DNA of 64,000 nucleotides, from IMG/VR virus record IMGVR_UViG_3300000301_000012, positions 1 to 64,000 of that record; one strand, written 5' to 3'. The position numbers were made by a program, and so were the translations under genes. The notes beneath the pieces were generated by a model, which saw nothing but the letters and a program-made list of their open reading frames with translations, was not told the origin of the DNA and made no database searches. The stretch is from a virus. This document shows, piece by piece, positions 1 through 64,000 of this stretch; within the stretch, counting starts at the first letter, position 1, and each line of letters begins with the position of its first letter.

Positions 1-287
1 GGCATCCAATACAGAATGTCCAAGGCCATAAGCAATTCAGAACAATTAACGTTGTATCTCTGCCATTTCCCACGCTTGTTGATGTAAAACTCTCCGACAA
101 ATCCGCAGTCCGTAGCAAGCACTCGCTCACCAGGTTCCGGCAGCCGGTCATATACGCTCACCCACTTGTTCGGCTGGGTGAGGGTGGACTGTAGGGCTTT
201 CCTTGCCCAGAAATACGCCTTGGCCTGCTCCTCGTTTTCTGGTACAGCAATCACAAAATACTGATACGCTTTTTCGGCCTCAGTCAT
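1..287 (-). CDS. hypothetical phage protein, DUF551-like (first 95 codons; 3' end beyond window edge)
   Basis: ATG at 287-285 lies 9 nt after GGGAGG and the frame stays open to position 1. The translation contains NKWVSVYDRLPEPGERVLA, a DUF551-type motif. It is missing from the ORF track because no stop lies in the window. Confidence 0.5.
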   Translation of the reverse strand, partial: MTEAEKAYQYFVIAVPENEEQAKAYFWARKALQSTLTQPNKWVSVYDRLPEPGERVLATDCGFVGEFYINKRGKWQRYNVNCSELLMALDILYWM

Positions 288-290
288 CTT

Positions 291-452
291 TCAGCGCCTC
301 CCATCTGTTCTCACTTTTACTCCATATTCTTCTTCAATAGCCTTAATATGCATGGGGCATTTTGGATTCGCTTTACATTTAAGACAATGCCCAGTTTCTT
401 CGTACATTTCCTGTCTGGTAAATGCCTCGTCGTAATCACATATCCTTGTCAT
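291..452 (-). CDS. small Cys-rich hypothetical protein (53 aa)
   Basis: ATG at 452-450 and TGA at 293-291. The translation MTRICDYDEAFTRQEMYEETGHCLKCKANPKCPMH is Cys-rich. Its stop sits inside the ribosome-binding region of the next gene. Confidence 0.35.
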   Translation of the reverse strand: MTRICDYDEAFTRQEMYEETGHCLKCKANPKCPMHIKAIEEEYGVKVRTDGRR

Positions 453-1224
453 ATAGCACCTCCAATCTCTCCATCACCATGTCCACGGCCTCATCCGTCA
501 TGGGAGCGCCGCAGGCAGGGCAAAAATGATTTGGGTCTTCCCAACTATAAAGGTCATGTTCACATCTGGAACATTCATACCATGTGCATCCATCATCGTC
601 GGTCATGCCAATCCACTCACCCTTCCACATCTTTTCAACCTGCTCCCTGGTAGTAAAACTTACAGAGACCAAGAGTGAGGGACTAAGAGTTAAAGCGGGC
701 CGAACCCCGCAAGCGCCGCTGTAGCCCCAATTGTTGTAGTTACCATCGGAGCTGACGTACCAGACGTCGTCGGTGTAGCTGGTGCTCGGGGAGCGGCTTG
801 GCGTTTTCCCAGGTGTTGCGAGCCAATAGATCGTGTCAATCCGAGGAATGATGTCGTAGTATTTCCCGTACTGCTCCAGCGTGAGAAGACCGGCGTGGAC
901 TCTTGCCACCCCGTATTCGTGCTGTCCGAGGGTGCACTTGAGGTCAAGCTTCATCGGAAGAATATCCTCATCCAATTTTGCTCCTGCACTGACCAGTCCC
1001 TCGGTATAGCGTCCTTCGAGGTATGCCCTCACCGAGCTGTCCCTGAAGTCATTCGGCGCAACCTTGTAATCCACTTCATCCTCTCGGAAAGGCATCTCGC
1101 AGACCGTTTCAGTCTCCAGAACGAAAATGCCTTTGTCATCACTGTCCAGAACCGTGTACACATGGCCCCAGATTTCAAAATTCTTCCCTACAGCGACATC
1201 GCTAAGCCTCATTTTCCTAGTCAT
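436..1224 (-). CDS. hypothetical protein with C-terminal CxxC...CxxC zinc ribbon
   Basis: 262-aa ORF from the track ending in TGA. The C-terminus reads CSRCEHD...FCPACG. It lies in the GC-richer block. Confidence 0.6.
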   Translation of the reverse strand: MTRKMRLSDVAVGKNFEIWGHVYTVLDSDDKGIFVLETETVCEMPFREDEVDYKVAPNDFRDSSVRAYLEGRYTEGLVSAGAKLDEDILPMKLDLKCTLGQHEYGVARVHAGLLTLEQYGKYYDIIPRIDTIYWLATPGKTPSRSPSTSYTDDVWYVSSDGNYNNWGYSGACGVRPALTLSPSLLVSVSFTTREQVEKMWKGEWIGMTDDDGCTWYECSRCEHDLYSWEDPNHFCPACGAPMTDEAVDMVMERLEVLYDKDM

Positions 1225-1260
1225 AATTATCCCTTCTCCTTAATTCTAGTTTAGCAGAAA

Positions 1261-1623
1261 TCAGCCTTTTTCAACCATCCATGAATCGCGTCCATGTGTC
1301 CTGTGACGATGAGTGAGGGTAGGTGCACAGGTGATTTCCCGCATAGCCTTATTGAGGCCATAGTTAAATCCGGATTCAAACTCGCTCACTGGTGTTGGTA
1401 TATGGTGCAAGCTGATATCATGCAGCACCTGCACGGCATCAATCGGTTCAATATCGTTCAGCTCCTCTACTTCTATCTTATCACAATCTGTATCTGGCTT
1501 AAACCAGCACATTTCATCTAAAAACATGTCATACGCTTTTTCTTTTGCTTCTTCACCGTTATCTGCTTCCACAATATAGCTGTGGATGTTGTGTTGAATA
1601 AAAGATACTCTGAACTTAGCCAT
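1261..1623 (-). CDS. hypothetical protein
   Basis: 120-aa ORF ending in TGA. It overlaps the upstream gene by 8 nt, a typical phage packing arrangement. Confidence 0.5.
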   Translation of the reverse strand: MAKFRVSFIQHNIHSYIVEADNGEEAKEKAYDMFLDEMCWFKPDTDCDKIEVEELNDIEPIDAVQVLHDISLHHIPTPVSEFESGFNYGLNKAMREITCAPTLTHRHRTHGRDSWMVEKG

Positions 1624-1957
1624 CTTTTAGCACCTCCTCCGGCGGGCGGCGGTAGAATTTTCCATTGCTGCCTTTTGCATATAGATGTTTTCCACTCCAA
1701 GTCGTTAGATTACCTTTATAAACTAAAACCCAACTGTTAATCTGGTCCCACCAAACAGGAGTAGTATCCTCCATGTTTTCCAACTTTTCCAACGTCAACG
1801 CCTCGTTCGGCTGGGTGAGGGCGGAGAGGACAAAGTCAAGCGCTTGTACATCTAAATCAAAAACATATGCCCCATTTTCGTCACTGTCTTTCATGTATTC
1901 GCAATAACTTTTTAGCTTCTCAATTTGTGCAATTGCCTCTTCCTTTGTCATTTTCAT
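1616..1957 (-). CDS. hypothetical protein
   Basis: 113-aa ORF ending in TAA, with GGAGATATCAAGCC upstream of the ATG. Confidence 0.5.
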   Translation of the reverse strand: MKMTKEEAIAQIEKLKSYCEYMKDSDENGAYVFDLDVQALDFVLSALTQPNEALTLEKLENMEDTTPVWWDQINSWVLVYKGNLTTWSGKHLYAKGSNGKFYRRPPEEVLKDG

Positions 1958-2021
1958 GGCTTGATATCTCCTTCTATATTATTGTATAGTTAATTACAAT
2001 GGATTCTTATATTTATTAAAT

Positions 2022-2840
2022 TTACTTTTTATAATTTTGCCCAATCTCTAAACAATCATATATAAAATTATCCAAAATTTCTCTAGCATATTCACTTCTA
2101 ACCTTCGACTTTTTTAATTCTTTTTCGGTTCCATATTTCTTTAAAAATAACTGATAAAAAGATTCTAATTGCTCCATAAAATAATCTCTAAAAGTTTTGG
2201 CTTTATCCAATTCAACAGGCAAAGTTTTCAATTCTCTAAGAAAATCAATATAATTATTAGTAACTTTTAAAGAATATTCAAAATCATTTGAGCTATAATA
2301 ACGTTTTAAAAAATCATAAAGTCGAATAATGTGAACTAATTGTTTTGGGTCATATCCATATTTCTCAATAGTTTCTTTCTTTCCTTCCGTCGGTTTGCTA
2401 AAAAGTTTAACTTTACTTAGCGCCATTCCCCTAGAAACATTTGCAAGAGTTAAAGGGCTTCTATTAGCAATTTTATCTCTCTTTTTTAAAAGATTAAAAA
2501 CGGGTTCTGTAAATTTAGGATTATACATATAATAAGGAGTATAAAGAATCTCCAAGAAATTAATATTTCCTTTATAAAAAGAATTACATATTAATCTAAT
2601 ATCTTGAATTAGATTAAGTCCGCCACTCTCATTATCTTTCTCTTTTGAAATCTTTTTCTTATCGAGATACAACTCGCGCTTTGTAGGGAGAATAATAGTC
2701 TTTACATCTACATCACTTTGTTCAGTTTCAATTCCATAGTTTTGGGAGCCATAAAGACCCATATAAACAAAAGGATGGCTATCTTTATAAATATCTTTAT
2801 AAAATAAGCCCATCTCATTTAAAATATTTGTAACCTCCAT
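2022..2840 (-). CDS. Pol-beta-fold nucleotidyltransferase, RlaP-like
   Basis: The translation has GSQNYGIETEQSDVDVK, the GS...D.D motif of the predicted-nucleotidyltransferase (RNA-repair-associated RlaP) family. Stop is TAA. This is the first gene of the AT-rich part. Confidence 0.65.
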   Translation of the reverse strand: MEVTNILNEMGLFYKDIYKDSHPFVYMGLYGSQNYGIETEQSDVDVKTIILPTKRELYLDKKKISKEKDNESGGLNLIQDIRLICNSFYKGNINFLEILYTPYYMYNPKFTEPVFNLLKKRDKIANRSPLTLANVSRGMALSKVKLFSKPTEGKKETIEKYGYDPKQLVHIIRLYDFLKRYYSSNDFEYSLKVTNNYIDFLRELKTLPVELDKAKTFRDYFMEQLESFYQLFLKKYGTEKELKKSKVRSEYAREILDNFIYDCLEIGQNYKK

Positions 2841-2849
2841 ATATTCTCC

Positions 2850-3047
2850 TTACTCAACAAAATAATCAATACTATAAGTATTAATTGTATCTATTTGAAT
2901 AATACTTTCTGGATGTACTATTTGCATAATTTTAGCTTCTGCTTTCTTTTTCGCATTCCAATCTGTGTCAGCTATTACCATTAACATTTTTTCTTCTTCA
3001 GTCGTAGCTGTCTGATAATAAACTTTAATCTTATAAGCTGTTTTCAT
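2850..3047 (-). CDS. hypothetical protein (65 aa)
   Basis: ORF from the track with AGGAGACTAAGAA before the ATG and a TAA stop. Confidence 0.45.
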   Translation of the reverse strand: MKTAYKIKVYYQTATTEEEKMLMVIADTDWNAKKKAEAKIMQIVHPESIIQIDTINTYSIDYFVE

Positions 3048-3102
3048 TTCTTAGTCTCCTTTCCTTTTCTATTTATATTATACTAAAATTTTAAAATAAA
3101 AT

Positions 3103-3132
3103 CAAAAAGGGAGCCGAATTTCTCCAGCTCCC
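3103..3132 (-). terminator. rho-independent terminator (minus strand)
   Basis: Stem GGGAGC (3127-3132 complement) pairs with GCTCCC, followed by TTTTT on the minus strand. Confidence 0.5.
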
Positions 3133-3136
3133 TTAA

Positions 3137-3222
3137 GTATATGTCCGCAAACATATACCCCAATTTTTCTTAAATTGGGGTATATGTCCGTAAACATATA
3201 CCCCAATTTTTCTTAAATTGGG
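3137..3222. repeat. tandem 43-nt direct repeat (2 copies), each unit holding two hairpins
   Basis: The unit gtatatgtccgYaaacatataccccaatttttcttaaattggg occurs at 3137-3179 and 3180-3222 with one mismatch. Each unit folds as GTATATGT/ACATATAC and CCCCAATTT/AAATTGGGG. Confidence 0.8.
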
Positions 3223-3335
3223 TAATGTCATCCCATCAGACATTTATTAAGGCGCAGTAACGTTACGCCACCCTATTTAAATTTTAGAGATTAGTAAAAA
3301 TAGCTTCGCCACGTAAAGGCTCTCTAATGAAGCCG

Positions 3336-3421
3336 CGCCAGAGAGAGGATTCGAACCTCCAAGCCATTTCTGACCGGCACTTTTCAAGAGTGCTGCTCTC
3401 ACCATACTGAGCGACTCTGGC
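3336..3421 (-). tRNA. tRNA-Ser(UGA)
   Basis: Acceptor GCCAGAG/CTCTGGC. Anticodon stem GCACT/AGTGC with loop CUUGAAA. Long variable arm, T-loop TTCGAAT, no encoded CCA. Confidence 0.85.
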
Positions 3422-3429
3422 ATATAAAA

Positions 3430-3504
3430 TGGTACCCACACCCAGAATCGAACTGAGATAGCGGCCTTAGAAGGACCGAGTTCTATCCGTTGAACTATAT
3501 GGGC
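3430..3504 (-). tRNA. tRNA-Arg(UCU)
   Basis: Acceptor GCCCATA/TGTGGGT. Anticodon stem CGGTC/GGCCG with loop CUUCUAA. T-arm CTCAG-TTCGATT-CTGGG, encoded CCA. Confidence 0.85.
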
Positions 3505-3511
3505 ATATAAC

Positions 3512-3598
3512 TAGACATAGTGAAGGAATCGAACCCTCTCAAGTAAAATTTTACAGATTTTCTTTTTAACCAAAAAATTTTTGCTGTTACTATGTCTA
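3512..3598 (-). ncRNA. tRNA-like RNA (GUA anticodon-like loop, canonical T-arm, aberrant D region); member of the ACAGCAAUU-box family
   Basis: A 9-bp terminal stem TAGACATAG/CTATGTCTA is followed by the box TAACAGCAA and the hairpin AAAAT-CUGUAAA-ATTTT. T-arm is GAGGG-TTCGATT-CCTTC. No normal D-arm is present. Confidence 0.45.
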
Positions 3599-3599
3599 T

Positions 3600-3695
3600 T
3601 GGCGCAACCGAGTAGACTCGAACTACCACATCAGATTTCTCCGATTACTCTCAACTTAGCAGGTTGATTCCTTACCCAATTAGGATTACGGCTGC
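3600..3695 (-). tRNA. tRNA-Ser(GCU)
   Basis: Acceptor GCAGCCG/CGGTTGC. Anticodon stem TCAAC/GTTGA with loop CUGCUAA. Long variable arm, T-loop TTCGAGT, encoded CCA. Confidence 0.85.
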
Positions 3696-3702
3696 ATAAA
3701 CT

Positions 3703-3766
3703 AGGCGCACTAACATCATCTACAAATTTATGGCGCAGATTGTTAATAGAATTGCAGTAAGCGCCT
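3703..3766 (-). ncRNA. acceptor-stem-like hairpin spacer with conserved box (family member)
   Basis: Terminal stem AGGCGC(T)/(A)GCGCCT, with the box TTACTGCAATT directly after the 5' arm on the minus strand. Confidence 0.35.
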
Positions 3767-3793
3767 TTTAGATTTATTGGACTTAATTTCAAC

Positions 3794-3867
3794 TGGCAGC
3801 GGTAGATGGTTACGCTCCACCTCCAAAGGTGTCAAAGACCTTTGTACTACTATTATACGATACCGCC
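3794..3867 (-). tRNA. tRNA-Gln(UUG)
   Basis: Acceptor GGCGGTA/TACCGCT (G1-U72) with discriminator G. Anticodon stem AAGGT/ACCTT with loop CUUUGAC. Unusual T-loop AGCGTAA, encoded CCA. Confidence 0.75.
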
Positions 3868-3870
3868 ATA

Positions 3871-3947
3871 TGGACCAGCAGACGAGATTTGAACTCGCAA
3901 CATCCTACTTGGAAGGCAGGTGCTCTAGCCAACTGAACTACTGCTGG
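3871..3947 (-). tRNA. tRNA-Gly(UCC)
   Basis: Acceptor CCAGCAG/CTGCTGG. Anticodon stem CCTGC/GTAGG with loop CUUCCAA. T-arm GCGAG-TTCAAAT-CTCGT, encoded CCA. Confidence 0.8.
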
Positions 3948-3951
3948 ATAT

Positions 3952-4091
3952 TGGTACTAGCGGGTGGAATCGAACCACCGGCAACAGGTTTTGGTGAGTT
4001 AAAAAGGTCTTGCACCTTCATCTTTTTAAAGGTTTTACTTTTAAACTATTAACCCATAAGACCTGCCCCATCACCACTTGGGTACGCTAGT
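3952..4091 (-). tRNA. interrupted tRNA; becomes a perfect 76-nt tRNA-Ile(UAU)-type cloverleaf if the 64-nt insert is removed
   Basis: Acceptor ACTAGCG/CGCTAGT, D-arm CCCA-AGTGGTGA-TGGG, anticodon stem CAGGT/ACCTG, T-arm GGTGG-TTCGATT-CCACC, then A-CCA. The loop halves CUUAU and AA are separated by 3992-4055. Confidence 0.6.
3992..4055 (-). ncRNA. tRNA-shaped insert lacking an anticodon arm, nested in an anticodon loop
   Basis: Reads GGGTTAA-TA-GTTT-AAAAGTA-AAAC-(12 nt)-GAAGG-TGCAAGA-CCTTT-TTAACTC-A-CCA. It has a 7-bp acceptor stem, D-arm, T-arm, discriminator and CCA. Confidence 0.5.
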
Positions 4092-4099
4092 ATATAGAC

Positions 4100-4159
4100 A
4101 AGACACCTTTGTTTCACAAATTGGCCATTTGTTGCAAGAAAAATTGCTGTTAGTGTCTT
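4100..4159 (-). ncRNA. acceptor-stem-like hairpin spacer with conserved box (family member)
   Basis: Terminal stem AAGACAC/GTGTCTT, then box TAACAGCAATT. Inner hairpins are GCAA-TTTTTC-TTGC and ACAAA-TGGCCAA-TTTGT. Confidence 0.4.
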
Positions 4160-4161
4160 AA

Positions 4162-4236
4162 TGGTTGTGACAGAAAGAATCGAACTTTCATGACGGCGTT
4201 ATCAGCACCGCATACTAACCATTGTATTATGTCACA
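4162..4236 (-). tRNA. tRNA-Ile(GAU)
   Basis: Acceptor TGTGACA/TGTCACA. Anticodon stem CGGTG/CGCCG with loop CUGAUAA. T-arm GAAAG-TTCGATT-CTTTC, A-CCA. Confidence 0.85.
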
Positions 4237-4239
4237 ATA

Positions 4240-4313
4240 TGGAGGCCAACCTCAGAATCAAACTGAGAACGAGAGGTTACAAAGCTCTTGTTTTATCATT
4301 AAACTAGTCGGCC
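4240..4313 (-). tRNA. tRNA-Thr(UGU)
   Basis: Acceptor GGCCGAC/GTTGGCC, D-arm GTTT-AATGATA-AAAC, loop UUUGUAA (one C-C mismatch closes the anticodon stem). T-arm CTCAG-TTTGATT-CTGAG, encoded CCA. Confidence 0.75.
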
Positions 4314-4318
4314 ATAAC

Positions 4319-4398
4319 TAGACGCTATTAACTATTAAATTAAATATATAGGGTTATATTTAGACCAAGATATTTAAATAAATTGCCGTAAGCGTCTA
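4319..4398 (-). ncRNA. acceptor-stem-like hairpin spacer with conserved box (family member)
   Basis: Terminal stem TAGACGCT/AGCGTCTA, with the box TTACGGCAATT after the 5' arm on the minus strand. Confidence 0.35.
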
Positions 4399-4409
4399 AT
4401 AAAAATTTC

Positions 4410-4486
4410 AAAGCACAATTAAGTAATATTTATCTTCTTGTCACAAAGTATCTTAAACTTAAAGTTCAAATTGCTGAATGTGCTTT
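4410..4486 (-). ncRNA. acceptor-stem-like hairpin spacer with conserved box (family member)
   Basis: Terminal stem AAAGCACA/TGTGCTTT, followed by the box TTCAGCAATT. Confidence 0.35.
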
Positions 4487-4488
4487 AT

Positions 4489-4564
4489 TGGTGCGCCAGG
4501 CGGTACTCGAAACCGCGGTCCCTTGATTAAAAGTCAAGTGCTTTACCAACTAAGCTACTGGCAC
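4489..4564 (-). tRNA. tRNA-Lys(UUU)
   Basis: Acceptor GTGCCAG/CTGGCGC. Anticodon stem CTTGA/TCAAG with loop CUUUUAA. T-arm GCGGT-TTCGAGT-ACCGC, A-CCA. Confidence 0.85.
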
Positions 4565-4616
4565 AAAATGCGTGTTTTACTTCCCGCCGGAAGATAAATA
4601 TATTTCCCAATCCTAT

Positions 4617-5054
4617 TTAGTTCTCTACGTTAAGCTTCATATTCTCATAAATATCTTTAAACTTCATATCCTCATAAATATCTACAATATTATGAGAATC
4701 TTCCTCTCGTACCCTAGCTACTCGTTCACGTTCCTCCTGATCCATTTCCACTTCCATCAAATTGAAAAAATGTTCCATAAATCGGTGAAGAGCCTTAGTC
4801 CTATCCTTCTCATACTTCAAGGAAGCTCGACGAGCCGCCATAATACGACCGATTTCCTCGTTAAAAACATCACCAGGCGCGCACTTAGCAACACCAACAT
4901 ACTTCTTCTTTAGCTTCAATACTTCGTACAATACAACAGGATTAAAGAGGTAAGGATTTTTAGCTCTCTTCAAAACAAGCTTATATACATCCTTATCACA
5001 ATTGTCAATAGTTGCCTTAACGATACCTGCTTCCTTGTCTACAAAGTACTTCAT
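4617..5054 (-). CDS. hypothetical protein embedded in the tRNA array
   Basis: 145-aa ORF with AAAGGAGTTTAAATT before the ATG and a TAA stop. Confidence 0.6.
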   Translation of the reverse strand: MKYFVDKEAGIVKATIDNCDKDVYKLVLKRAKNPYLFNPVVLYEVLKLKKKYVGVAKCAPGDVFNEEIGRIMAARRASLKYEKDRTKALHRFMEHFFNLMEVEMDQEERERVARVREEDSHNIVDIYEDMKFKDIYENMKLNVEN

Positions 5055-5139
5055 AATTTAAACTCCTTTTCTTTTTTTAAGTTTGTATAACTATTATACT
5101 TATTTTTTGTAGAACTTTCAAATTTTTTCTATCAGATGC

Positions 5140-5222
5140 TGGTGCGTTTGACAGGACTCGAACCTGCAAGCCGAAGCAACAGAACCTAAATCTGTCGAGT
5201 TTACCAATTTCTCCACAAACGC
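5140..5222 (-). tRNA. tRNA-Leu(UAG)
   Basis: Acceptor GCGTTTG/CAAACGC. Anticodon stem ACAGA/TCTGT with loop UUUAGGU. Long variable arm TGCTTCGGCT, T-loop TTCGAGT, A-CCA. Confidence 0.85.
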
Positions 5223-5564
5223 ATATTAAGTGCCTAGCTACCTCGTAAAACTAGGCGGGCTAGTGCTTCTCACCCGTAGGCATTACCCTTACCTTATCGG
5301 TTTACATCCACACTATATCACCACTATTATTTAATGGGTAATTCGCAGCGAGGTTTTTAACGATAATCTTATATTTTCTGGACAACATAAAATTGCGCTA
5401 TTTATTCTTCCAAATTAGCCCTAAAAAGTTTCATCTTAATATGCTTGTTAGGAATCTGCGCCCGTTTTGTTATTCATAGCTTTACTTTTAGTTATAAGTT
5501 CCTAGGTTTTATAACTAAAAGTTACCAATATTCCGAATCCCACGGAATAATATAAGATTATCTT
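5223..5564 (-). ncRNA. unassigned structured non-coding block (about 340 nt)
   Basis: No ORF on either strand. A 13-bp long-range pairing joins GATAATCTTATAT (5549-5561) to ATATAAGATTATC (5362-5374). A 13-bp hairpin spans about 5483-5525. Further pairings are ATTACCC/GGGTAAT and GCCTAG/CTAGGC. Confidence 0.4.
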
Positions 5565-5641
5565 TGGTAGTCACTAACAGACTCGAACTGTTGACCTCCT
5601 CGGTGTAAACGAGGCGTTCTAACCAACTGAACTAAGCGACT
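5565..5641 (-). tRNA. tRNA-Val(UAC)
   Basis: Acceptor AGTCGCT/AGTGACT. Anticodon stem CCTCG/CGAGG with loop UUUACAC. T-arm AACAG-TTCGAGT-CTGTT, A-CCA. Confidence 0.85.
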
Positions 5642-5647
5642 ATATAA

Positions 5648-5676
5648 GTGACTAATTATTTTAATTTGCTAGTCAC
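5648..5676 (-). ncRNA. short hairpin spacer with conserved box remnant (family member)
   Basis: Stem GTGACTA/TAGTCAC with a 15-nt loop that begins GCAAATT on the minus strand. Confidence 0.3.
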
Positions 5677-5746
5677 CAACAAATAGATGTTTGGGACACA
5701 CACAGTGGAGGGCACGGTCAGATTCGAACTGACGACACGCTGGTTA

Positions 5747-6415
5747 TGGCGTCAACTATGAGATTTGAACTCATATCTTTTCCCATTCTATATCAGAGTA
5801 TTTTTGAATATCTTTTCTCTTTGACGGTAAATTATACTTTTTACACCATTTACGAACAGCATTATCTGAAACTTTAAACATTTTTCCAATTGTAGTAAAC
5901 GGAGTATTTCTTATTAAGGATTTTAATTCTTCTCTACTTATTATATTTTTTTCTCTTAAACATTTCTAACATAACCCTGTTTTATTATTTGCAATTTCTT
6001 TTTTACAAGAAGAACAATAATATTGATGTTTTTTTGGATTTTTTAATTCTTCTGCTATATTTTTGTCATAAATTCTTTTTTGCTCAAGATATTCTTTAGT
6101 ATAAAAACCATCATGAACTTCTCTATGACAATTTGCACATAATAAAATACATTTCTAAATTTCTTGTAAATCTTCTTCCAAATTATGACAAATTCCTTTA
6201 GAAGAAATTCCGTACTCTTTTTCTTCAGGTCTTATATGATGAAATTCTAATGCACTTTTGCTTCTATTATAGCCACAAATATTACATTTATCACCACAAA
6301 CCCTTATTAAATTTTCTTTTCTTCTTCGTCTAAAATCAGAAGTTGCCTAACTACTCATAAATTTCACCATCAAACAATAGAATACAAAGAAAAATATTTC
6401 TTATACTAAGCTGAC
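5747..6415 (-). mobile_element. tRNA-shaped shell carrying an HNH endonuclease gene, nested in an anticodon loop
   Basis: The 5' end reads GTCAGCT-TA-GTAT-AAGAA-ATAT and the 3' end ATGAG-TTCAAAT-CTCAT-AGTTGAC-G-CCA. The acceptor stem has 7 bp including one G-U. The ORF replaces the anticodon arm. None of the ACGG...CCGTGCYAA group I core seen in the other three introns is present. Confidence 0.5.
5771..6358 (-). CDS. HNH homing endonuclease (3 in-frame TAG)
   Basis: ATG at 6358 and TGA at 5773-5771. The translation has CGDKCNICGY...EFHHI...CANCHREVH. TAG falls in the context GLC-TAG-KC. Not in the ORF track because TAG breaks it. Confidence 0.8.
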
Positions 6416-6451
6416 ACAGCCAGCTGCTCTGACCAACTGAGCTACGCACCC

Positions 6452-6977
6452 ATATAATGCCCTGGTTGCCAATCCTTCTCTGGTACTCAGACCTCTGGAG
6501 CGGCCGGGCCAGCCGCAAGAGTTTCTTTAATAAGGGAAACTACATAAAGACCTCCCCATCTTTCGTTAGGGACACGCTGAGGTTTAAGACCTCCCCCGTC
6601 TGTCGTTAGGGGTCACGCCGAGATTTTCAGGCACGAGGTACTCAGTACACACCCCGCTATTACGAGCGCCCGATGATGGACGCACTTAGTTTTTTCTCCG
6701 CAGAGAGGATATACTTTAACCCGAACTAGTTCTAGGCCTTTTTACTTCTTTACGCACATAAAAGACCACATAAACAACGCGCCATTTTACGAATTATTTC
6801 CACAGTTTGGGAGCCATACAAAAATAGTAACGAGGGCTTCGTCAGAAAGTTCTTATGCGACAAGAACTTACAATGAACGCTTTGAGTTTTTTCCTCGGAG
6901 TAAACCATCAACTAAATTTCTCGTATACAGAAACTTAATCTATTTTACAATCCTAGAAAAACGTTCCAAAGATTTAA
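6452..6977 (-). ncRNA. large structured non-coding RNA candidate (about 525 nt; ROOL/GOLLD-like context, class unconfirmed)
   Basis: No ORF, and visibly GC-richer than its flanks. It has many hairpins (AAGTTCTT/AAGAACTT, GCGGC/GCCGC, GTTTC/GAAAC). The module CCC(C)TAACGANAGAYGGGG(G)AGGTCTT is duplicated. It sits flush between two tRNA-type ends. Confidence 0.55.
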
Positions 6978-7509
6978 TGGTGGGCCATCTTGGTATCGAA
7001 CCAAGCGAGTCACAATGACAGCGGCTTTTGGAGATAGAATTTAGATTTGAACTAAAAAGTTGCAAGTATTAAATCCTTGGTTATTGGAATTTGGGATAGT
7101 TCTTAAAACTATTCTTGAAAGATTTCCAGATTTACGAATCTCTTCAACGGGAATTACAAAAAGATTCTTCATATCATCAGCACAAAATAATAAATCTACT
7201 GGATGATTTAGTAAATTATCATAAACTTGTCCCTTTGTTCCGCCTTTGTTTACCAATGAAATCTCCTTATTTTTACTAGCTGTAAATTTACATTGTACTG
7301 TTTGAAAAATATCATCTTTTTCTACAACTAAATCATACCATTGTGTATCATTAATTGGTAAACTAACAGTATAACCATTGGAACCAAAATATGCGATAGC
7401 AAGACTTAATCCCGCTCTTCCTTTATCCCTATTATTTAATAATTGCATAACCCTCCTCCATTAGGATTCTACCACAGGCCGCCCCGTCTCCTTAACGGAA
7501 TACTGACCC
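6978..7509 (-). mobile_element. tRNA-shaped shell carrying a PD-(D/E)XK endonuclease gene (free-standing)
   Basis: The 5' end reads GGGTCAG-TA-TTCC-GTTAA-GGAG and the 3' end CTTGG-TTCGATA-CCAAG-ATGGCCC-A-CCA, with 6 of 7 acceptor pairs. The architecture matches 5747-6415. Confidence 0.4.
7041..7448 (-). CDS. PD-(D/E)XK homing-endonuclease-like protein (I-Ssp6803I-like family)
   Basis: 135 aa with GGAGGAGGG before the ATG. The translation KGRAGLSLAIAYFGSNGYTVSLPINDTQWYDLVVEKDDIFQTVQCKF matches the D...(D/E)xK pattern of the small PD-(D/E)XK intron endonucleases. Confidence 0.7.
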   Translation of the reverse strand: MQLLNNRDKGRAGLSLAIAYFGSNGYTVSLPINDTQWYDLVVEKDDIFQTVQCKFTASKNKEISLVNKGGTKGQVYDNLLNHPVDLLFCADDMKNLFVIPVEEIRKSGNLSRIVLRTIPNSNNQGFNTCNFLVQI

Positions 7510-7596
7510 ATATAATGGCGGTTGGAGCTTATTTTAATTCGACGTCCGCCAACTCGAATGAAGGTTGAGTTATTGTCATTATACCTACAATATGAC

Positions 7597-7672
7597 TGGT
7601 CACGCCATCGGGAATCGAACCCGAATTACGGGATTGAAAGCCCCGTTTCCTTACCGTTTAGAAGATGGCGCG
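7597..7672 (-). tRNA. tRNA-Glu(UUC)
   Basis: Acceptor CGCGCCA/TGGCGTG. Anticodon stem CGGGG/TCCCG with loop CUUUCAA. T-arm TCGGG-TTCGATT-CCCGA, A-CCA. Confidence 0.85.
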
Positions 7673-7906
7673 ATAGAAATAGGAGTGACCGCCCTCCTAT
7701 TGGGTCTGTTGTTCCACTCCTATCGGTAGTTTTTAAATGGTGTTACCGACACCGATTTGCGTCAGGAGGAGTATCCTCCCCAATGGAATTTGTTGATACA
7801 ATCATAGAACCATCTCCTTCCAATAAACGCTTTTTAAGACTTAGCGTGGTACGCATTATTAAGAGGCGTGCTAAGTTCATTTCTACAAGAGGAACTTCCC
7901 ACTTGG
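7673..7906 (-). ncRNA. unassigned structured spacer immediately 3' of the suppressor tRNA
   Basis: No credible ORF. Hairpins are AGGAG-TGACCGCC-CTCCT, GGAGGA-GTA-TCCTCC, CGGTA...TACCG and CTTAGC...GCTAAG enclosing GCGT-GGT-ACGC. Confidence 0.35.
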
Positions 7907-7982
7907 TGGCAGCGGTTCTCAGAATCGAACTGAGTCCATCGCTTTTAGAGAGCGAGGCGCTAAACCGTTACGCTAAACCGCA
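7907..7982 (-). tRNA. amber suppressor tRNA(CUA), Gln-like identity features
   Basis: Anticodon stem TCGCT/AGCGA with loop CUCUAAA; the anticodon is complementary to plus-strand tag at 7946-7948. D-arm GCGT-AACGGTTTA-GCGC and T-arm CTCAG-TTCGATT-CTGAG. Acceptor TGCGGTT/AACCGCT has a U1-U72 mismatch, G2-C71 and discriminator G. CCA is followed by a second CCA. Confidence 0.85.
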
Positions 7983-8014
7983 TCATTCAAGTTTTTGAAT
8001 GGAACTTTAACCAT

Positions 8015-8089
8015 TGGGTGCAGAGGAAGGATTCGAACCTTCGATCTCCGACTCATGAGGACGGTGAGATACCACTTCTCTACTCTGCA
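8015..8089 (-). tRNA. tRNA-Met(CAU) (elongator Met or Ile2; not resolvable by eye)
   Basis: Acceptor TGCAGAG/CTCTGCA, loop CUCAUGA, T-arm GAAGG-TTCGAAT-CCTTC, C-CCA. The anticodon stem has one U-U mismatch. Confidence 0.75.
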
Positions 8090-8097
8090 ATATAGAC

Positions 8098-8162
8098 AAG
8101 GCACATAAGTAACAATAATTTCTCACCCAAGAAAAGCTGTTATTAATTGCTGTTTGCGCCTT
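8098..8162 (-). ncRNA. acceptor-stem-like hairpin spacer with conserved box (family member)
   Basis: Terminal stem AAGGCGCA/TGTGCCTT (one G-U pair), followed by the box AACAGCAATT. Confidence 0.35.
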
Positions 8163-8214
8163 TCTTTATCTTACATAAATATTATATAAGATTTTTAAAA
8201 ACTTTTCAAATTTC

Positions 8215-8337
8215 AAGATACCGTTAGAATAATTATTGCCTTACCATTTAGGCGATTTCTAAAATGATTAGAAAGTAAGAATCGAACTTACAATAGATAA
8301 TTTCCAAAAAATAATTATTGGTTGCTGTAGGTATCTT
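8215..8337 (-). ncRNA. circularly permuted, capped tRNA-like RNA on a basal stem (YrlA/Y-RNA-like architecture)
   Basis: The minus strand reads: basal AAGATACC, box TACAGCAA, then ATTAT, CTATT, T-arm GTAAG-TTCGATT-CTTAC. The acceptor TTTCTAA-TCATT-TTAGAAA is closed by a loop. Then come TC, D-arm GCCT-AAATGGTA-AGGC, A, ATAAT and basal GGTATCTT. Confidence 0.55.
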
Positions 8338-8341
8338 TAAC

Positions 8342-8415
8342 TGGCAGAAAACGTCGGTGCTGCCCCGCTATTCCACCTCCCAAAGATGGCGTGTTACTGT
8401 TACACTACGTTCTCT
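8342..8415 (-). tRNA. tRNA-Pro(UGG)
   Basis: Acceptor (A)GAGAAC(G)/(C)GTTTTC(T). Anticodon stem CCATC/GGTGG with loop UUUGGGA. The T-arm is weak and non-canonical (loop GGCAGCA). It abuts tRNA-Ala. Confidence 0.7.
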
Positions 8416-8491
8416 TGGTGGAACTAAGGGGATTCGAACCCCTAACCCTCTGCGTGCAAAGCAGATGCGCTTCCAATTACGCTATAGCCCC
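8416..8491 (-). tRNA. tRNA-Ala(UGC)
   Basis: Acceptor GGGGCTA/TAGTTCC carries the G3-U70 alanine identity pair. Loop UUUGCAC, T-arm AGGGG-TTCGAAT-CCCCT, A-CCA. Confidence 0.9.
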
Positions 8492-8640
8492 ACGTTTAGC
8501 GGCCGTTGCCATCCGCCATTCGTATCCTCTTATGCAGCAACGAACCGAGGAATTATAGGTTTTTATTTGTAAGCTACCTACAAACTTACTGGTAGGAGTG
8601 GCGGGACTCGAACCCGCACGACCACAAGCCAGCTGATTTT

Positions 8641-9387
8641 CATACTACTCTATGTCACCATAGCCGCATTACTGCGTTGTAGTCTGGACTATGTCTTCAC
8701 CATATCTCTCAACTTAGGTGGTTGGTATATAGTCTCTACACATTTATTTGGTGCAGTTCTTTCCACGATAGGAATCTGTTAAAGCGTGACAATTTGGACA
8801 TAATAATTCATAATTTTCTATACTATTATTATGTCTATTGCCATCTTTATGATGTAACTCTAATGGAATTGGATTGCCAAGCCATTCGGTTAAACCGCAA
8901 TGTTCACACTTATGTTCTTTATACCCTTCTTCTAACAACTTTATTCTAACTTTGTTTGATTGAATATCTTTGCTATTTTCAAGATATTGAACTAATGTCA
9001 TTTTTTCTTTAACTTTAGAATAACCTTTTCCACTTTGATTTCCATCATACTTTAAGCCTAATCTCTCTAATACGCTATTAATAGTTTTAGGATTACATCC
9101 TAATTCTCTTGCCATATAAGCTTTAGATCTGTTCTCAGAAATCCATCGTTCAATTTCTGCCTTACGCTCTAAAATATCTGTTCTCATAAGTATCACTCCT
9201 TTTTTTTCTTTCTACTTATAAGTAGAAAAGGAACACACTTATTACAGAATTTTGATGCGTAATCCAAAATTTAGCACGGCGTTCTGTGTTTGCCTTCGCC
9301 GTTTAGCCAACTTCTACTTTCACAATTTCTTGTGAAGCACTCTCTATCCAAAAGATAGCACTTCTTTTTAGGAAGTGAAACACATTA
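8641..9387 (-). mobile_element. group I intron with HNH homing-endonuclease ORF
   Basis: The 5' splice site follows U and the 3' splice site follows G. The core element GGCTAAACGGCG...ACGCCGTGCTAAATT resembles the P4-P6/P7 region of phage group I introns such as T4 td. The insertion site is the classical tRNA-Leu(UAA) position. Confidence 0.7.
8744..9187 (-). CDS. HNH homing endonuclease (intron-encoded)
   Basis: The translation has CEHCGL...LELHHKDGNRHNNSIENYELLCPNCHA. AGGAGTG lies 6 nt before the ATG at 9187. Stop is TAA. Confidence 0.85.
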   Translation of the reverse strand: MRTDILERKAEIERWISENRSKAYMARELGCNPKTINSVLERLGLKYDGNQSGKGYSKVKEKMTLVQYLENSKDIQSNKVRIKLLEEGYKEHKCEHCGLTEWLGNPIPLELHHKDGNRHNNSIENYELLCPNCHALTDSYRGKNCTK

Positions 9388-9587
9388 AAGTCAGCAGCGT
9401 ATACCGATTTCGCCACACTCCCATAGCGTCCCTCTCGTTTCATAGCTCATTGAGCCGATTTTGCAGGCTTGGGACTGCCGATGGCACGATTAACGCTAAA
9501 TGCCGAACTGAGAGAGTGAAAGGAAAGGAAAAATCTCTCTCATTCAACATTAATATTATATCAAAATTTTTAGTTTATTTCAAATTT

Positions 9588-9722
9588 TTAATACTCATCA
9601 TCTAAAAAGTAGAATGGATCATCCTGCTCTTCATTAATCCAGAAAGCGCCGCCTGAAAAGCCATATTCGCCAAAAAAATCATCATACTGAATATCATCGA
9701 ATCCATCAAAGTAATCTCCCAT
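9588..9722 (-). CDS. small acidic hypothetical protein (44 aa)
   Basis: AAAGGAGC lies before the ATG at 9722 and the stop is TAA. The translation begins MGDYFDGFDDIQYDDFFGEYG. Confidence 0.35.
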   Translation of the reverse strand: MGDYFDGFDDIQYDDFFGEYGFSGGAFWINEEQDDPFYFLDDEY

Positions 9723-9768
9723 TTTTAAGCTCCTTTCTTAACTTTCTGTATATATTATACAGAATTTT

Positions 9769-9906
9769 TTATTCATTTTCAAATTTTTTCTTGTGTTTTT
9801 CTTTTCGAGAATATTTCTTTTTATTAGGTATAATCTTCGTAGAAGGATTGAGGCCACTCCAATCCTTACGAATCTTTTTAAAAGTTTCGTAAGTTTTATT
9901 CTCCAT
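9769..9906 (-). CDS. small basic hypothetical protein (45 aa)
   Basis: GGAAGGTGAG lies before the ATG at 9906 and the stop is TAA. Confidence 0.35.
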   Translation of the reverse strand: MENKTYETFKKIRKDWSGLNPSTKIIPNKKKYSRKEKHKKKFENE

Positions 9907-9951
9907 TTCTCTCACCTTCCTTTAATATTATATATAAAAATTAAAGAAAAC

Positions 9952-10269
9952 TCAAATTTTTTCCATCTCTTTTTTATCTTGAGTAATTGCTTCCGCACGT
10001 GTATTAAGAAGTTTAATGAACTGACTTACTTCTTTTGACTTCTTAAAGATGGCGACTGGATATTTATGACCTTTGCCGATAATTTCCGCACCCAATTCAT
10101 CGCGTGCCATACGAAGATATTGTGCATAGCTAAGACCCATTACTCGTGCAGGAATAATATTATAACTTCCTGTTGTATATTTTAAGTTGAAATTGTCAAA
10201 GTTGGCTCTAATTGTATAGTGTTCATTTTGGATAGGATACTCATCAAGATAAAAATATTCTTTTTTCAT
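9952..10269 (-). CDS. hypothetical protein
   Basis: Track ORF trimmed to the ATG that follows GGGAGGAG. Stop is TGA. Confidence 0.55.
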   Translation of the reverse strand: MKKEYFYLDEYPIQNEHYTIRANFDNFNLKYTTGSYNIIPARVMGLSYAQYLRMARDELGAEIIGKGHKYPVAIFKKSKEVSQFIKLLNTRAEAITQDKKEMEKI

Positions 10270-10574
10270 AGAGTCATCTCCTCCCAAAGTTCTTCAATTT
10301 CAATTTCTTCTTTTTGACTTAGTACACATAAGTCGCCATAATTCTCAAGTCCTCTAAACATTTTAAGAACATCTTCAAAAGGAGGAAGTTCATCACGACT
10401 AAATGTTTTCTTGGGTTTATTCTGCGCCGGCTGGTAATTTGGAATAATATACTTTTTTACTGTAGTAGGAGAGGGAGAACCACCCATAGCTCTACTAACA
10501 CCAGCATAAGTTCCAATTTTTAAATAAAGTTCATTAAGTTCAATTATTTGCTCTTGAGTAATTTTACTTGCCAT
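10266..10574 (-). CDS. hypothetical protein (possible HTH)
   Basis: Track ORF trimmed to the ATG that follows AAAGGTGAG. Stop is TGA. Confidence 0.55.
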   Translation of the reverse strand: MASKITQEQIIELNELYLKIGTYAGVSRAMGGSPSPTTVKKYIIPNYQPAQNKPKKTFSRDELPPFEDVLKMFRGLENYGDLCVLSQKEEIEIEELWEEMTL

Positions 10575-10622
10575 TTTTCTCACCTTTCAATAAATATTAT
10601 ATAAAAAATTTAAAAGAAAATC

Positions 10623-10648
10623 AAAAAAGGAGCTTCCGAAGAAGCTCC
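10623..10648 (-). terminator. rho-independent terminator (minus strand)
   Basis: Stem GGAGCTTC-CGAA-GAAGCTCC is followed by TTTTTT on the minus strand, just after the TAA of the vWA gene. Confidence 0.7.
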
Positions 10649-10654
10649 CTTATA

Positions 10655-12130
10655 TTAAACTTTACCAATCCAAACGCAATCATACATAGGATTATTAAGA
10701 GTTTCAATCATAACATCCCAACCAGTCTTACCGTTCAACGCAGCAGTCAGTTCTTTAAAAGAAGAAGGAGAACCGCCACTTACATGGATAAGATCAGGAC
10801 TATTACCCAAGAAAGTATTGCTACGAGCGTAAACATTCCAAAGAACTAGCTTAGGAAGATTAAAACCGTATTTAGCAAATTTCTTCCTCTGAATTTCTAC
10901 GAAATCATCATTAATATTATCTCTTTGAGAAATCCAGTCAATTTCCATATCAGAAATAACGATAATAGCTTTAGGCATTTCATCGTTAGGAATCTTATAG
11001 TCAATACCAGTTCTCAATACTAAATTGAAAGCTTCATTTAAATCAGTATTATATCCAAAATCCGTCCCTTCGGCCTTTACTATTTTTTGATAAATGTCGT
11101 CACTCTCTTTAAGAGTAATAAAATGAGGATTATCAGTAAAAGTCATGTAAAGATTATGGAAATAACCTTTATTTCTTTCAGCAAAATAAACTGCCAAACT
11201 AGTAGACATTGCCATAGGACGTCCAGACATAGAACCAGATACATCAGCCATAACAATATAGTTATTTTCACCTTCGACATAATTAGGAAGTCCATTCCAC
11301 TGAGCCTGGAGTAAATCTCTAGCTTGCATATTACAGCTACTAATTCTATCTGATTTTTCCTTAAGGTCGTAAGGATAAAGGACAGAACTATTGACTTTAG
11401 ATTCGCCAGTCTTTAAACCTGCAACATATTCATTAAATCTATCTTCATCATGTCTACGGAAAGCATCGGAATAATTCTTCATAGCATAAGAAGGAACATT
11501 ATCATAAATAATTTCATCCCAATTATTCGCAGACATATCTCTCTCAACAATTCGAATAGCATGACGCAACCTAGACAGAGCTTTACGATAAGTTCTGCTA
11601 GTCATACCCAACTCACCAATGGCGCGCCGTGCAAGATGAATAGTCTCAGGAGAAGAAGCATTTTCAGAAGGCATCCACTTACCCAGAAGACTTACAGAAT
11701 TGCCCTTAGCGCAATTAACTAGATCTTCTTTAAAGGTTTCCTTAATCAAATCCCACATTACCTTCTCGCATTTTGTTCCAGTAAGAACAAAAAGAGAATC
11801 CCAACGATTAAAATGGGGAATCAACTTAATATTATTCTCTACATATTTAGGCGCAATATTTGCCAAAGTTTTTAGACAAATACGGAAAGTTCTGCGCTCA
11901 CCTAAACCGCCACGAATGTTACCGGCATAAAATAACATCTTAGTAGTCAATTCAGGATTTTCTCTAAAAGAATTTGTAAACATTTCACTAATGTCTTTCA
12001 CACTTCGACTTCTCAAAGCACCGATGACACCAAAAAGAGATAAAACATTACTATCCAAACAGGAATAAGCGTTCATTCCATTTTCAGTAAACTTATCGGT
12101 AGTATTCTTAGCGGCTTGTGCAAAATTCAT
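10655..12130 (-). CDS. DUF2828-type protein with C-terminal vWA domain (Ro60/TROVE-like architecture)
   Basis: 491 aa. The N-terminal region reads TENGMNAY...LFYAGNIRGGLGERRTFR. The C-terminal vWA domain has the MIDAS motif DVSGSMSG. The TROVE-plus-vWA order matches Ro60. Confidence 0.75.
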   Translation of the reverse strand: MNFAQAAKNTTDKFTENGMNAYSCLDSNVLSLFGVIGALRSRSVKDISEMFTNSFRENPELTTKMLFYAGNIRGGLGERRTFRICLKTLANIAPKYVENNIKLIPHFNRWDSLFVLTGTKCEKVMWDLIKETFKEDLVNCAKGNSVSLLGKWMPSENASSPETIHLARRAIGELGMTSRTYRKALSRLRHAIRIVERDMSANNWDEIIYDNVPSYAMKNYSDAFRRHDEDRFNEYVAGLKTGESKVNSSVLYPYDLKEKSDRISSCNMQARDLLQAQWNGLPNYVEGENNYIVMADVSGSMSGRPMAMSTSLAVYFAERNKGYFHNLYMTFTDNPHFITLKESDDIYQKIVKAEGTDFGYNTDLNEAFNLVLRTGIDYKIPNDEMPKAIIVISDMEIDWISQRDNINDDFVEIQRKKFAKYGFNLPKLVLWNVYARSNTFLGNSPDLIHVSGGSPSSFKELTAALNGKTGWDVMIETLNNPMYDCVWIGKV

Positions 12131-12166
12131 TTGACATTTCTCCTTTTACTCAATAAAGTAAAAGCT

Positions 12167-12277
12167 AGACGCAATAGCTCCAAAGAAGGGACTCGAACCC
12201 TTAAATACTGAATTTAACGTTCAGAGCTTTTTCCTTTTAAGCTACTTCGGAAATCTCTCGCTTCGCTGTTCGCGTCT
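12167..12277 (-). ncRNA. stem-enclosed tRNA-like RNA directly upstream of the Ro60-like gene
   Basis: Basal pairing AGACGC (12277-12272 complement) with GCGTCT (12172-12167 complement). The box-like GAACAGCG follows the 5' arm. It encloses the cloverleaf at 12178-12251. Confidence 0.45.
12178..12251 (-). tRNA. tRNA-like cloverleaf with UUA in the anticodon position and G33 (probably not a decoding tRNA)
   Basis: Acceptor TCCGAAG/CTTTGGA and D-arm GCTT-AAAAGGAAA-AAGC. Anticodon stem CTGAA/TTCAG with loop CGUUAAA. T-arm AAGGG-TTCGAGT-CCCTT, no CCA. Confidence 0.5.
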
Positions 12278-12389
12278 TAACTTTTCTGTAATTATTATCT
12301 CAAGATTTTCATTATTTTTCAAATTTTAAAAAGAAAAGAGAAAAGTTGAAACTTTTCTCCTTTTAATTATAATTATTTTTCATTTTATA

Positions 12390-12842
12390 TTAGCCAACTG
12401 TGGTACTTTCTTCAATTATTACATTGCTTTCATCAACTATTTCTTCTGTTTGTGGTAATTGAATTGCTTCAACCGTAGTTGTAGTAGGAGTAGCTACGGT
12501 AGTTGTTTCGGGAATTGTATATTCTACAGTCATATTTTCACTTTTAATCCGAATAACATCAGTTGCATTTTTAACAAGACCAATTAATTCAGATACAGCA
12601 GAACTTCCACCCATAAAAACTAGCGCTGTTAGTATCTATCCCATTATAGATACCTCTGCTATTAAACCTAGTCCAACTAAAATATCCAGTGAAAAACAAA
12701 AAGCACAAGCAAAAGAAAGAATTGCGGAAATTCCAACTGTTATATATTTACTATAAGGAACATTAACCCATAATTCTTTAAGTCTATCTATTATATACCA
12801 AATAATAACGCTCATCGCGCCAACTAAAAATAACATATCCAT
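12390..12842 (-). CDS. holin-like membrane protein (1 in-frame TAG)
   Basis: Track ORFs 12636-12842 and 12390-12614 share a frame and are joined only by TAG at 12638-12636; I checked that no TAA or TGA lies between them. The N-terminal half has two hydrophobic segments. Stop is TAA. Confidence 0.6.
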
Positions 12843-12916
12843 TTATCATTACCTCCTAATAAAAAGTCGTTAATATTATTATAATCTCTAGTAAATTTGC
12901 TTTTACTTAAAAAATA

Positions 12917-12925
12917 TGATATAAT
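12917..12925 (+). promoter_or_regulatory. extended -10 promoter element (TGATATAAT)
   Basis: TGnTATAAT lies about 50 nt upstream of the first plus-strand gene at 12977. Confidence 0.4.
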
Positions 12926-12976
12926 ATAATAAAATGAATAAGTATATTTATTAAATAATTAAAAAGGAAGGATAAT

Positions 12977-13381
12977 ATGGATTATACACAAATAGAAGAA
13001 AAACATAATTTATATGATAGAATTATAACTACAGCAATGATTAATATGTATAGTTTAAGTAAAGAAAAAGAAGAAATAATTCTAAAAAATGTTGATCCTA
13101 ATAATATTAGTCATTTATTTATGATTGAAGTAGCTAAAATTGTTAATTTATATTGGGGATTTAAAATTAAGATTCAAACTTCTTTTTTTAATTTTAGAAA
13201 ACTTAAAAAACAATGTAGATTAAGTAAAAAAAATACAAAAAGAATTTCTCTTAAAAAAGAGAATTATGCAGCTATTAAAATTGAAAAATTCTTAAAAGAT
13301 ATTCAAAAAGCTTACGAAACAAAACCTAGTATCTTTAGGGATATTTATGATGCTTATTATGCCTGTAATGAGGTGATATGA
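12977..13381 (+). CDS. hypothetical protein
   Basis: 134-aa ORF with AAGGAAGG before the ATG and a TGA stop that overlaps the next start. Confidence 0.6.
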   Translation: MDYTQIEEKHNLYDRIITTAMINMYSLSKEKEEIILKNVDPNNISHLFMIEVAKIVNLYWGFKIKIQTSFFNFRKLKKQCRLSKKNTKRISLKKENYAAIKIEKFLKDIQKAYETKPSIFRDIYDAYYACNEVI

Positions 13382-14397
13382 TGGTAACAATTATAATGCC
13401 AGTTCATAACAATAAAGAATTATTTAAATAGGCATTAGAATCTTTATGTCTTTAGACTAAAAAACTTTTTAGAGTTTATATAGTAGATGATAATAGTGAA
13501 GAAGATATTCAAAGTATTGTTTCTTAGTTTAAGAATAAACTGAATATTATTTATAGAAAATTAAATGAAAATGTAGGTCCTGGATTAGCGAGACAAATGG
13601 GTTTAGATGCAATTTATAAGCAAAAAGAATAGAATCCTGATTTAAACTTAGATTATGTAATGTTTATGGATTCAGATGATTTACTTTATCCGCGCGCGGT
13701 GGAAATTTTACATCGTGAAGCTATTGGTCATAATGTAGATATGTTATACTCATAGATTATGAGAGATGAAAAAGGTGGCACAGGTGGGGTTATTGATAAC
13801 GATAATAATACTACTTGGCTTCATGGAAAGATTTATCGAGTTGATTTTTTAAAAGATAATAATATTCGATTTTTAGATAGTATTAAATATAATGAAGATG
13901 CTTATTTTAATTTAGTTGCAGCCTTTTTAGCTAAAAGACGATTTCATGTTCAAGAAGTAACTTATCTTTGGAGAGATAATAAAAAATCAGTTACTAGAAC
14001 TAATTCTCTTTTGTTTAAAAAAGAACATAATGTTGAATATTTAATTTCTCAAGTTGAAGCAACTTTGAAGATTTTAGATAGTGTAAAAGACGCCGAAGGA
14101 TTAATTCCAACTTTATCTAATATTTATTGTAGCTATCAATATGAAAAATATTTATATCATCATAATACTAATTTTATTAATGAGAAAATAATTAAAATTT
14201 TTAATAATCCTAAAATTATTAAAATATTCGATAAAAAACCATTAATTAAAAAATTAGCATTTTCAATTCCTAGTTCAGTAGTAGTATGTGATAGCGTATA
14301 TTTCTTTAGTGAAAACTTTATTGAATGGATGAATAATTTTTAGGATGAAACAATGAATCAATTGGCTTAGAAATTAATTTGGAAAATAGAGGAATAA
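13378..14397 (+). CDS. family 2 glycosyltransferase (7 in-frame TAG)
   Basis: The translation has IIMPVHNN...ALESLCL-TAG-T, DDNSEEDI and FMDSDD motifs. I walked the frame: TAG at 13429, 13453, 13525, 13630, 13753, 14341 and 14368. The first TAA is at 14395, 2 nt before the next ATG. Confidence 0.85.
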
Positions 14398-14399
14398 AT

Positions 14400-14930
14400 A
14401 TGAAAATTATAGTTATTAACGGTTTTCCCGGCGCGGGAAAAGATGAATTTGTTAATTGTTGTAAAAAATTAATTGGAGAACCTTATGTTAGTAATATATC
14501 AACCGTTGATTTTGTAAAATATATAGCTGCTGAATGTGGATGGGATGGGACTAAAACTCCAGAGAATAGAGCTTTTCTTAGTGATTTAAAAGATTTATTG
14601 ACAAACTGGAATGACGTACCTTTTAAAAAGGTTGAAAAGGCGCTTTCTCTTTAGAAAGATGAATGGTCAATTTATGGAGTTTTAGAAAAGGGAATTATTT
14701 TTATTCATTGTAGAGAACCAAAAGAAATTCAAAAACTTTGTACTAGACTTGGCGCCATTGCTATTTTTATTAATCGAAAAGAAGCAAAAGAAAAATCTCA
14801 ATCCAATCATGCAGATACAGAAGTTGAGAATTTTAGATATAACTATTATATTGATAATAATGGAACAATAGATGATTTAATGAAAGAAGCTAAAAATTTC
14901 TTAATTAATTTGAAAATTCTTAAAAAATAA
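14400..14930 (+). CDS. P-loop kinase, dNMP-kinase-like (1 in-frame TAG)
   Basis: The translation starts MKIIVINGFPGAGKDEF. TAG lies at 14652-14654 and the frame continues to TAA at 14928. Confidence 0.7.
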
Positions 14931-14972
14931 GCTATAATTTATATAGAAACTTTAAAGGAAAGGAAAAGATAT

Positions 14973-16079
14973 ATGGAAAATTTAGTTATTGATAATATCG
15001 ACTTTAACGAATTAGAGAGTGAGAAATACTGGAGCTTTCCAAAATCTTATAAGGGCGATGCTAAACATGACACAAAAATGATGATTTTCTCTGGTGATTA
15101 TCTTGGCGCTAGAAAAATGGATGGTGCCTATTATCGTTTCACTAAATCTCTGGATGGAGAAATGAAACTCCAGGGTCGTTCTCGGAGTGTAAGTGGCGAT
15201 TTTCTTAATAAGATTGGTCATGTTCCTCAGCTTATGAACTTTTTTAATGCGCTGCCGCCTGGTACGTGTTTGCTCGGGGAGCTATATTTTCCTCAAAAAG
15301 AAGGTTCTCAAAATGTAACTACCATTATGGGTTGTAAAGAAGATAAGGCTATTGACCGCCAAGAGAAAGGTATGAAACTTCATTATTATATTTTTGATAT
15401 TTGGGCTTGGAATGGACTATCTTTCCTTACAAAGCGCGCGGTCGATAGATTCAATTATCTTATGAATAGGGCGTATGCTTATCAAAGTGAATATGTTGAA
15501 TATGCGAAATATTCTAGTGGAGAAAAACTTTGGGAAAATCTTCAAACTATTTTAGCTAATAACGGTGAAGGAATCGTTATGACAAAGAAAGATTCAATTC
15601 CTCAACCTGGTAAGCGCACAGCTCGAAAGACTTTAAAAGTCAAGAAGGAATTGGAGCAGAGCATTGATTGTTTCTTTACTGGTAAAGCCACCCCTCCTAC
15701 TAAGGAATATACTGGTAAGGAAATTGGTACATGGAAGTATTGGATTGATGAAGTCACTGGAGAGCGACTTGAAGAAGGAGAACATTATAGAGATTATAGT
15801 ATGGGAAAAACTATTATTCCAGTAACTAAACCTTATTATTATAATTGGGCGGGAAGTTTAGAGATTGGAATTTTAAAGGATAACAAAGTTTTTCCGATTG
15901 GTTTTATTAGTGGCGTTTCGGATGAAATTAAGAAGAATTATAAGGATTATTCGATGCGGCCGATTGAAGTTACAGCTATGGAAGTACATCCGACAGGAGG
16001 CTTACGCCATGCAAAATTTATTGGCTTTCGAGATGATTTAACTCTACAAGATTGTACTTATAATAAAATTTTTGGATAA
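14973..16079 (+). CDS. ATP-dependent polynucleotide ligase (DNA ligase most likely; RNA ligase not excluded)
   Basis: Nucleotidyltransferase motifs are present: K-x-D-G (ARKMDGAY), GELYF, EGIVMTKK and LKVKK. Confidence 0.8.
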   Translation: MENLVIDNIDFNELESEKYWSFPKSYKGDAKHDTKMMIFSGDYLGARKMDGAYYRFTKSLDGEMKLQGRSRSVSGDFLNKIGHVPQLMNFFNALPPGTCLLGELYFPQKEGSQNVTTIMGCKEDKAIDRQEKGMKLHYYIFDIWAWNGLSFLTKRAVDRFNYLMNRAYAYQSEYVEYAKYSSGEKLWENLQTILANNGEGIVMTKKDSIPQPGKRTARKTLKVKKELEQSIDCFFTGKATPPTKEYTGKEIGTWKYWIDEVTGERLEEGEHYRDYSMGKTIIPVTKPYYYNWAGSLEIGILKDNKVFPIGFISGVSDEIKKNYKDYSMRPIEVTAMEVHPTGGLRHAKFIGFRDDLTLQDCTYNKIFG

Positions 16080-16080
16080 G

Positions 16081-16110
16081 AAAAAGAGAGGTAGAAATAC
16101 CTCTCTTTCT
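16081..16110. terminator. bidirectional terminator between convergent genes
   Basis: Stem GAGAGGTA-GAAA-TACCTCTC is flanked by an A-run and a T-run. Confidence 0.7.
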
Positions 16111-16119
16111 TTATATATA

Positions 16120-17037
16120 TTAACCCCAAACACCAACTGTTTTAACCCAGGCGCTTCCATCCCAATAATTTAAAGTATGCTCAGAACTATTAATCCATAG
16201 AAGAGAAGTATCTGAAGGAGCTTCAGCCTATATTACGAAACTAGTTGTTTTAGGGGCATCAATCCATTGAGGGCCAGAAGAGCTATAACCAAGAATTTTT
16301 CCATCAGTTCCACCTTCAGGGAGGCCAGATGGTAAATTCTAAGGTTCAGGAATTCCAGAAGAATCAAAGCCTATTACCTAACCAGGTTTACCTGTTATAA
16401 AAGGCATAGCAAAATAACTCCAAGAACTCCACGAGATTCCTGATTCGGAAGATATAATACCATATCGGACATATCCACAACTAGGAGCTAAATCAACCGG
16501 AACCATAGAATAAATATTCTAAATTATCATTGCATATCCTTCAAAACCTGTAGAAGATGGGCCAACAAAATGGCGTACTTCTAAATAAAAAGCTGTAGCT
16601 ATCTCTTTATTAGGAATATTCGAAATTTCTGGATAAGTCGTACCGTTAGACATTCCAACATAAGTTCCAGGCTCAGTTACGTCATTTAAATCTGTAATTT
16701 CTAATTCATGCAATGATTTCATATTTGCATAGTCTAATTGTATGGCGGTATTACTTTTGTCATTCTATGCAATGGCATTTCCATCTTCGTCAAAGCCTAC
16801 TATTTGACCTTGAGTGCCAGTTAACTTATTTTGTTTATTTGTAATAAGATTCCTTAAAATCTCGTCTGTAAATGGAAGCTGAGTATAAGTTTTAGTTCCA
16901 TCGCCAACTTTAGCTCTTAGCTCTCCACTATCAGTGTCTATTAAAATAATTTCACCATTAAGTAAAACAGGATTATTAACTGTCCAATTGACGGCGGTAT
17001 CTCTCTTTAGCTTAATTCTTGCATTAAAATTGCTCAT
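16120..17037 (-). CDS. tail fibre paralogue with shared N-terminal domain (5 in-frame TAG)
   Basis: The frame was walked codon by codon: TAG at 16765, 16519, 16378, 16339 and 16228, and no TAA or TGA until 16122-16120. The N-terminus reads RIKLKRDTAVNWTVNNPVLLNGEI...GDGTKTYTQLPF. Confidence 0.8.
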
Positions 17038-17051
17038 TTATACCACCTCAA

Positions 17052-17984
17052 TCATATATAACTATTATATCCAACTGCAAACACTGAAATATATCCAGAA
17101 ACACCTGTAGTACTGGTAGGTCTAATTAAATAACATTGAGGAACATACCTATCTATATAACTTATAATTGGATTAATCCAAACTAATGCTGATAAGCTAT
17201 TATTAGAAATAAAAGACATCTGAACTTCCGGATTTATACTAGACGAATCCATACCTTTCCAACGATAGGCAGTAGAACTATATGGAGAATTAGAACGATA
17301 CCAACTTCCTAATGCAGTATTTACGTTTACATTAGAAACATTAATCTGTTGCCATTCAAAAATAACACCATTATCAAAGTGCATCCATCCTCCACTAGAA
17401 CTATTAGAACCAGCATCTGCCCAAGTATACATGTCATTTACTTTACTATACATTGCAGAAGACATTAGTCCGCTAGAAGAAGCAGAAGCATTTCCAATAT
17501 AAGAGGTAATATCAGACCAAGTTCCCTAATTAGAATTACTTCTTCTTAAAAATTGTCCGCTGCTACCTGTATTTGTAGGACTGTCCATTTTATCATTTAA
17601 ATCAGAAGTGTTTGCTTTATTATTTAAATTAGACTAAAGATTAGCGATTTCAGAAATAGCATGAGTATGACCCGTATTTGATTTTCCATCTAAGCTAGTT
17701 TGTAGATTAGTTACATCTGAAATAGTATGAATATGCTTATCTGGAACAAATACGCTAGGCTTGCCCTAAATATCATCCCAGTTTACTTCTACAGTAGAAT
17801 CTCCAAATTCAAAATATTGTAAATCGTTAAAATTACTTGTACCATTACCAATCTTTATTTTTAAAGAGCCGTCAGTCATATCAACTAGAACAATTTCTCC
17901 ATTTAGAAGAAGGGGATTATTAGATTCCCAATTTGCCTGAGTATCTCTTTTACTTTTGATTCTTGCGTCATAAATTTGACTCAT
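17052..17984 (-). CDS. tail fibre paralogue with shared N-terminal domain (3 in-frame TAG)
   Basis: GGAGGAATAAAA lies before the ATG at 17984. TAG at 17766, 17634 and 17526; stop is TGA at 17054-17052. The C-terminal domain is similar to that of 53707-54639. Confidence 0.8.
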
Positions 17985-18131
17985 TTTTATTCCTCCGTTA
18001 TTTAAAATAGCGTACCGTTTCATCAACGATATTTTATTTTATTATTTTATTCAATTCTTCTCTAGTAAGCAATCCTTAAAAATAGACAAAAAGCCGTTAT
18101 TTGCATAACGGCTATTGTCCTTTATTCAAAA

Positions 18132-19874
18132 TTACATAGCAGTAGTAGAAGTACCGCAGTCAAATACGATAGTAGCATTTTGAGTTAAGTCGTCCATCTT
18201 ACCAGTAGTAGCGACTTCTGCTAAATCTTCAGCATCTACTTTAGCGTCTAAAGCAGCCTGTAAGCCATTAACATTGGCAATTGTAGGCTGAGCGCGAGTA
18301 ACAGTGATAATACCGTCAGCTTCGCTTACAGCAGTAACAAACTGATTTGCTACAGCAGCATCTTCTTTATCTAAAGCACCAATAGCACTAGTAATTTGAG
18401 TTGTTACATTAGTTGAACCAACTAAAGTTTCTAAAGCATCTAAATCCTGACCTAATTGAGTAACAGTAGAAGCATCAGCCTTACCAGCTAAAGCAGTATC
18501 TAAACCAGCTACTTTATCAGTAGTAATAGCAGGAATATCAGCAGCAGTTAGAGCTTTTCTAGTAACTGCAATTTTACCGTCGGTTTCACTTACGGCAGTA
18601 ACGAACTGATTAGCGACTTCACTGTCAACTACGTCTAATGCACCGATTGCCTCAGTAATATTAGCAGGAGTAGCTTTGCCGGCTAAAGCAGCGTTTAAGC
18701 CGCCAATTTTATCCATAGAGATATTAGCACTAGCAGAAATATCAGCATCGGTAATTGCACCTTTTACTGCGTAGCTAGATTCATCACCTAATAGTCTCCA
18801 TGCTTCACCGTCATAAACATATTCTTTAGCTTGGTAGGTAACTACGTCGCCAGAAGCAGGAGAATATTCAGGTTTCTCATCAATAGTTACACTAGTAGCA
18901 GGGTCTGTGGTAGATTCACCAACATAGTGCATAGCACCAGAAAGTCCAGCAACTGCATTATTAACATCAGTCATAGTAGCAACTTTATTACTTGTAGCAT
19001 TATAAGTAGTATTAAATACTAAAGTATCTTGCTTTCCAGCTAAAGCTGTAGTTAAACCAGTAACTTTCTCTTGACCAATTTCTGGAATATCAGCGGCAAC
19101 TAAAGCTCTTGTAGAAGCAGCAACTAAACCATCGGTCTGAGAAATAGAACTAATAATTTGTCCTTGACCAGCAGAAACAGCAGCTAAATCTAAAGCAGCT
19201 AAGGCACCGCTTGCAGCAGTCTGAGCAGCGGCAACTTTTTCATCTGTATACTTCTTTACACCAGCGATTGTATTAGCAGTAGAAGGATCCTCGGCAGTAC
19301 CTAATAATTCAGTTTTTACACCAGTTGCAGCACCAGCAGCATCATAAGCAGTACTTTGAGTATAAGCCGCGCTACCTAAACCAGCAACAGGAACGTCAGT
19401 GCCATTAAACTTAACAGTACCGTTAGTATCACCAGTAGTTAAAGTAACAGTAGGGGCAACTAAAGCAATCTCACTTACATCAGTCCAATCTGGAGCTCCA
19501 ATTTCTTTGGACTGAAGTTTGAAGCCCATATTGCCATTTTTTACAATTTGATATGTAGTATTGGTATCTTCTACTTCACCAGAAATAAAATCTTCTAGTC
19601 CTTGAATTTCAGAAGCTTGATAGACGGGTTTTGAAGCAGCTTTAGCCCAAGCATAAACATCTGCAGCCTTACCACTTATCCAGTCTAAAGCAGCGAATTT
19701 CTTAATACCATCACCAACTTTTAAAAGATAAGCAGGCTCATTAAGACCAGTACCAGATTCGGCAGGAACTTCAACAACAGCAAGCTCGCCTTTTAAAAGA
19801 ATTGGATTTGTGGCAGTCCAATTGGCATAGGTATCATATTTTAGCTTAATTCTAGTATTAAAATTTGTAGCCAT
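18132..19874 (-). CDS. tail fibre protein (Ala-rich, repeated L-x-x-ALAGK motif)
   Basis: 580-aa uninterrupted ORF with the same N-terminal domain (RIKLKYDTYANWTATNPILLKGEL). The motif GL..ALAGK occurs 4 times. Confidence 0.85.
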   Translation of the reverse strand: MATNFNTRIKLKYDTYANWTATNPILLKGELAVVEVPAESGTGLNEPAYLLKVGDGIKKFAALDWISGKAADVYAWAKAASKPVYQASEIQGLEDFISGEVEDTNTTYQIVKNGNMGFKLQSKEIGAPDWTDVSEIALVAPTVTLTTGDTNGTVKFNGTDVPVAGLGSAAYTQSTAYDAAGAATGVKTELLGTAEDPSTANTIAGVKKYTDEKVAAAQTAASGALAALDLAAVSAGQGQIISSISQTDGLVAASTRALVAADIPEIGQEKVTGLTTALAGKQDTLVFNTTYNATSNKVATMTDVNNAVAGLSGAMHYVGESTTDPATSVTIDEKPEYSPASGDVVTYQAKEYVYDGEAWRLLGDESSYAVKGAITDADISASANISMDKIGGLNAALAGKATPANITEAIGALDVVDSEVANQFVTAVSETDGKIAVTRKALTAADIPAITTDKVAGLDTALAGKADASTVTQLGQDLDALETLVGSTNVTTQITSAIGALDKEDAAVANQFVTAVSEADGIITVTRAQPTIANVNGLQAALDAKVDAEDLAEVATTGKMDDLTQNATIVFDCGTSTTAM

Positions 19875-19890
19875 TTATATACCTCCAAAA

Positions 19891-21246
19891 TTATTCACTC
19901 ACAATAGGAGCAGCATTACCACCATTTAAAATAATTTCTGTTCCAGGAGTTTGTACAACTTTATCTATATTTAAAGTATTAACTGTCATTTTACCAGTGC
20001 CATCGACAGCAACTGTATTTTCTTCTGAACTGCTAACTACAACACCAGCTGCAGCGTCAGTAGCAAAAGGAACAGTTACAACACCTTCATCGGGAACCAA
20101 AGGAGTTGCACCAACTGTTACACCAGTAAGTTTAGCGTCTAATGCTTCAGGCAATCCTGTAATTTTATCTTGACCAATAGCTAATACACTTAAAGTACCA
20201 GTTCCTGCATCAAGGTTAAATTCCTCAGATACATCTTTAATAGTAGCAGAATCAGTTAATTTGGTTATTAATTCATCAGAAACTAAAGATTTGCCTTCTT
20301 CAACATTGACTTTTCCAGCAAGAGCGCCACTTAAACCAGTAACTTTAGACTGGTCAATAGCAACGACACTTAGCTCGCCTTCTTCAGAAAGGTTTAATTC
20401 ACCTTCTTCAACAGTTTTAATATTTGCTAAACCTTGTAGTTTAGTAATATCAGCATCAGGCACTAAAGAACTACCAGCAACTTTATCAACTTTATTTCCT
20501 AAAGCCTCGGTAACTGATGCAGTAGTAGCATAAGCGCTTAGATCAACGAAGCCAGAAAGTACATCCCATTTAAATTCATTTTCACCAACATCAATACAAA
20601 CTACATTTGTACCAGCGGGATATGATTTTCCAGTACCTTCTACGAAGTTTTCAGTTGTAGTGAAAGCGTTATTTACGTTATAAACCTTTCCCTCTTCTGT
20701 AGCAGCTAAAGCAGGTAAAGATTCAAAAGCAATTGTACCAGCAGGTTTATAAGTAGAACTAATAGCAACAGAAATTTTTTCATCTATTTTACCATCAGTT
20801 TCTGTTTTATTATAATAATTAGCAAATTTTCCATCAATTACTGCATCAGCGGCAATATAATCAGCGACTACTTCATCGATAGCGGCCCAAAGATCCGTAG
20901 CTGCTACTGTACTTTCTTCGCCTTTAGTACCAACAGAAGTTTCTAAGTTAGAAACTTTACCCTGAAGTTCAAGAATATCTTCAGTTAAATCTCCAGAGCT
21001 AGTAGTAGCAGCTAATTTTACAAGCGCGCCAGCAGTATTTTGAATCATATATGCTTCAACAGTGGTTTCAACCTCATTGACCAAACTTAAAATTTGACCA
21101 ACATAGGCGACAGGACTGGTTTGAGCATAGTTCTCCATTGCGGCTTTATCATACCAAACTGAATATTCATCAATAGGGAATGGATTACCACGACGAATAC
21201 TTAGAGGTAAAGCCATATAAGCAATCTATTTATTAATTACAGCCAT
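19891..21246 (-). CDS. tail fibre / structural protein (1 in-frame TAG)
   Basis: GGAGGAAAGATAA lies before the ATG at 21246. TAG is codon 7 (21228-21226) and the rest is the 441-aa track ORF. It contains GLSGALAGK and GLPEALDAK repeats. Confidence 0.8.
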
Positions 21247-21266
21247 TTATCTTTCCTCCTTCCCTA

Positions 21267-22325
21267 TTATCCTATTACTACCTTATGGTCTTCAGTAGCA
21301 TCAATAGATGCTGGTTGATAAACGAAAACATCATAAGGAACAGCAGTATAGCCATTTGCACCTTCAACTTGAACCGGAGCTTCTTGCTTTACATAACTAG
21401 AAGTTACATCGGCATTTAAACTAGAAGTAATATTAGCAGCGGTTACTTCAAGACCAGAAGATTGAGGTACAGCAATAATAATTCTTTTTGTATCTGCTTG
21501 AGCCTTAATGCTATTAATAGTCATAGCTGCGGCAGCCTTTCCCCCAGGAGTAAGTGAGCGAATAGTAGCACTATCCAAAGGAGTAGTAGCATTATTTACT
21601 CCATAGAAAATTTGACGATATCCAGTAGCAGCAGCACTTTGACCAGATTTAGAACCAGCTTTAATCTGACCTTCGGCATATTCATTACCTAAATTTGTTA
21701 CGGGGATCGCGCCGGCTCCGTGTTGAGCGGTAGCAATAATTCTTAAATTAGTGCTATCTCCAACCTGTATCTAAGCAAAAGTACCTGTTGCGGTAGTTAA
21801 CTATTCTTCTCCTAACTGAACGGTCCAAGAAGTAGCAGTAATACCAGTATCAGGACCATAAGAATAAGAGCCTTTATTTAGAGTAGCATTATAAGAAACA
21901 GTAATATTACTACCAGCTTCCATAGCTTTCATTTGACTAGAAGAAACAGAAACCGTAGGTTGAGTAACAGTAGGATTCTTTTCTTCTGCGAAAGCATCAG
22001 TTAATAATTGCTCTAAAGTTTTTCCTTCTGCAGGAACAGTAACTTGACCATCACCGCCAGGAGTGTATTTACCGAAAGCATAGGTAAAAGTTAAATCCTG
22101 GTCAAAACTAACATTTCCAGCATCAACTTCTACTATATCCTGACCGCCAGAATAAGGTAATTGGCCCCAAGTAGTAACACCATCGCCATATTTAACGCGA
22201 CCTTTATTTTCTCCATCAGTAGTTAAACAAGCTTCACCCTCAAGAGGAATTAAAGTTTCAGCCACTGATTGCCAATTGGCTTCAGTATCATGTCTAAGTT
22301 GAATCCTTGTTTTTAATTCAGCCAT
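21267..22325 (-). CDS. tail fibre paralogue with shared N-terminal domain (2 in-frame TAG)
   Basis: Track ORFs 21801-22325 and 21267-21578 share a frame. TAG at 21801 and 21771, with no TAA or TGA between them (checked). Confidence 0.8.
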
Positions 22326-22342
22326 TCATTTTTCCTCCATTT

Positions 22343-22906
22343 TTATAATGTTGCGGTTCCACCATCAAGAATTAGATAGAAACCTTCTTTGTTTTTTAAT
22401 CTATCTACTTCTAATGAATTAACTTCAGCAGTTCCATCGGCTAAAATTTTAATCTTATTATCTTCATCACTACTCTTAATAACGCCAAGAGTGTCATTTG
22501 TACCAATTGGAATATTAGCCTTATTATCCTCAATTGGAACATCTACTCCACCAATAGTGATTCCATTTAGCCCGCCGCCCTCACTAGGAGTAGGAGTGTA
22601 CCATTCTAAGTCACCAGAAGCACCTTTTCTAAGAATTTGTCCAGCTTGTGCTTCTGCAAATCCTTTTAATGATAATTTACCAAGTCCATCGACTACAATG
22701 GATACATCATCGGTATCAACATTAATAGAATCACCGCCAATATAAGGCAGCTCTTTCCAAGCTGTTGTACCATTACCGACTTTTAATTTGCCGGTATCCA
22801 TTTCAAAACCTGGTTCTCCCTCTCTTAAAGTAGGATTTATAGTAATCCATTCAGCGGAAGTGGCGCGCCGAAATTTAATTATAGCTTTATAAAGAATTTC
22901 CGCCAT
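22343..22906 (-). CDS. tail fibre paralogue with shared N-terminal domain
   Basis: 187-aa ORF. The N-terminus reads KFRRATSAEWITINPTLREGEPGFEMDTGKLKVGNGTTAWKELPY, which resembles HylP/Mtd-type N-terminal fibre domains. Confidence 0.8.
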   Translation of the reverse strand: MAEILYKAIIKFRRATSAEWITINPTLREGEPGFEMDTGKLKVGNGTTAWKELPYIGGDSINVDTDDVSIVVDGLGKLSLKGFAEAQAGQILRKGASGDLEWYTPTPSEGGGLNGITIGGVDVPIEDNKANIPIGTNDTLGVIKSSDEDNKIKILADGTAEVNSLEVDRLKNKEGFYLILDGGTATL

Positions 22907-22917
22907 AGTATCACCTT

Positions 22918-23271
22918 TTAATATCCATTAATATCTCCACCATCGTAAATTAAAATGGTGTCCTCAAAACCTTCGTCCTAATATCCATGTACATCTCCAC
23001 CATCATATATAATGACGTTATCTGTAGGAGGTTCTGGTTCTGGTTCATCTCCTCCTCCAGACCCACCGGAAGAAGGCTTTTTAATCCACTAATCTTGACC
23101 ATTTAGAAAATAGATTGCGCCAGTATCAATAACATAACAAGTACTTCCCATTGGAACCTTAGTAAGGGTGCCTCGTAAATCTATTTTATCCATATCTTCT
23201 AAAGTGTCGCAGATAAAATGTTGAAATGGAATATTAGGGGTTTTACCAGTTCGTTTTAATATATAAGCCAT
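22918..23271 (-). CDS. small structural protein (2 in-frame TAG)
   Basis: AAGGAGG lies before the ATG at 23271. TAG at 23089 and 22978; stop is TAA at 22920-22918. The C-terminus has a repeated YDGGD(V/I).GY motif. Confidence 0.6.
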
Positions 23272-23341
23272 AGTTCGCCTCCTTTTGCCGATTGTCATTC
23301 ATTTAATAAGTGGATAAGCTATACCCCATCTTTACTTATTT

Positions 23342-23713
23342 ATGGTGAAAAAAATGAGTGGTTATGAAATGCACATAATTCAAATACTACAAAAAGAAAA
23401 AATTAACTTTATAAGAGAGAAAACCTTTCAAGACTTAAAAAATGGAGCTTTACGTTTTGACTTTTATCTTTATGAAAAAAATATTATAATAGAAGTAGAT
23501 GGAGAATACCATTTTAAACCCATCAGAGGGCGCCAGAAATTTTTACTTCAAACAGAATATGATAGAAAGAAAAATAGTTATTGTTTAGCGAACAATATAT
23601 CTTTATATAGAATTCCTTATTGGGAACTAAAAAATATAAAAAATTTTTCAGATATCTTAAATAATAAATTTTTAGTAAAAACTCGCTGGCATAATGACAA
23701 ATTAGTGAAATAA
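23342..23713 (+). CDS. PD-(D/E)XK-fold endonuclease-like protein (DUF559/Vsr-like)
   Basis: The 123-aa translation has FDFYLYEKNIIIEVDGEYHF. Confidence 0.55.
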   Translation: MVKKMSGYEMHIIQILQKEKINFIREKTFQDLKNGALRFDFYLYEKNIIIEVDGEYHFKPIRGRQKFLLQTEYDRKKNSYCLANNISLYRIPYWELKNIKNFSDILNNKFLVKTRWHNDKLVK

Positions 23714-23727
23714 ATGGAGAGAGAAAG

Positions 23728-24282
23728 ATGATAACTTTTCAAACTATTTGTAACTTAATTGTTCTAATTGGCGCGGCAGTTGTTGCTATTTCTAATATTT
23801 TAAAATTTTTTGGAAAACCAGTAAAACTTTTCAAAAAGAAAAAATAGAAATAGCAAGAAGAATATGAAAAACAAATGAAAGATATATTAGATAAATTAAT
23901 TCCTAATTATCTTATAGACCATGATCATGAAACTAGAAAAAAATATTTAGCTGATAGGTAGCAATATTTAATGGATATAAGTAATGAAGTTTATAATAAA
24001 TTTTAGGGAGAAATAGATAAAATAAAAAGCACAAGCGAAAGTAATGAAAAAGTTATAAAATTATTAAAGAAAAATATGGTAGACGTTTTAAGACAAAAAA
24101 TTGAAAATATCTATTATAGATATAAAGACGAACGAACGCTACCAATTTATGTACATGAAAATTTACAGGAGCTTTATAAAGATTATACCGAAGCAGGCGG
24201 TAATCATTATATTGGTAAATTGTATAATCGTATGTCAACTTGGAAAGTACTTGAAGATGATTATATAGATGAGAATGAATAA
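23728..24282 (+). CDS. membrane-anchored hypothetical protein (4 in-frame TAG)
   Basis: ATG at 23728 follows GAGAGAAAG. The N-terminus has a hydrophobic segment. Four TAG codons precede the track ORF 24076-24282 in the same frame. Confidence 0.6.
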
Positions 24283-24313
24283 GAAGTCAAAATTTGACTT
24301 CTTATTCTTTTTT
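24281..24313 (+). terminator. rho-independent terminator
   Basis: Stem AAGAAGTCAAA/TTTGACTTCTT is followed by ATTCTTTTTT. Confidence 0.6.
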
Positions 24314-24342
24314 GTGTATTCTAAAATAAAGGAGATGAATAA

Positions 24343-25431
24343 ATGTATACCCAATTAGACGATATTCAAAAAGAGATAGTAACCTCTAATGCTAAAAATA
24401 TTTTAGTTATTGCTGGAAGCGGAAGTGGAAAAACAAGAGTTTTGACAGAGAGAATTAAATATCTTTTAGATACACAAGAAAATATTGAAGACATTGTTGC
24501 AATTACTTTTACTAACGCGGCCGCGGATGAAATTAAAGAAAGAATTGGTGAACAAGCTAACAATATTTATATTGGAACTATTCATGGTTATGCTAATCAA
24601 TTACTACTGCGCGCGGGAGTAGATACTAGTAAATTAATTAATGATGAACAATTTGATGAATTATTTGAAGAAATTCAAGACCATCCAGAAGCAATAAGAC
24701 ATATTTCTCATCTTTTAGTGGATGAATTTCAAGATATTGATTCAGACCAATATTTCTTTTTATTTGGTATGTTACAACCAGACAATTTCTTTGTTGTTGG
24801 TGATGATAACCAATGTATTTATAGTTTTAGAGGTAGTGATGTAACTTATTTCTTTGATTTGTATAATGATCCACTTGTAACAGTCTATAAGATGGAAAAC
24901 AACTATCGTACAGGATATAATATTCTTTCATTTGCTACAAAATTTCTAAGAACGCTCCAAAGAAAAATTCCAAAAAAAGTTTGTCCTAAGGTAGATTATG
25001 AAGGTACTGTTAAAAAAGTTCATGATGGTGGAATAGTTTCTCGTGATTTTACTCCTATTGCTGAAGAAATAAAAGAACAAAAAGATTACGGCAAATGGTT
25101 TATTTTAACTAGAACTAATAGTCAATTAGATAAAATAAAAAGTTTTTTAGAAGAAAAAAATATTCCTTGTGACACTTTTAAACGTGGTGACTTAACTACT
25201 TCTGATTTTAATAATAAAATGAGAGAAGATACTGTCAAAGTTTTAACTGCTCATTCTGCAAAAGGACTGGAGAATGACCATGTTGTTGTCTACGGAGTTA
25301 TTCCTAGGAATGATGAAGAAAAGCGATTAGCTTATGTTGCTGCTACAAGAGCTAAAAAAGAACTAATTTGGATTTATACAGACCATTTCTCAAAAAAGAA
25401 AAGAACTGAAAAAGTTTATAATTGGGAATAA
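24343..25431 (+). CDS. UvrD/PcrA-like superfamily 1 helicase
   Basis: Walker A motif AGSGSGKT, DEFQD box, and VLTAHSAKGLE...AATRAK near the C-terminus. Confidence 0.85.
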   Translation: MYTQLDDIQKEIVTSNAKNILVIAGSGSGKTRVLTERIKYLLDTQENIEDIVAITFTNAAADEIKERIGEQANNIYIGTIHGYANQLLLRAGVDTSKLINDEQFDELFEEIQDHPEAIRHISHLLVDEFQDIDSDQYFFLFGMLQPDNFFVVGDDNQCIYSFRGSDVTYFFDLYNDPLVTVYKMENNYRTGYNILSFATKFLRTLQRKIPKKVCPKVDYEGTVKKVHDGGIVSRDFTPIAEEIKEQKDYGKWFILTRTNSQLDKIKSFLEEKNIPCDTFKRGDLTTSDFNNKMREDTVKVLTAHSAKGLENDHVVVYGVIPRNDEEKRLAYVAATRAKKELIWIYTDHFSKKKRTEKVYNWE

Positions 25432-25459
25432 GAGGAATTTGATTTTCCTCTTATTTTTT
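25430..25459 (+). terminator. rho-independent terminator
   Basis: Stem AAGAGGAA/TTCCTCTT is followed by ATTTTTT. Confidence 0.6.
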
Positions 25460-25467
25460 GTTATAAT
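25459..25467 (+). promoter_or_regulatory. extended -10 promoter element (TGTTATAAT)
   Basis: TGnTATAAT lies 30 nt upstream of the topoisomerase start. Confidence 0.4.
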
Positions 25468-25496
25468 AATAATATATATGGAAAGGAGGATAAAGT

Positions 25497-26963
25497 GTGA
25501 GTTATAATGCTGATTCAATAAAAATTAAAGATTTTGCTACAGCGTGTAGAGATACTCCATCTATGTATTTAGGTGATGATAGACAGAACGGAATTTTTAA
25601 TGCGTTTCTTGAAATTCTTAATAATGCTTGTGATGAAGCTATTATGAAACGAGGAAATGTCATTACTGTTGATATGGAAGATGATTGTTTACAAATTGAA
25701 GATAGGGGTCGTGGAGTACCTCATGGAGAGAATGCTGACTGTAAGGAAGTTCTAATTGAACTTTTTACCAAAAGCCATTCTAGTGGTAAATTTGATACAA
25801 ATAACTATAAAAAAGTTCGAGGACTTCATGGCGTTGGTTCTAGCGCTGTTTGTGTTTGTTCTAAGACTTTTGAAGTATGGACAAAACGAGATGGATATAC
25901 TTGGTATTTAAAATTTAATGATGGTATTCCTGAAACGGAAGTTGCTCAACAAGGCGCGCCGACCAATGAGACTGGAACCATTATTAAGTTTTCTCCTAAT
26001 AAAAAAGTCTTCCATCTTAATGAAGATGAAAAATGTTTTGATTACAATAGAATAAGAGAAGAATTAGAATTAACTTCATATTTTATTCCTAATGTTACTT
26101 TTGTATTAAAATATAATGGAAGAACCGAAAGGTTCCTTTCTAAAAACGGATTAAAAGACTTTGCTAAAAGTAGAATTAAAAACCCTCTTCATAAGAATTT
26201 TATTTATGGATATAAAGAATTTGATGATGAAGTTGAAGTTGAGGTTTTTGCACAGTGGACCGCTGGAAAAGAAGAGTCTTACGTCTTTTCTAATGGCGCC
26301 TTAAATGCAGAAGGCGGTACTCCAATAACTGGTGCGAAAACCGCTTTTACGAGAACTATTAACTCTTTGTCCAAGGGTGAGTTTGACGCTGATATGATTA
26401 GAAAGGGATTAGTGTATATTATTAATATTCATCATCCCCATCCTATCTATCAGAATCAGATTAAAAATAAAATTCAAAATCCAGAACTTAGAGGATATAC
26501 CCAAACTGTTTTTAGTGAAGCAATTAAAGATTTTGTTTATAAGAATAAAAATGAATTTGAAAAGATTGTTGAAGTTTTAACTAAAGAAAAGAAAGCAGAA
26601 GCTGCGGCAGAACGAGCTAGACGTCAGGTTCTTGAGGCCACTAAGGATATTGAAAAAAATCAGAGAAAGAAAGTTTTTTCTTCTGATAAGTTAAAGGATG
26701 CAGAATTTTTAGGAGAAGACTCTACACTTTTAATTGTAGAGGGTAATTCTGCGGCAGCTTCAATGGCGGTAGCGAGAGATATTAAGAAATATGGTATTCT
26801 TGGTATTAGAGGCAAACTTTTAAATTGTCTTGCCCATCCAGAAGAAAAGATTTTTCAGAACGAAGAAATTAAACTTCTTCTTAGCGCAATGAATATTAAT
26901 CCAGGAAAGTATGATAGTAAAAAACTTAGATATGGAAAAATCGCAATTTGTGTTGATGCGGAT
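25497..26963 (+). CDS. type II topoisomerase ATPase subunit (GyrB/ParE-like), exon 1
   Basis: GTG start after AAAGGAGGA. The GHKL ATPase and Toprim regions are present (LIVEGNSAA). The exon ends within KIAICVDAD, just before the DG of the conserved DxDxDG motif. Confidence 0.85.
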
Positions 26964-28048
26964 AGAACTTAAAGAACTGTCCAAAAATGCTTTACTCTTA
27001 ACCAAGAGGGTCTACATATAAATGTAAGGATGGATTACATATAAATGTAGGCTAACGGTATCAGTGAAATAAGACTTCTCATTGAAACTATAAAGAGATA
27101 ATGGGATATATCCAAAGACGAATAAGCTGACTAAGAAACCCTAAACCTGAAATATGGTGAGATAAAGGGAATACCGTGGGAATCAGAATTAATCCATTCC
27201 TTCTTATTAAAAAGGAGGAATTAAAATGATAGGTATTTATAAAATAACCAAAAAAGAAAATGGCAAATCTTATATAGGACAATCTAACAATATAGAACGA
27301 AGATTTAAAGAACATCGACATAAGACAGATATTCCTATTGAATTAGCAATTCAAAAATATGGAGTAGATGCTTTTGAATACAAAATAATTGAGGAATGTT
27401 CTTTAGATGAGTTAGATGAAAAAGAAAAGTATTGGATAGCATATTATAATACATATAAAGGTTTCGGTTATAATTGTAATGAAGGCGGTGGAAATAACAG
27501 ATGTGAAAATAACGGAAGAACTAAATTAACTAATGAAGAAGTTAGTTATATTAGAGAATGTTATGATTTACATATGCGCCGACGTGAAGTATATAAAAAG
27601 TTTAAAGATAAAATTTCTTTTGGTGCTTTTGCTAGTATTTGGGATGGCTCTACTTGGAAAGAAATTAAGCCAGAAGTATATACCGAAGATAATAAGAAAT
27701 ATTATATGTATGAAGCTACCAATGGCGGAAAATCAGAAAGCGCTTGTTTAACAGATGAAGAAGTTATGAAATGTAGAACACGCTATATGAAAGAAACCGC
27801 AAAACAAATATATGAAGATTATAAAGAAAAAATAACTTATCAAGCTTTTCAAGCTATGTTATGGGGAAGAAGCTATAAAAATTTACCCATATATAGCAAA
27901 AAGAAAAAGGAATGGATTAATAAATGAAGCCTGTAACGACTATCTCCGTGAAGGAGAGTACAATTACTATTGGTACGTGATTGGAAAGAGCATTCTCATT
28001 TAATGAGTAAAATATAGTCTAAGCCATTTGAAAAAATGGAACATCTTG
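26964..28048 (+). mobile_element. group I intron with GIY-YIG ORF in the topoisomerase gene
   Basis: The 5' splice site follows U (gat|a) and the 3' splice site follows G (cttg|agt). Splicing restores in-frame ...VDAD-SDGYHIG.... Core elements are GCTAACGGTAT...ATACCGTGGGAA and TGTAACGACTATC, both shared with the dnaE intron. Confidence 0.7.
27226..27927 (+). CDS. GIY-YIG homing endonuclease
   Basis: The translation begins MIGIYKITKKENGKSYIGQSNNIERRFKEH. AAGGAGGA lies before the ATG. Confidence 0.85.
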   Translation: MIGIYKITKKENGKSYIGQSNNIERRFKEHRHKTDIPIELAIQKYGVDAFEYKIIEECSLDELDEKEKYWIAYYNTYKGFGYNCNEGGGNNRCENNGRTKLTNEEVSYIRECYDLHMRRREVYKKFKDKISFGAFASIWDGSTWKEIKPEVYTEDNKKYYMYEATNGGKSESACLTDEEVMKCRTRYMKETAKQIYEDYKEKITYQAFQAMLWGRSYKNLPIYSKKKKEWINK

Positions 28049-28432
28049 AGTGATGGTTATCATATTGGACTTTTAATTATGGCTGCACTTCGCTATTTGG
28101 CTCCAAAATTTTTAGAAGAAGGTAGACTATGCTGGCTTCGTTCTCCGCTTTATATTGTAAAAAATGGGAAATTAGAAAGTTATTATTTTTCAGATGAAGA
28201 ATTTGAACGGGCTAGAGGAAAAAGAGGCGCGACTGTAACACGAGCAAAAGGTTTGGGTGCATTATCAGAAGAACAAGCGAGAAATTCTATGTTTGGAGAA
28301 AGTCAAAGAATGGATATCATTGAACCTACTCCAGAAGCTATTGCGCTGCTTGAAGATTTAATGGGGGTAGATGTTGAACCGAGAAGAGAATTTATCTTTG
28401 AAAATGTTGATTTTTCGGAGGTTAAAGAGTAA
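28049..28432 (+). CDS. type II topoisomerase ATPase subunit, exon 2
   Basis: The translation SDGYHIGLLIMAALRYLAP...LYIV...KGLG continues the GyrB/ParE C-terminal region, in frame with exon 1. Confidence 0.8.
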   Translation, partial: SDGYHIGLLIMAALRYLAPKFLEEGRLCWLRSPLYIVKNGKLESYYFSDEEFERARGKRGATVTRAKGLGALSEEQARNSMFGESQRMDIIEPTPEAIALLEDLMGVDVEPRREFIFENVDFSEVKE

Positions 28433-28444
28433 AAAGAGGTATAT

Positions 28445-28912
28445 ATGACTGAAATAGAATTTATAAAAGAAAGATTAAAAAAATCGGATTTTCCTAATAT
28501 TTCTTTTGAAAATACACGTATAGAATATACAAATTATATTTTAAAAAGGATGTTTAAAGAACAATATTTAGATAATTTAAGGTATAGAATCGAAACAAAA
28601 AAATTTAGTTTTGATGTAATTCTTGAATATAATCCTAATATACAATTTGATTATTTTACATATCAAAGAGTTCGACACGATGGAACATTACTTTTTGAAT
28701 TTAATGCTATAATTGAGTGTATTAAAAAAGTAATATTAGCTGAAACTTATAATATAAAAATAGGTGAGCCTTATGAAAATTGTACTATTAAATATACTAT
28801 TGGTAATCTTTTAATCTGTAATGAATATGGAGAACAATTTGCTACTAAAGAAAAACCATGGATGCAACAATGTACTACAGTTTTTCTTCCAGTAAAATAT
28901 GAAATTATTTAA
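28445..28912 (+). CDS. hypothetical protein
   Basis: 155-aa ORF preceded by AAGAGG. Confidence 0.6.
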   Translation: MTEIEFIKERLKKSDFPNISFENTRIEYTNYILKRMFKEQYLDNLRYRIETKKFSFDVILEYNPNIQFDYFTYQRVRHDGTLLFEFNAIIECIKKVILAETYNIKIGEPYENCTIKYTIGNLLICNEYGEQFATKEKPWMQQCTTVFLPVKYEII

Positions 28913-28972
28913 AATTTGGAAATAAAATAAAATAGATATATTATAAATATATAAAACAAAAGGAGGAAAAGA

Positions 28973-31321
28973 ATGGAATTAACCCCAATAATTAAAGAAT
29001 CTTTTTCTCAATATGCTGGTGCAGTTCTTCAAAGTCGTGCGCTAGTTGATGTAAGAGACTGCTTAAAACCTTCTGCAAGACAAATTTTTTACTGTTTATA
29101 TACAGATAAATTTATCCATTCAAAACCTTTTAAGAAAACACTAAAGGGTATTGGTTCAGCTATGCGTATGTATATCCATGGAGATAGTTCTTGTGAGGGC
29201 GTTATTATGCGCGCAGGACAACCATTTGCAATGCGTTATCCTCTTGTAGAAGTTGAAGGTTCATATGGAAACTTAATGGAGAGTGGAAACTGGGCTGCAC
29301 CTCGTTATACGGCTTCTCGTCTTTCTGATATTTCTAATTATCTTTTTGAAGATATTGCGAAAGATACTATTAATGAATGGCGAGATAATTATGACGATAC
29401 AGAGCAATATCCAGCTGTATTGCCTTCTAAGGGTTTTTATAATATCGTTAATGGAACAATGGGTATTGGAATTGGAATGAGCAGTTCTATTCCTCAATTT
29501 AATCTAAGAGAAGTAAATGAAGCACTAATTAAACTTCTTTGGAATTCTGATTGTAGTTTTGAAGATATTTATTGCGCGCCAGATTTTTCAACTGGAAGCA
29601 TTCTTCTTAACGAAGAAGAAGTAAAAGAAAGTCTAAAGAATGGAAACGGTAAGTCTTGTAAACTTCGTTCCGTAATTAGTTACGATAACACAGAAAGATG
29701 TTTAATTGTAACTGAGATTCCATATAGTGTATATACTAATACCATTTGTGGAGAACTAGAAAAGATTCTTGAATCAGAAGAAAATCCAGGAATAGATAGA
29801 TTTAATGACTTGACTGGCTCTACTCCGTTAATTAAAATTTATCTATCTCGTAGAACCAATCCAGACAAAGTTTTAAAATATCTATATAAGAATACTTCTC
29901 TCCAGTATTATTATGGAATAAATATGACTATGCTTGAAAATGGTCGTTATCCTAAAGTCTTTACTTGGAAAGAAGCTCTTCAGTCCTATCTAAATCATGA
30001 GATATCTGTATATAGACAGGGTTTTATTTTTGATTTAAATAAAATTAAGAATAGACTTCATATTATTGAAGGATTGTTAAAAGCCATTAATAATATTGAT
30101 GAAGTTATTCGTCTTATTAAAGAGGCAGCAGATTCTAAAAATGCTTCATTAGCTTTACAAAAATTTCTAGGAATTACTGAAATTCAAGCTAAAGCAATTT
30201 TAGATATTAAACTCGCGCGCCTGGCTCGTTTAGAAGTTGATAAACTTATTAATGAACAAAAAGAGCTAGAAGCTGAAAAAGATAGAATCACTTCTATTTT
30301 AATGAACGAAGATTTATTAAAGAAAGAAATTGAAAAAGGTTTGATTGAGGTTGCTAATAAATTTGGCGATGAAAGAAGAACTAAAATTCTTAATGTTGAA
30401 GCAGAAGAGGATGAACCTAAAGAGGTTAAATCTTTAAGTGTAAATTTAACTAATAATAATAATGTTTATATTAACGAAATTTCTTCTCTTTATACCCAGA
30501 GAAAAGGTGGAGTTGGTGTAAAATTTAAATTAGATAATGGAGAATTTATTCTTAATTCTTTTTCTGCACAAACTATTGATACTATTTTATTTTTTACTAA
30601 TTATGGCAATTTCTATAGTTGTAATATTAGTATTTTACCTGTAGATGAAAAAGTGTATATTAATAACTTTGTAAATCTTCGTGAAAATGAAAGAATAGTC
30701 GCAGCTATTTCAATTAATAAAAATAATAACGTTCATAATTTGACTTTTATTACAAAATGTGGTATGATTAAAAAGTCTTCAATAGAAGAATATAATATTA
30801 AAAGACAAGTTGGTGTTAAAGCATTAAACCTCAATGAAGGAGATGAGCTTTGTGATGTTTTAACTACTGATAGTGAAAAAATTGGTATTCTTACTAATTT
30901 AGGACAATTTCTTATGTTTGTACCTAGAGATATTAGTGAAACTGGAAGAGTAACAAAAGGCGTAAAAGCTATCAAACTAAATGATGGAGATTATGTAGTC
31001 AGCGCGCGAGTAGTGCCAAAAACTACGAAAGAAATCATTAGTATTACTCATAAAGGATTATCTAAAAGGTCTAACATAAAAGATTTTTCTATTGGTAGTA
31101 GATATACTAAAGGACAGAAGATTCAAAAATTAAAAGATTCAAAAGATAACTTAGTTGATTTTTTGCCTATTGAAGAAAATTGTAGTATAATTGTAGTATC
31201 AAATAAAACTCAATTAAAGATTGCTACAGATTCTATTAATCTTTTAAGTAAAGATACTTACGGCGCGAAGTCTATAAAAATGGATGAAAAAAATTCAGTC
31301 GTAAAACTTTTAAAATGCTAA
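28973..31321 (+). CDS. type II topoisomerase cleavage subunit (GyrA/ParC-like)
   Basis: 782 aa. The active-site region AAPRYTASRL corresponds to the AAxRYTExR motif. Confidence 0.85.
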   Translation: MELTPIIKESFSQYAGAVLQSRALVDVRDCLKPSARQIFYCLYTDKFIHSKPFKKTLKGIGSAMRMYIHGDSSCEGVIMRAGQPFAMRYPLVEVEGSYGNLMESGNWAAPRYTASRLSDISNYLFEDIAKDTINEWRDNYDDTEQYPAVLPSKGFYNIVNGTMGIGIGMSSSIPQFNLREVNEALIKLLWNSDCSFEDIYCAPDFSTGSILLNEEEVKESLKNGNGKSCKLRSVISYDNTERCLIVTEIPYSVYTNTICGELEKILESEENPGIDRFNDLTGSTPLIKIYLSRRTNPDKVLKYLYKNTSLQYYYGINMTMLENGRYPKVFTWKEALQSYLNHEISVYRQGFIFDLNKIKNRLHIIEGLLKAINNIDEVIRLIKEAADSKNASLALQKFLGITEIQAKAILDIKLARLARLEVDKLINEQKELEAEKDRITSILMNEDLLKKEIEKGLIEVANKFGDERRTKILNVEAEEDEPKEVKSLSVNLTNNNNVYINEISSLYTQRKGGVGVKFKLDNGEFILNSFSAQTIDTILFFTNYGNFYSCNISILPVDEKVYINNFVNLRENERIVAAISINKNNNVHNLTFITKCGMIKKSSIEEYNIKRQVGVKALNLNEGDELCDVLTTDSEKIGILTNLGQFLMFVPRDISETGRVTKGVKAIKLNDGDYVVSARVVPKTTKEIISITHKGLSKRSNIKDFSIGSRYTKGQKIQKLKDSKDNLVDFLPIEENCSIIVVSNKTQLKIATDSINLLSKDTYGAKSIKMDEKNSVVKLLKC

Positions 31322-31339
31322 AAAATATCATCTCAAAAT

Positions 31340-31368
31340 TTGAAAAAAATAGAAAACGATGATATAAT
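31340..31368 (+). promoter_or_regulatory. sigma70-type promoter (TTGAAA - 17 nt - TGATATAAT)
   Basis: A -35 element at 31340-31345 and an extended -10 at 31360-31368 lie upstream of 31457. Confidence 0.5.
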
Positions 31369-31456
31369 ATTTACAGAAAGTTAAGAGAGAAGAAAATAAA
31401 CTTTCTGGCAAAAGCCAAATAAATAAAATTTTAAATTAAAAAGGAGTTAATTAATT

Positions 31457-31711
31457 ATGAAGCTAACTGAAATGTCTAACGCTGTTTTTACTTATGTTAA
31501 GGAGAATAATGGTCGTGTAAGTGTTCCCGAGCTTTGCGATGCTTTGGGCCGTACCCCTCGTTCTGTAAATGCTAATGTAACTGACCTTAGTAAGAAGGGT
31601 CTTGTAACTCGTGAGAAGGTTCCTGGCGAGGGCGAAGACGCTAAGGATATTACTTATGTAGTTATTACTGATGAAGGCCGTACCTTTGTTCCTTCTGACG
31701 ACGAAGAGTAA
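31457..31711 (+). CDS. small winged-helix DNA-binding protein
   Basis: 84 aa. Codon usage is noticeably GC-richer than in neighbouring genes. The C-terminal tail is acidic. Confidence 0.6.
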   Translation: MKLTEMSNAVFTYVKENNGRVSVPELCDALGRTPRSVNANVTDLSKKGLVTREKVPGEGEDAKDITYVVITDEGRTFVPSDDEE

Positions 31712-31735
31712 TTAATTAGTTAATATTATATTAAT

Positions 31736-31767
31736 GGTTATGAGTTCTACTCATAACCTTTATATTT
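31736..31767 (+). terminator. rho-independent terminator
   Basis: Stem GGTTATGAG/CTCATAACC is followed by TTTATATTT. Confidence 0.6.
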
Positions 31768-31810
31768 ATCAAAAAGAACCAAAAATATTATATAAATGAG
31801 GTATTATTAA

Positions 31811-32722
31811 ATGTTGAGACAAGCAGAAAATAGAGTAAAGATTGAAGGAATTTTGAGTGAAATTGATTTGAAGAATGGTTCTTTCAAAAAGAATGGCGTA
31901 GAAATGGAATCTATTGGCGGTATTATTAAGGTAAAGGTAGACTAGACAATTAATGACGAAGCTAAAGCTTTGGAAATTCCTATTCATATGTTTGCTAGTA
32001 AACTAACAACTAAGGGTACTATTAATCCCGCTTATGAGAATATTGAAAGGATTATGAACTCTTATACTAGCATCGCGGCCGCGGGCAGTGAAGACTTGGC
32101 TGATAGAATTAGAATTTCTAATGGTCAGATTCAGATGAATGAGTATTACAATAATAACAAGCAACTAGTTTCATTCCCAAGAATTACTGCTTCTTTTGTT
32201 ACTAAGGTAAAGAAAGAGGAATTTGAACCTTGCGCAGAGTTTGGTGTTACTTTCTACGTTATTTCTAAAGGTTATGAGTTGGATGAAGATGGTATTGAAA
32301 CTAAGAAGTATAAGGTAACGGCTGCGCTTCCTCAGTATGGCGGAAAGGTAGATGTTATTCCTTTCTTTAGTGCTAATGAAAATGTAACTAGTGGTATTTC
32401 TTCTTTCTGGAATGAAGGAGATACTGTTGTAGCCAATGGTCGTTTGAATTTTTCTTCTACGGTTGAGAAAATTGCTAGAAAGGTAGACTTCGGTGAAGCA
32501 CAGTATGATACTCGTACAGTTTCTGTAAGTGAACTTCTGATTACTGGTGGTACCCAAGTCCCTCTTGATGGAGATGCAGCTTATGAGGAAGCTGATATTA
32601 GAGAGGCTTTGGTCGAAAGAAAGAATAGACTTGAAAATCAGAAGGAAAGAGATATTGAGCGTAGAGCTACTAAGACTTCCACTCCTAGCGCTACAGGAGG
32701 TCTTAGCGACCTAGGTTTCTAA
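31811..32722 (+). CDS. single-stranded-DNA-binding-like protein (1 in-frame TAG)
   Basis: ATG at 31811, with TAG at 31943-31945 in frame with track ORF 31970-32722. The acidic C-terminal tail ends in DLGF. Confidence 0.6.
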
Positions 32723-32739
32723 TTGGAGGTAGATAATAT

Positions 32740-33708
32740 ATGGCTATTGATATTTTAAATATTGAACCTACCACAATTAGTAGAGATTTAAAAGGTAAGT
32801 ATATTTGTATTTATGGGCCGGCTAAGGTGGGTAAAACAACATTCGCTTCGCGCGCCCCGAAAAACCTATTGCTTGCTTTTGAAAAAGGATATAATGGTTT
32901 AGCTGGGGTTAAAGCAGTTGATATAAATAAATGGAGCGATTTAAAACTCGTTCTTAAACAGCTTGAAAGAAAAGAAGCCCAGGAAATGTATGATACAGTT
33001 ACTATTGATACTGTTGGTTTAATGTGGCAAATGTGTGAAGATTATATTTGTGTTGCCAATGGAGTTCAAAGTATTTCTGATATTGCCTGGGGTAAAGGAT
33101 ATGCTCTTTGTAAAAAGGAATTTGATTCTACTTTGAGAAAAATTACTAAACTTGGTTATGGTTTAATTATTATTGCTCATGTAGAAAAAAGAGTTGAGAA
33201 GATTGATGATGATAATTCTATTGAAATCTTTTCTCCTAATATTCCTAAGAGAGCATACGATATTGTAAATCAGCTTGTTGATATTATTGGTTTTATCAAT
33301 GTTGAATATGATAAAGAAGGAATTGGACATAGATATTTATATACTAGGTCTAACCCAACTTTCTTAGCGGGAAGTCGATTCCCTCATTTGCCACAAAAAA
33401 TTCCATTTGGTTATACTGAATTAAGTGAAGCACTTAGTAAAGCTATTGAACAAAGTGGAATTGAAGATGGCGCTACAATTGTAGATAAAGATAAGCCAGA
33501 AGAAATAGATGAAAGAACTTTTAATGAAGTAAGAAAAGAGGCAGAAGAAATTTGGACTTCTCTTATTAAAAAGAGTCCTGATAATGCTAAGAAGATAATG
33601 GAATTGGTAGAAGAAGTTTTTGGACACCAAATGAAATTATCTGAAATTACTGAAAGTCAAGTAGATTTATTTAAATTGCTAGTTGATGAAATGAAAGCGT
33701 TAGTGTAA
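32740..33708 (+). CDS. RecA-fold ATPase, Sak4-like (AAA_24 type)
   Basis: Walker A motif IYGPAKVGKTT with the hydrophobic strand LIIIAHV. Confidence 0.75.
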   Translation: MAIDILNIEPTTISRDLKGKYICIYGPAKVGKTTFASRAPKNLLLAFEKGYNGLAGVKAVDINKWSDLKLVLKQLERKEAQEMYDTVTIDTVGLMWQMCEDYICVANGVQSISDIAWGKGYALCKKEFDSTLRKITKLGYGLIIIAHVEKRVEKIDDDNSIEIFSPNIPKRAYDIVNQLVDIIGFINVEYDKEGIGHRYLYTRSNPTFLAGSRFPHLPQKIPFGYTELSEALSKAIEQSGIEDGATIVDKDKPEEIDERTFNEVRKEAEEIWTSLIKKSPDNAKKIMELVEEVFGHQMKLSEITESQVDLFKLLVDEMKALV

Positions 33709-33726
33709 ATAATATAGGTAGAGATA

Positions 33727-33758
33727 GGGATGAATCGTGTAGGTTCATCCCTATTTTG
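33727..33758 (+). terminator. rho-independent terminator
   Basis: Stem AGGGATGAA/TTCATCCCT is followed by ATTTT. Confidence 0.65.
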
Positions 33759-33762
33759 AATT

Positions 33763-33790
33763 TGACTTCTAAATAAAAAAATGTTATAAT
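33763..33790 (+). promoter_or_regulatory. sigma70-type promoter (TTGACT - 16 nt - TGTTATAAT)
   Basis: A -35 element at 33763-33768 and an extended -10 at 33782-33790. Confidence 0.5.
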
Positions 33791-33811
33791 ATTATTAAGG
33801 AGTTGAATAAT

Positions 33812-34378
33812 ATGGCGCGACTTGGAATAGTACATTGTAGAGTTTGTAAAAAACCTATTGATAGAAATAAATTAACGGAAAATATAGATTGGGTAATGCC
33901 ATCAAAAAATTGGTTTTATCATACAGATTGTTATAAAACCTGGTGCGAAGGAAAGAGTAATTATAAAGATATTACTAAAAAAGAAACTCAAGAAGAATAT
34001 TTAGAAAATATAAAATATTACCTTTATAAAGATTTAAAAATTAATGTAAATTTTTCTAAGCTAACTCAACAAATTCAAACTTTCTTAAAAAGAGGGTATA
34101 CTTTAAAAGGAATATTATTTACATTAATTTATTTTTATGATATTCAAAAGGGAAGTATTGATAAAAGCCAAGGCGGTATTGGTATTGTTCCTTATGTTTA
34201 TGAAGATGCTAAACAATACTGGATTGAACAAACAACCAAACAATATGATATTTTAAATATAATTGAAAAACAAATTGAACAACGTAGAGCGCGCGATACT
34301 ATTACCATTAAAAAGAAAGATAAAACTAAAAAAATAGTAAGTCACTTGGAAGAAATAGGTGAGTTAGAAGATGAATGA
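33812..34378 (+). CDS. hypothetical replication-module protein with N-terminal zinc ribbon
   Basis: ATG follows AAGGAG. The translation has CRVCKK...HTDC. It lies immediately upstream of the helicase and overlaps it. Confidence 0.6.
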   Translation: MARLGIVHCRVCKKPIDRNKLTENIDWVMPSKNWFYHTDCYKTWCEGKSNYKDITKKETQEEYLENIKYYLYKDLKINVNFSKLTQQIQTFLKRGYTLKGILFTLIYFYDIQKGSIDKSQGGIGIVPYVYEDAKQYWIEQTTKQYDILNIIEKQIEQRRARDTITIKKKDKTKKIVSHLEEIGELEDE

Positions 34379-35933
34379 AAAGCCCGATGTATTGCAAATA
34401 TTTGGGACTTTAATGAAAAATCCGATTCTTCTTAGTAAAACTGATAAATATACATTGAATCTAACTGATTTTCATAGTAGATTTGAAAAATATATTTTTG
34501 ATGCGATTTCCGTTTTATATCAAAAAGGCGCAAAAAAGATTATGCCTATTGATATAGAAAACTATTTAAGTTCTAATGAAGTTGCAAAAAAATATTATAC
34601 TGCTAATAATGGTAGAGAGTATTTACAAGATGCTATTGAACTAGCTCAAGAAGATAATTTTGATTATTACTATGAGCATTTAAAGAAGATAAATGTACTT
34701 AGAAGTTTTAATAAGATGGGTTTTGACACTTCGGATTTTTATTGCGAAGACCCTTCTAATCCTAAATTTACTGATATAAATAAAAATTTTGAAAAACTTA
34801 CCATTTCTGAAATGGTAGAACAAATAAAAAGAAAACTTCTAAAAATAGAACATGATTTTTTAAAAAATGATGTATCTGAAACTAGAAACGTTTTTTCTGG
34901 ATTAGACGAACTAATTGAAGAATCTTATGAAGGCGCTGATATTGGTATTCCACTTCAAGGCGAACTTTTTAATGAAGTTATGGCTGGCGCAAGAAAAGGA
35001 ACATTTTGTCTAAGAAGTGGTGGCTCTGGCTTAGGTAAAACTAGAAATATGGTAGCCGATGCTTGTTATATTGCTTTTCCGTTAAGATTTAATCCTTATA
35101 CTATGAAATGGGAGCAAAAGGGAAATTCTGAAAAAGTTCTATATATTACAACAGAACAAAATTTTAAAGAGATTCAAAGAATGATTCTTGCTTATTTAAC
35201 TGGAATTAATGAGTCTAAATTTAAATATGGTAATTTTAATAAACTAGAAGAAAAAGTTATTGCTCAAGCTAAAAAAATAATTGAACAATATCAAGATAAT
35301 TTTCAAATTACTAAAATGCCGAATCCTACTAATGAACTAATTAAAAATACTGTTCGTGAGAATTATGTATTATATAATACAGAATATGTATTTTATGACT
35401 ATATTTTTATCGGACCTGCGCTATTAAAAGAGTTTCGAGGTTATTCATTAAGAAGTGATGAATTACTTTTAATTTTATCAACAACTTTAAAAGATTTAGC
35501 TTCTGAATTAAATATTTTTGTTATGTCTGGTACTCAAGTAAGTGCAAAAGCTGATGAAAATAAAGATATAAGAAATGAATCTAGTTTAGCTGGTGGCAGA
35601 GCCACTATTAATAAAGCTGACTATGGTTTTATCATGGCGCGCCCAACTAAAGAAGAACTAGAATTAATTAGACCTTACACTACAAAATATGGTAAAGAAG
35701 CTAACTTAGTATCTGATGTTTTTAAAGTGCGCGCTGGAGAATGGACTCAAGTAAGAATATGGTCTATTTTTGACGCAGGTATTTTAAGGAAAGAAGATTT
35801 ATTTTTAACTAATAGCAGATGCGAAGAAGTAGATATGTCTAACGGTGTTAATTTTAGATATGAAAATTGGGATTCTGACGAATACGGAGAACTAATAAAA
35901 AAATTGAATAAGTTAAATGAGGAGTTAATTTGA
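34371..35933 (+). CDS. dnaB: DnaB-like replicative helicase
   Basis: 520 aa with Walker A motif SGGSGLGKT in the C-terminal RecA-like domain, preceded by an N-terminal helical domain. Confidence 0.8.
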   Translation: MNEKPDVLQIFGTLMKNPILLSKTDKYTLNLTDFHSRFEKYIFDAISVLYQKGAKKIMPIDIENYLSSNEVAKKYYTANNGREYLQDAIELAQEDNFDYYYEHLKKINVLRSFNKMGFDTSDFYCEDPSNPKFTDINKNFEKLTISEMVEQIKRKLLKIEHDFLKNDVSETRNVFSGLDELIEESYEGADIGIPLQGELFNEVMAGARKGTFCLRSGGSGLGKTRNMVADACYIAFPLRFNPYTMKWEQKGNSEKVLYITTEQNFKEIQRMILAYLTGINESKFKYGNFNKLEEKVIAQAKKIIEQYQDNFQITKMPNPTNELIKNTVRENYVLYNTEYVFYDYIFIGPALLKEFRGYSLRSDELLLILSTTLKDLASELNIFVMSGTQVSAKADENKDIRNESSLAGGRATINKADYGFIMARPTKEELELIRPYTTKYGKEANLVSDVFKVRAGEWTQVRIWSIFDAGILRKEDLFLTNSRCEEVDMSNGVNFRYENWDSDEYGELIKKLNKLNEELI

Positions 35934-36985
35934 ATAGTCAATATCAAGAATTAATTAATAATTTAAATGAAGAAAAAATTATTGAATTAATGACTAAACT
36001 TGGGGCTGATAGATATATAGAGAAGGAAGGATATATTATCTTTCCTACTATATGTCATAATATAGATGCTGAAAGCGCGAGCATGAAACTTTATTACTAT
36101 AAAGACAATAAATTTTTTTATTGTTATACTAATTGTGAAGGAATGTCTATTTTTAATTTCTTAAAAGAATATTATGAAACTAGACAATACGAATATGATT
36201 GGTATGAAGATATTGTTCAAATAGTAGAAAAATGCTCAACTTTTTCCCTATTAGATTCTTTTGAACAAACTCAATATATATCTCAAAGAAATGAATATCA
36301 AAATCCTCATAAGAATATTAAATTACCTTCTTATCCCGAAGGAATACTAAATGTTTTTACAAAGTTTTATCCTCCAGAATGGTTAAAGGATAGTATTACC
36401 GAAAAAGCTATGGATAAATTTAATATTCTTTTTTCTATTTCTCAAAATAAAATTATTATTCCTCATTATGATATTGAAAATAATCTAGTAGGAATTAGAG
36501 GGCGCGCGCTGGATGAATGGGAAGTTGAAAATATAGGTAAGTATATGCCAGTTAAAATTGAGAATAAATGGTATTCACATCCGCTGTCAATGAATCTATA
36601 TGGATTAAATAAAAATATAGATAATATAAAAAAAAATAAGATAGTTTATGTTTTTGAAAGTGAAAAATCTATTTTGCAATTAGAAAGTTTTCCTATAGAC
36701 AATTGTTCTGTTGCTGTTTGCGGAAGTAATTTTAATAAATTGCAATTAAACCTTTTGCTAAAAAATTGTTATCCTCAAGAAATTATAATTTGTTTTGATA
36801 AAGAAGAAAAGCCAGGAGAAGATTTATATTTTAATAAGTTATTAAAAATTTGTCAGAAATATAAAAATTATTGTAATTTTTCTTTTATTTACGATAGAGA
36901 AAATTTGTTAGATTTAAAAGATTCTCCTAGTGATAAAGGTTATGAAGTTTTTAATAAATTATTAGACAGGAGAGTTATAGTGTGA
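35930..36985 (+). CDS. DnaG-like primase (CHC2-type zinc finger plus Toprim)
   Basis: The translation has CHN...C.TNC, and Toprim residues in VFESEKS and CFDKEE. It starts at TTG, overlapping the helicase stop. Confidence 0.7.
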   Translation: MNSQYQELINNLNEEKIIELMTKLGADRYIEKEGYIIFPTICHNIDAESASMKLYYYKDNKFFYCYTNCEGMSIFNFLKEYYETRQYEYDWYEDIVQIVEKCSTFSLLDSFEQTQYISQRNEYQNPHKNIKLPSYPEGILNVFTKFYPPEWLKDSITEKAMDKFNILFSISQNKIIIPHYDIENNLVGIRGRALDEWEVENIGKYMPVKIENKWYSHPLSMNLYGLNKNIDNIKKNKIVYVFESEKSILQLESFPIDNCSVAVCGSNFNKLQLNLLLKNCYPQEIIICFDKEEKPGEDLYFNKLLKICQKYKNYCNFSFIYDRENLLDLKDSPSDKGYEVFNKLLDRRVIV

Positions 36986-38703
36986 AAGTAAAATTAGTAA
37001 ATCAAAATTATAAAAACAATTATACTGAAAATTTATTAAGGGAAAGACAAATTGAAGACTTGCAAAGCTATTTATACCCTACTGCAATTGATTTAGAAGA
37101 ACCAACGTGTTTAGACAATGTTGAGAAAGGTTTTTAGCTCCTAAAAAAAGTTCTTGAAGATAATAAAGAAATACTATTAGTAGTGGATAGTGACTGTGAT
37201 GGCTTTACTTCTTCTGCTATTATGTATTTATATATTAAAGACTGGTTTCCAGATGCAAAAATTACTTATGTTTTACATGAAGGAAAACAACATGGACTAC
37301 AAGACCATATTCAGGAAATAACTGAAAAAGAACAATATGGTCTTGTTATTTTACCTGATGCTTCTAGTAATGATGAAGTTTACCATGATAATCTAAAAGA
37401 ATTAAATATTCCTGTTTTAGTATTAGACCATCATATTTTAGAAACAGAAGTAAGTTCAAATGCAGTAATTATTAATAATCAATCTTCTGAAAATTATACT
37501 AATAAAGCGTTAACCGGCGCGGGAGTAGTGTGGCAGTTTTGTAGATATATTGACTCTCAAACTGGGAAAGATTTTGCATGGAAATATATTGACTTAGCGG
37601 CGCTTGGTGTAATTGGCGATATGGGAAGCGTTGCAGAAATTGAAAATAGATTTATTATAGTAAATGGATTATCTTCTATTAAAAATTTCTTTTTTAAAAC
37701 TTTAATTGATAAACAATCTTTTTCAATGGGTGGTAGAATTAATCCTACTACTGTAGCTTTTTATATTGTTCCAATGATTAATGCTATGATTAGAATTGGA
37801 ACGCAAGACGAAAAAGTTAGATTGTTTGAAGCATTTATAGATGGAAAGAAAGAAGTTGAAAGTAACAAGCGTGGAGAAAAAGGACAAAAAACTTTATTGG
37901 CCTTAGAAAGCGCTCGTGAATGCACGAATGCAAAAGCAAAACAGAACAAGATAAAGGATAAAGTTGTTGAAGATTTAGAAATAAAAATTTATAAGTATGG
38001 CTTATTAGATAATAAAATTCTTTTTATAAGACTTGATGACAATGATATTTTTCCTTCTGAATTAAACGGATTAGTTGCTAATCAATTAGCTAATAGGTAT
38101 AATCATCCTACGATTGTCGCGCGCCTCAATGATGAAGGATATATTAGAGGAAGTGCAAGAGGATTAAATAATAGTGAACTTGAAAATTTTAAAGATTTTG
38201 TAATAGATAGCGAATTAGTTGAGTACGCACTTGGCCATGAAAACGCATATGGTTTTAGTATTCTAAATAAGAACTTATCTGAATTTCATAATTATGCTAA
38301 TGAGAAATTAAAAGAAATAGATTTTTCTGAAAACGTTTATAATGTTAATTTCTCACGAATGGCGGCTGACGAAGACTTAGTTAATCTTATTATGGATATT
38401 GGAAAGTATGTAGATATTTGGGGCCAAGGATTACCTGAACCTCTAATTTATATTTCTGATATTAATTTAACTCCAAATGAAATAGAAGTTATAGGTAAGA
38501 ATAAAGATACTGTAAAGTTTTCAAAATTTGGAACAACTTATATTAAATTTCATGCTAAAGATTTAATTGAAGAATTATCACAATATAATAATATAAAAAT
38601 TAATTTGGTTGGAAAAGCTAATATAAATGAATGGATGGGTAGAGAAACTCCTCAAATAATTATTGAAGATTATGAAGTTTTAGATGGAACCTATAGTTTT
38701 TAA
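36982..38703 (+). CDS. RecJ-like DHH-family exonuclease (1 in-frame TAG)
   Basis: GTG at 36982 follows AGGAGAG. A TAG precedes the track ORF at 37183 in the same frame. Motifs VVDSDCDG and LDHH are present. Confidence 0.75.
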
Positions 38704-38711
38704 AGGAGAAA

Positions 38712-39248
38712 GTGATGATTAATAAAGGATATTTAACAGCAAAAACCAATAAAGAATCAGACGAAGTTTATACTCCATCTTACGCAGTAATCCCAATTTT
38801 AAAATATTTGCCAAATAAAACAGGACTAACTATTTGGTGTCCTTTTGATTATAATGATAGCGAATATGTAAAAATTCTTCGTAAACAAGGATATCATGTA
38901 ATAAACAGCCATATAGATTATAATCAAAATTTTTTCTTTTTTGAGCCAGAAGAAAAATATGATATAATTATTTCTAACCCGCCCTTTAGTGTGAAAGATG
39001 ATGTTTTAAAAAGATTATATGAATTAAATAAACCCTATATGATGCTTTTACCAATACCAACATTACAAGGCCAAAAAAGATATAAATATATAAAAGATTG
39101 TCAGGCATTAATTTTTGATAAAAGAATTAATTTTTTTAAAAATAAACAAACAAAAGAAATATTAAAGGGCGTTTCTTTTGGAAGCTTTTATCTTTGTAGA
39201 AAAATATTACCAAAAGATTTGATTTTTGAGGAGTTAATAGTTAAATGA
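38712..39248 (+). CDS. N6-adenine DNA methyltransferase-like protein
   Basis: The translation has IIISNPPFS, the NPPF catalytic motif. Confidence 0.65.
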   Translation: MMINKGYLTAKTNKESDEVYTPSYAVIPILKYLPNKTGLTIWCPFDYNDSEYVKILRKQGYHVINSHIDYNQNFFFFEPEEKYDIIISNPPFSVKDDVLKRLYELNKPYMMLLPIPTLQGQKRYKYIKDCQALIFDKRINFFKNKQTKEILKGVSFGSFYLCRKILPKDLIFEELIVK

Positions 39249-39526
39249 TACAAATAAATATATATTATGATTTAAAAAATAAAGAAAAGGCACAAGAAAT
39301 TTACAATTCTTATAAAGCTTGTTTATCAAATATAATTAAAGAAATAAAAAGTTTAAATTATCAAACTATTTATAATAATTGCTTTAAAATTTCTATGATT
39401 CTTATTAATGAATCAGCTAGAGGATATGCTTGTCATATTGGATATTTTCCTAAAGATATAAACCCAGAAATAAAAAATTCAGTAATATTACCAACAATAA
39501 AAAGTTTTACAAGAAAAGAATTTTAA
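39245..39526 (+). CDS. hypothetical protein
   Basis: 93-aa ORF overlapping the previous stop. Confidence 0.5.
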   Translation: MIQINIYYDLKNKEKAQEIYNSYKACLSNIIKEIKSLNYQTIYNNCFKISMILINESARGYACHIGYFPKDINPEIKNSVILPTIKSFTRKEF

Positions 39527-39590
39527 AACTTGTATTTTTAATAAAAAAGAAGTATAATAATTATATAAAGGGAAAGGAAGGTGATGCCAT

Positions 39591-40936
39591 ATGACAAATC
39601 AGTATCCTGGTAGTTTACATAACCATACTGATTATTCTTAGTTCTAACTTTCGTTTGCGCGATTCAATAAATACGGTTGAATCTTTGGTTAATCGAGCAA
39701 TAGAACTTGGTCATAATGTTTTGGCAATAACCGAACATGAAACAATTAGTTCTGCCATTAAAGCAGAGAAAGTTTATAATAAAGTAAAAAAAGACCATCC
39801 TGATTTTAAATTAATTTTGGGTAATGAGATTTATCTCTGTAGAAATGGATTAAACGCTCAAAATTTTAATAGAGAAAATGACAGATATTATCACTTCATT
39901 CTTTTAGCTAAAGATGCTATTGGACATGAACAAATTAGAGAGATTTCTACCAGAGCTTGGAGCCACTCTTACATGGCGCGCGGTATGATGCGCGTTCCAA
40001 CTTATTATCAAGATTTATATGAAGTTATTGGCAGAAACCCTGGACATGTAATTGGAAGTACAGCTTGCTTAGGTGGCGCTCTACCTACTCAACTTTTAAA
40101 ATATAGAAAAAATCATAGTAAAGATTTATATAAAAAGATTTGTCTTTGGTGTAGACAGTTGAAAGATTTATTTAGAGAAGGTAATTTTTATTTAGAAATG
40201 CAACCCTCTCGAAATGAAGAACAAATTTATGTAAATAAAAATTTAATTAAGCTTTCAGAAGAATTAGATATTCCTTATATTATTACAAACGATTCTCATT
40301 ATCTTAAAAAAGAGGATATTAATATTCATCATGCTTTTCTTAATGCTCAAGGCGGCGACAGAGAAACGGAAAGTTTTTATGCTACTACTTATTTAATGAG
40401 TACAGAAGAAATTTATGAATATATGGAGCAAACTCTAGGGGAAGAGGTTCTTCAAAAAGCTTTTAATAATATTCTTAAAATTAAAGAAAAATGTGAAGAC
40501 TATTCTTTAATGCACCCATTGAGAATTCCATATTTACCCAAACATCCTTCAGAGCCAAATGAAGATTATTATAATGAGTTTGTTAAAGATATTCCTATAA
40601 TGGAATCTTTTAAAAATTCTGAGTATGATAGTGATAGACATTTGTTAAGTGTAGTTTTAAATAAAATAAAAAAAGATTCTCAGTATCAAAATAAGAGAGC
40701 TTATGATGAAATAAATATTTGCTTAAAAAGTGTTTGGGATTCTTCTGAGGCTTCTCGCACAAGATGGTCTGCATATTTAATGAATGTTAGAGATTATATC
40801 GAGATTGCTTGGGAGGACGGAGATACTCTTATTGGTCCTTCTCGTGGGTCTGGCGGTGGATTTATTTTATTAAATATTTTAGGTATTACACAAATTAACC
40901 CACTAAGAGAAAAAACTAAGTTATTTCCTTGGAGGT
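39591..40936 (+). CDS. dnaE: DNA polymerase III alpha (DnaE-type), exon 1, with a frame break near codon 17
   Basis: ATG at 39591 gives MTNQYPGSLHNHTDYS, the PHP HxH motif. That frame then hits TAG (39639) and TAA (39645). The body (NFRLRDSINTVE...AITEHE...) runs in the +1 frame, open from 39595, and ends at the intron. Confidence 0.75.
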
Positions 40937-41863
40937 TAGCTAATGTGGCATAAGCCTCCTCTCTATGGTGACATAGTTAAAATAAACGCTGTGAACGCCT
41001 TTAGCAAGCGGTGTCCGAAAGGGCTAACGGGGAAAATCTTATAAAAATAAAGACAATCCCGTGCCAAGTTACTTTATCATTGGAGAGCCAATAATAAAGT
41101 AAAAGGTGTAACGACTATCCGAAAGGAGTAGGGTGGATTTGCTACCACTCGAAGCGCAGCGGCTCTCATAATATTTAAAGTAGGTGATATTATGGGATAT
41201 ATTTATAAAATTCAAAATAAAATAAATGATAAAATTTATATTGGACAAACAGTAGCTAGTCCACAAAGAAGATGGACTTAGCATAAAAACAATATAAAAA
41301 GAGATTACTTATAGCATATAGCTTTATACAAAGCTATGAATAAATATGGTATCGAAAATTTTACTTTTGAAGTTTTAGAAGAAGTTTCAAATAATTTGCT
41401 CGATGAACGAGAAAAATATTGGATAAAAAATTTTAATAGCTATGGTAAAAATGGTTATAATATGACTCTAGGTGGAAGATGTACTAAACTTTATAATTGG
41501 GATGAACTTGAAATAATTGAGTTATACTATAAAGAGAAATCTGCTAGAAAAGTTGCAAAAATAATTGGATGCGACCATAGTACTGTTGATAAAATTTTAA
41601 ATGCAAATAATATTCCTAGATTTTCTATTGCATAGCAAATTAGTAAAAGAATAGTCCTAGAAAAAGATGATAAATATTTATTTGAAACGACTTCTGATGC
41701 TGCTAAATGGCTAATAGAAACTGGAAAAACAAGAAGTAAAAATTTTCATAGCATAAGATAGCAAATTTCAGAAAAAGCAAGAGTAAATGGAATTTATTTT
41801 GGATTTAAAGTATATTATGAGAGTAAGATATAGTCTACCCCACTAGAAATAGTGGATAAGGTG
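40937..41863 (+). mobile_element. group I intron with GIY-YIG ORF in dnaE
   Basis: The 5' splice site follows U (aggt|t) and the 3' splice site follows G (ggtg|tt). Splicing gives ...LFPWR-F-MNPERVSPLDIDID..., the conserved RF(L/M)NPER motif. The core GCTAACGGGGAA...GACAATCCCGTGCCAAGTT is close to the T4 td intron core. TGTAACGACTATCC is shared with the topoisomerase intron. Confidence 0.75.
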
Positions 41864-41869
41864 TTATGA
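41192..41869 (+). CDS. GIY-YIG homing endonuclease (5 in-frame TAG)
   Basis: The translation reads MGYIYKIQNKINDKIYIGQT...RRWT-TAG-HKNN. Track ORF 41336-41635 is in the same frame. The first non-TAG stop is TGA at 41867. Confidence 0.75.
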
Positions 41870-44517
41870 ATCCTGAGCGAGTTAGTCCTTTGGATATTGA
41901 TATTGATATTGAAGGCTCTAAAAGAGATAAAGTATATAGTGCTTTTCAAAAACATTATGGCGCAAATAGAGTTTCTAAAGTTTTAACTTTAAGAACTGAA
42001 AAATCTAAATCAGCGGTTCTTACTGCCGCGCGCGGACTTGGTATTGATGTTGATATTGCTCAATATTTATCTTCTATGATTACGGCAGATAGAGGATTAT
42101 TAAGAACTTTAAAACAAACTGCTTATGGTGATGAAGATAATAATATTTCAGCTAATAATCAATTTAGGATTGAAATGGAAGAAAATTATCCTGAACTTTG
42201 GGAAGTTGCACAAAGAATTGAAGGTTTAATCTGTGGGGTTGGTTCTCATGCAGGCGGTGTTATTTTTGTAGACGAACCTTTTTATAAAACAACGGCATTG
42301 ATGAAAACTTCTAATGGTGACGTTGTAACTCAATTTGACCTTCATGATGCCGAGGATGTAAGTTTAATAAAAATTGACCTGTTGTCTATTGAGGCTCTTG
42401 ATAAAATCCATATTTGTTTGGATTTACTTTGTGATTATGGATATATTACACGAGAAAAAACTTTAAAAGAAACCTATGAAAAAGTTCTTGGTATTTATAA
42501 TCTTGAACGAGATAATCCTGATATGTGGAAAATGCTTTGGAATCATGAAGTAATGTCATTATTCCAAATGGAAAAACAAAGTGGTATTCAAGGAATTGCA
42601 TTGACTCATCCTTCTTCTGTTGATGATTTAGCAGTTATTAATTCAGTAATGAGATTGATGGCTTCTGAAAAAGGCGCGGAGCAACCGTTGAGCAAATATG
42701 CCAGATATAAAGACAACATAAATCTTTGGTATGATGAAATGATAAATTATGGATTAACTGAAGACGAAATTAATTGGCTTAGAAGCTATTTAGATATTTC
42801 TTTTGGTATTTGTGAAACACAAGAAAAACTAATGTCTATGGTACAAGACGAAAGAATAGGTGGCCATTCTCTTCTTTTTGCTGATAGATTAAGAAAATCT
42901 ATTGCAAAGAAAAAACCAGTAGAATTTTTACAATGTGAAAAAGAGTTTTTTGAAACTATAGAAGAAAAGCATTTATCCAAAAGATTGGCCAATTATGTTT
43001 GGAATGTTATTTTTAAGGTTCAAAGAGGATATTCATTTTGTGCCGCGCATACGCTTGCCTATAGTTTAGTGGGATTACAAGAGTTAAATCTTGCTTTTAA
43101 ATATCCTATTGTTTTTTGGAATTGTGCTTGTTTAATTACAGATAGTGGTGGATTAGAACAAGAGCAAGAGGAAGAAGAAGATATTTATTCCGAAGAAACT
43201 CAATATATTAATTGTATTGAAGAATTTACGGAAGATGAAGAAGAAGACGATGATGATGACGATGAAGAAGAAAAAGATTCTACTAAAAAGAAAAAGAAAG
43301 TAAAAACAGTAAACTTCGGTAAGATAGCTACAGCAATTGGAAAAATGAAAGCAATAGGAATTGAGGTGGCTCCACCTGATATAAATAAATCAGGATATAC
43401 TTTTTCTCCAGAAGTAAAAACTAATACTATTCGTTATGGTCTAAGCGGCATTACTAGAGTTGGGGAAGAAATTATTCAAAATATTCTTTCTAATAGACCA
43501 TACTCTACTTTACAAGATTTTCTTTCTAAAGTAAAAGTTACAAAGCCTCAAATGGTTAATCTAATTAAATCAGGTGCATTTGATAGTTTTGGAGATAGAG
43601 AAGAAGTAATGAAAAAATATATTGCTTCAATTAGTAGTCCCAAAACTAGATTAACATTACAAAATATGAGAATGTTAATTGATAACAACTATATTCCGCC
43701 TCATTTAGATTTTCAAATTAGACTTTTTAATTTTAATAAATATTTAAAGAATTTTAAATATGAAAATAAATATTTGTTGAATGATATTGCTCTTAGCTTC
43801 TTTGATAAAAATTTTGATGTAGATGAATTAATTGTAATGAATAATTCTGAATATCAATATGCTATTCTTCAAACTAAATGGGACAAGATATATAAGAAAG
43901 GTATGGACCCTGTTAGAGACTTTTTAAAAAGCCATCAAGAAGAATTACTTAAAGAAGTAAATGAAGGATTAGTAAAAGAATTGTGGGATAAGTATTGTAG
44001 TGGCAATATTAGTAAATGGGAAATGGATTCAGTTTCTTATTACTCACACGATCATGAACTGAAAAATGTTGATTGCGCCCGCTACAATTTTTCTGATTAT
44101 AGTTATCTTTCTGAAAATCCTGAAATTGACAGAATTATAGAAATCAAAGGGAAAAAGATTCCATTATTTAAATTACATCGTATTATTGGAACTGTTCTTG
44201 ATAAGGATAAAAATAAAAAAACAGTTACTATTTTAACTACTAGTGGAGTAGTTACAGTTAAGATTTACGGTGGAGTATATTCTCATTATGACCGACAAAT
44301 TTCCAGAAAAGACCCAAAGACAGGAAAGAAAAAAGTTATAGAAAAATCTTGGTTTTCAAGAGGTAATAAAATAATTGTAACTGGAATTAGACAAGAGGAT
44401 GGATTCTTAGCTAAAAAATATAAAAATACACCTTATCATTTAGTGGAATTAATTGAAAAAGTAAAAGATGATGGAAGTATTTTAATAAGAAGTGAAAGAA
44501 TTGAGGAAGAAGAATAA
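41864..44517 (+). CDS. dnaE: DNA polymerase III alpha, exon 2
   Basis: The translation has MNPERVSPLDIDIDIEG...GSHAGGVIF...QMEKQSG..., and a C-terminal OB-like region. An acidic E/D insertion lies at about 43141-43290. Confidence 0.85.
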
Positions 44518-45677
44518 TGGGTACTGTAGGTTTATATGATTGTGACTTATCTAATTTTGGATAGATTTTCTTCAATTTAGAGTTGATGAAAATAGCTTCC
44601 TATTTTAAGAATAGCAACTAGATTGTAACTATGTGTCCAAAGATATAGCCAGAATTATATTCTGATTTTTATTATCGAAAAGATTATGATACTGGAGTTT
44701 TTAATAAAAAGATTCTTCCTTATTTAAGTAATGAACATTTTCATTACGGTGGTTTAGCTTTCTCAAATAATAAATACATTCCATTACCAGAGGATATTGA
44801 AGGGTCTATTCCTGACCCTTCTATTTATTCTCGATTTTAGGAATCCTTTGAAAGAAGTTCTTTAGGAAAAATTGGATATAGAAGTTTTATGCGCGGGCCG
44901 CACTTAAGATTATCTACAGATGAAAAGACTATCTCAAATTATCCTTTTGATAAAGTATTATGGTCTACTAAAGGAGTAATAGTGTTTATCCACGATTATG
45001 ATATTGGTAAAATAGAGGATAGTTTGGATACAGTAAAATATTTATTACAATAGAAAAATAAAAATTTAATAAAAGGCGCGCTCGCGACAAAATTTCCCGT
45101 TGTTCTAAAAAAAGAATAGGATTTTATTGAATGGGAAAAAATAATTTGGTCGCCATTATCCGCGCCACTAACTTTTAAAGGATTAATGAATGATGAAGCT
45201 TTTTCGGAAGTAACTTTATTAACAAGATTAGGTCAACGAAAAATAGAGAATATAGATTATTATATAGATTATGGATGTTCCGATGAAGATGATTTTATAA
45301 TAAATCGCTTACCTAAAATTTTTAAATAGGTCACATTTTTACGAATGAATTAGGCAAGAATTTTTCTTAAATATGAGGATAATTTTTTTCAAGATGAAAG
45401 ATGTAGAAAATTAATTGGATTACTTAATGTATTTATAGAAGGAGAACGAACTTTAAATTATGAATAGCACCATGATTTTATAAATACGAATACCTTTGCA
45501 GGTTATTGTAAAAAATTATAGATAGTGCAAGGTAAACCAAAAGTCGTTCCTTTTCTAAGGGAAGATGCAAGAGAAGTATTTCAATTTATTCGAGAAAAAA
45601 ACTACGAACTTTTTAAAGATTTTTATGAATGTAGTACTGTTACTTTAAAAAATGGAGAGTTTAAAAATGACAAGTGA
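44517..45677 (+). CDS. hypothetical early-module protein (10 in-frame TAG)
   Basis: ATG overlaps the dnaE TAA. I walked all 386 codons. TAG lies at 44562, 44619, 44646, 44838, 45051, 45117, 45327, 45351, 45465 and 45519. No TAA or TGA occurs before 45675. Confidence 0.7.
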
Positions 45678-45858
45678 ACAAATTCATAATAAAATTGTAG
45701 AAAACAATAATGAAATAGAAAAAATTTTAACAGCAAATAGATTTACTTTAAATATTAAAATTTAGGAACTGTTAGAAGAAAACAAAAAACTTCAAAAAGA
45801 ATGCAATCATTTATTTGAAAATGGAGTATGTATTTATTGTTTTAAGGAGGCAGATTGA
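45667..45858 (+). CDS. small hypothetical protein (1 in-frame TAG)
   Basis: ATG at 45667, one TAG, and TGA at 45856 overlapping the next ATG. Confidence 0.45.
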
Positions 45859-46055
45859 TGTTTATAGTGTATTCAACAGGATGCCCACAATGTAAAGTTT
45901 TAATTTCCAAACTTAAAGAAAAAACGATTCCTTATGAAATAATTTCTGATATTGATGTAATGTTAGAGAAAGGTATTCAATCTGTTCCTGTTATTGAATA
46001 TGAAGGAAGACTTTATCCCTTTATGGAAGCATTAAAATTAATTAGGGAGTGGTAA
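45858..46055 (+). CDS. glutaredoxin/NrdH-like redoxin
   Basis: 65 aa. The translation has the CPQC active site in MFIVYSTGCPQCKVL. Confidence 0.75.
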   Translation: MFIVYSTGCPQCKVLISKLKEKTIPYEIISDIDVMLEKGIQSVPVIEYEGRLYPFMEALKLIREW

Positions 46056-46060
46056 TTTTA

Positions 46061-47974
46061 ATGAATATAAATATTCGTTTAAATAAGAATTTTACAACTC
46101 AATTTAATAAACTTCAAGAAAAATATGGTGAAGAATTTGCTAAATTACAAGGGCTTTCCGATGATAAATTGAGTTTAACAGATTTTATTAATGGCTTTGT
46201 AGATAGTGATAATGTAGCCAATAGTTCTATTGATGCTAATTCAAATATTGGACAAAAAGATGTTGTTACGCTTATTAGTGAAATGAGTAAGCCTCATAAG
46301 AAGTTATTAGCTTTTAATAAAATTTACTATGAATTAAATAAGAAATATAGCTTTAAAGAAGCTAATAAAATTATTGAAGAATTATGGAATTATAGTTCAT
46401 ACCTTCATGATTTTGATACTTCCACTTTTTATAGTTATTGCTTTGCTTATGATATAAAAGATATTGTAGAACAAGGCCTTTTCTTTATTGAAGGATACAA
46501 TGCAGAACCTCCAAAGCACTTAGATTCTTTTATTCAAATTCTATTAGAAGCTGTATCTTATTTAAGCCGTAGACAAAGTGGCGCAGTTGGATTACCAAAT
46601 CTAATTCCCTATATGTGGTATTTTTGGCATAAAGATGTAGAAGAAGGATATTATACTAAAACTCCTGAAAAATATCGTGACCAACAAATTCAGGCTCTTA
46701 TTTATAGATTGAACCAGCCTTGGATGCGCGCGGACCAATGCGCTTTTACAAACGTTTCTGTTTTTGACCATCCTTATTTTGAAGCTATTTTCGGTGGCGC
46801 GGTTCTTCCAGATGGTAGTTTTATGATTGATTATGAAGAAGAAATTATTCAATTTCAGAAAGATTTTATTAATATTGTTAATAAAATTAGAAAGGATAAT
46901 GTTTTTACTTTCCCTGTTTTAACTGCTTCTCTATTGTACCAAAATGAAAAATTTGTAGATGAAGATTTCGCAAAATGGGCATGTGAAGCTTCAAGAGAAT
47001 GGAATATTTTCAATTTCTTTACTGATTCAAGTGTAAACAGTCTATCTAATTGCTGCCGCCTAAAAAGTAATATTGAAGATTTAGGCTATTTTAATAGTAT
47101 TGGTGGTACAGCTTTAAAAGTTGGTTCAGTTAAAGTTTGTACTCTTAATCTTGCGCGCCTTGCTTATAAGAATCAAGATGAAAAGAGTTATTTAGTTGAA
47201 TTAAAGGATTTAACGGAAGATTGTTTGAAAATATTAGATGTAGTTCGTAGTATTATTAAAAGAAATGTAGAGAAAGGATTGCTTCCTAATTTTACTTATG
47301 GGCTAATTGATTTTGAGCATCTTTATAATACTGTTGGAATCAATGGTATTTATGAAACAATGAAAACTTTTGGATATACTTATAAAGATGAATTTGGGAA
47401 TACTTTCTATAAAGATGAGGCTTATGATTTTGGCAAAAAGATTTTTAAAGTAATTCAAAATACTATTGATAATTTTGCTTTAGATAAAGATTATAAAATC
47501 AATATTGAACAAGTCCCTGCTGAACAGGCTGCGGTAAAATTAATTGAAAGTGATAAACTTCTTTATGGTGATAAAGTAGTTTTAGATTTACCTCTTTACG
47601 GTAATCAATGGATTCCTCTTGGTATTCAAGCAACTATGAAAGAGCGGACCAAAATTTGTGCTGCATTTGATAGTTATTGTAATGGCGGTTCGATTGAACA
47701 TATAAATATTGAGGGGACATTTAGTAATTTTGAACAAGCTTGGGATATGCTTAACTGGGTTGCTCAACAAGGAGTTACTTATTTTGCCTTTAATAGTAAA
47801 GTTTCTCAATGTAAAAATTACCATAGTTTTTATGGTGACGTTTGTCCTGAGTGTCATGAACCCAAAGAATTTGAATATACTAGAACAGTAGGGTTCTATA
47901 CTAGAACGGCTACTTGGTCAAAAGAACGTAAAAATGAATTTCAGTTAAGAAAGTGGGAAAAAATAAATGAATAA
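46061..47974 (+). CDS. nrdD: anaerobic ribonucleoside-triphosphate reductase
   Basis: Class III RNR length and order. The C-terminus has a Cys cluster (CKNYH...CPECH) followed by a glycyl-radical-type segment (TRTVGFYT). Confidence 0.85.
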   Translation: MNINIRLNKNFTTQFNKLQEKYGEEFAKLQGLSDDKLSLTDFINGFVDSDNVANSSIDANSNIGQKDVVTLISEMSKPHKKLLAFNKIYYELNKKYSFKEANKIIEELWNYSSYLHDFDTSTFYSYCFAYDIKDIVEQGLFFIEGYNAEPPKHLDSFIQILLEAVSYLSRRQSGAVGLPNLIPYMWYFWHKDVEEGYYTKTPEKYRDQQIQALIYRLNQPWMRADQCAFTNVSVFDHPYFEAIFGGAVLPDGSFMIDYEEEIIQFQKDFINIVNKIRKDNVFTFPVLTASLLYQNEKFVDEDFAKWACEASREWNIFNFFTDSSVNSLSNCCRLKSNIEDLGYFNSIGGTALKVGSVKVCTLNLARLAYKNQDEKSYLVELKDLTEDCLKILDVVRSIIKRNVEKGLLPNFTYGLIDFEHLYNTVGINGIYETMKTFGYTYKDEFGNTFYKDEAYDFGKKIFKVIQNTIDNFALDKDYKINIEQVPAEQAAVKLIESDKLLYGDKVVLDLPLYGNQWIPLGIQATMKERTKICAAFDSYCNGGSIEHINIEGTFSNFEQAWDMLNWVAQQGVTYFAFNSKVSQCKNYHSFYGDVCPECHEPKEFEYTRTVGFYTRTATWSKERKNEFQLRKWEKINE

Positions 47975-48176
47975 TATTGATATTACCTCTAAAAAACAAA
48001 TCAATAAAATGTTAAAGTCTTTAAAAGAAATTGGAGAAGATGAACCTATTTCTTTTGAATATGTTATGACAGCATTATTTCCTACTGTATTTTTTAATAT
48101 ACAAGAAAAAATGAAAGAACAATATACTAAAGGTTATATTCAAGGATTACAAGAAGGAGGTAATAATGAAAGTTAA
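47967..48176 (+). CDS. hypothetical protein
   Basis: 69-aa ORF that overlaps both neighbouring genes. Confidence 0.45.
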   Translation: MNNIDITSKKQINKMLKSLKEIGEDEPISFEYVMTALFPTVFFNIQEKMKEQYTKGYIQGLQEGGNNES

Positions 48177-48639
48177 AGGAATAGTTTTTGAGGATTTTTT
48201 AAACTATAAGAAGCCTTCTTTATTTATTATTTTCCCTTATTGTAATTTTAAATGTGATAAAGATTGCGGTTTAAAAGTATGTCAAAATAGTTCTTTGGCT
48301 AAAGAAAAAGAAATTGAATATAGTATTGATAAAATTGTTAATAACTATATTGAAAATGATATAACTAAAGCTATTGTATGTGGTGGGCTTGAGCCTATGG
48401 ATTCTTTCGATGATTTAAAAGAATTAGTGGGCGCGCTGCGTATAAAAACTAATGATGATATTGTAATTTATACTGGATACAGAGAAGAAGAAATAGAGGA
48501 TAAAGCAAATGATTTAAAACAATTTGCTAATATTATAATTAAGTTTGGAAGATATATTCCTAATGACAAAGAATATTATAATGATATTTTAGGAATTAAT
48601 CTTGCTAGTAGAAATCAATATGCAAAAAAAATCAGTTAA
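48166..48639 (+). CDS. nrdG: anaerobic RNR activating protein (radical SAM)
   Basis: The translation has a CNFKCDKDC (CxxxCxxC) cluster. The gene lies adjacent to nrdD. Confidence 0.8.
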   Translation: MKVKGIVFEDFLNYKKPSLFIIFPYCNFKCDKDCGLKVCQNSSLAKEKEIEYSIDKIVNNYIENDITKAIVCGGLEPMDSFDDLKELVGALRIKTNDDIVIYTGYREEEIEDKANDLKQFANIIIKFGRYIPNDKEYYNDILGINLASRNQYAKKIS

Positions 48640-48648
48640 GGTGATTGA

Positions 48649-48834
48649 ATGAAAATTCGTTCAAATCCAAATAAAGAACTTGTAAAAGAAATAAGAGAGA
48701 AACTAAAAGAAAACGATGGATACTGTCCTTGTAAAATAGTCAAGAATGAAGATACAAAGTGTATCTGCAAAGAATTTATTGAACAAGGATTAGGTCCATG
48801 TCATTGCGGTTTGTATATTAAAGAGGAAATTTGA
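48649..48834 (+). CDS. small Cys-rich protein, ferredoxin-thioredoxin-reductase catalytic-chain-like
   Basis: The translation has CPCK...CICKEF...GPCHCGLY, which follows the CPC...C.C...CHC pattern. Confidence 0.45.
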   Translation: MKIRSNPNKELVKEIREKLKENDGYCPCKIVKNEDTKCICKEFIEQGLGPCHCGLYIKEEI

Positions 48835-48851
48835 TTTCCTCTTTATTTTTT
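48822..48851 (+). terminator. rho-independent terminator
   Basis: Stem AGAGGAAAT/ATTTCCTCT is followed by TTATTTTTT. Confidence 0.65.
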
Positions 48852-48891
48852 AGTATAATATATATAGAAAATAGAGAGGAGAAATAAATTA

Positions 48892-49158
48892 ATGAAAAAC
48901 AATAATATTAAAAATTATACTAACAATAAAAATTATGAATATGGTTGTTTAATATTTTTAGTAGCATTAGTTGTACTTCTTTTATTTGGATTTATTTATA
49001 GCGCAATTATTATGTGGATTTGGAACGCAGTTATTGTTGTGCTCTTTGGTTTGCCTTTTATTTCTTACTGGCAAGCTTTTGGACTTTACATTTTATGTAA
49101 TATTTTATTTAAAAATACTACAAATGTAAGGAGTGAAGATTTTTATGATAAAAATTGA
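48892..49158 (+). CDS. small membrane protein
   Basis: 88 aa with two long hydrophobic segments. Confidence 0.55.
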   Translation: MKNNNIKNYTNNKNYEYGCLIFLVALVVLLLFGFIYSAIIMWIWNAVIVVLFGLPFISYWQAFGLYILCNILFKNTTNVRSEDFYDKN

Positions 49159-49840
49159 AAATTATGATGTTGTGGGCTGGGAACATGCAATTCGTGGGAT
49201 GCGGAATCCGATGAACTCTTGGGAGAAGAGTGATAGTTTTGAATTCCCTCCTGATGAAGATGGCGTACCAGATATTGGCCCAAATGATTATAAATTAATG
49301 AAAAGTCTTCGAGAAAGTGGGACTGACCATCGTAAGTTTATGAGAATGATTACGGTATATCTTGACATTGTTAGTCCTTTATATTTTCTCAAAGAGCTCG
49401 ATACATATAAAGTTGGAACTGTGGCAAACTCTTGCTCGACGATGCATAAAATTGCGGAGAAGGAATTTACTCTGGAGGATTTCTCACACGAGAAATTGAT
49501 GAGTGTCTACAATGATGATCCGTGTGACGCTCTATTTCTCGATGGGACAAATATCAGAGTTGATGGGGACGATTTGTTAGGGTTGACAATAAATGTTCTT
49601 AATTACTATCGAACACGCTACCTCAAAACCAAAGACAAGAAATACTGGTGGCAAATGATTCAACTCCTTCCTAGTTCCTACAATCAGAGACGGACGGTTA
49701 TGTTAAATTATGAAGTTTTAGCTAATATGTATAAATCTCGAAAAGACCACAAACTTGACGAATGGAGAGATTTTTGTAAGTGGATTAAAACTCTCCCTTA
49801 TAGTGAATTAATTACAGGAGAATATGATAATGGGTATTGA
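49133..49840 (+). CDS. ThyX-like protein (flavin-dependent thymidylate synthase fold, signature motif divergent)
   Basis: The translation RESGTDHRKFMRMITVYLDIVSPLYFLKELDTYKVGTVANSCSTMH aligns by eye with the ThyX core, but TYK...S.S replaces RHR..S....S.R. Confidence 0.45.
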   Translation: MKIFMIKIENYDVVGWEHAIRGMRNPMNSWEKSDSFEFPPDEDGVPDIGPNDYKLMKSLRESGTDHRKFMRMITVYLDIVSPLYFLKELDTYKVGTVANSCSTMHKIAEKEFTLEDFSHEKLMSVYNDDPCDALFLDGTNIRVDGDDLLGLTINVLNYYRTRYLKTKDKKYWWQMIQLLPSSYNQRRTVMLNYEVLANMYKSRKDHKLDEWRDFCKWIKTLPYSELITGEYDNGY

Positions 49841-50684
49841 TAATATTAAAAATATTAACGAAAATCAACAGAATGCTATTGATACATTTGCCCAAATTCT
49901 GGCGCTTCCCGATGAAGAATTTAAAACTTTCTCCCAGCTTTTTCTTGATACTCTTGAAAAAGAATTGACCGACCCCAAGAATATTTCTACTATACAAATT
50001 ATTTTTAAAAATTCTGGGATAGATGTTGAAAATTTTGTAGATAGCGCTGATGATTTATGTGAATCTCTTAAAGAAAAATATGGTAAAGATTTAGGAGAAG
50101 ATAGAATTGATTTCCTTGTAAAGATGGTTATTCTATTTAAAAACGCAGTTCGCGCGAATGGTAATCTTGGAAAGAAAATTGTAATGATTCAAGTAGAAAA
50201 ATGTTCGGAAGATACAAAAATTCCCACCTACGCGAGAGTTGGTGATGCTGGAATGGATATTTACTCTACAGAAGAAGTTACTTTGGCGCCAGGTGAGAAG
50301 AAATTAATTGGAACAGGTATTAAAGTTGCTATTCCTGAAGGATATGAAATTGAAGTAGTTCCTAAAAGTGGTATCGCATTAAGAACTGGTTTAAAAGTTT
50401 CTAATAGTCCTGGTACTATTGATAGTGGATATAGAGATGAAATTAAAGTAATTGTTGAAAACTCAGAGCCTTCAATTAAGGATATTGAATATACTTTTGA
50501 TGATAATAGAAATCCTGTAATTAAAAGCATCCTTCATGGAAAATCTTATACTATTGAAAAAGGTCAAAAAATTGCACAGATTATTCTAAAAGAAGTTCCT
50601 ATGATTAACTTCCAAGAAGTTAAAAATATTAGTGAAATTTCGGGCGACCGAGGTGGAGGCTTTGGCTCAACTGGGCTTAAGTAA
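49824..50684 (+). CDS. dut: dUTPase with N-terminal extension
   Basis: The translation has ARVGDAGMDIYS, GTIDSGYRDEI and C-terminal RGGGFGSTG motifs. Confidence 0.85.
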   Translation: MIMGIDNIKNINENQQNAIDTFAQILALPDEEFKTFSQLFLDTLEKELTDPKNISTIQIIFKNSGIDVENFVDSADDLCESLKEKYGKDLGEDRIDFLVKMVILFKNAVRANGNLGKKIVMIQVEKCSEDTKIPTYARVGDAGMDIYSTEEVTLAPGEKKLIGTGIKVAIPEGYEIEVVPKSGIALRTGLKVSNSPGTIDSGYRDEIKVIVENSEPSIKDIEYTFDDNRNPVIKSILHGKSYTIEKGQKIAQIILKEVPMINFQEVKNISEISGDRGGGFGSTGLK

Positions 50685-50686
50685 AA

Positions 50687-51421
50687 ATGTCTAAAATAAA
50701 AATAGAAGATATAAGAAAGGAACTTCAAGATGATGGATGGAAATTAATTTCTGATACTTATGAAAATTTAGATAGTGAAATGATTTTTTAGTGTCCAGAA
50801 GGACATACAGTATATAGCTCATGGAAAAAATTAAGAACAAAAAAAGAATGTCCTATTTGCAAAGCTAATAATTTTAAAGTCTTAGATTCAAAAGTAATCT
50901 CTAAATCAAAAGGAGTAAAGAGAGTTTTAGCTTTAGATTAGGCGACTCATATTACAGGCTGGGCTATTTTTGATAATCAGAAATTAATTAAATATGGAAA
51001 GTTTAGAACGGATTATTCTAAAGAAGAAGAACGTACCAATACAATAAAACATTGGTTAATTAATATGATTACTACTTGGAATCCTGATGAAGTAGGAATT
51101 GAAGATATACATTTTCAATAGAAAACCGCACAAGGCGCGCCAGTTGGCTTAATGACTTATAAAACTTTAGCTCATTTATAGGGAGTTATTATAGATACAT
51201 TATTTGAGATGAAACAATCTTTTACAATTTGTTCTCCATCTACTTGGCGCGAGCATTGTAAGGTTAAAGGTAAAACTAGCCCAGATAAAAAACGCTCAAT
51301 GCAATTAAAGGTTAAAGAATGGTTTGATATTAGTGTTACAAATGATGAGGCAGATGCAATAGGTATTGGGAAATATGTATCGGATAGCTTAAAAAAATGG
51401 GAAATAGTTAATTGGGAATAA
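50687..51421 (+). CDS. ruvC: RuvC-like Holliday junction resolvase with N-terminal zinc-ribbon extension (4 in-frame TAG)
   Basis: The translation has VLALD-TAG-ATHITGWAIF, GIEDIHFQ-TAG-K and NDEADAIGIG. Track ORF 51209-51421 is in the same frame as the ATG at 50687. Confidence 0.75.
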
Positions 51422-51425
51422 AATG

Positions 51426-51460
51426 AAAAAGAGTGGATAGATATTCTATCCACTCTTTTA
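51426..51460. terminator. bidirectional terminator at the convergence of early and late modules
   Basis: Stem GAGTGGATAG/CTATCCACTC with a 5-nt loop, flanked by an A-run and a T-run. Confidence 0.7.
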
Positions 51461-51461
51461 T

Positions 51462-51749
51462 TTACATTTTTTTCATTTTATTTTCTAAATCTTCGTACCA
51501 TTCTTCCAAACTATCTTTTAAAAATTCTCTTAAAGAATTATTTTCCATTGCTTTGTCAGCTTTGCTAATTTGTTCGAATAGCTGCATTGTCTATGGGAAA
51601 CTAACTGTTATTCTTTCTTTCGCCTAAGCAAATAAAAATTTAGAAACTTCAGGAGATGAATCTTGTAACTCTTTGGCCCAATCTAGCCACATACCAGCGT
51701 CTTTTAAATCATCCATCATTTTTTTATATAATGCTTTATATTTTAACAT
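51462..51749 (-). CDS. hypothetical protein (2 in-frame TAG)
   Basis: GGAGAA lies before the ATG at 51749 and the stop is TAA at 51464-51462. Not in the ORF track because of the TAG codons. Confidence 0.55.
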
Positions 51750-51762
51750 CTTATTTTCTCCA

Positions 51763-52179
51763 TTAACATAGTTTAGTTATAACAACATTAACATTAGAGA
51801 AAGTAGCTGGAACATCAGTATTAATTAAAGTTAAATTAACATTATTATCTATTGCACAACAAGAAGGTTTAACCTAAATTATAGTTGAAAAACTTAGGTT
51901 CTTAATATCGGTTAATGCGGTTGTAGATGCTGCTGTAGTAAGCGCACCAGGAACATTAACTCCATTTTGTTGCAGCTAAACAGTTATATTACCAACCGTA
52001 TCAGTTGCAGCGGCAATTCCATTAAAAGTAACAAAATAAAAACCTGGTTTATTTAGTGCAAAAGTAGCTGAGCCTGCGGCATGAGTAACAGTACATCCCG
52101 TCTATACGAAATTATTATTAAAAGTTAAAGCTTCATTTGTTAAAACTGCAAGACTAGTATTAGTATAACTATTTACCAT
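51763..52179 (-). CDS. hypothetical structural protein, BclA-C-terminal/C1q-like by eye (3 in-frame TAG)
   Basis: The frame was walked: TAG at 52102, 51976 and 51874, with TAA at 51765-51763. GGAGTGATGTAAA lies before the ATG. Confidence 0.55.
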
Positions 52180-52223
52180 TTTACATCACTCCTATGATAC
52201 GGATTTGTACTCTTTAAGAGTGA

Positions 52224-52901
52224 TTAGTTGCAGCAGCAACCATTATTATATCCATAGCCAGTATAAGCAGTAGTATAAGGGCTACAAGTAATGTAAGCAG
52301 GTTTTGCACATGGACGTAGTTCACTAATTAAAGTCTAAGTCTGAGCGTTGTTTTGAAGAGTTAATTGAGCAGATTGCAACTCAGTGCGTAAGTTCTCAAT
52401 CTTATCGTTAGTCATAAAGTCAATAATGCGTTGGAATCCTGCGTTCTAAGAATCGATAATATCTCTAGTATTCATATTGTTATTAGTAACAATATCACAA
52501 GTATTCTTAGCATTTTCATAACGAACTGCATCAATATTACGATTTGTTTCACAGCAACAGTTCTAAGTGGCAAAACGATTTTCAGCAATAGCGGAATTTA
52601 CTCCATTGAAACCTTGAAGAGCAGTTGTGTTTAAATCATAGAATCCACTACAAAGACCATTTTGAACACCCTGAATCTGCCTTTCAATGTTGTTCATTGT
52701 AAATCCATCGTACATTTCTGCTCTAGTAAGGGCACCATTCGCGCCAACTCCACCAAAGCCGCCGAAGCCGCCACCGAAAGCATTAAAAGCCCACATCCAT
52801 ACTAAATATACGAATGGATTATCCCACATTCCATCATTATAGCAATTTCTATTGTTATTTGTCAAAGCCAATACATCGGCTGCTGATAGGCCATTATCCA
52901 T
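52224..52901 (-). CDS. Gly/Cys-rich hypothetical protein (3 in-frame TAG)
   Basis: The track ORF 52563-52901 extends through TAG at 52563, 52446 and 52335 to TAA at 52226-52224 (checked). Confidence 0.65.
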
Positions 52902-52934
52902 TTTACAGGCCTCCTATTTTATTTATTTCTTCGT

Positions 52935-53216
52935 TTAAAACGAAGATTGTTTCAATTGTTCAATAAAGTTTAATCCCGATTGAATATCGTTCTCTGACAT
53001 ACCCTATTGTCGCGCTCTCTAAACCAATTGAGATAATATATTATCATCTATATTTGGTAAATACTAACGAAACTAATTCTAATTAATAGGCATATTCCCA
53101 CTTGGCATCATATTATTCATCATTTGCGCCATTGGATTTCTAGGCATAATACCCATTCCAGGGCCACCTTGGCTCATCATGTTCATCATCATCGAAAAAG
53201 GATTAGATGAGTTCAT
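52935..53216 (-). CDS. Met/Asn-rich hypothetical protein (5 in-frame TAG)
   Basis: ATG at 53216 and TAA at 52937-52935. The translation begins MNSSNPFSMMMNMMSQGGPG. The length is a multiple of 3. Confidence 0.5.
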
Positions 53217-53631
53217 TTATTTTTCCTCCACTATTACTCTTTTTCAATTCACTAATTTCATTCTCAAGATTATTTATTTTTTCTCTTTGTTTTTGAAATT
53301 CTGTAACTAATGCATTAAGGACATCTTGCTAATTACTCGAAGTTGAATTGGAATTTATATTTTGATTTGAATTTGAGTTATTATCATATGGAGTAATTTT
53401 ATATGCCATAAACATAGGATTTCCATTTTGCATTGATTTTAAATATAGAAGTCCTTCTGACAGACATAATGCTACTGATAATCCACCGCTCATAGGTACA
53501 TTTGCTACTTCTAAAGAGTTATTGATAGTGTAAACATTACCTTGTGGCTGAGGAAATAACTATTGTGGTTGATACTGTCCCATTGACTATGCCTATTGAT
53601 TATATGGAAATTGGTAGCTATTATTTGTCAC
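53203..53631 (-). CDS. Gln-rich hypothetical protein with C-terminal coiled coil (4 in-frame TAG)
   Basis: AAGGAGGTG lies 8 nt before the GTG at 53631. Three TAG codons fall inside the run YNQ-TAG-A-TAG-SMGQYQPQ-TAG-LFPQPQ. Confidence 0.55.
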
Positions 53632-53706
53632 TACTTTTCCACCTCCTTTTCGCTCCTATTAATAAGTAAACTATGAGAAATACTATTTTAATAATTTGGT
53701 GTAAAT

Positions 53707-54639
53707 TTATACATTAGTCTATCCTGAGATATAAAAATTTATATATCCTATAACTGAGTTTGCGGTAGATGGCCTAATTAAATACAAAGAAGGAGCATAA
53801 TCTATTCTGTAAGATGCTGTAGGATTTAACCATATCAATGCAGACTAATTGTTAGTTGAATAAAAACTTGCCTAAATATTCGGATATGTATTTCTTTGAA
53901 AAGAATAGGGGTAGCGATATTCTCTTTGACCAATGGGGGAATCAGAACGATACCAATTTTCCCCTAGTGTATAAGATACAGAAGTAGAAACATAAATAGA
54001 GGCCCATAATTCCATAAAACCATCAGACCATATGCGATAGGTCCATACTCCTGAGGTTCCTTCAATTGTTATATAACGATTTATCATATTTAATTTATCA
54101 TAAAGAAATGTAGTCATTAGTCCATCCTAAGAACTAGATACAGTCGGAATAGTATACCAAGTTCCCTAATTAGATGAATCTCTTCTTAGGTACTATCCAC
54201 TAGAACCTAAATTTGTAGGAGAATCCATTTTTTTATTTAAAGTATTATATAATTCAGTAGTCATTAGTCCATTCTAAGAACTAGATACAGTTGGAATAGT
54301 AACCCATGTTCCCTAATTATTTCCTGCTCTTTGCAGATACTATCCACTAGAACCTAAATTTGTAGGAGAATCCATTTTTTCATCTATAGATTCTTTTATT
54401 AAAGTTATTTCACTTTCTAAATTTTCTATATCAATTATTTTATGAGTATGTTCTTCTGGAGGAAAAGTTTCTGGTTTATTCTAAATATTTTCCCAAGAAG
54501 TATCATTTAACGAAACGATTTCTCCATTAATTTTAGTATATAATTTATTAGTAGTTTTATCTATGCCAGGTTCTAATTCTTCTAAATCATTAGATGTTGG
54601 TATTGTTTCTCCACTCTTTAAAATTATTTTATTAGCCAT
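53707..54639 (-). CDS. tail fibre tip-like protein, twin of 17052-17984 (10 in-frame TAG)
   Basis: The frame was walked codon by codon. TAG lies at 54481, 54340, 54313, 54274, 54193, 54166, 54127, 53872, 53845 and 53719, with TAA at 53709-53707. It has an internal duplicated MDSPTNLGSSG-TAG-YL segment. It is exactly 933 nt, the same length as 17052-17984. Confidence 0.8.
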
Positions 54640-55033
54640 CAGAAACCTCCAAAAATTTTAGAAGAGTTTCTAAATCTCCAAATTTTAAATTAACTTCATT
54701 CAATTTTTCAAAATCTTTGTTTTTAATTTTAATTTTTTCTATTTCAACTTCTGTATTATTTAATTCCATAATTGCTTTTTGACATTCTTCAATTTTATCT
54801 TTTATAATAATAAAACTACTCTAATCATTTGACATTTTTATTGTACCATCTTCATTTTTTTCACAATAAAGATTTAAAATTTTATTAAATTCTTCTTGCC
54901 AAAAATTATAATTAGTTTTATTTTTTTCATTTAATAAAGTTAAAGAATAGGCTAATTGAATAGGTATTACCTTTTCCTTTAAATTATTATATACTTCCTA
55001 AAAAACTAAACAATCCTATAAATTAATTTTCAT
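54632..55033 (-). CDS. hypothetical protein (3 in-frame TAG)
   Basis: GGAGGA lies before the ATG at 55033. TAG at 55016, 54998 and 54821; TAA at 54634-54632 (checked). Confidence 0.6.
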
Positions 55034-55096
55034 ATAAAAATCCTCCTTTTACTCCTTTATAATAATTATACCATAGCAATTGTTTTTATGTCAAAT

Positions 55097-58000
55097 TTAC
55101 CAATTGCCGCCAGAAATTATCGCACCATCAATAGTTCTGTTTTTTAAGTCTATTAAAATAGTTTGATTGTTATTTGTATCATAACCAATTAATGTTCCAT
55201 TTTTAACATTAATAACTATATTCATTGCTTCTCCGGCTTCATTAGTTCCAATAAATTTTATTTTATCTCTCATACCAAAATCAGAAACAATAAAAATTTC
55301 ATCTTCATCTTTACTAAAATTATTGGTATTTATACCTACATGATTTGCTCTATGAGATACGGTAGGCGCGTCAGCATAATAAGTATAAATTGATGAATAA
55401 GTAATATTTACACTTAATCCATTAAAATCTTCTAATTCATTAGTTCCTAACCCAGTAGACATAATTAAAACTAATCTTGAATAAAGTTTTTTATTTAGAA
55501 AATTTTCATTTAAAACATCTGTTGCAATTGTAATAGGCTATCCATTATTAGAACCAATAGATTCAAAGTCTGTATTGCTATCGTAATCTATAGAAGTTAT
55601 TCCATAGTTATTACTGGAAGTATTATTAAAATTACCATCTAAACAATACTCTAAAGAGATTCTAGCTTTTTTATTATAACTTTCACCATTTAAAGAAATT
55701 GTTCTTTCAAAATTAGGATACTAAGAATAAGTATAAATCTAACTATTTACAAAGCGCGAGCCGCCTAAATCTGAAATAATGTAAGTAAATTTTAATTTAT
55801 TATCAGTATTGTCTACTTTAGCATCAAAATCAATAGTAGCATTTTGAATACGACAGCCAATTAAATAAGTTTCTGAATATTTATATTCAGATAAATTTCC
55901 CTTACTATCTACCGCCGCAATTGCAAAAATTAAAAATTTGTTCATTGTATAAGAATTAACTGGATATAACATATTAACTTCATTATTATCAATATCTAAT
56001 TCTTCCAGGGAATAAGTTTTTAACATTTCAAAATTTCCAGTAGAATAATTAGCATCAAAAGCTATTGCAGGTTTTGTATCTAATCTTTTTACAAATAATC
56101 TATATCCAATTATATCTTCATTATAATCAGTTGCTTTATTAAATTTTAGAAAAACAGATTCTCCTGGATTAAACATTCTTTCATTGGCAATATTAAAATC
56201 TCCAGAAGTTGTTGTACTTACCATCTTTATTTTATTTGTTGTAGTCTAAGCATTATATTCTATACCTAAACTTATATATTCTCCAGTTACAAATTTAGGA
56301 GACTCAATAAATTTAATCTAAGTATTTTGACTACTGTTTATTGTAGATGTCATTCCAGAATTATCTCTAGCATAAATTCTATATCTAACATTTATAAAAT
56401 TCTAATTCCAAATAGTATCTTCTGGATTATCTTTTAAGGAATTATTTTTAAGCAAGGTATTTATATTATTAGCTTCTACTGTAAAAAATACTGTATCTCC
56501 TTCAGTTGAAGTAGGGTCTACATTAGTTAAAATTGGAATTGTTAATCCTTTTTGTTCTATATAAGCATCAATAGTATAAGTGATAGGATTATCACTAATT
56601 GCACGAACAGAAGAAAATACTAAATTTTGGGTATTAGTATAAGGACGAACAGTAACCATATTATCTTCTTCTGGACCTGTAACACTGAAAACTTCTGTAC
56701 TTAATTCAGGACCATATCCTCTATACAAAATATATTGACTATTAGTTGCGATTGTATCGCTAAATCGTCCTGCCGTATCTGTAACTCTAACGCCAAAACG
56801 ATAATACTGCCCTGGCGTAAAATTAGCCGTTACAGTCTAAGTATTAATTCCACCAGAAGTATTATTTCCATTAATCCCTGATAAAATTGTACTACCCCAT
56901 GAACTTCCATTTGAACTAGCCTAATAAATTACTTGAGTAGAAGTAATATTTGCATTACCACTTTGTATAACTGGATTGGTCCAAGTAATTTTTATACTAT
57001 TTGAAAAATATCCAGGAGCTAATCCTGACTCTGCTGCTTCAACAGAAGAAATTGTAGGAGCAGAGGGTTTGCTTGGAACTTGATATACCTCACTAGTATA
57101 TGTCCAATCAGAATTTCCGTAGTCATTGGTTAAATATGCTCGTGCTTTAATATAATTTCCAGCATAAGTATTACTGAAATTAGATGGAACTTCAATAGCA
57201 ACATATCCAGGAGAAACTTGTGGAACTGTAACTCGTCCAACTGTATAGGAATTTCCTCTATTGTTTAATATTGTAGAATAATTACTACTAAAAGTTAATT
57301 GTACATATGCACTTGTGGGATAATATTCTCCATTATTACTTCCGCTATTTAAATCTACAGTTACTAAATTTGGAATAATTAAAGAAGCATTTGTATTTCC
57401 CTAAATACCATCGACCTAAAGGCCAGTTAATTCTACCTCTGAAGGAGCATACGGAGGATAGGAATTTACAGTTATATATTTACTAACTGTACTACTATAA
57501 GCATAATAACCATTTTTATAATTATAGCAACGAAAAGTATAGTTTCCACTAGATTCTGGTTCATCAGTAACTGTAAAACTGGTTGTAGTATGCCAAGAGC
57601 TACTATCAGGTGTCTAATATTGCAAATAATCTGCGTTATAACCTATTGTAAAAGTAACAGACTAACCTTTAGTAATCTATTCTCTATTTACGCTAACAGA
57701 AGGCCTGCTAGGAGTAGTAGGTCTATTAGAATTTATTTTAAAATAAAAAGCTCTACTCAAATCAGAATGATACTAGGAAACATTAGCTCCACTTGAAACA
57801 GATGAACTTACCTATAACTAAGCTCTAACTGCTAAGTACTATCCTTCATGCCCAGACTCTAATGTTTTTGTAACTTCCGGCCAAGCCTAACCAAGTTTAC
57901 TATCCCAATTTCCCGTGGGAGTACTAGGAGTAGAAGAAGAAGATGAATTAACATACTTTAAAAAGAATTGATAACCAGATACTTCCAAATTCTATCCAGG

Positions 58001-58645
58001 AGAACTTCCACTACAAGAAATAGTAACTGTATCTCCATCATAAACTGTAGAAGGAGATATTTCTATATTAGTAGGAGCTTTACTTTTTGTATAAATGGGA
58101 GTGGGGTCTGATTGCTTTGGTAAAGTTAATGTTACATTACCATTACTATCAACATTAACCCCACTGTGACTAGTTAATCCATGTGAGTCATGAAAATAAG
58201 TACTCGCATAAGGAAGAGTCATATAAGTTAAAAAACTAGATATCTTATGAGAAGTAGGAGGGGGATTACAAAATCCTGCTAAAATTGATATAGTTTTACT
58301 AGAAGTTGATGTATAAGTAAAACTATGTGTAACAGCTGGAAAATTAACCCATCCATTACCAATCTCATAAGGTCCATTTCCCCCATCTTCTCCAGAAGTA
58401 TTCTTATTATGAACCTATTTTTTAATACCATTTATTGTAATATAATCGCTTCCATATGGATTATCTCCTTTTCCATACCAAGTAGGTCCATAATTATCAT
58501 AACGTCTTACAGACATTGTTGTAGTAAAAGTCGCAGTAGTAGTAGTACCACTTGTGCTAAGCGAATATGAGCCTGCAATTTTAAAGCCCATATTTGCCGT
58601 AGCGTCATTATCTCTATACCAAACTTCAACTGAATAATTAGGCAT
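55097..58645 (-). CDS. large structural / host-recognition protein, 1182 codons (20 in-frame TAG)
   Basis: AAAGGAGTG lies before the ATG at 58645. Five track ORFs share this frame. I walked every gap: 20 TAG and no TAA or TGA until TAA at 55099-55097. Confidence 0.85.
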
Positions 58646-58658
58646 TTAATCACTCCTT

Positions 58659-61600
58659 TTACTCCTAAACATATAAATCGTATCCAATTAATTGACCATT
58701 ATCATTTCGAATAGCTCGATATTCAATTATATCTTGTAATAATAAATTTTCATTAAAATAAACATTAGTATTAAATCTTGACTAATTACGATTAAAAGTA
58801 ACTGTTGTAATATCAGTCGCAGTTGAATCAATAATATTAATACCATTATTATAATTTAAATACATCTAATAATCTAGTCCAGAAATAGTAGAAGGTAAAC
58901 CATTATTAGTAAAACCTATTCTATTTGGCTAAATAACAAGAAGATTACTAATATCTTCCGTCTAATTATAAATTAATGCTATTGGCATTATAACTGTAGA
59001 ATCATTTCTAACTGTAAAATTTGAACCTACATATAAATTTGAATTTAAAGTTAACCCCTAATCGGTTAAACTCATTCTCTAAATGCCATTATTAGTAAAA
59101 TTAATACCATAAGCAACATCTTGAATATTTAGCGCAGCATTTGTGTAATCTCCATTACTATCTTTAGCATATCCTGTTATTGTTGCTGTTTTTATTTCAG
59201 CCGCGGTTATAGTTGCATCAGTAATAATTGTACCCTAGAAATAACCGCTACCAGCGTAAAGATTTCCATAAGTATCAACTCTAAAACGAGCATTTTCAAT
59301 ATCTTCTACTGAATCACTATCTGCACCAGCCCATAATAGAATATTTCCTCGTCTATCAGCAGGAAAATTAGAATTTTTTTCCATAGCTTCTGATTCAGTG
59401 TTTATACCAGAAGAATAATTTATTCCATTCGCTATCATAGAACCCTTTAAAAGAACATTATCAGCATATAATCCATATTTGCCAGATAAACTACCGTATG
59501 TTTCTGGAATATTAGGAATCTAACCTAAAATAACTCTAGGAATAATATTTACATTTCCTTCTAAATCATAAGTTGAGGCTGATTCAATTTGAAGTTCAAA
59601 AAGAGATAAGGCATTTCCAGTAACTAAATTAGAATTTTTAGAGCTATTAATTCCAATTCCAATATCTCCTGTTTTACCAAAATCTACAAAAGGTAATCCT
59701 ATAAAATTATAATTTGTTAAATTAGAACTATTTAATAGTTCAATTTCCGCACCATCTTCTCCATTTAGCTCTCCAGTTGTATCATCAATTTCAAAAATAC
59801 CTTCAGCGAAAGCTATTTCAAACATACTTTCTGTTAAAGCATTTCCATATCCAATTTTACAGTAGTCCCCTGTTGAAAAGCCATTTCGATTTTCAATAGT
59901 AATAAAAACATTTCCATTTTCTTCTTTTCTAACAGTTTTAATTATTGAACTAGGGCGAACTATTAAAATACCACCTACAGCCTAAATATTAGAATATTCT
60001 AATACAGAAGATTTAATAGAACCTCTAGCTATAATATTATTAAAAATAGCTGAATCAGAATTTATATTCCATCCTGAATTAGTATTATAATTTGCAGATT
60101 GAATAGATTCTGCTACTCCATTTAAAATAATTCCCGTTGTTTCACTACCTAATCTTAATATTCCATCAGATGTAACTACAAAACTATTTATTAGTTCATT
60201 TAAAGAATTAATCTAATTTATTAATAAGAAAGCATTAGATGGAATTTTATTAGTTTCTTTTAATTCAGAATCTAAACTATTTACACTACTTGGATTAAAA
60301 ATCCAAGTATTATTTCCTAATCTTATATAATTTTTAATAGTTGCATAATCTCCTAAAGTAATAGTATTAGCAACTATTTCACCAGAGCTAGAAATAAAGA
60401 AACCTGAATTACTATCTGAGGTATAATTATTTATATAAATACCCTAATACTAATTTTGAATTTCTATAGTAGGATTTTCATACCAATTTGAAGTTGAAGG
60501 ATTTACTAAATTATTAAGATTTACACTTATATATTCTTCTTCCTACAAAATATAATAATTTTTATTTATATTTAATGTTGTATCCTAAGATAAAGTATAA
60601 TCTTCACCATTAAATTCATAGTAATTACTTAAAGATGGATTAATTAAAGTAGAAAAATCTACTTGAATATATTCTTCTTCAAATAAAGTATAGTATTTTT
60701 TTTCAAAATCAATTGAAGTATCTTTAGAAAGAATATAATTTGAAGTATCAATTTGTTCAATAATGTCTCTACCATCTATAATAATATTACCTACCAATAA
60801 CTAGCCATCAATATTTAAATTTCCTAAAGTTCCATTAACAGCATTTACTGTACCATTAAAAGTACCATCAGTAGCATTTACTGTACCATTGAAGGTACCA
60901 TTATTAGCATAAATAGTCCCTTCTATAATTAAATCTCCATTATCATCAGCATATAAAACTCTTTCTTCATTATTATTTAAGATAGATAATCCACCATTCT
61001 AAATTGTAAGTCCATCAATATTAAATTCTAATTTAGTATTTTGAATTGCTGCATTTATACCTGCCGCGTTTAATTCAAAAATTGCCATATCCTCTGTAGA
61101 ACCAAATCTAATTTCAATAGGAGAAACTACTAAAATTTGCTCAGTATTAGGCTAAAACGCTTTAAATCTAATTACAGTTTCCTATGTTCTAATAATATCT
61201 CTAATTTTTTGCCATTTCTTGTCTTCAATTTCACTTGTCGCAGAACAATAATCCTATATATTAAAAATATATCTATTCTCATTTTCAATAGTATCTTGAA
61301 CTATATAATACCCTATATAATCATTCATACTCAACCATTCATTTTCATTATTGTCATAAACTTCAAAAATGGCATCATACTAATTAAAACCCATATTTAA
61401 ACTATTATTATCATAGTATAAACTAAGTGATATTATTAACTAAGAAGGAGAAAATATTGTATTTATCTCCTAGGTTTCAGAATTAATTTCCTTAAATTTT
61501 AATATTCTTTCTTGATTAAAATTTACGATGTATCTTCTTTGAGAAATCGCAGAACCATCCTCGCCCTTAACTTTATTCCAAGTATAAGCAGATTTATCAG

Positions 61601-64000
61601 TCGGCGCAGTCTCAGAGGGACCAGTATAAATTCCCATATAAATATTAGGAGTATCACTAAAATCAGTACCATCAGGATAAGCAGAATATTTAATATGAAC
61701 ATAAGTCTATTCTCCAGATTCTCCTGGCTTACCTTGCGCGCCGTCTGCAACAGTGTTAATAGTTAAGTAAGAAGTATAATTTTCTCCATCTGTTCCACTT
61801 ACAACTAAGCGAATAAAATATGTTCCGTTAGTATTAAATTTATCTTTATGAGCTTCATAATTAAATATATACTAACTTCCAGATCCAGATAAGATTTCCC
61901 ACTAATCAAAATCATTACTACCAGACCAAGTATAAGCAGTATCTCCTGCTACTTGAACATTACTTAAACGAGCAGTTAAAGTCAAAGACTCTGGACTTGC
62001 CACTCCATCTTTAAGTTTAAAAAATTCTCCTTCTAGCGATTGAATTGTAACATTCTTTCCAATCTACCCAATATTATTAATATCTTCGATTGTCATATTA
62101 CCAATTTTACCGCCAGTAGCATAGATAGTACCAGTTAATTCTACTCTATCAGCTTTTAATAAACCATTATCATATATAGCAACAGTTTCAATATTTTCCT
62201 GGTCTTTTACAGAGAAAATTTTAGAATAATCTTTTAAGCTATCATCAGTTGTAATTTCTCCATCTTCAGTATAGCTTTCAATTACACCAATCTAAGCTCT
62301 ATAACGATAAGTGTCTGATATATCTGGACCAATAAATAATTTCTACTTTAAGAATAATTGACCATCATCATCAGTAACCATTACTGGCGCGCCGTCACTA
62401 TCTGAAAATCTTATACCAAATAAATCTTGACCTAATCGACCAATCTTTATTCTTTCAGTTCCTTGTCCATCAATAACCTAAATATCATTTTCAGAATCAA
62501 TAGTTATATATCCCTATTCATCTGGCGCAACATTTCCATAATTACTCTTCAAGAAGAAGCCATCCCAAGTAAAGCCAAAATCAGCATTATTTCTAATTTC
62601 TTCTTCGCTTTCTGGAGTAAAATCCTAATTTCCTCGCATACCATAGATACCATACTGGTCAAAACGAACAAATTCTCCAAAATTAAAAAATTCTGCTTCT
62701 CCTTGGTCATTTCTCGTAAATCTATAGGCATTGATACCTCTTTCATCCCATCTAAAGGCACTAAAAGAACCACTTAAAATATGAATTCGAGAAGCATCAA
62801 TTTGTCCAGAAGTTATATGATTAGCATTTATACCATTACCAGTAATACCAGCATTCCAAGTATCTCCACCATTTGTGCTTAAAAAGATACCACCACTAAC
62901 CAATCTAACAATTTCATTTGGTTTAGATAAACTAGTAATAATCATACCATTATCGTTCCAAACAACACTTTGGTCCTTAGCATTACTAATGATTAAAGAG
63001 TTATTTGCAAAGCTATTCTAAAGAGTTTGAACTTTTATTTCTCCATTTGTATTTATAATATCGGATACCTTTCCATACTCACCACTTTTATACTCAATAG
63101 ATTGAGTAGTTGCAGTAATACGTTGAAATAAATCTTCAAACTGAGTTTTATAATTCTAAACAGTAATTTTATTTGATTCTGGAGAATCAAGACTATAGCT
63201 AATCTCAGAAATAACGATTTCTTCTTTATATGGAGTTTTCATACCATTTTTAACTACCCAGCCAAAAAATTCAGTATCTTCCATATAAGTAATATCGCCT
63301 AAGGCAAAATGATAATTTTCAAAACCAGGCATTTCACTTATTTCTAAAACATTTATTGTATAACTTATCTAAGGCGAGGCAGAAGTATATAACAAAGCTT
63401 CAGCATCAAGATAATATAAATTATCATCAATATAATCTTCGGAAATCCAAGAACCTTCCTAAATAAAACGAGAATATTTTTTATAAAATATTTTATTTAA
63501 TTCATTTTTCTATTCTGCAATACTATCAAGATAATTTTCAATATTTTCTAATTTTCCTTGATATTCTTGTAAATTAGCTTCAGCCTAAGACCATAAAGCA
63601 TTAAATCTATCAGTCTATCCAGATAAAGTTTTTATAGCAGTTATATATTCTCTAACCTTATCATTTACTAACCATTTTGCAGCTTCTGAATTATTATTAG
63701 TAAAATCTTCATAAGCAAAACCAGTATAAGCCTTTAGCTCATTTTTATTAGTAGTTAAACTTGCTTCGGCTTCTTGTGCTGCTACTTCATAAGTTTGTAC
63801 TTGAGCTTCAAGATTTGTAATGGTATTTTCAATTTCAGACTATTGTTCAATATAAGAATCTCTATCTTTATTTAGATTTCTTAATTTAACATAATATCCT
63901 AAATATCCACCAGCATCTAGGTATAAATCATTACTGACCTAAGTGTAATCTAGTAAGCCCTGTTGAATATAATGTTTAAAATTATATAGGAAATTTTCTT
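58659..64000 (-). CDS. giant tail-associated host-specificity protein (Tal/PblB-like), at least 1780 codons, start beyond window (41 in-frame TAG)
   Basis: The frame ending at TAA 58661-58659 has no TAA or TGA up to the window edge (every codon outside the track ORFs walked). The segment GGIFLSTNGGDTWNAGITGNGINANHITSGQIDASRI is typical of siphovirus tail-tip/antireceptor proteins. Confidence 0.8.

What the first reader, a model, noticed from the sequence alone, without database searches (positions are those of the whole stretch)
5706..6451. Second nested case: a tRNA-shaped shell carrying an HNH endonuclease gene sits in an anticodon loop
The outer tRNA halves lie at 6451-6416 and 5746-5706. 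They flank a 669-nt element that begins with acceptor strand GTCAGCT, TA and a D-arm. It ends with T-arm ATGAG-TTCAAAT-CTCAT, acceptor strand AGTTGAC, G and CCA. A 195-codon HNH ORF with 3 TAG sits where the anticodon arm would be. Removing the element from G1 to CCA leaves loop CUGUUAA (GUU, Asn type). Shifting the junction by 1-2 nt gives GAU, CAU or GUG instead. The element lacks the ACGG...CCGTGCYAA core that I can see in all three group I introns of this window. This looks like a mobile, endonuclease-bearing version of the 64-nt insert at 3992-4055. It could be a new kind of tRNA-borne mobile element.
Basis: partly seen in the sequence, partly recalled or inferred. Interest (0 to 1): 0.9.

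Follow-up and report, generated by a model that had tools for sequence, protein, structure and literature searches.

The report
tRNA-shaped mobile intron inside a tRNA
A phage tRNA-Asn gene is split in its anticodon loop by a 669-base insert that folds like a tRNA without an anticodon arm and carries a homing-endonuclease gene; it belongs to a widespread family of phage inserts, which I could not find described, that look built to be cut out by ordinary tRNA-trimming enzymes rather than by self-splicing.

Summary
Removing the 669-nt insert exactly from G1 to CCA (6415-5747) restores a tRNA-Asn(GUU). That product aligns without a gap to the uninterrupted orthologous tRNA of a syntenic relative.

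The insert has a 7-bp acceptor stem, a D-arm, a T-arm, a discriminator and CCA. An intact HNH gene with three recoded TAG codons sits where the anticodon arm would be. It is not a group I or II intron: it ends in A, has only about 100 non-coding nt, and gives no Rfam signal.

It is one member of a family. I found 39 distinct nested elements in about 35 phage contigs and 11 tRNA types. They include ORF-less shells of 50-158 nt, one complete tRNA inside another tRNA, and shells carrying HNH, GIY-YIG or PD-(D/E)XK genes. Two more lie in this window. Stem covariation is strong, and control scans gave no false hits.

Best explanation (inferred, not shown): RNase P cuts at the insert's 5' end, an RNase Z-like enzyme cuts after CCA, and an RNA ligase reseals the anticodon loop. 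The endonuclease spreads the element by homing. Nine literature searches found no description of this class.

The parts
6416..6451 (-). 5' exon of the outer tRNA-Asn(GUU): acceptor 5' strand, D-arm, anticodon-stem 5' strand GCTGG and loop positions 32-35 (CTGT).
   Evidence: Orthologous to the uninterrupted tRNA-Asn at L177:5444-5520.
5747..6415 (-). The 669-nt tRNA-shaped intervening sequence, running from G1 to the terminal CCA.
   Evidence: The boundaries are fixed by alignment to uninterrupted tRNAs.
6409..6415 (-). Insert acceptor-stem 5' strand, GTCAGCT.
   Evidence: Pairs 7/7 with 5751-5757. The stem covaries in homologues L001 (GTTAGTT/AATTAGC) and L076 (GTCAGGC/GTCTGGC).
6394..6408 (-). 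Insert positions 8-9 (TA) and the D-arm GTAT-AAGAA-ATAT.
   Evidence: A 4/4 D-stem occurs in 36 of 39 shells, with 15 different pair combinations, against 41% in shuffled sequence.
6389..6393 (-). TTTTC, the possible 5' strand of the hairpin that replaces the anticodon arm. It would pair with GAAAA at 5778-5782.
   Evidence: Read from the sequence. It forms in the centroid fold of the ORF-deleted precursor. ORF-less shells have a short hairpin at this position. Tentative.
5771..6358 (-). HNH homing-endonuclease ORF: 195 codons, with an alternative ATG at 6370. It has three in-frame TAG codons read as sense. The stop TGA (5773-5771) lies inside the T-stem 5' strand.
   Evidence: It is 51-56% identical to intact ORFs in L001 and L076, and two TAG positions are conserved with L001.
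5758..5774 (-). Insert T-arm, ATGAG-TTCAAAT-CTCAT.
   Evidence: Compensatory change G-C to A-T in L001 (ATAAG/CTTAT). Four of the 5 T-stem pairs covary across shells.
5747..5757 (-). Insert acceptor-stem 3' strand AGTTGAC, discriminator G, and CCA.
   Evidence: CCA is invariant in all 39 shells, and control trinucleotides gave 0 hits.
5706..5746 (-). 3' exon of the outer tRNA-Asn: loop positions 36-38 (TAA), anticodon-stem 3' strand, variable loop, T-arm, acceptor 3' strand, T and CCA.
3952..4091 (-). Sister case: tRNA-Ile(UAU) with a 64-nt ORF-less shell at 3992-4055.
   Evidence: Rfam scores the insert as tRNA at 40.9 bits. The spliced product differs from L177:7022-7097 by one compensatory pair only.
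6978..7509 (-). Sister case: tRNA-Tyr(GUA) with a 445-nt shell at 7029-7473 (GGTAGAA...TTTAG-TTCAAAT-CTAAA-TTCTATC-T-CCA). The shell carries a PD-(D/E)XK endonuclease ORF at 7041-7448.
   Evidence: PF11645; uninterrupted orthologue at L177:4613-4699.
2022..2840 (-). RlaP-family RNA-repair nucleotidyltransferase gene flanking the tRNA array. This is context only; a role in this element is not shown.
   Evidence: Pfam PF10127. Its synteny with the array is kept in L177. In jumbo phages the distribution of RlaP mirrors that of RNA ligases (PMC7824862).

Best explanation
The 669-nt element is a mobile intervening sequence of a kind distinct from group I, group II and bulge-helix-bulge introns. Its two ends fold into a tRNA body (acceptor stem, D-arm, T-arm, discriminator, CCA). 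The homing-endonuclease gene occupies the loop of the hairpin that replaces the anticodon arm.

Proposed pathway at the RNA level:
1. RNase P recognises the insert as a pre-tRNA and cuts immediately 5' of its G1. This leaves the 5' exon with a 3'-OH.
2. A tRNA 3'-end endonuclease of the RNase Z/BN type, or a phage enzyme, cuts directly after the insert's CCA. This leaves the 3' exon with a 5'-phosphate.
3. The two exons stay held together by the outer acceptor, D, anticodon and T helices. An ATP-dependent RNA ligase of the kind phages use to repair anticodon-loop nicks seals them into tRNA-Asn(GUU).
4. The released insert is a tRNA-ended mRNA. Its HNH protein can be made only once TAG is read as sense.

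At the DNA level, that protein would cut insert-free tRNA-Asn genes in co-infecting relatives, and repair would copy the element in (homing).

Shown here: the architecture, the exact boundaries, family membership, covariation, empty sites, and an intact nuclease ORF. Inferred: RNA-level removal, the identity of the three enzymes, and homing.
For: Boundaries:
- Removing G1..CCA restores a 7-nt loop with U33 and purine 37 in every one of 39 distinct nested elements.
- In this window the three in-silico spliced tRNAs align gap-free with the uninterrupted Asn, Tyr and Ile(UAU) genes of the syntenic relative L177.

Selection on the interrupted gene:
- Window and L177 tRNA-Asn differ by three compensatory pairs and no disruptive change. 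tRNA-Ile differs by one compensatory pair only.
- The same 59-nt insert sits in two diverged but intact tRNA-Ile(UAU) variants across 11 contigs.
- These are the only Asn, Tyr and Ile(UAU) genes ARAGORN or I found in the window's array.

The insert as a substrate for tRNA end-processing:
- It has a 7-bp acceptor stem plus a 5-bp T stem, a 7-nt T loop, a D-arm and N-CCA.
- In 10 shells found without using stem complementarity, 100% of 120 pair cells are paired and 11 of 12 pairs have double-sided changes. None of 500 shuffles reached this, and slid controls gave 30-53% paired.
- Rfam scores ORF-less members as tRNA: 40.9 bits for the window 64-nt insert and 47.9 bits for L191.
- One member is a complete, normal tRNA-Asn nested in a tRNA-Lys (L077).
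- The nucleotide at -1 is a pyrimidine in 26 of 26 elements tabulated.
- The smallest member (50 nt) is essentially an acceptor/T-arm minihelix. From established knowledge, that is the minimal RNase P substrate.

Not self-splicing:
- There is no group I or II signal even in a 0.8-kb permissive scan, while the real group I intron in the array is detected.
- The insert ends in A, not G.
- ORF-less members are 50-158 nt.

Mobility:
- Shells carry interchangeable nuclease genes: HNH, GIY-YIG and PD-(D/E)XK.
- ORF-less and ORF-bearing forms occupy the same site (L191 versus the target).
- Related HNH genes stand free next to tRNA genes (L077, L014).

Context:
- An RlaP RNA-repair gene flanks the array. 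RlaP tracks RNA ligases in large phages.
Against: - There are no RNA data, so neither cleavage nor ligation has been observed.
- No RNA ligase, RNase Z or RNase P gene was found among the 18 window ORFs scanned with Pfam. The one ligase present looks like a DNA ligase. Only 64 kb of the genome is visible and not all ORFs were scanned.
- In many bacteria an encoded CCA blocks RNase Z, and 3' ends are made by exonucleases, which would destroy the 3' exon. A cut exactly after CCA has precedent only in some RNase Z/BN enzymes (from memory: Thermotoga maritima RNase Z, E. coli RNase BN).
- RlaP is also next to the array in L177, which shows no nested shells, so its presence is not specific to this element.
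- Part of the evidence for selection on the outer tRNA could come from recent homing into healthy genes rather than long-term maintenance of interrupted ones.
Confidence: 0.55

Rival explanations
1. The insert is removed from the RNA and the tRNA is restored, but by different chemistry. One option is a metal-independent endonuclease or an unrecognised small ribozyme that leaves 2',3'-cyclic phosphate and 5'-OH ends, which RtcB then joins. Another is a dedicated phage splicing enzyme that merely uses the tRNA shape as a handle.
For: - The evidence for precise boundaries and for selection on the outer tRNA is the same as for the main explanation.
- RlaP-type repair genes also associate with RtcB-type systems.
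- The relative L177 encodes a P-loop kinase fused to an HD phosphohydrolase, plus a metallophosphoesterase, near the array. These are end-healing-type enzymes.
- A sub-threshold twister-like hit lies elsewhere in the array.
- The problem of cutting precisely after an encoded CCA disappears under this model.
Against: - No ribozyme family matches in or beside the element, even at E<=10.
- The conserved core is exactly what RNase P needs. From established knowledge, any tRNA-shaped domain in a bacterial transcript is expected to be cut by RNase P.
- No RtcB or splicing-endonuclease gene was seen in the window ORFs scanned.
Confidence: 0.22
2. The insert is never spliced. The outer tRNA-Asn is a casualty of a selfish insertion. 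The tRNA-like ends serve only the passenger: they release and stabilise the endonuclease mRNA, or in L077 an inner tRNA, from the polycistronic tRNA transcript.
For: - Ligation has not been shown, and no ligase was found in the window.
- tRNA-like punctuation that releases mRNAs is an established mechanism elsewhere (plant mitochondrial t-elements, MALAT1/mascRNA; from established knowledge).
- Phage tRNAs are often dispensable.
- A syntenic relative does well with uninterrupted genes.
Against: - Outer halves show no decay. Differences from uninterrupted orthologues are compensatory.
- ORF-less shells, which cannot home, persist in intact outer tRNAs across many contigs and two diverged tRNA-Ile variants.
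- In all 39 cases exact removal leaves a canonical 7-nt loop with U33 and R37. A purely destructive insertion has no need for that.
- The interrupted genes are the only Asn, Tyr and Ile(UAU) genes in this array.
Confidence: 0.18
3. It is a degenerate or highly reduced group I or group II intron whose core I failed to recognise.
For: - It sits in an anticodon loop after a U and carries a homing-endonuclease gene, as tRNA group I introns do.
- A group-I-like intron occupies the same 35/36 site of a tRNA-Asn in L041.
- Rfam's group I model is weak on ORF-bearing introns: the true intron here reaches only 20 bits.
Against: - The last base is A, not the obligatory terminal G.
- Only about 57 nt + 26 nt lie outside the ORF.
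- There is no Rfam signal in the small-region scan that does detect the control intron.
- ORF-less homologues are 50-158 nt (most 50-112 nt), below the ~200-nt minimum size I recall for a group I core.
- There is no GUGYG start, no domain V and no reverse transcriptase.
- The ends form a covarying tRNA fold instead.
Confidence: 0.02
4. It is a chance resemblance or an assembly artefact.
For: The source is a metagenomic assembly of an AT-rich genome, in which short stems arise easily (41% of shuffles give a D-like stem).
Against: - The same architecture occurs in about 35 independent contigs from many samples, with sequence divergence and covariation.
- Control trinucleotides gave zero hits.
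- The shell pattern gave 23 background hits and no shell in 596 Gb of cellular genomes, against 14 shells among 20 hits in viral contigs.
Confidence: 0.01

Closest known systems
Group I introns in bacterial, plastid and phage tRNA anticodon loops, some carrying homing-endonuclease genes. Examples: the classical tRNA-Leu(UAA) intron, and the one in this window at 8641-9387.
   Same: It interrupts the anticodon loop after a pyrimidine. It carries a homing-endonuclease ORF in a peripheral loop. It shows presence/absence between relatives, and ORF-less and ORF-bearing forms both exist.
   Different: It has no ribozyme core, no terminal G and far too little non-coding RNA. The conserved RNA is a tRNA fold ending in CCA. 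Removal must therefore depend on proteins or RNase P acting in trans.
Archaeal and eukaryal tRNA introns, removed by the tRNA splicing endonuclease at a bulge-helix-bulge motif and joined by RtcB or Trl1.
   Same: The intron sits in or near the anticodon loop. Under the best explanation the logic is the same, protein-dependent cut and ligate. Archaeal introns can also carry functional RNAs or endonuclease genes.
   Different: There is no bulge-helix-bulge. The splice sites flank a 7-bp acceptor helix plus NCCA. The position is 34/35, 35/36 or 36/37 rather than 37/38. The host is a bacterial virus, and bacteria lack the splicing endonuclease. The expected end chemistry is 3'-OH and 5'-P rather than cyclic phosphate and 5'-OH.
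tRNA-like processing signals: plant mitochondrial t-elements, the mitochondrial tRNA punctuation model, and MALAT1/mascRNA.
   Same: A tRNA-shaped module without decoding function is placed in a longer transcript so that RNase P and RNase Z cut at its two ends. mascRNA also lacks a normal anticodon arm and is about 60 nt.
   Different: Those signals separate neighbouring RNAs and nothing is rejoined. Here the module lies inside another tRNA, whose halves must be religated.
tmRNA
   Same: The 5' and 3' ends form a tRNA-like domain (acceptor stem, T-arm, CCA), and an ORF lies where the anticodon arm would be.
   Different: There is no sequence or Rfam relationship. The ORF is a full-length enzyme with its own start site, not a tag reading frame. 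There is no conserved G3-U70 alanine identity pair. It is embedded in another tRNA.
Phage T4 anticodon-loop repair (Pnkp plus Rnl1) and related phage RNA-repair modules (RtcB, RlaP).
   Same: These enzymes seal a break in the anticodon loop of an otherwise folded tRNA. An RlaP gene flanks this array.
   Different: In T4 the break is inflicted by a host defence nuclease, not programmed by the gene. No ligase has yet been identified for this phage.
Free-standing homing endonucleases in phage tRNA clusters, such as T4 SegB.
   Same: A nuclease gene spreads by cutting in or near tRNA genes of related phages. Relatives of this HNH stand free next to tRNA genes in L077 and L014.
   Different: Here the nuclease gene is enclosed in a removable RNA shell inside the tRNA gene itself.

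Membership tests
Group I intron | Conserved catalytic core (P3-P9 with the guanosine-binding site in P7), detectable by covariance model. | tested here: not met
   There is no Intron_gpI hit at E<=10 in the 5.5-kb or the 0.8-kb scans. The control intron at 8641-9387 gives 20.1 bits, E=0.015. Only about 57 nt + 26 nt are non-coding.
Group I intron | The intron ends in G (omega-G), and the 5' exon ends in U. | tested here: not met
   The 5' exon does end in U. The insert, however, ends in A (CCA) in all 39 members.
Group II intron | 5' GUGYG, domain V/VI, 3' AY, usually a reverse-transcriptase ORF. | tested here: not met
   The insert starts GUCAG and ends CCA. The ORF is an HNH nuclease only. 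There is no Rfam group II hit.
Bulge-helix-bulge (splicing-endonuclease) tRNA intron | Two 3-nt bulges carrying the splice sites, separated by a 4-bp helix. | tested here: not met
   By inspection. The 5' site abuts a 7-bp helix, and the 3' site lies 4 nt (GCCA) beyond its other strand. The centroid fold shows the same arrangement.
tRNA-like substrate of RNase P / RNase Z (tRNA, t-element, mascRNA type) | A 7-bp acceptor stem stacked on a 5-bp T stem with a 7-nt T loop. | tested here: met
   100% of cells paired, 11 of 12 pairs with compensatory changes, 0 of 500 shuffles.
tRNA-like substrate of RNase P / RNase Z (tRNA, t-element, mascRNA type) | Single-stranded discriminator plus CCA at the 3' end, and a D-arm/T-loop elbow. 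| tested here: met
   NCCA is invariant. The D-stem is 4/4 in 36 of 39 shells. ORF-less members pass Rfam's tRNA gathering score.
tRNA-like substrate of RNase P / RNase Z (tRNA, t-element, mascRNA type) | Actual cleavage at -1/+1 and after the 3' end. | not testable with these tools
   This needs an enzyme assay or RNA end-mapping.
Functional (decoding) tRNA | Anticodon arm with a 7-nt loop. | tested here: not met
   In the target the ORF replaces the arm. ARAGORN finds no tRNA in 8 of 9 inserts tested; the exception is L077, a complete tRNA-Asn.
HNH homing endonuclease | HNH catalytic motif and domain match. | tested here: met
   PF01844 at 21.7 bits, just above the 21.4 cut-off. phrog_2255 at E=2e-22. 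The motif EFHH...N...CANCH is conserved in L001 and L076.
HNH homing endonuclease | Presence/absence polymorphism at one exact site in homologous genes. | tested here: met
   The site is occupied in the window, L001 and L076, and empty in L177 and in more than 40 other tRNA-Asn genes.
HNH homing endonuclease | Cleavage of the insert-free allele and gene conversion. | not testable with these tools
   This needs a nuclease assay or a co-infection cross.
tmRNA | Match to tmRNA models, tag reading frame, alanine identity G3-U70. | tested here: not met
   ARAGORN and Rfam find no tmRNA here. Pair 3-70 is C-G.

The most novel reading that the evidence does not exclude
These elements would be a further class of intron, besides group I, group II/spliceosomal and bulge-helix-bulge introns. 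The RNA would mimic a tRNA so that the universal tRNA end-processing enzymes (RNase P at the 5' end, an RNase Z-type cut after CCA) excise it, and an RNA-repair ligase joins the exons. The class would have arisen when tRNA genes, alone or with homing-endonuclease genes, inserted into other tRNA genes. The excised product would be a tmRNA-like, tRNA-capped mRNA.
Probability: 0.5. Interest if true: 0.95.

Novelty: categorically new. Interest (0 to 1): 0.9.

Why it matters
- If the insert is spliced as proposed, RNase P and tRNA 3' processing plus RNA ligation can act as a splicing machine in bacteria. That adds a new route by which selfish endonuclease genes become harmless to their host gene.
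- It would give phage RNA ligases and RNA-repair modules a housekeeping job alongside defence repair.
- It makes a testable link between tRNA punctuation, tRNA repair and intron origin. It also offers a natural analogue of the tmRNA architecture.
- There is a practical consequence. Standard tRNA finders miss these genes: three of the roughly two dozen tRNAs in this array went uncalled by ARAGORN in normal mode (Rfam scored only the 64-nt inner shell of one of them as a tRNA). tRNA repertoires of large gut phages, including those with recoded stop codons, are therefore undercounted.
- The shell could serve as a portable scaffold for excising and stabilising RNAs in bacteria.

Tried and rejected
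- Rfam at gathering and permissive thresholds found no group I/II introns or ribozymes in the element.
- A search for the window's own exon sequence in IMG/VR found nothing, so no identical empty-site allele is available.
- A shell-end pattern specific to the Asn element found only L001's contig.
- blastn of the nested tRNA-Ile against GenBank phages found no match. blastn of the target region found only generic HNH similarity at about 70%.
- Exact look-up of the window's RlaP protein, meant to extend the contig, found it is not on record.
- Hunting for an RNA ligase gave nothing. 18 window ORFs and 4 L177 ORFs were scanned with Pfam. The window ligase matches an ATP-dependent DNA ligase. ORFs from 35 shell-bearing loci were clustered but not scanned further, because those loci cover only a few kb around the arrays.
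- ARAGORN's intron mode puts the intron at 37/38 and mislabels the outer tRNAs (His, SeC, Phe). It also fuses neighbouring tRNAs, so its identities were not used.
- Two hits of my own scan in L280 (His with a=1, and Ile-GAT) were discarded as weak.
- A bulge-helix-bulge reading and a tmRNA reading were considered and rejected on structure.
- An integrase-type insertion into a tRNA gene was rejected: there is no integrase and no duplicated tRNA end.
- Nine literature searches and three papers read gave context on phage RNA repair but no description of this element.
Full report
**Setting**

The window comes from a large AT-rich phage that reads TAG as a sense codon.
- No ORF ends in TAG, and late genes hold up to 34 in-frame TAGs.
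- Suppressor-type tRNAs are present.
- A tRNA array lies on the minus strand between about 3.3 and 9.4 kb.
- It is flanked by an RlaP RNA-repair nucleotidyltransferase gene (2022-2840) and a DUF2828/vWA gene (10655-12130).

**Check of the observation**

- The outer halves 6451-6416 and 5746-5706 form a complete cloverleaf once the 669 nt between them are removed.
- ARAGORN in intron mode calls one tRNA at c[5706,6451] with a 669-nt intron.
- Of 49 junction variants tested, only exact removal from G1 to CCA gives tRNA-Asn(GTT). The others give different anticodons or loops of the wrong size.
- The insert starts GTCAGCT-TA-GTAT-AAGAA-ATAT and ends ATGAG-TTCAAAT-CTCAT-AGTTGAC-G-CCA. The acceptor strands pair 7/7.
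- The ORF (6358-5771; 195 codons, 3 TAG) is an HNH nuclease.
- Its stop codon lies inside the T-stem 5' strand. Its probable ribosome-binding site lies just upstream of the start codon, about 25 nt 3' of the D-arm.
- The centroid fold of the precursor with the ORF replaced by a tetraloop is the nested double cloverleaf, z = -3.7.

**Which tRNA, and where exactly**

- A D-arm-anchored search of IMG/VR returned 49 stretches. More than 40 are uninterrupted tRNAs reading CTGT|TAA (Asn), a few read CTGTCAC (Asp), and the rest are interrupted.
- A relative found through the RlaP gene settles the boundaries. L177 (ENA ERZ16268063 scaffold_62, 115 kb) has the same gene order: DUF2828, the tRNA array in the same order, then RlaP. 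It carries uninterrupted Tyr(GTA), Asn(GTT) and Ile(TAT) genes.
- The window's three in-silico spliced tRNAs align with them without a gap at the junction.
- tRNA-Ile differs by a single compensatory pair. tRNA-Asn is about 86% identical, with three compensatory pairs and no disruptive change.
- The boundaries are therefore G1 and the final A of CCA, and the outer gene is orthologous to a normal tRNA.

**Not a known intron type**

- Permissive Rfam scans of 5.5 kb and of 0.8 kb around the element give no group I, group II or ribozyme match.
- The same kind of scan detects, weakly (E=0.015), the true group I intron in this array. That intron (8641-9387) interrupts a tRNA that reads as Leu(UAA), ends in G and carries another HNH gene.
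- The target ends in A, has about 57 nt + 26 nt of non-coding RNA, and lacks the CCGTGCYAA motif.
- Its splice sites do not form a bulge-helix-bulge.

**A family, not a singleton**

- Protein-seeded searches with the HNH sequence found the same arrangement at the same site of tRNA-Asn in L001 (51% identity) and L076 (53%). A related element sits in tRNA-Glu(CTC) in L094.
- Between window, L001 and L076, the insert's acceptor, D and T stems change by compensatory substitutions. The stop codon changes TGA to TAA together with its pairing partner.
- I wrote a scan for inserts of 45-1800 nt with three properties: they end in a T-arm, a 7-nt strand complementary to their first 7 nt, and N+CCA; their exact removal leaves a 7-nt loop closed by a 5-bp stem; and ARAGORN accepts the product as a tRNA.
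- On 1.19 Mb the scan gave 33 hits. On a further 1.08 Mb it gave 19 hits. With 11 and 7 other terminal trinucleotides it gave none.
- After removing duplicates and two weak hits there are 39 distinct elements in about 35 contigs.
- The host tRNAs are Asn, Tyr, Ile(UAU), Thr, Lys, Gln, Glu(UUC and CUC), Gly, Arg(UCU) and Leu(UAA).
- The insertion point is 34/35, 35/36 or 36/37, and followed a pyrimidine in all 26 elements where this was tabulated.

The members form a series.
- A complete, ordinary tRNA-Asn inside a tRNA-Lys (L077).
- A 75-nt tRNA-like insert with an oversized loop at the same CTGT|TAA site of a tRNA-Asn (L191; 47.9 bits as Rfam tRNA).
- Shells of 59-89 nt in which a short hairpin replaces the anticodon arm. 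The window's 64-nt insert is one of these (40.9 bits).
- A 50-nt near-minihelix.
- Shells of 445-907 nt in which a nuclease gene fills that hairpin's loop. The genes are HNH (Asn, Glu), GIY-YIG (Gly, Arg) and PD-(D/E)XK (Tyr, in this window at 7029-7473).
- The Asn HNH proteins and the GIY-YIG proteins share one C-terminal DNA-binding module. Its last codons overlap the T-stem.

**Strength of the RNA structure**

- I took ten shells that were found without any use of stem complementarity: four by protein homology and six by a D-loop/T-loop pattern with N in the stems.
- In these, all 120 pair cells are standard pairs and 11 of 12 pairs show changes on both sides. No shuffle out of 500 reaches this, and sliding the partner gives 30-53% paired.
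- The D-stem, which my scan never required, is 4/4 in 36 of 39 shells with 15 different pair combinations, against 41% in shuffled sequence.
- The D/T-loop pattern found 14 nested shells and one real tRNA among 20 hits in viral contigs. It found 23 hits, none with a complementary acceptor, in 596 Gb of cellular genomes.
- As far as this pattern reaches, this subtype is therefore confined to phages.

**How it most likely works**

Shown:
- the tRNA-shaped insert with exact G1..CCA boundaries;
- the conserved, covarying acceptor/T-arm/D-arm core;
- intact nuclease genes;
- empty and filled sites in relatives;
- outer tRNAs that stay intact.

Inferred from established enzymology:
- A tRNA-shaped domain in a bacterial transcript is a substrate for RNase P, which would cut before G1 and leave a 3'-OH on the 5' exon.
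- An RNase Z/BN-type endonuclease able to cut after an encoded CCA would free the 3' exon with a 5'-phosphate.
- The nick then lies in the anticodon loop of a folded tRNA. That is the classical substrate of phage Rnl1-type ligases.

The gene context is suggestive but not specific. RlaP flanks the array, and its distribution mirrors RNA ligases in large phages (PMC7824862; PMC12776372).

I found no RNA ligase in the 64 kb. The cut after CCA is the weakest step.

Rivals:
- the same splicing outcome through other enzymes, with cyclic-phosphate ends and RtcB (0.22);
- no splicing at all, with the shell serving only to release the nuclease mRNA (0.18).

Three observations argue against the no-splicing rival. 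The outer tRNAs show only compensatory change. ORF-less shells persist in intact genes across many contigs. Every removal leaves a canonical loop.

**Comparison with what is known, and novelty**

The element works like a mixture of four known things:
- a tRNA group I intron, in its position, its homing nuclease and its life cycle;
- a t-element or mascRNA, as a tRNA-like processing signal;
- T4 anticodon-loop repair, in the sealing step;
- tmRNA, with tRNA ends around an ORF.

It fails the defining tests of group I, group II, bulge-helix-bulge introns and tmRNA.

Nine full-text searches and three papers gave no description of tRNA-shaped introns or tRNA-in-tRNA genes in phages. The library lacks most subscription-journal papers, so prior description cannot be fully excluded.

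I rate the element categorically new as a class, with the splicing mechanism still to be demonstrated.

Noticed in passing
window 6978-7509 (-), insert 7029-7473: A third nested case in this window. tRNA-Tyr(GUA) is split after U35 by a 445-nt tRNA-shaped shell carrying a PD-(D/E)XK endonuclease ORF (7041-7448, no TAG codons). The ORF runs through the T-loop and stops in the T-stem 3' strand. The same gene is uninterrupted in L177.
   Followed up: yes
L077:3632-3707: A complete, normal-looking tRNA-Asn(GTT) of 76 nt including CCA lies inside the anticodon loop of a tRNA-Lys(TTT), after position 36. This is a true tRNA-in-tRNA gene. In the same locus a close relative of the HNH gene stands free, just downstream of a tRNA.
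   Followed up: partly
window 8590-9422 (-), intron 8641-9387: This is a classical group I intron that ends in G, has the CCGTGCTAA motif at 9271, and carries an HNH ORF at 8744-9187. It sits at position 34/35 of a tRNA that reads as Leu(UAA): loop CTT|AAAA with a long variable arm. ARAGORN's intron mode mislabels it as Phe.
   Followed up: partly
window 9426-9496 (-): A sub-threshold twister-P1 ribozyme match (34.2 bits against a gathering score of 67.2; E=2e-5 in a 1.1-kb scan) lies directly upstream of that tRNA-Leu gene. It may be a self-cleaving 5' processing element.
   Followed up: no
window 7839-7875 (-): An abiF RNA match lies just under threshold (36.8 bits against 37), between the suppressor tRNA(CTA) and tRNA-Glu.
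   Followed up: no
window, whole; tRNAs at 7907-7982 and 12177-12251: TAG is recoded. No ORF ends in TAG. Replication genes have none, and structural genes have up to 34. There is a tRNA with anticodon CTA and another with TTA (a UAA reader?). The HNH gene in the target has 3 TAGs, whereas the PD-(D/E)XK gene in tRNA-Tyr has none, so the two nucleases may be expressed at different times.
   Followed up: partly
window 3581-3587, 4144-4150, 8147-8153, 8322-8328 (-); also L001 and L012 spacers: The motif (T)AACAGCAA recurs in spacers of the tRNA array: 4 of 15 window copies lie in 5 kb, all on the array strand. In some spacers (e.g. 4144-4150, 8147-8153) it lies between short complementary arms and upstream of a TATAT box that precedes the next tRNA. 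It may be a promoter or a processing element.
   Followed up: no
L160 (IMGVR_UViG_3300023214_000351), about 7480-7555 (-): A free-standing tRNA-His(GTG) has the same unusual D-loop (AAAAGTA) and T-loop (TGCAAGA) as one shell subtype. This suggests the shells descend from real tRNAs of that odd type.
   Followed up: no
L012:2270-3230, L014:2628-3177, L184, L239, L284, and the target ORF: One C-terminal DNA-binding module (...SDNA[IV][RK]KWCKxYN[LM]P...) is attached to HNH, GIY-YIG and LAGLIDADG nuclease domains. These occur both free-standing next to tRNA genes and inside shells, which indicates modular shuffling of homing endonucleases aimed at tRNA genes.
   Followed up: partly
L041:100-770: A group-I-like intron that ends ...aaag| and carries a PD-(D/E)XK ORF occupies the same 35/36 site of a tRNA-Asn as the target. 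Two different intron types therefore use one insertion site.
   Followed up: no
window 2022-2840 and 10655-12130; L177; Bacillus phage Tsamsa NC_023007 146-151 kb: The DUF2828/vWA (TROVE-like) gene lies next to the tRNA array in the window, in L177 and in Tsamsa-like Bacillus phages. RlaP lies at the other end of the array in the window and in L177. The closest DUF2828 matches among named, cultured phages are Bacillus siphophages at about 40% identity (two unannotated human-faecal phage fragments score marginally higher), hinting at a Bacillota host.
   Followed up: partly
window 41059-41067 (+), ORFs 41192-41869 and 27226-27927: A second CCGTGCCAA motif lies beside a GIY-YIG ORF between two DNA polymerase III alpha fragments, and another GIY-YIG ORF lies between topoisomerase genes. 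These are probably group I introns in replication genes.
   Followed up: no

What the first reader, a model, noticed from the sequence alone, without database searches (positions are those of the whole stretch)
6452..6977. About 525 nt of GC-enriched, hairpin-dense non-coding sequence inside the tRNA array
No ORF exists on either strand, yet the block is much more GC-rich than the surrounding DNA. It is packed with stems: an 8-bp AAGTTCTT/AAGAACTT, GCGGC-TGGCCCG-GCCGC, GTTTC/GAAAC and CGAGG/CCTCG. It also contains a duplicated pseudoknot-like module CCC(C)TAACGANAGAYGGGG(G)AGGTCTT. It is flush with tRNA-type ends on both sides. Large ornate RNAs of unknown function (ROOL, GOLLD) are reported mainly from phages and prophages next to tRNA genes, so this is a candidate member or a new class.
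Basis: partly seen in the sequence, partly recalled or inferred. Interest (0 to 1): 0.75.

Follow-up and report, generated by a model that had tools for sequence, protein, structure and literature searches.

The report
Two structured RNAs between split tRNAs
The GC-rich block is not one giant RNA but two separate non-coding RNA genes of previously undescribed families, lying head to tail in a gut phage's tRNA cluster and probably released by the enzymes that trim tRNAs; what they do is unknown.

Summary
Window 6452-6977 is non-coding, GC-enriched and abuts tRNA sequence on both sides. Everything reads on the minus strand. The flanks are exon 2 of a split tRNA-Tyr and exon 1 of a split tRNA-Asn.

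The block is not a single RNA. Related phages carry its two parts independently.

Module A (6977->6688) belongs to a conserved structured RNA family of about 280-310 nt. Over 12 sequences from several lineages, 26 of 39 predicted pairs show compensatory changes, against 16.7±1.8 in shuffles and 3-9 in slid controls.

Module B (6653->6452) is the 3' domain of a second family. It is 91-96% identical across three lineages and carries a 41-nt tandem duplication here. Diverged relatives show covariation in helix P2.

Neither module matches any Rfam family (GOLLD, ROOL, tmRNA, RNase P and group I are absent from every hit list). An RNase P resemblance was tested and rejected.

Both RNAs fill the space between tRNAs exactly, so tRNA-processing enzymes probably release them. 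A Ro60-like protein is encoded 3.7 kb upstream on the same strand, so a Y-RNA-like partnership is possible but untested.

The flanking tRNAs are interrupted by unusual tRNA-like introns, which may be the more novel feature of the locus.

The parts
6688..6977 (-). Module A: a structured non-coding RNA and member of a new family ('A family'). It starts right after the CCA of the upstream tRNA and ends with the conserved G(G)AAAACU.
   Evidence: This segment is 94-97% identical in window relatives L006-L012 and L014. Homologues also occur in diverged lineages: L015 (two copies), L017, L021, L001-L004, L020, L022 and L024 (nhmmer). The MAFFT alignment A10 was folded with RNAalifold. It gives 39 pairs in 8 helices, 92.5% of cells paired against 75.2±1.4 in shuffles (0/500), and 26 pairs with compensatory changes against 16.7±1.8 (0/500) and 3-9 in slid controls. 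Helices in window coordinates: 6953-6950/6726-6723; 6933-6929/6921-6917; 6871-6860/6856-6845; 6840-6835/6815-6811; 6803-6801/6781-6779; 6767-6760/6742-6735; 6722-6719/6710-6707.
6942..6969 (-). Sigma-70-like promoter match (TTGGAA-16-TAAAAT) at the 5' end of module A.
   Evidence: This is a consensus scan only, matching 9 of 12 positions. It is present only in the window-type version of A and is not evidence of function.
6654..6687 (-). 34-nt linker between A and B-core (AAGUGCGUCCAUCAUCGGGCGCUCGUAAUAGCGG).
   Evidence: In B-less alleles (L006, L010, L012, L015) a related stretch runs straight into ..GUAAYAGCCGGUUUAU|tRNA-Asn.
6452..6653 (-). Module B ('B-core'): the 3' domain of a second RNA family. 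It ends in AUUAUAU directly against the 5' end of tRNA-Asn.
   Evidence: B-core is 91-96% identical to the corresponding segment of L001-L004, where it lies between tRNA-Gly and tRNA-Ile. The flanking tRNAs there are only about 65-80% identical. Its borders are sharp. It is single-copy per contig. It is absent from 185,579 representative genomes. Diverged versions of the whole family exist in L020, L022, L024, L052 and L053.
6618..6645 (-). Helix P2 of module B: CUGAG (6645-6641) pairs with CUCGG (6622-6618). It encloses the conserved 18-nt segment UACCUC-RU-GCCKGAAAA.
   Evidence: Four of the five pairs change on both sides across L001, L004, L020 and L053 (UA/CG, GC/AU, AU/GC, GC/AU; alignment A9 columns 118-122 with 142-146).
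6545..6626 (-). 41-nt tandem duplication inside module B. Each copy holds the hairpin CCC(C)-UAACGAMAGAY-GGGG.
   Evidence: There are two copies in this window and in L011, and one copy in L007-L009, L014 and L001-L004. The loop motif ACGA(A/C)A is kept in all B-family versions.
6978..7028 (-). tRNA-Tyr(GTA) exon 2 (the upstream 'tRNA-type end').
   Evidence: Exon 1 plus exon 2 is identical to the uninterrupted 87-nt tRNA-Tyr of L006.
7029..7473 (-). tRNA-like intron of tRNA-Tyr at anticodon position 35/36. It holds a PD-(D/E)XK homing-endonuclease ORF (7448->7041).
   Evidence: Pfam PDDEXK_5 matches at E=5e-13. The intron ends pair 7 of 7 (GGUAGAA/UUCUAUC), preceded by a T-arm-like hairpin and followed by U+CCA.
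7474..7509 (-). tRNA-Tyr exon 1.
6416..6451 (-). tRNA-Asn(GTT) exon 1 (the downstream 'tRNA-type end').
   Evidence: Exon 1 plus exon 2 is identical to the uninterrupted 77-nt tRNA-Asn of L007. BLAST hits to phage tRNA-Asn genes support the identity.
5747..6415 (-). tRNA-like intron of tRNA-Asn at 35/36. It holds an HNH endonuclease ORF (6358->5771) with in-frame TAG codons.
   Evidence: The ends pair 7 of 7 (GUCAGCU/AGUUGAC), with a T-arm-like hairpin followed by G+CCA. HNH similarity appears. An ORF-less 63-nt version sits at the same site in L006, L010 and L011.
5706..5746 (-). tRNA-Asn exon 2.
10655..12130 (-). Ro60-like (TROVE + vWA) protein gene, 3.7 kb upstream of module A on the same strand.
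   Evidence: Pfam assigns DUF2828 and DUF7788. The AF2 model has pLDDT 80. Foldseek top hits are the TROVE domain entry 9kop, the Ro60 of Thermus phage phiLo (9l5y), Xenopus Ro (1yvp) and Deinococcus Rsr (2nvo), with probability 1.0 and E from 7e-8 to 1e-5.

Best explanation
The 526-nt block holds two independent non-coding RNA genes on the tRNA (minus) strand, joined by a 34-nt linker. Module A is a roughly 290-nt multi-helix RNA of a family that recurs in the tRNA arrays of related ~100-140 kb gut phages. Module B is the 3' domain of a second family, whose full form is ~230-255 nt. It was probably acquired or homogenised by recombination between phages, and it is locally duplicated by 41 nt in this window.

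Both RNAs fill the space between two tRNA genes exactly. I infer that they are co-transcribed with the tRNAs. 3' maturation of the upstream tRNA would define their 5' end, and RNase P cleavage of the downstream tRNA would define their 3' end. This amounts to release by tRNA punctuation.

Shown: homology, independent inheritance of the two modules, conserved secondary structure of A, helix P2 of B, and absence from known families. Inferred: transcription, the processing route, and function. My best guess for function is that they act as stable protein-binding RNAs. The phage's own Ro60-like protein is the most concrete candidate partner.
For: All 15 ARAGORN tRNAs lie on the minus strand, and the flanks are tRNA-Tyr exon 2 and tRNA-Asn exon 1.

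Modularity is clear from relatives. A plus B occurs in L007-L009, L011 and L014. A alone occurs in L006, L010, L012, L015, L017 and L021. Neither occurs in L005. A and B are separated by tRNA-Gly genes in L001-L004, L020, L022 and L024. B occurs without A in L053.

Covariation supports module A. Covariation supports helix P2 of module B.

The RNAs fill the inter-tRNA space exactly. In L001, tRNA-Lys ends at 439, A spans 440-715 and tRNA-Gly starts at 716. The B-family spacer 872-1110 then runs up to tRNA-Ile at 1111. L015 16118-16459 lies between two tRNA-Asn genes.

The RNAs are not coding. No Rfam family matches. The Ro60 fold of the upstream protein is shown. Y RNAs are reported within 4 kb of Ro60 genes on the same strand (PMC4201824, read). 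The Thermus phage Ro60 binds phage-encoded Y-like RNAs (PMC12135203, read).
Against: There is no expression or processing data. Module B shows no compensatory change within the B-core alleles: 0 double changes, 9 one-sided wobble changes, and 5 pairs with disruptions. Its folding z-score is unremarkable (-0.7 for the sense strand).

The window family lacks the 5' domain of the B family, so B here may be a truncated, non-functional remnant. The genomes are recombination mosaics, so the near-identity of B-core need not reflect constraint.

YrlA hallmarks are missing. The Rfam YrlA model does not hit A or B. GNCGAAG occurs in this window's A (6843) but is not conserved in the family. The RNAs are two to three times longer than known Y RNAs. 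Ro60-like genes in L016, L018 and L019 have no A or B within 10 kb.
Confidence: 0.6

Rival explanations
1. A and B are the two halves of one large bipartite RNA of the GOLLD/ROOL kind. The linker between the halves can hold tRNAs in some phages and is short in this window.
For: A and B lie in the same order, with tRNA-Gly genes between them, in L001-L004, L020, L022 and L024. [quoted passage not shown] This parallels a variable A and a nearly invariant B-core. The location in a phage tRNA island also fits.
Against: No GOLLD or ROOL hit appears at any threshold. A occurs without any B-family RNA in L006, L010, L012, L015, L017 and L021, and B occurs without A in L053. No pairing between A and B is better than chance: 32 of 200 shuffles score as well.
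Confidence: 0.1
2. A and/or B are unusually large Y-RNA-like partners of the phage Ro60 homologue, forming an RNP that could recruit host PNPase.
For: A Ro60-fold protein is encoded 3.7 kb upstream on the same strand. The published rule places Y RNAs within 4 kb on the same strand (PMC4201824). Phage Ro60 binds phage Y-like RNAs carrying a CGAA motif (PMC12135203). A has GACGAAG at 6843-6837, and every B-family version keeps ACGA(A/C)A in a hairpin loop.
Against: The YrlA covariance model does not hit A or B. The GNCGAA motif is not conserved across the A family. The sizes are 200-300 nt against 80-130 nt for known Y RNAs. There is no 5'-3' terminal stem carrying the motif. Ro60-like genes in L016, L018 and L019 lack A or B nearby.
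Confidence: 0.2
3. The block, or at least B-core, is non-functional: a recombination scar or hitch-hiking mobile DNA spread by the many homing endonucleases in the array.
For: B-core has sharp borders and near-identity in otherwise diverged flanks. It shows presence/absence polymorphism among near-identical phages. The genomes are mosaics. GIY-YIG, HNH, LAGLIDADG and PD-(D/E)XK genes are dense in the arrays. The window carries only the 3' domain of the B family.
Against: Module A has strong covariation. B-core is single-copy per 93-138 kb contig and has no inverted terminal repeats. The B family keeps helix P2 by compensatory change and always sits flush with a tRNA 5' end.
Confidence: 0.15
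4. The B-family RNA is a reduced, cis-acting RNase-P-like ribozyme that matures the tRNA attached to its 3' end.
For: In L004, L020 and L053 the 5' domain has GGGAAAGUCCGCGCC, which resembles RNase P CR-I. That motif can pair with the 3' end CGUGGAC just before AUUAUAU|tRNA, a P4-like closing helix with one U-A to C-G exchange. L020 also has UGAAAGGGUGG.
Against: No RNase P model is hit, even in 500-850-nt searches. Local alignment to E. coli rnpB is no better than shuffles, 19 to 51 of 200. The window's copy lacks the 5' domain altogether.
Confidence: 0.03

Closest known systems
GOLLD and ROOL RNAs (Rfam RF01998, RF03087)
   Same: All are large, structured, non-coding RNAs of unknown function encoded in phage or prophage tRNA islands. 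GOLLD can carry tRNAs in the linker between a variable 5' part and a conserved 3' part (PMC12286853). That resembles the A - tRNA-Gly - B arrangement in L001-type phages.
   Different: There is no covariance-model match. A and B are inherited independently. Their sizes are ~290 and ~200-255 nt, against ~580 nt for ROOL (figure from my own knowledge) and >800 nt for GOLLD (PMC12286853). No evidence of oligomeric cages exists for A or B.
Bacterial and phage Y RNAs (YrlA; Ro60/Rsr partners)
   Same: They are encoded within 4 kb of a Ro60-fold gene on the same strand, embedded among tRNA-like sequence, and carry CGAA-type motifs.
   Different: There is no YrlA model hit. A and B have no tRNA-like T/D module of their own and no terminal stem carrying GNCGAA. 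They are two to three times longer than known Y RNAs.
Phage T4 'species 1' and 'species 2' stable RNAs (rnaC, rnaD) in the T4 tRNA cluster (from my own knowledge, not tested here)
   Same: They are stable RNAs of unknown function co-located and co-processed with phage tRNAs.
   Different: No sequence comparison was done. The T4 RNAs are about 120-140 nt.
tRNA-punctuated processing (mitochondrial transcripts, MALAT1-mascRNA; from my own knowledge)
   Same: The RNA ends would be defined by RNase P and by tRNA 3' processing of flanking tRNAs.
   Different: This is a processing principle, not a family. It is inferred here only from exact abutment to tRNA genes.

Membership tests
GOLLD RNA (RF01998) | Match to the family covariance model | tested here: not met
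   There is no hit at the gathering threshold or at E<=10, including a 526-nt search of the block alone and a 671-nt search of L001 A-tRNA-tRNA-B.
GOLLD RNA (RF01998) | Conserved 3' region joined to a variable 5' region as one RNA, with tRNAs sometimes in the linker | tested here: inconclusive
   The order A - tRNA-Gly - B occurs in L001-L004, L020, L022 and L024. However, each part also occurs alone.
ROOL RNA (RF03087) | Match to the family covariance model | tested here: not met
   No hit.
tmRNA | tRNA-like domain plus tag reading frame (ARAGORN; Rfam tmRNA models including the permuted form) | tested here: not met
   ARAGORN finds no tmRNA. The only tmRNA_permuted hit is 16 bits at 8355-8443, on tRNA sequence outside the block.
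Bacterial RNase P RNA | Covariance-model match, or significant similarity to rnpB | tested here: not met
   No Rfam hit. Smith-Waterman scores against E. coli rnpB were reached by 19-51 of 200 shuffles.
Group I intron | Lies between exon 1 and exon 2 of one gene, with a P3-P9 core | tested here: not met
   The flanks are exon 2 of tRNA-Tyr and exon 1 of tRNA-Asn, which are different genes in the wrong order for an intron. No Intron_gpI hit was found.
Y RNA / YrlA | Encoded within ~4 kb of a Ro60 orthologue on the same strand | tested here: met
   The Ro60-fold gene is at 12130->10655 and A starts at 6977, 3.7 kb downstream on the same strand. The criterion comes from PMC4201824.
Y RNA / YrlA | GNCGAAN0-1G in the 5' strand of a stem formed by the RNA's two ends | tested here: not met
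   GACGAAG at 6843-6837 lies mid-RNA. The L001 and L004 members have GACUUGU and GACUUAG at that place.
Y RNA / YrlA | tRNA-like module (T- and D-arm mimics), as detected by the YrlA model | tested here: not met
   The only YrlA hits overlap real tandem tRNAs in L001 and L002, not A or B.
Y RNA / YrlA | Physical binding to Ro60 | not testable with these tools
   This needs EMSA or co-immunoprecipitation.
Type III antitoxin RNA (ToxI-like) | Tandem array of pseudoknot-forming repeats next to a toxin endoribonuclease gene | tested here: not met
   The repeat is single in most alleles and double only in this window and L011. No toxin gene was seen among the neighbouring ORFs scanned.
MITE / IS-derived non-autonomous element | Multiple genomic copies, terminal inverted repeats, target-site duplication | tested here: not met
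   There is one copy per contig of 93-138 kb and no paralogues by covariance model. No terminal inverted repeats are visible on direct reading of the ends. Only a short CAGGG(U) direct repeat occurs at the borders.

The most novel reading that the evidence does not exclude
The B-family RNA, always fused by AUUAUAU to the 5' end of a tRNA, could be a cis-acting ribozyme or chaperone that matures its own downstream tRNA without host RNase P. Its conserved GGGAAAGUCC-type motif would be closed by a P4-like helix. A less radical variant is that A and B are giant Y-RNA-like partners of the phage Ro60 protein.
Probability: 0.04. Interest if true: 0.9.

Novelty: new member of a known kind. Interest (0 to 1): 0.6.

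Why it matters
Phage tRNA islands are known to hide large orphan RNAs such as GOLLD and ROOL, whose functions are still unknown. This locus adds two further families.

Module A has good covariation support. Module B has an unusual evolutionary pattern: a nearly frozen 3' domain that is exchanged between lineages.

The genome is a stop-codon-recoded gut phage that also encodes a Ro60-like protein, an ATP-dependent ligase-domain protein and intron-split tRNAs. That combination gives concrete, testable hypotheses. One is a Ro60-RNA particle. Another is release of RNAs by tRNA punctuation. A third is enzyme-mediated splicing of tRNA-like introns. Together they bear on how such phages manage their own translation apparatus.

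Tried and rejected
- **Rfam searches:** I ran six searches, at gathering and at E<=10 on progressively smaller stretches. Only tRNAs and noise came back.
- **Homology in other collections:** INPHARED phages gave nothing beyond HNH and tRNA hits. Two GTDB genome scans for B-core 20-23-mers found zero matches.
- **Early negative for A:** A plain Smith-Waterman of module A against L001-L004 was not better than shuffles. That made me think A was lineage-specific, until a profile HMM built with the diverged L015 copy found the L001-type homologues.
- **Long-range helix P1 in B:** I proposed P1 between the two CUGAGUACC copies from the MFE fold. I abandoned it when diverged relatives showed that the 5' copy pairs locally instead, as P2.
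- **Strand from wobble bias:** My first count for B-core, 10 wobble-compatible against 2 disruptive changes, shrank to 9 against 5 in the formal count and is not significant.
- **Pairing of the B tail with A:** A 10-bp duplex is possible, but 32 of 200 shuffles do as well.
- **RNase P idea:** rejected.
- **Coding potential:** Rejected under standard, TAG-sense, TGA-sense and TAA-sense codes, and by indel pattern.
- **Promoter and terminator scan:** One promoter-like site lies at the start of A, and one weak terminator-like hairpin is in fact the B hairpin.
- **Protein look-ups and sequence searches:** The look-up of the intron endonuclease found no record. PDB sequence search of the Ro60-like protein found nothing. 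Only the fold search worked.
- **Literature:** Searches for tRNA-like introns or array RNAs in recoded phages found no prior description in the held library.

Full report
**Setting**

The window is an AT-rich (31.7% GC) phage-like sequence. It encodes DnaE-type polymerase, gyrase, DnaB, RecJ and NrdD. ARAGORN finds 15 tRNA genes, all on the minus strand. Two are suppressors, with anticodons CTA and TTA. The HNH ORF next to the finding has in-frame TAG codons, so TAG is probably read as sense. No close relative is in INPHARED. Ten near-identical relatives (L005-L014) were recovered from public assemblies through a neighbouring 145-aa protein.

**The observation**

The coordinates are exact. On the minus strand the block starts right after ...ACCA of a tRNA 3' half (A6978). 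It ends with AUUAUAU right before GGGUGCG of a tRNA 5' half (G6451).

GC is 43.7% overall. It is 38% in the upstream 316 nt and 52% in the downstream 210 nt, while the tRNA genes are 49%. The longest start-to-stop ORFs are 50-55 aa. Relatives that are 94-98% identical differ by single-base indels and a 41-nt duplication, so the block is non-coding.

Folding energy alone is only marginal. The z-score is -2.0 for the minus strand and -0.2 for the plus strand.

**What the 'tRNA-type ends' are**

ARAGORN missed two split tRNA genes. Joining 7509->7474 to 7028->6978 gives a sequence identical to the intact 87-nt tRNA-Tyr(GTA) of L006. Joining 6451->6416 to 5746->5706 gives the intact 77-nt tRNA-Asn(GTT) of L007. 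The finding therefore lies between exon 2 of tRNA-Tyr and exon 1 of tRNA-Asn. It is a spacer between genes, not an intron.

**The block is two modules**

BLAST of the block against the relatives, together with their sequences, gives this pattern:

| Content | Loci |
|---|---|
| A + B | L007, L008, L009, L014 (single copy of the 41-nt unit); L011 (duplicated, like the window) |
| A only (6977->6688), followed by a short joint ..GUAAYAGCCGGUUUAU\|tRNA-Asn | L006, L010, L012 |
| Neither (no tRNA-Tyr, A or B) | L005 |

A 22-mer from the GC-rich half found unrelated, GC-richer phage contigs (L001-L004). There, window 6660->6452 is 91-95% identical to a segment that sits between tRNA-Gly and tRNA-Ile. 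The tRNAs of those contigs are only about 75-80% identical to the window's.

**Module A is a conserved structured RNA**

Homologues of a neighbouring protein led to a more distant lineage (L015, L017). A profile HMM that included L015 detected a weak match in the tRNA-Lys->tRNA-Gly spacer of L001 and L003 (E=0.006). After rebuilding the profile, clear matches appeared in L001-L004, in a second copy in L015 (19564-19816), and in L020-L024.

I made an unguided MAFFT alignment of 12 sequences (A10) and folded it with RNAalifold. It gives 39 pairs in 8 helices, of which 26 pairs show compensatory double changes. The pair count gives:

| Measure | Observed | Shuffled | Slid controls |
|---|---|---|---|
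| Cells paired | 92.5% | 75.2±1.4% (0/500 reach it) | 40-57% |
| Pairs with a change on both sides | 26 | 16.7±1.8 (0/500 reach it) | 3-9 |

An 8-sequence version gave the same picture. One caveat applies: the structure was derived from the same alignment, and the sequences fall into a few clades. Even so, the margin over the slid controls is large.

Conserved single-stranded motifs include the loop GUGCACG, CUGAC, GCCCUCGUUA, UUCGUAAA and the 3' end G(G)AAAACU.

In every locus the RNA fills the gap between two tRNA genes. For example, in L001 tRNA-Lys ends at 439, A spans 440-715, and tRNA-Gly starts at 716.

**Module B**

Across nine sequences, the 172-nt core (GGUGUGUAC...AUUAUAU) has very few variable sites. 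Identity drops abruptly at both borders. The core is single-copy in contigs of 93-138 kb. A covariance model finds no paralogues. Two scans of 185,579 species-representative genomes found nothing.

Within these near-identical alleles no compensatory change exists. There are 9 one-sided wobble changes and 5 pairs with disruptions, so structure cannot be tested there.

The whole tRNA-Gly->tRNA-Ile spacer of L004 shares its 5' third (GGGAAAGYCCGCGCCC...AAAGACGG...GAGAGUAACAGCUCC...) with spacers in L020, L022, L024, L052 and L053. The 3' two-thirds of those spacers are strongly diverged versions of B-core. Across these types, helix P2 (window 6645-6641 with 6622-6618) keeps pairing through double changes in 4 of 5 pairs. 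The enclosed segment UACCUC-RU-GCCKGAAAA and a loop motif ACGA(A/C)A are conserved.

The B family is therefore a ~230-255-nt RNA. The window family holds only its 3' domain, fused to A by 34 nt.

Because these genomes are recombination mosaics, I read the near-identity of B-core as exchange between co-infecting phages rather than as nucleotide-by-nucleotide constraint. That is an inference.

**Comparison with known families**

No Rfam 15 family is matched. The hit lists (only tRNAs and low-scoring noise) hold no GOLLD, ROOL, tmRNA, RNase P, group I or YrlA match to A or B. This holds even in searches of 526 and 671 nt that report matches down to about 11 bits.

A tempting RNase P resemblance was tested. 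It comprises a CR-I-like GGGAAAGUCCGCGCC, a P4-like closing helix in L020, and UGAAAGGGUGG. Alignment to E. coli rnpB scores no better than shuffles, so I do not file it there.

GOLLD is reported to carry tRNAs in the linker between a variable 5' and a conserved 3' region (PMC12286853). The A - tRNA-Gly - B order in L001-type phages is reminiscent of this. However, A and B each occur alone, so I treat it as a resemblance only.

**A possible partner**

The 491-aa protein 3.7 kb upstream on the same strand (DUF2828 + DUF7788) folds as a Ro60 ring with a vWA domain. The model has pLDDT 80. Foldseek top hits are the TROVE/Ro60 of Thermus phage phiLo, Xenopus Ro60 and Deinococcus Rsr, with probability 1.0.

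Y RNAs are typically encoded within 4 kb of Ro60 genes on the same strand (PMC4201824). The Thermus phage Ro60 binds two phage Y-like RNAs with a CGAA motif (PMC12135203). A and B satisfy the location rule and carry CGAA-type motifs. They fail the other YrlA hallmarks: no model hit, no conserved GNCGAA in a terminal stem, and the wrong size. I give this reading about 0.2.

**Mechanism**

Three things are shown. First, there are two independent, conserved RNA genes on the tRNA strand. Second, A has a conserved multi-helix fold. Third, B has at least one covarying helix and invariant single-stranded segments.

The rest is inferred from the exact abutment to tRNA genes. The RNAs would be co-transcribed with the array. 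3' maturation of the upstream tRNA and RNase P cleavage at the downstream tRNA would then release them. Their function is unknown. My preferred guess is a stable protein-binding RNA, with Ro60-like protein as the candidate partner.

**Verdict**

The single ROOL/GOLLD-like RNA is not supported. The flanking tRNA-like introns, described under things noticed, may be the more novel feature of this locus.

Noticed in passing
window 7473->7029 (in tRNA-Tyr) and 6415->5747 (in tRNA-Asn), minus strand; L006 7250-7312, also L010 and L011: Both tRNAs flanking the finding are interrupted between anticodon positions 35 and 36. The insertions have first and last 7 nt that pair 7 of 7. They are preceded by a T-arm-like hairpin (xxxAGUUCAAAUCUxxx) and followed by a discriminator plus CCA, which makes an acceptor/T-arm minihelix. 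One carries a PD-(D/E)XK ORF and one an HNH ORF. A 63-nt ORF-less version sits at the same site in relatives. There is no room for a group I core: in tRNA-Tyr only 25 nt and 12 nt flank the ORF. This suggests excision by RNase P plus a CCA-end nuclease, followed by ligation. I found no prior description in the held literature.
   Followed up: partly
L006 9766-10539 (tRNA-Ile TAT) and L009 8577-9005 (tRNA-Lys): Other endonuclease-bearing insertions lie in anticodon loops without the CCA or T-arm feature. The Ile intron ends pair UUCCUCA/UGAGGAA. Several intron types therefore coexist in these arrays.
   Followed up: no
window 10655-12130 (-): The DUF2828+DUF7788 protein has a Ro60 (TROVE + vWA) fold. 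Its family has more than 6,400 homologues in the metagenomic protein database, many on ~100-140 kb contigs and usually near an ATP-dependent ligase-domain gene.
   Followed up: yes
window 7839-7875 (-): An abiF RNA motif hit lies just under Rfam's threshold (36.8 against 37 bits, E=2.5e-4), in the spacer after the amber-suppressor tRNA. It could be a phage copy of an Abi-associated RNA.
   Followed up: no
L005 ~6165-6236, L011 ~4362-4433 and ~5379-5458, L012 ~5358-5437: GIY-YIG cassettes begin directly after the discriminator base of tRNA-Sup(CTA) or tRNA-Glu, replacing the encoded CCA. Their pairings (GGGCACA..UGUGUCU) are reminiscent of the HDV-like 'theta' ribozymes reported at phage tRNA 3' ends. 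That comparison is from my own knowledge and was not tested.
   Followed up: no
L002 6351-6407 (-): A twister-P1 ribozyme-like match (56 bits, E=1.5e-10, below the gathering score of 67) lies inside the tRNA array of an unrelated phage.
   Followed up: no
window 7907-7982 and 12177-12251 (-); HNH ORF 6358->5771: Suppressor tRNAs for TAG and TAA are present, and the intron HNH gene has in-frame TAG codons. The phage probably reads TAG as sense.
   Followed up: partly
window 9197-9470 (-): This is another non-coding stretch, 1.2 kb downstream of the Ro60-like gene, with GGCGAAGG at 9300 and z=-2.3. It is 98.7% identical to L015 although the adjacent proteins are only 61% identical. It is a candidate Y-like RNA and evidence of mosaicism.
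   Followed up: partly
window 7510-7555 and 5642-5690 (-); L005 7225-7273: A recurrent tRNA leader consists of a hairpin whose loop holds AAUUAAAAUAA, followed by UUAUAU and the tRNA 5' end. It occurs before tRNA-Tyr and tRNA-Val, and before tRNA-Asn in L005. Most tRNAs in these phages are preceded by (Y)AUAU.
   Followed up: no
window 3995-4055 and 8346-8414 (-): Two extra tRNA-like matches were found by Rfam (40.9 and 29.6 bits) but not by ARAGORN. L011 and L014 also carry odd 'tRNA-???' genes.
   Followed up: no
L001 1188-1452; L002 7474-7730: A third ~260-nt GC-rich spacer lies between tRNA-Ile and tRNA-Trp in the L001-type arrays. It was not analysed and may be a further RNA family.
   Followed up: no
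window 25497-27927 and 39655-44517 (+): The gyrB-like ORF is followed by a GIY-YIG gene. The DnaE-type polymerase is split into two ORFs (39655-40953 and 41866-44517). Mobile elements probably also interrupt replication genes.
   Followed up: no

What the first reader, a model, noticed from the sequence alone, without database searches (positions are those of the whole stretch)
6978..7509. Third tRNA-shaped shell, free-standing, carrying a PD-(D/E)XK (I-Ssp6803I-like) endonuclease
The layout matches 5747-6415. It starts with an acceptor strand, TA and a short D-arm (TTCC-GTTAA-GGAG). About 40 nt containing a ribosome-binding site follows, then a 135-aa PD-(D/E)XK ORF. It ends with T-arm CTTGG-TTCGATA-CCAAG, acceptor strand ATGGCCC, A and CCA; 6 of 7 acceptor pairs form. 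I-Ssp6803I-type enzymes are known from a cyanobacterial tRNA-fMet group I intron. Here I find no host tRNA exons around the element and no group I core inside it. The flanks are a hairpin ending in CCA (7516-7596) and the 525-nt structured block.
Basis: partly seen in the sequence, partly recalled or inferred. Interest (0 to 1): 0.7.

Follow-up and report, generated by a model that had tools for sequence, protein, structure and literature searches.

The report
tRNA-shaped intron inside phage tRNA-Tyr
The "free-standing tRNA-shaped shell" is a phage tyrosine tRNA gene split in its anticodon loop by a 445-base mobile insert that has no ribozyme core but mimics a tRNA's acceptor stem and T-arm, so it may be cut out by ordinary tRNA-trimming enzymes, which would be a new kind of intron.

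Summary
The outer "shell" is not free-standing. A 445-nt insert (7473-7029) splits its anticodon loop between U35 and A36.

The insert carries the PDDEXK_5 (I-Ssp6803I-type) endonuclease ORF and has no group I core. It does have its own nested tRNA mimic: a 7-bp acceptor stem, a 5-bp T-stem with loop TTCAAAT that overlaps the ORF end, one unpaired base, then CCA. The mimic's two ends coincide exactly with the two exon junctions.

Twenty distinct designs from metagenomes keep this architecture with strong covariation. The insert's CCA is present only where the host tRNA's CCA is encoded. Most homologous endonuclease genes are instead free-standing next to intact tRNA-Tyr genes and lack the mimic. 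The same window holds two more mimic introns (tRNA-Asn with an HNH ORF, and an ORF-less 64-nt one).

Best reading, inferred and not shown: RNase P-type and tRNA-3'-end-type cleavages excise the insert, and an RNA ligase reseals the loop. I found no published description of this.

The parts
6978..7509 (-). Whole interrupted class II tRNA-Tyr(GUA) gene: host exons plus insert.
   Evidence: ARAGORN calls tRNA-Tyr(gta), 87 nt, after in-silico removal of 7029-7473. The spliced sequence is closest to uninterrupted Tyr(gta) genes.
7474..7509 (-). Exon 1 (36 nt): acceptor 5' strand GGGTCAG, D region, anticodon stem 5' strand GCGGC, loop bases C32 U33 G34 U35.
   Evidence: Sequence read. Compensatory changes against L001 in acceptor pair 2:71 and anticodon-stem pair 31:39.
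7029..7473 (-). 445-nt insert (candidate intron) between U35 and A36. It starts with G and ends with T-CCA.
   Evidence: These are the only boundaries that restore the loop CTGTAAA. An unbiased scan of the window recovers exactly this interval.
7467..7473 (-). Mimic acceptor stem, 5' strand GGTAGAA.
   Evidence: Pairs 7/7 with TTCTATC at 7039-7033. All 7 pairs covary across 20 designs.
7451..7459 (-). Ribosome-binding site GGAGGAGGG for the endonuclease ORF.
   Evidence: Read directly from the sequence.
7041..7448 (-). 135-aa PD-(D/E)XK homing-endonuclease ORF (Pfam PDDEXK_5, I-Ssp6803I family).
   Evidence: Pfam E=5e-13. About 700 homologues, all annotated PF11645. PDB 2OST is the top hit.
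7040..7056 (-). Mimic T-arm: TTTAG-TTCAAAT-CTAAA. It overlaps the last ORF codons and the stop codon.
   Evidence: A T-arm-like hairpin sits at the ORF 3' end in 22/23 inserted loci against 5/93 others. Three of the 5 stem pairs covary.
7029..7039 (-). Mimic acceptor 3' strand TTCTATC (7039-7033), unpaired T (7032, discriminator-like) and CCA (7031-7029).
   Evidence: The insert's CCA is present only where the host tRNA's 3' CCA is encoded.
6978..7028 (-). Exon 2 (51 nt): A36 A37 A38, anticodon stem 3' strand GCCGC, long variable arm, T-arm CTTGG-TTCGATA-CCAAG, ATGGCCC, A73, CCA.
   Evidence: T-stem and variable-arm compensatory changes against L001 and L016.
5747..6415 (-). Sister element: a 669-nt tRNA-mimic intron in tRNA-Asn(GUU). 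Sequence GTCAGCT ... ATGAG-TTCAAAT-CTCAT-AGTTGAC-G-CCA. It carries an HNH ORF with recoded TAG codons.
   Evidence: Syntenic relatives hold the uninterrupted tRNA-Asn.
3992..4055 (-). Sister element: an ORF-less 64-nt tRNA-like intron in the anticodon loop of a tRNA. The host reads as Ile(UAU) if excision is mimic-exact.
   Evidence: Rfam tRNA hit of 40.9 bits at 3995-4055. Also.

Best explanation
SHOWN. 6978-7509 (minus strand) is a phage class II tRNA-Tyr(GUA) gene. A 445-nt insert interrupts its anticodon loop between U35 and A36. The insert encodes a PDDEXK_5 homing endonuclease and has no ribozyme core. It is built as a tRNA mimic: a 7-bp acceptor-like stem formed by its first 7 nt and a 3' segment, a 5-bp/7-nt T-arm directly upstream of that segment, one unpaired base, then CCA. 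The first and last bases of the mimic are exactly the first and last bases of the insert. This architecture is conserved with covariation in many phages. It occurs with other endonuclease genes, or with none, in other tRNAs.

INFERRED.
(1) The endonuclease cuts insert-free tRNA-Tyr genes in the anticodon-loop region and drives homing.
(2) In the precursor RNA the mimic is handled like a tRNA. RNase P cuts 5' of its G+1, which is the 5' splice site. A tRNA 3'-end endonuclease cuts after its discriminator, or after its CCA where CCA is encoded, which is the 3' splice site. This releases the endonuclease mRNA with tRNA-like protected ends. It leaves the two tRNA halves held together by the cloverleaf with a 3'-OH/5'-phosphate nick in the anticodon loop.
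(3) An RNA ligase, from the host or from elsewhere in the phage genome, seals the nick and restores loop CUGUAAA.

My confidence by layer: anatomy about 0.9; excision by tRNA end-processing enzymes about 0.5; religation to a working tRNA about 0.4.
For: Host tRNA:
- ARAGORN calls Tyr(gta) after exact removal of the insert.
- The spliced sequence folds as a cloverleaf with z = -2.8.
- Compensatory changes against L001 and L016 occur in the acceptor, anticodon, T and variable arms.
- The top 15 most similar long tRNAs are all uninterrupted Tyr(gta).
- L035 has a homologous tRNA with an intact CTGTAAA loop.

No ribozyme: there is no Rfam intron or ribozyme match, and only 37 nt are non-coding.

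Mimic:
- 23 non-identical loci (20 designs) share the acceptor + T-arm + N (+CCA) module in the exact register of the junctions, at two insertion sites, 34/35 and 35/36.
- All 17 loci found by ARAGORN splicing alone, without any mimic criterion, have the mimic.
- 95% of cells are paired against 67.6% in shuffles. Fourteen of 17 pairs show double changes, including all 7 mimic acceptor pairs. Slid registers give 30-47%.
- The T-arm is present in 22/23 inserted copies against 5/93 non-inserted copies.
- The insert's CCA tracks the host tRNA's encoded CCA: 13 loci with CCA in both and 10 with it in neither, no exceptions.

Generality:
- A whole-window scan finds exactly three such introns, in Tyr, Asn and Ile. 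Related loci add Glu, Lys and Gly, several of them ORF-less at 50-158 nt.
- The ORF-less one scores as a tRNA in Rfam.
- Syntenic relatives carry the uninterrupted tRNA-Asn, which fixes that intron's borders at the mimic's G+1 and CCA.

Function retained: none of 25 inserted loci has a second intact tRNA-Tyr in the fetched flanks.

Contrast cases: insertions of the same endonuclease family without a mimic (L055-58, L075) also fail to restore the loop.

Circumstantial: an RlaP-family RNA-repair nucleotidyltransferase lies next to the tRNA array. RlaP genes are typically linked to RNA ligases (PMC12776372).

That RNase P and RNase Z accept acceptor/T-arm minihelices and tmRNA-like substrates is established knowledge. 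I cite it from memory.
Against: - There is no RNA-level evidence: no transcript ends and no spliced product.
- I found no RNA ligase or RtcB in the 64-kb window. Of the 30 ORFs I listed, ten were scanned with Pfam; the other twenty I only judged by eye from their translations, mostly as replication or structural genes; ORFs under about 150 aa were not scanned. The one ligase-domain protein looks like a DNA ligase.
- I know of no general bacterial enzyme that cuts precisely after an encoded CCA. Only particular RNase Z/BN activities do, from memory.
- The mimic is AU-rich and thermodynamically weak on its own (z = -0.3), so the case rests on covariation.
- The loci in the covariation alignment were selected with pairing thresholds, which inflates the percentage paired.
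- The CCA correlation rests on few independent lineages: the CCA-less designs form one clade.
- Some hosts of mimic-bearing inserts have decayed (L065). The mimic can therefore persist without a working host tRNA.
- The window and L001 share a near-identical insert in diverged exons. Exon covariation may therefore predate insertion.
Confidence: 0.5

Rival explanations
1. Dead-gene reading. The endonuclease cassette homed into the dispensable phage tRNA-Tyr gene and inactivated it. The tRNA mimic exists only to let RNase P and 3' processing release and stabilise the endonuclease mRNA from the polycistronic tRNA transcript. The tRNA halves are never rejoined.
For: - Phage tRNA genes are often dispensable (general knowledge).
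- Decayed hosts exist: L053, L055-58, L062 and L065. In L065 the mimic is intact while the host loop and 3' half are degenerate.
- No ligase was found in the window.
- The near-identical insert in diverged exons (window against L001) fits recent invasion, so intact exons need not mean selection.
Against: - mRNA release does not require the mimic's ends to coincide to the nucleotide with a break that restores a 7-nt CUGUAAA loop. Yet this holds in all 20 designs, at two different insertion sites and in both CCA modes.
- ORF-less 50-66-nt mimic introns sit in otherwise perfect tRNAs (Ile, Glu, Lys), where there is no mRNA to release.
- No second intact tRNA-Tyr lies in the flanks of 25 inserted loci.
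- Insertions without the mimic are the ones with destroyed loops.
Confidence: 0.27
2. The insert is removed by some other route. Candidates are an unrecognised self-splicing or self-cleaving fold within the insert, a trans-acting ribozyme, or a bulge-helix-bulge-type protein endonuclease followed by RtcB ligation.
For: - RtcB is common in bacteria. An RlaP-like gene, often linked to RtcB operons, is in the window.
- A weak RAGATH-1 hammerhead hit lies inside the ORF: 24 bits against a gathering score of 56, E=0.09.
- Structured non-coding RNAs flank the gene: the 525-nt block and a hairpin.
Against: - No Rfam intron or ribozyme family reaches significance.
- Only 37 nt are non-coding, and the rest is constrained by a conserved protein.
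- The same design works with PD-(D/E)XK ORFs, HNH ORFs or no ORF. The machinery is therefore generic and reads the mimic.
- By inspection there is no two-3-nt-bulge/4-bp-helix motif. The junction is an asymmetric 4-nt/7-nt internal loop.
- The 525-nt block is found only in close relatives, not in the other mimic-intron loci.
Confidence: 0.13
3. One reading: a free-standing tRNA-shaped shell, not a tRNA gene, that carries the endonuclease with no host exons.
For: - ARAGORN without intron search and Rfam both fail to call a tRNA here.
- The D arm is atypical.
Against: - The anticodon stem, the split CTGT|AAA loop and the class II variable arm are all present.
- ARAGORN calls Tyr(gta) after excision.
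- Uninterrupted homologous tRNA-Tyr genes exist.
- A second, inner mimic accounts for the 'shell' idea.
Confidence: 0.02
4. DNA-level element: a small transposon whose 7-8-bp terminal inverted repeats are protein-binding sites rather than RNA helices.
For: The insert's ends are inverted repeats, and it carries a nuclease gene.
Against: - The repeat sequences differ between lineages while complementarity is kept, including G-U pairs, which do not pair in DNA.
- The repeats are followed by an unpaired N-CCA and preceded by a T-arm, which is tRNA-specific geometry.
- PDDEXK_5 is a homing-endonuclease family.
Confidence: 0.02

Closest known systems
Group I intron of the cyanobacterial tRNA-fMet gene, which encodes I-Ssp6803I (and tRNA-Leu(UAA) group I introns)
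   Same: - An intervening sequence in a bacterial-type tRNA anticodon loop.
- It carries an endonuclease of the same Pfam family (PDDEXK_5; PDB 2OST is the best structural relative).
- It is presumably mobile by homing into the anticodon-loop DNA.
   Different: - There is no P1-P9 catalytic core. Only 37 non-coding nt remain, and Rfam RF00028 is silent.
- The last base is A of CCA, not the terminal G of group I introns.
- The 5' exon ends in G34 in many relatives.
- The ends instead form a tRNA acceptor/T-arm mimic.
- A probable true group I case sits in the same window (tRNA-Leu(UAA), 8590-9422) and looks quite different.
Archaeal/eukaryal protein-spliced tRNA introns (bulge-helix-bulge, EndA/Sen + RtcB/Trl1), including homing-endonuclease-bearing archaeal introns and split tRNAs
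   Same: - A ribozyme-free intron in a tRNA anticodon loop that must be cut by proteins and religated.
- Intron ends that pair to hold the halves together.
   Different: - No bulge-helix-bulge motif.
- Positions 34/35 and 35/36 rather than 37/38.
- A bacterial-virus context in which no EndA is known.
- The recognition element appears to be a tRNA mimic, not a BHB.
tmRNA and other RNase P/RNase Z-processed tRNA mimics (mascRNA from MALAT1, plant-mitochondrial t-elements, viral tRNA-like structures)
   Same: - An acceptor stem plus T-arm plus N-CCA, with the D and anticodon arms replaced by a long insertion that can contain an ORF. This is the tmRNA topology.
- Such mimics are known to be cut out of longer transcripts by tRNA end-processing enzymes (from memory).
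   Different: - Here the mimic is nested inside another tRNA's anticodon loop, so excising it would act as splicing.
- No tag reading frame and no G3-U70 alanine identity.
- ARAGORN finds no tmRNA.
Free-standing homing endonucleases in phage tRNA clusters (T4 SegB, PMC2330249; T5-like phages)
   Same: - Most homologues of this ORF are exactly that: free-standing, typically 6-33 nt upstream of an intact tRNA-Tyr.
- A T5-like coliphage has a 36%-identical homologue 2 nt upstream of tRNA-Ser.
   Different: In the window the gene is inside the tRNA and wrapped in the mimic. Free-standing copies lack the T-arm.

Membership tests
Bacterial-type class II tRNA-Tyr(GUA) (host gene) | Cloverleaf with 7-bp acceptor stem, T-arm with TTCGA-type loop, 5-bp anticodon stem and 7-nt loop CUGUAAA. 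| tested here: met
   After removal of 7029-7473, ARAGORN calls tRNA-Tyr(gta), 87 nt. The MFE fold is a cloverleaf. One acceptor mismatch (G7 x A66) and an atypical D arm.
Bacterial-type class II tRNA-Tyr(GUA) (host gene) | Long variable arm and A73 (bacterial Tyr identity features, from memory). | tested here: met
   The variable arm TGTCATTGTGACTCG forms a hairpin, and A73 precedes CCA. The nearest relatives are uninterrupted Tyr(gta) genes.
Bacterial-type class II tRNA-Tyr(GUA) (host gene) | Produces a mature, chargeable tRNA. | not testable with these tools
   Needs RNA data or biochemistry.
Group I intron | Conserved catalytic core (P3-P9 with guanosine-binding site). | tested here: not met
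   No RF00028 hit at E<=10 in 6950-7540. Only 25 + 12 nt lie outside a conserved protein-coding ORF.
Group I intron | 5' exon ends in U (G-U pair in P1) and the intron ends in G. | tested here: not met
   The insert ends in A (of CCA). In relatives with the 34/35 site the exon ends in G34.
PD-(D/E)XK homing endonuclease, Pfam PDDEXK_5 (I-Ssp6803I family) | Significant match to PF11645 above the curated cut-off. | tested here: met
   E=5e-13, 49.6 bits against 26.1. The precomputed Pfam annotation of the listed homologues agrees.
PD-(D/E)XK homing endonuclease, Pfam PDDEXK_5 (I-Ssp6803I family) | Conserved acidic and lysine catalytic residues. | tested here: inconclusive
   D34, D39, E43, K44, Q52 and K54 are invariant in the 15-sequence alignment, and the protein aligns to 2OST. 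I did not map them onto the published active site.
PD-(D/E)XK homing endonuclease, Pfam PDDEXK_5 (I-Ssp6803I family) | Cleaves the insert-free allele and promotes homing. | not testable with these tools
   Indirect support only. The near-identical insert sits in diverged exons. Partial tRNA-Tyr duplications break at CTGT|.
Bulge-helix-bulge (archaeal-type) tRNA intron | Two 3-nt bulges separated by a 4-bp helix at the splice sites. | tested here: not met
   By inspection of the window, L016 and L054 junctions, there is an asymmetric internal loop (4 nt on the 5' side, 7 nt on the 3' side) followed by a 7-bp helix.
tmRNA | tRNA-like domain with G3-U70, pseudoknots, and a resume codon with tag ORF. 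| tested here: not met
   ARAGORN finds no tmRNA in the window. The mimic's pair 3:70 is U-A here and varies elsewhere. The ORF has its own ribosome-binding site and ATG.
RNase P / RNase Z substrate (tRNA minihelix-type) | Coaxial 7-bp acceptor + 5-bp T-stem, 7-nt T-loop, unpaired discriminator, optional CCA. | tested here: met
   The geometry is present and covaries in 20 designs. The first base is G in 17 of the 20 designs.
RNase P / RNase Z substrate (tRNA minihelix-type) | Actually cleaved at these sites. | not testable with these tools
   Needs in vitro cleavage or end mapping.

The most novel reading that the evidence does not exclude
Gut and rumen phages carry a previously undescribed class of intron: a mobile 'tRNA-within-a-tRNA'. 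It has no catalytic RNA and is excised because it mimics a tRNA. RNase P would define the 5' splice site and tRNA 3'-end processing the 3' splice site, with an RNA ligase resealing the anticodon loop. The excised mimic would double as a capped-like, stabilised mRNA for a homing endonuclease. ORF-less 50-66-nt versions would be the minimal form.
Probability: 0.4. Interest if true: 0.93.

Novelty: categorically new. Interest (0 to 1): 0.8.

Why it matters
Bacterial and phage tRNA introns are thought to be self-splicing group I (rarely group II) elements. Protein-dependent tRNA splicing is regarded as an archaeal and eukaryal trait. A ribozyme-free intron that exploits universal tRNA end-processing enzymes would matter in four ways:
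- It would be a new splicing logic.
- It would give a new route by which homing endonucleases colonise essential RNA genes.
- It would be a natural precedent for the engineered tRNA-flanked RNA-release systems used in synthetic biology.
- It would imply routine RNA ligation of anticodon loops during phage infection, linking to phage and host RNA-repair genes and to anticodon-nuclease defence.

There is also a practical consequence. tRNA finders miss these genes, so the tRNA repertoires of such phages are under-counted. In this window alone Tyr, Asn and one more are missed or mis-called.

Tried and rejected
- **Leu(CAA) or His(GUG) identity for the host.** Registers CT|..|CAAAA and CTGTG|..|AA both give ARAGORN tRNAs. 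I rejected them for three reasons. Relatives with the 34/35 site and no CCA allow only CTG|TAAA. The spliced sequence is closest to Tyr genes. Free-standing homologues sit next to Tyr.
- **ARAGORN's tRNA-His call for 5706-6451.** Rejected. Syntenic relatives have the uninterrupted Asn(GTT) with the same U73.
- **Hidden group I core or ribozyme.** Rfam at permissive thresholds shows nothing credible.
- **tmRNA.** None.
- **Bulge-helix-bulge motif.** Not present by inspection.
- **The neighbouring 525-nt block as a trans-acting partner.** It occurs only in close relatives (L001, L067/68) and not next to other mimic introns. It has no Rfam hit.
- **RNA ligase or RtcB in the window.** Not found. 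Flanks of the relative L183 show only a DNA-ligase-domain protein.
- **Cultured phages.** Only remote, free-standing homologues.
- **Bacterial genomes.** Only phage-like contigs binned mostly into Clostridia MAGs, so no firm host.
- **Literature.** Seven full-text searches found no description of tRNA-like introns in phage tRNAs. Checked papers on recoded gut phages, crAss-like phages and theta ribozymes do not mention tRNA introns. The library covers open-access papers only.
- **Deciding Ile(UAU) against Trp(CCA) for the host of the ORF-less intron** by comparison with L183. Inconclusive: 50/76 against 40/76 identities.
Full report
**Setting.** The window is part of a large phage genome. It has an array of tRNA genes on the minus strand (3335-12251), including suppressor tRNAs with anticodons CUA and UUA. 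Late genes are full of in-frame TAG codons, for example 35 in 58659-63395. In homologues of the ORF studied here, TAG falls at conserved glutamine positions. The closest relatives are uncultured gut and rumen phage contigs of 110-225 kb. Some of these contigs are binned into Clostridia MAGs.

**Observation check.** On the minus strand the region reads as follows:

5' GGGTCAG TA TTCCGTTAAGGAGACGGG GCGGC CTGT | GGTAGAA TCC TAAT GGAGGAGGG TT ATG ... (135 codons) ... AAC TTT TTA GTT CAA ATC TAA ATTCTATC T CCA | AAA GCCGC TGTCATTGTGACTCG CTTGG TTCGATA CCAAG ATGGCCC A CCA 3'

- The ORF matches Pfam PDDEXK_5 at E=5e-13. Its best solved relative is 2OST, the I-Ssp6803I structure.
- There is no room for a group I core, and Rfam finds none.

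The shell also has a 5-bp anticodon stem (GCGGC/GCCGC), a split anticodon loop (CTGT ... AAA) and a class II variable-arm hairpin.
- Deleting 7473-7029 gives an 87-nt sequence that ARAGORN calls tRNA-Tyr(gta). It folds as a cloverleaf (z = -2.8).
- Other splice registers would give Leu(CAA) or His(GUG), but they are excluded. In relatives whose insert lies one base upstream and lacks CCA, only CTG|TAAA restores a sensible loop.
- The spliced sequence is most similar to uninterrupted tRNA-Tyr genes. The top 15 of all long tRNAs in the fetched loci are Tyr, at up to 76% identity, against at most 63% for Leu(CAA).
- L035 carries a clearly homologous tRNA with the same unusual D region, variable arm, T-stem and G7 x A66 mismatch. 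Its CTGTAAA loop is intact and the endonuclease gene lies immediately upstream.
- In L001 the endonuclease is 96% identical and the non-coding ends of the insert are identical, yet the exons differ with compensatory changes in every arm.

The 'shell' is therefore a real host tRNA gene, not a free-standing element.

**The family of the endonuclease.**
- About 700 homologues exist in metagenomes.
- In most of the roughly 116 non-redundant loci examined, the gene is free-standing inside a phage tRNA array. It typically lies 6-33 nt upstream of an intact tRNA-Tyr(gta), less often just downstream.
- Some loci show partial tRNA-Tyr duplications that break exactly at CTGT| (L022/L071; also L087/88). 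This is the footprint expected if the enzyme cuts the anticodon-loop DNA.
- A 36%-identical homologue in a cultured T5-like coliphage lies 2 nt upstream of tRNA-Ser.
- Inserted and free-standing forms are interleaved in a rough NJ tree, so the state has changed several times.

**The nested mimic.**
- In every locus where the gene lies inside the tRNA (23 non-identical loci, 20 designs), the insert has the same architecture:
  - Its first 7 nt pair with a 7-nt segment near its 3' end.
  - That segment is directly preceded by a 5-bp stem with a 7-nt loop of T-loop type (TTCAAAT, TTCGATT, TGCAATT and similar). The hairpin overlaps the last codons of the ORF.
  - The segment is followed by one unpaired base and then, in 13 of the 23 loci, by CCA.
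- The insert begins at the first base of this acceptor-like stem. It ends at the discriminator-like base or the CCA, with no spare nucleotides.
- This holds at two different insertion sites (G34/U35 and U35/A36).
- In the window the parts are GGTAGAA (7473-7467), TTTAG-TTCAAAT-CTAAA (7056-7040), TTCTATC (7039-7033), T (7032) and CCA (7031-7029).

**Support for the mimic.**
- On a 20-design alignment, 95% of cells pair against 67.6% after shuffling. Fourteen of 17 pairs show changes on both sides, including all seven pairs of the mimic's acceptor stem. Sliding the partners by 1-3 columns drops pairing to 30-47%.
- The loci in that alignment passed pairing thresholds, which inflates the percentage. 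However, all 17 loci identified without any mimic criterion (ARAGORN on spliced candidates) have the mimic.
- The T-arm-like hairpin is present in 22/23 inserted copies. It appears in only 5/93 other copies. One of those five is a missed insert (L080), one looks spurious (L073), and the other three are host or partial-tRNA T-arms.
- The protein's C-terminus changes (YLVQI* against YRVQFS...) in step with the RNA stem.
- The insert carries CCA in all 13 loci whose host tRNA encodes its own 3' CCA. It lacks CCA in all 10 loci whose host tRNA does not. The CCA-less designs form one clade, so the number of independent contrasts is small.
- Thermodynamic folding alone does not single out the AU-rich mimic (z = -0.3).

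**Generality.**
- I scanned the whole window on both strands for 'acceptor + T-arm + N (+CCA) whose exact removal yields an ARAGORN tRNA with the junction in the anticodon loop'. It returned exactly three intervals:
  - 7029-7473, in tRNA-Tyr.
  - 5747-6415, in tRNA-Asn, carrying an HNH ORF with recoded TAGs.
  - 3992-4055, a 64-nt insert with no ORF.
- The last one by itself scores 40.9 bits on Rfam's tRNA model.
- For the Asn case, syntenic relatives (L001, L067, L068) carry the uninterrupted tRNA-Asn(GTT) with the same U73. This overturns ARAGORN's His call. It also leaves CTGT|G...CCA|TAA, the mimic's own ends, as the only possible borders.
- The same scan of related loci found mimic inserts in tRNA-Glu (66 nt and 861 nt), tRNA-Lys (50 nt) and tRNA-Gly (158 nt).
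- The design is therefore independent of the ORF it carries. Whatever acts on it is probably a generic factor that reads the tRNA-like shape.
- By contrast, the fourth interrupted tRNA in the window (Leu(UAA), 8590-9422) has its insert at the classical U34/A35 site, has about 290 nt of non-coding RNA, ends in G, and gives a weak group I hit.

**Mechanism (inferred).**
- An acceptor/T-arm minihelix with a discriminator and CCA is the recognition unit of bacterial RNase P and of tRNA 3'-end enzymes. tmRNA shows that a long insertion, even one with an ORF, is tolerated in place of the D and anticodon arms. Both statements are established knowledge that I cite from memory.
- If the mimic is treated this way, RNase P would cut between U35 and the insert's G+1. 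A 3'-end endonuclease would cut after the discriminator (RNase Z, in the CCA-less lineages) or after the CCA.
- The released 445-nt RNA would be an endonuclease mRNA with paired, tRNA-like ends.
- The two tRNA halves would stay annealed with a 3'-OH/5'-phosphate nick in the anticodon loop. That nick is the substrate type of Rnl1/Rnl2-class RNA ligases.

**Why rejoining is likely.**
- The junctions are exact in all designs.
- ORF-less mini-versions exist in otherwise perfect tRNAs.
- None of 25 inserted loci has a second tRNA-Tyr in the fetched flanks.
- Insertions of the same endonuclease family that lack the mimic (L055-58, L075) also fail to restore the loop.

**Weak points.**
- There are no RNA data.
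- I found no RNA ligase in the 64-kb window. The window does hold an RlaP-family RNA-repair nucleotidyltransferase (2022-2840) beside the tRNA array. RlaP genes usually accompany RNA ligases (PMC12776372).
- Precise cutting after an encoded CCA is not a general bacterial activity.
- L065 shows a mimic surviving in a decayed host tRNA.

The main rival is that the tRNA is simply dead and the mimic serves only to release the mRNA. I give that 0.27.

**Comparison and novelty.** The element shares its location and its endonuclease family with the Synechocystis tRNA-fMet group I intron. It fails the defining tests for group I introns, BHB introns and tmRNA (see the membership table). It resembles tmRNA, mascRNA and t-elements in how it is probably processed. 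I know of no case in which such a mimic is nested in a tRNA anticodon loop so that its excision amounts to splicing. Seven full-text searches and five checked papers found no description. The library covers open-access literature only.

**Verdict.**
- The 'free-standing' interpretation is wrong.
- The underlying idea, an endonuclease gene wrapped in a tRNA-shaped RNA without a ribozyme, is right one level further in, and it is conserved and widespread.
- Anatomy confidence is about 0.9.
- Confidence in the proposed splicing mechanism is about 0.4-0.5.
- Interest is 0.8.

Noticed in passing
window 5706-6451 (-), intron 5747-6415: tRNA-Asn(GUU) interrupted between U35 and U36 by a 669-nt tRNA-mimic intron (GTCAGCT ... 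ATGAG-TTCAAAT-CTCAT-AGTTGAC-G-CCA). It carries an HNH endonuclease ORF with in-frame TAG codons at Cys-x-x-Cys motifs. ARAGORN mis-calls it tRNA-His. Syntenic relatives L001, L067 and L068 have the uninterrupted gene.
   Followed up: partly
window 3952-4091 (-), intron 3992-4055: A tRNA interrupted by an ORF-less 64-nt tRNA-like intron (GGGTTAA ... GAAGG-TGCAAGA-CCTTT-TTAACTC-A-CCA). The intron alone scores 40.9 bits on Rfam tRNA. Mimic-exact removal gives Ile(UAU). A different register would give Trp(CCA). ARAGORN with intron search calls it SeC(tca). Homologous mini-introns sit in tRNA-Glu and tRNA-Lys of L015.
   Followed up: partly
window 8590-9422 (-): tRNA-Leu(UAA) with a 747-nt intron at the classical U34/A35 position. 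It carries an HNH ORF (8744-9196) and gives a weak Rfam group I hit (8662-8829, 20 bits, E=0.14). This is probably an ordinary group I intron. ARAGORN calls the gene Phe(gaa). The relative L183 has an uninterrupted Leu(taa).
   Followed up: partly
window 9426-9496 (-) and 7839-7875 (-): A sub-threshold twister-P1 ribozyme hit (34 bits against a gathering score of 67, E=2e-4) abuts the 5' end of the tRNA-Leu(UAA) gene. A near-threshold abiF RNA motif hit (36.8 against 37 bits) lies between tRNA-Glu and the CUA suppressor tRNA.
   Followed up: no
window 7907-7982 (-), 12177-12251 (-), 53707-63395 (-): Suppressor tRNAs with anticodons CUA and UUA. Late and structural ORFs carry 10-35 in-frame TAG codons. 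TAG aligns with conserved Gln in homologues of the endonuclease in other phages, so this is TAG-to-Gln recoding. The role of the UUA tRNA is unexplained.
   Followed up: partly
window 2022-2840 (-) and 10655-12130 (-): The tRNA array is flanked by an RlaP-family (PF10127) RNA-repair nucleotidyltransferase and a DUF2828 + DUF7788 protein. The DUF2828+DUF7788 gene and an ATP-dependent ligase-domain gene recur in the ±10-kb flank of the relative L183; no RlaP (PF10127) hit is listed there.
   Followed up: partly
window 6455-6977 (-) and 7510-7596 (-): The 525-nt ORF-free block and the hairpin upstream of tRNA-Tyr have no Rfam match at E<=1. They are conserved only in the closest relatives (L001/L002, L067/L068). 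For the block, only the first 206 nt align, at 73-83%. They are not found next to mimic introns in other phages.
   Followed up: partly
window 39655-44517 (+): A PolIII-alpha-like gene appears split into two ORFs (39655-40953 and 41866-44517) by a GIY-YIG-type ORF (41192-41869). A second GIY-YIG ORF lies at 27226-27927. I read this from the translations only; no family search was run.
   Followed up: no
L055-L058, L075; L065; L053; L062: Informative variants:
- In L055-58 and L075 the same endonuclease family is inserted at CTG| of a class II tRNA, but with no mimic and no restoration of the loop.
- In L065 the mimic is intact but the host tRNA loop and 3' half have decayed.
- L053 and L062 have truncated hosts.
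   Followed up: partly
L183 13014-13511 and 14427-14837: The close relative of the window phage has two further PDDEXK_5 genes in its tRNA array. They lie near tRNA-Phe and tRNA-Ser/Trp. The mimic scan did not call them as inserts.
   Followed up: no
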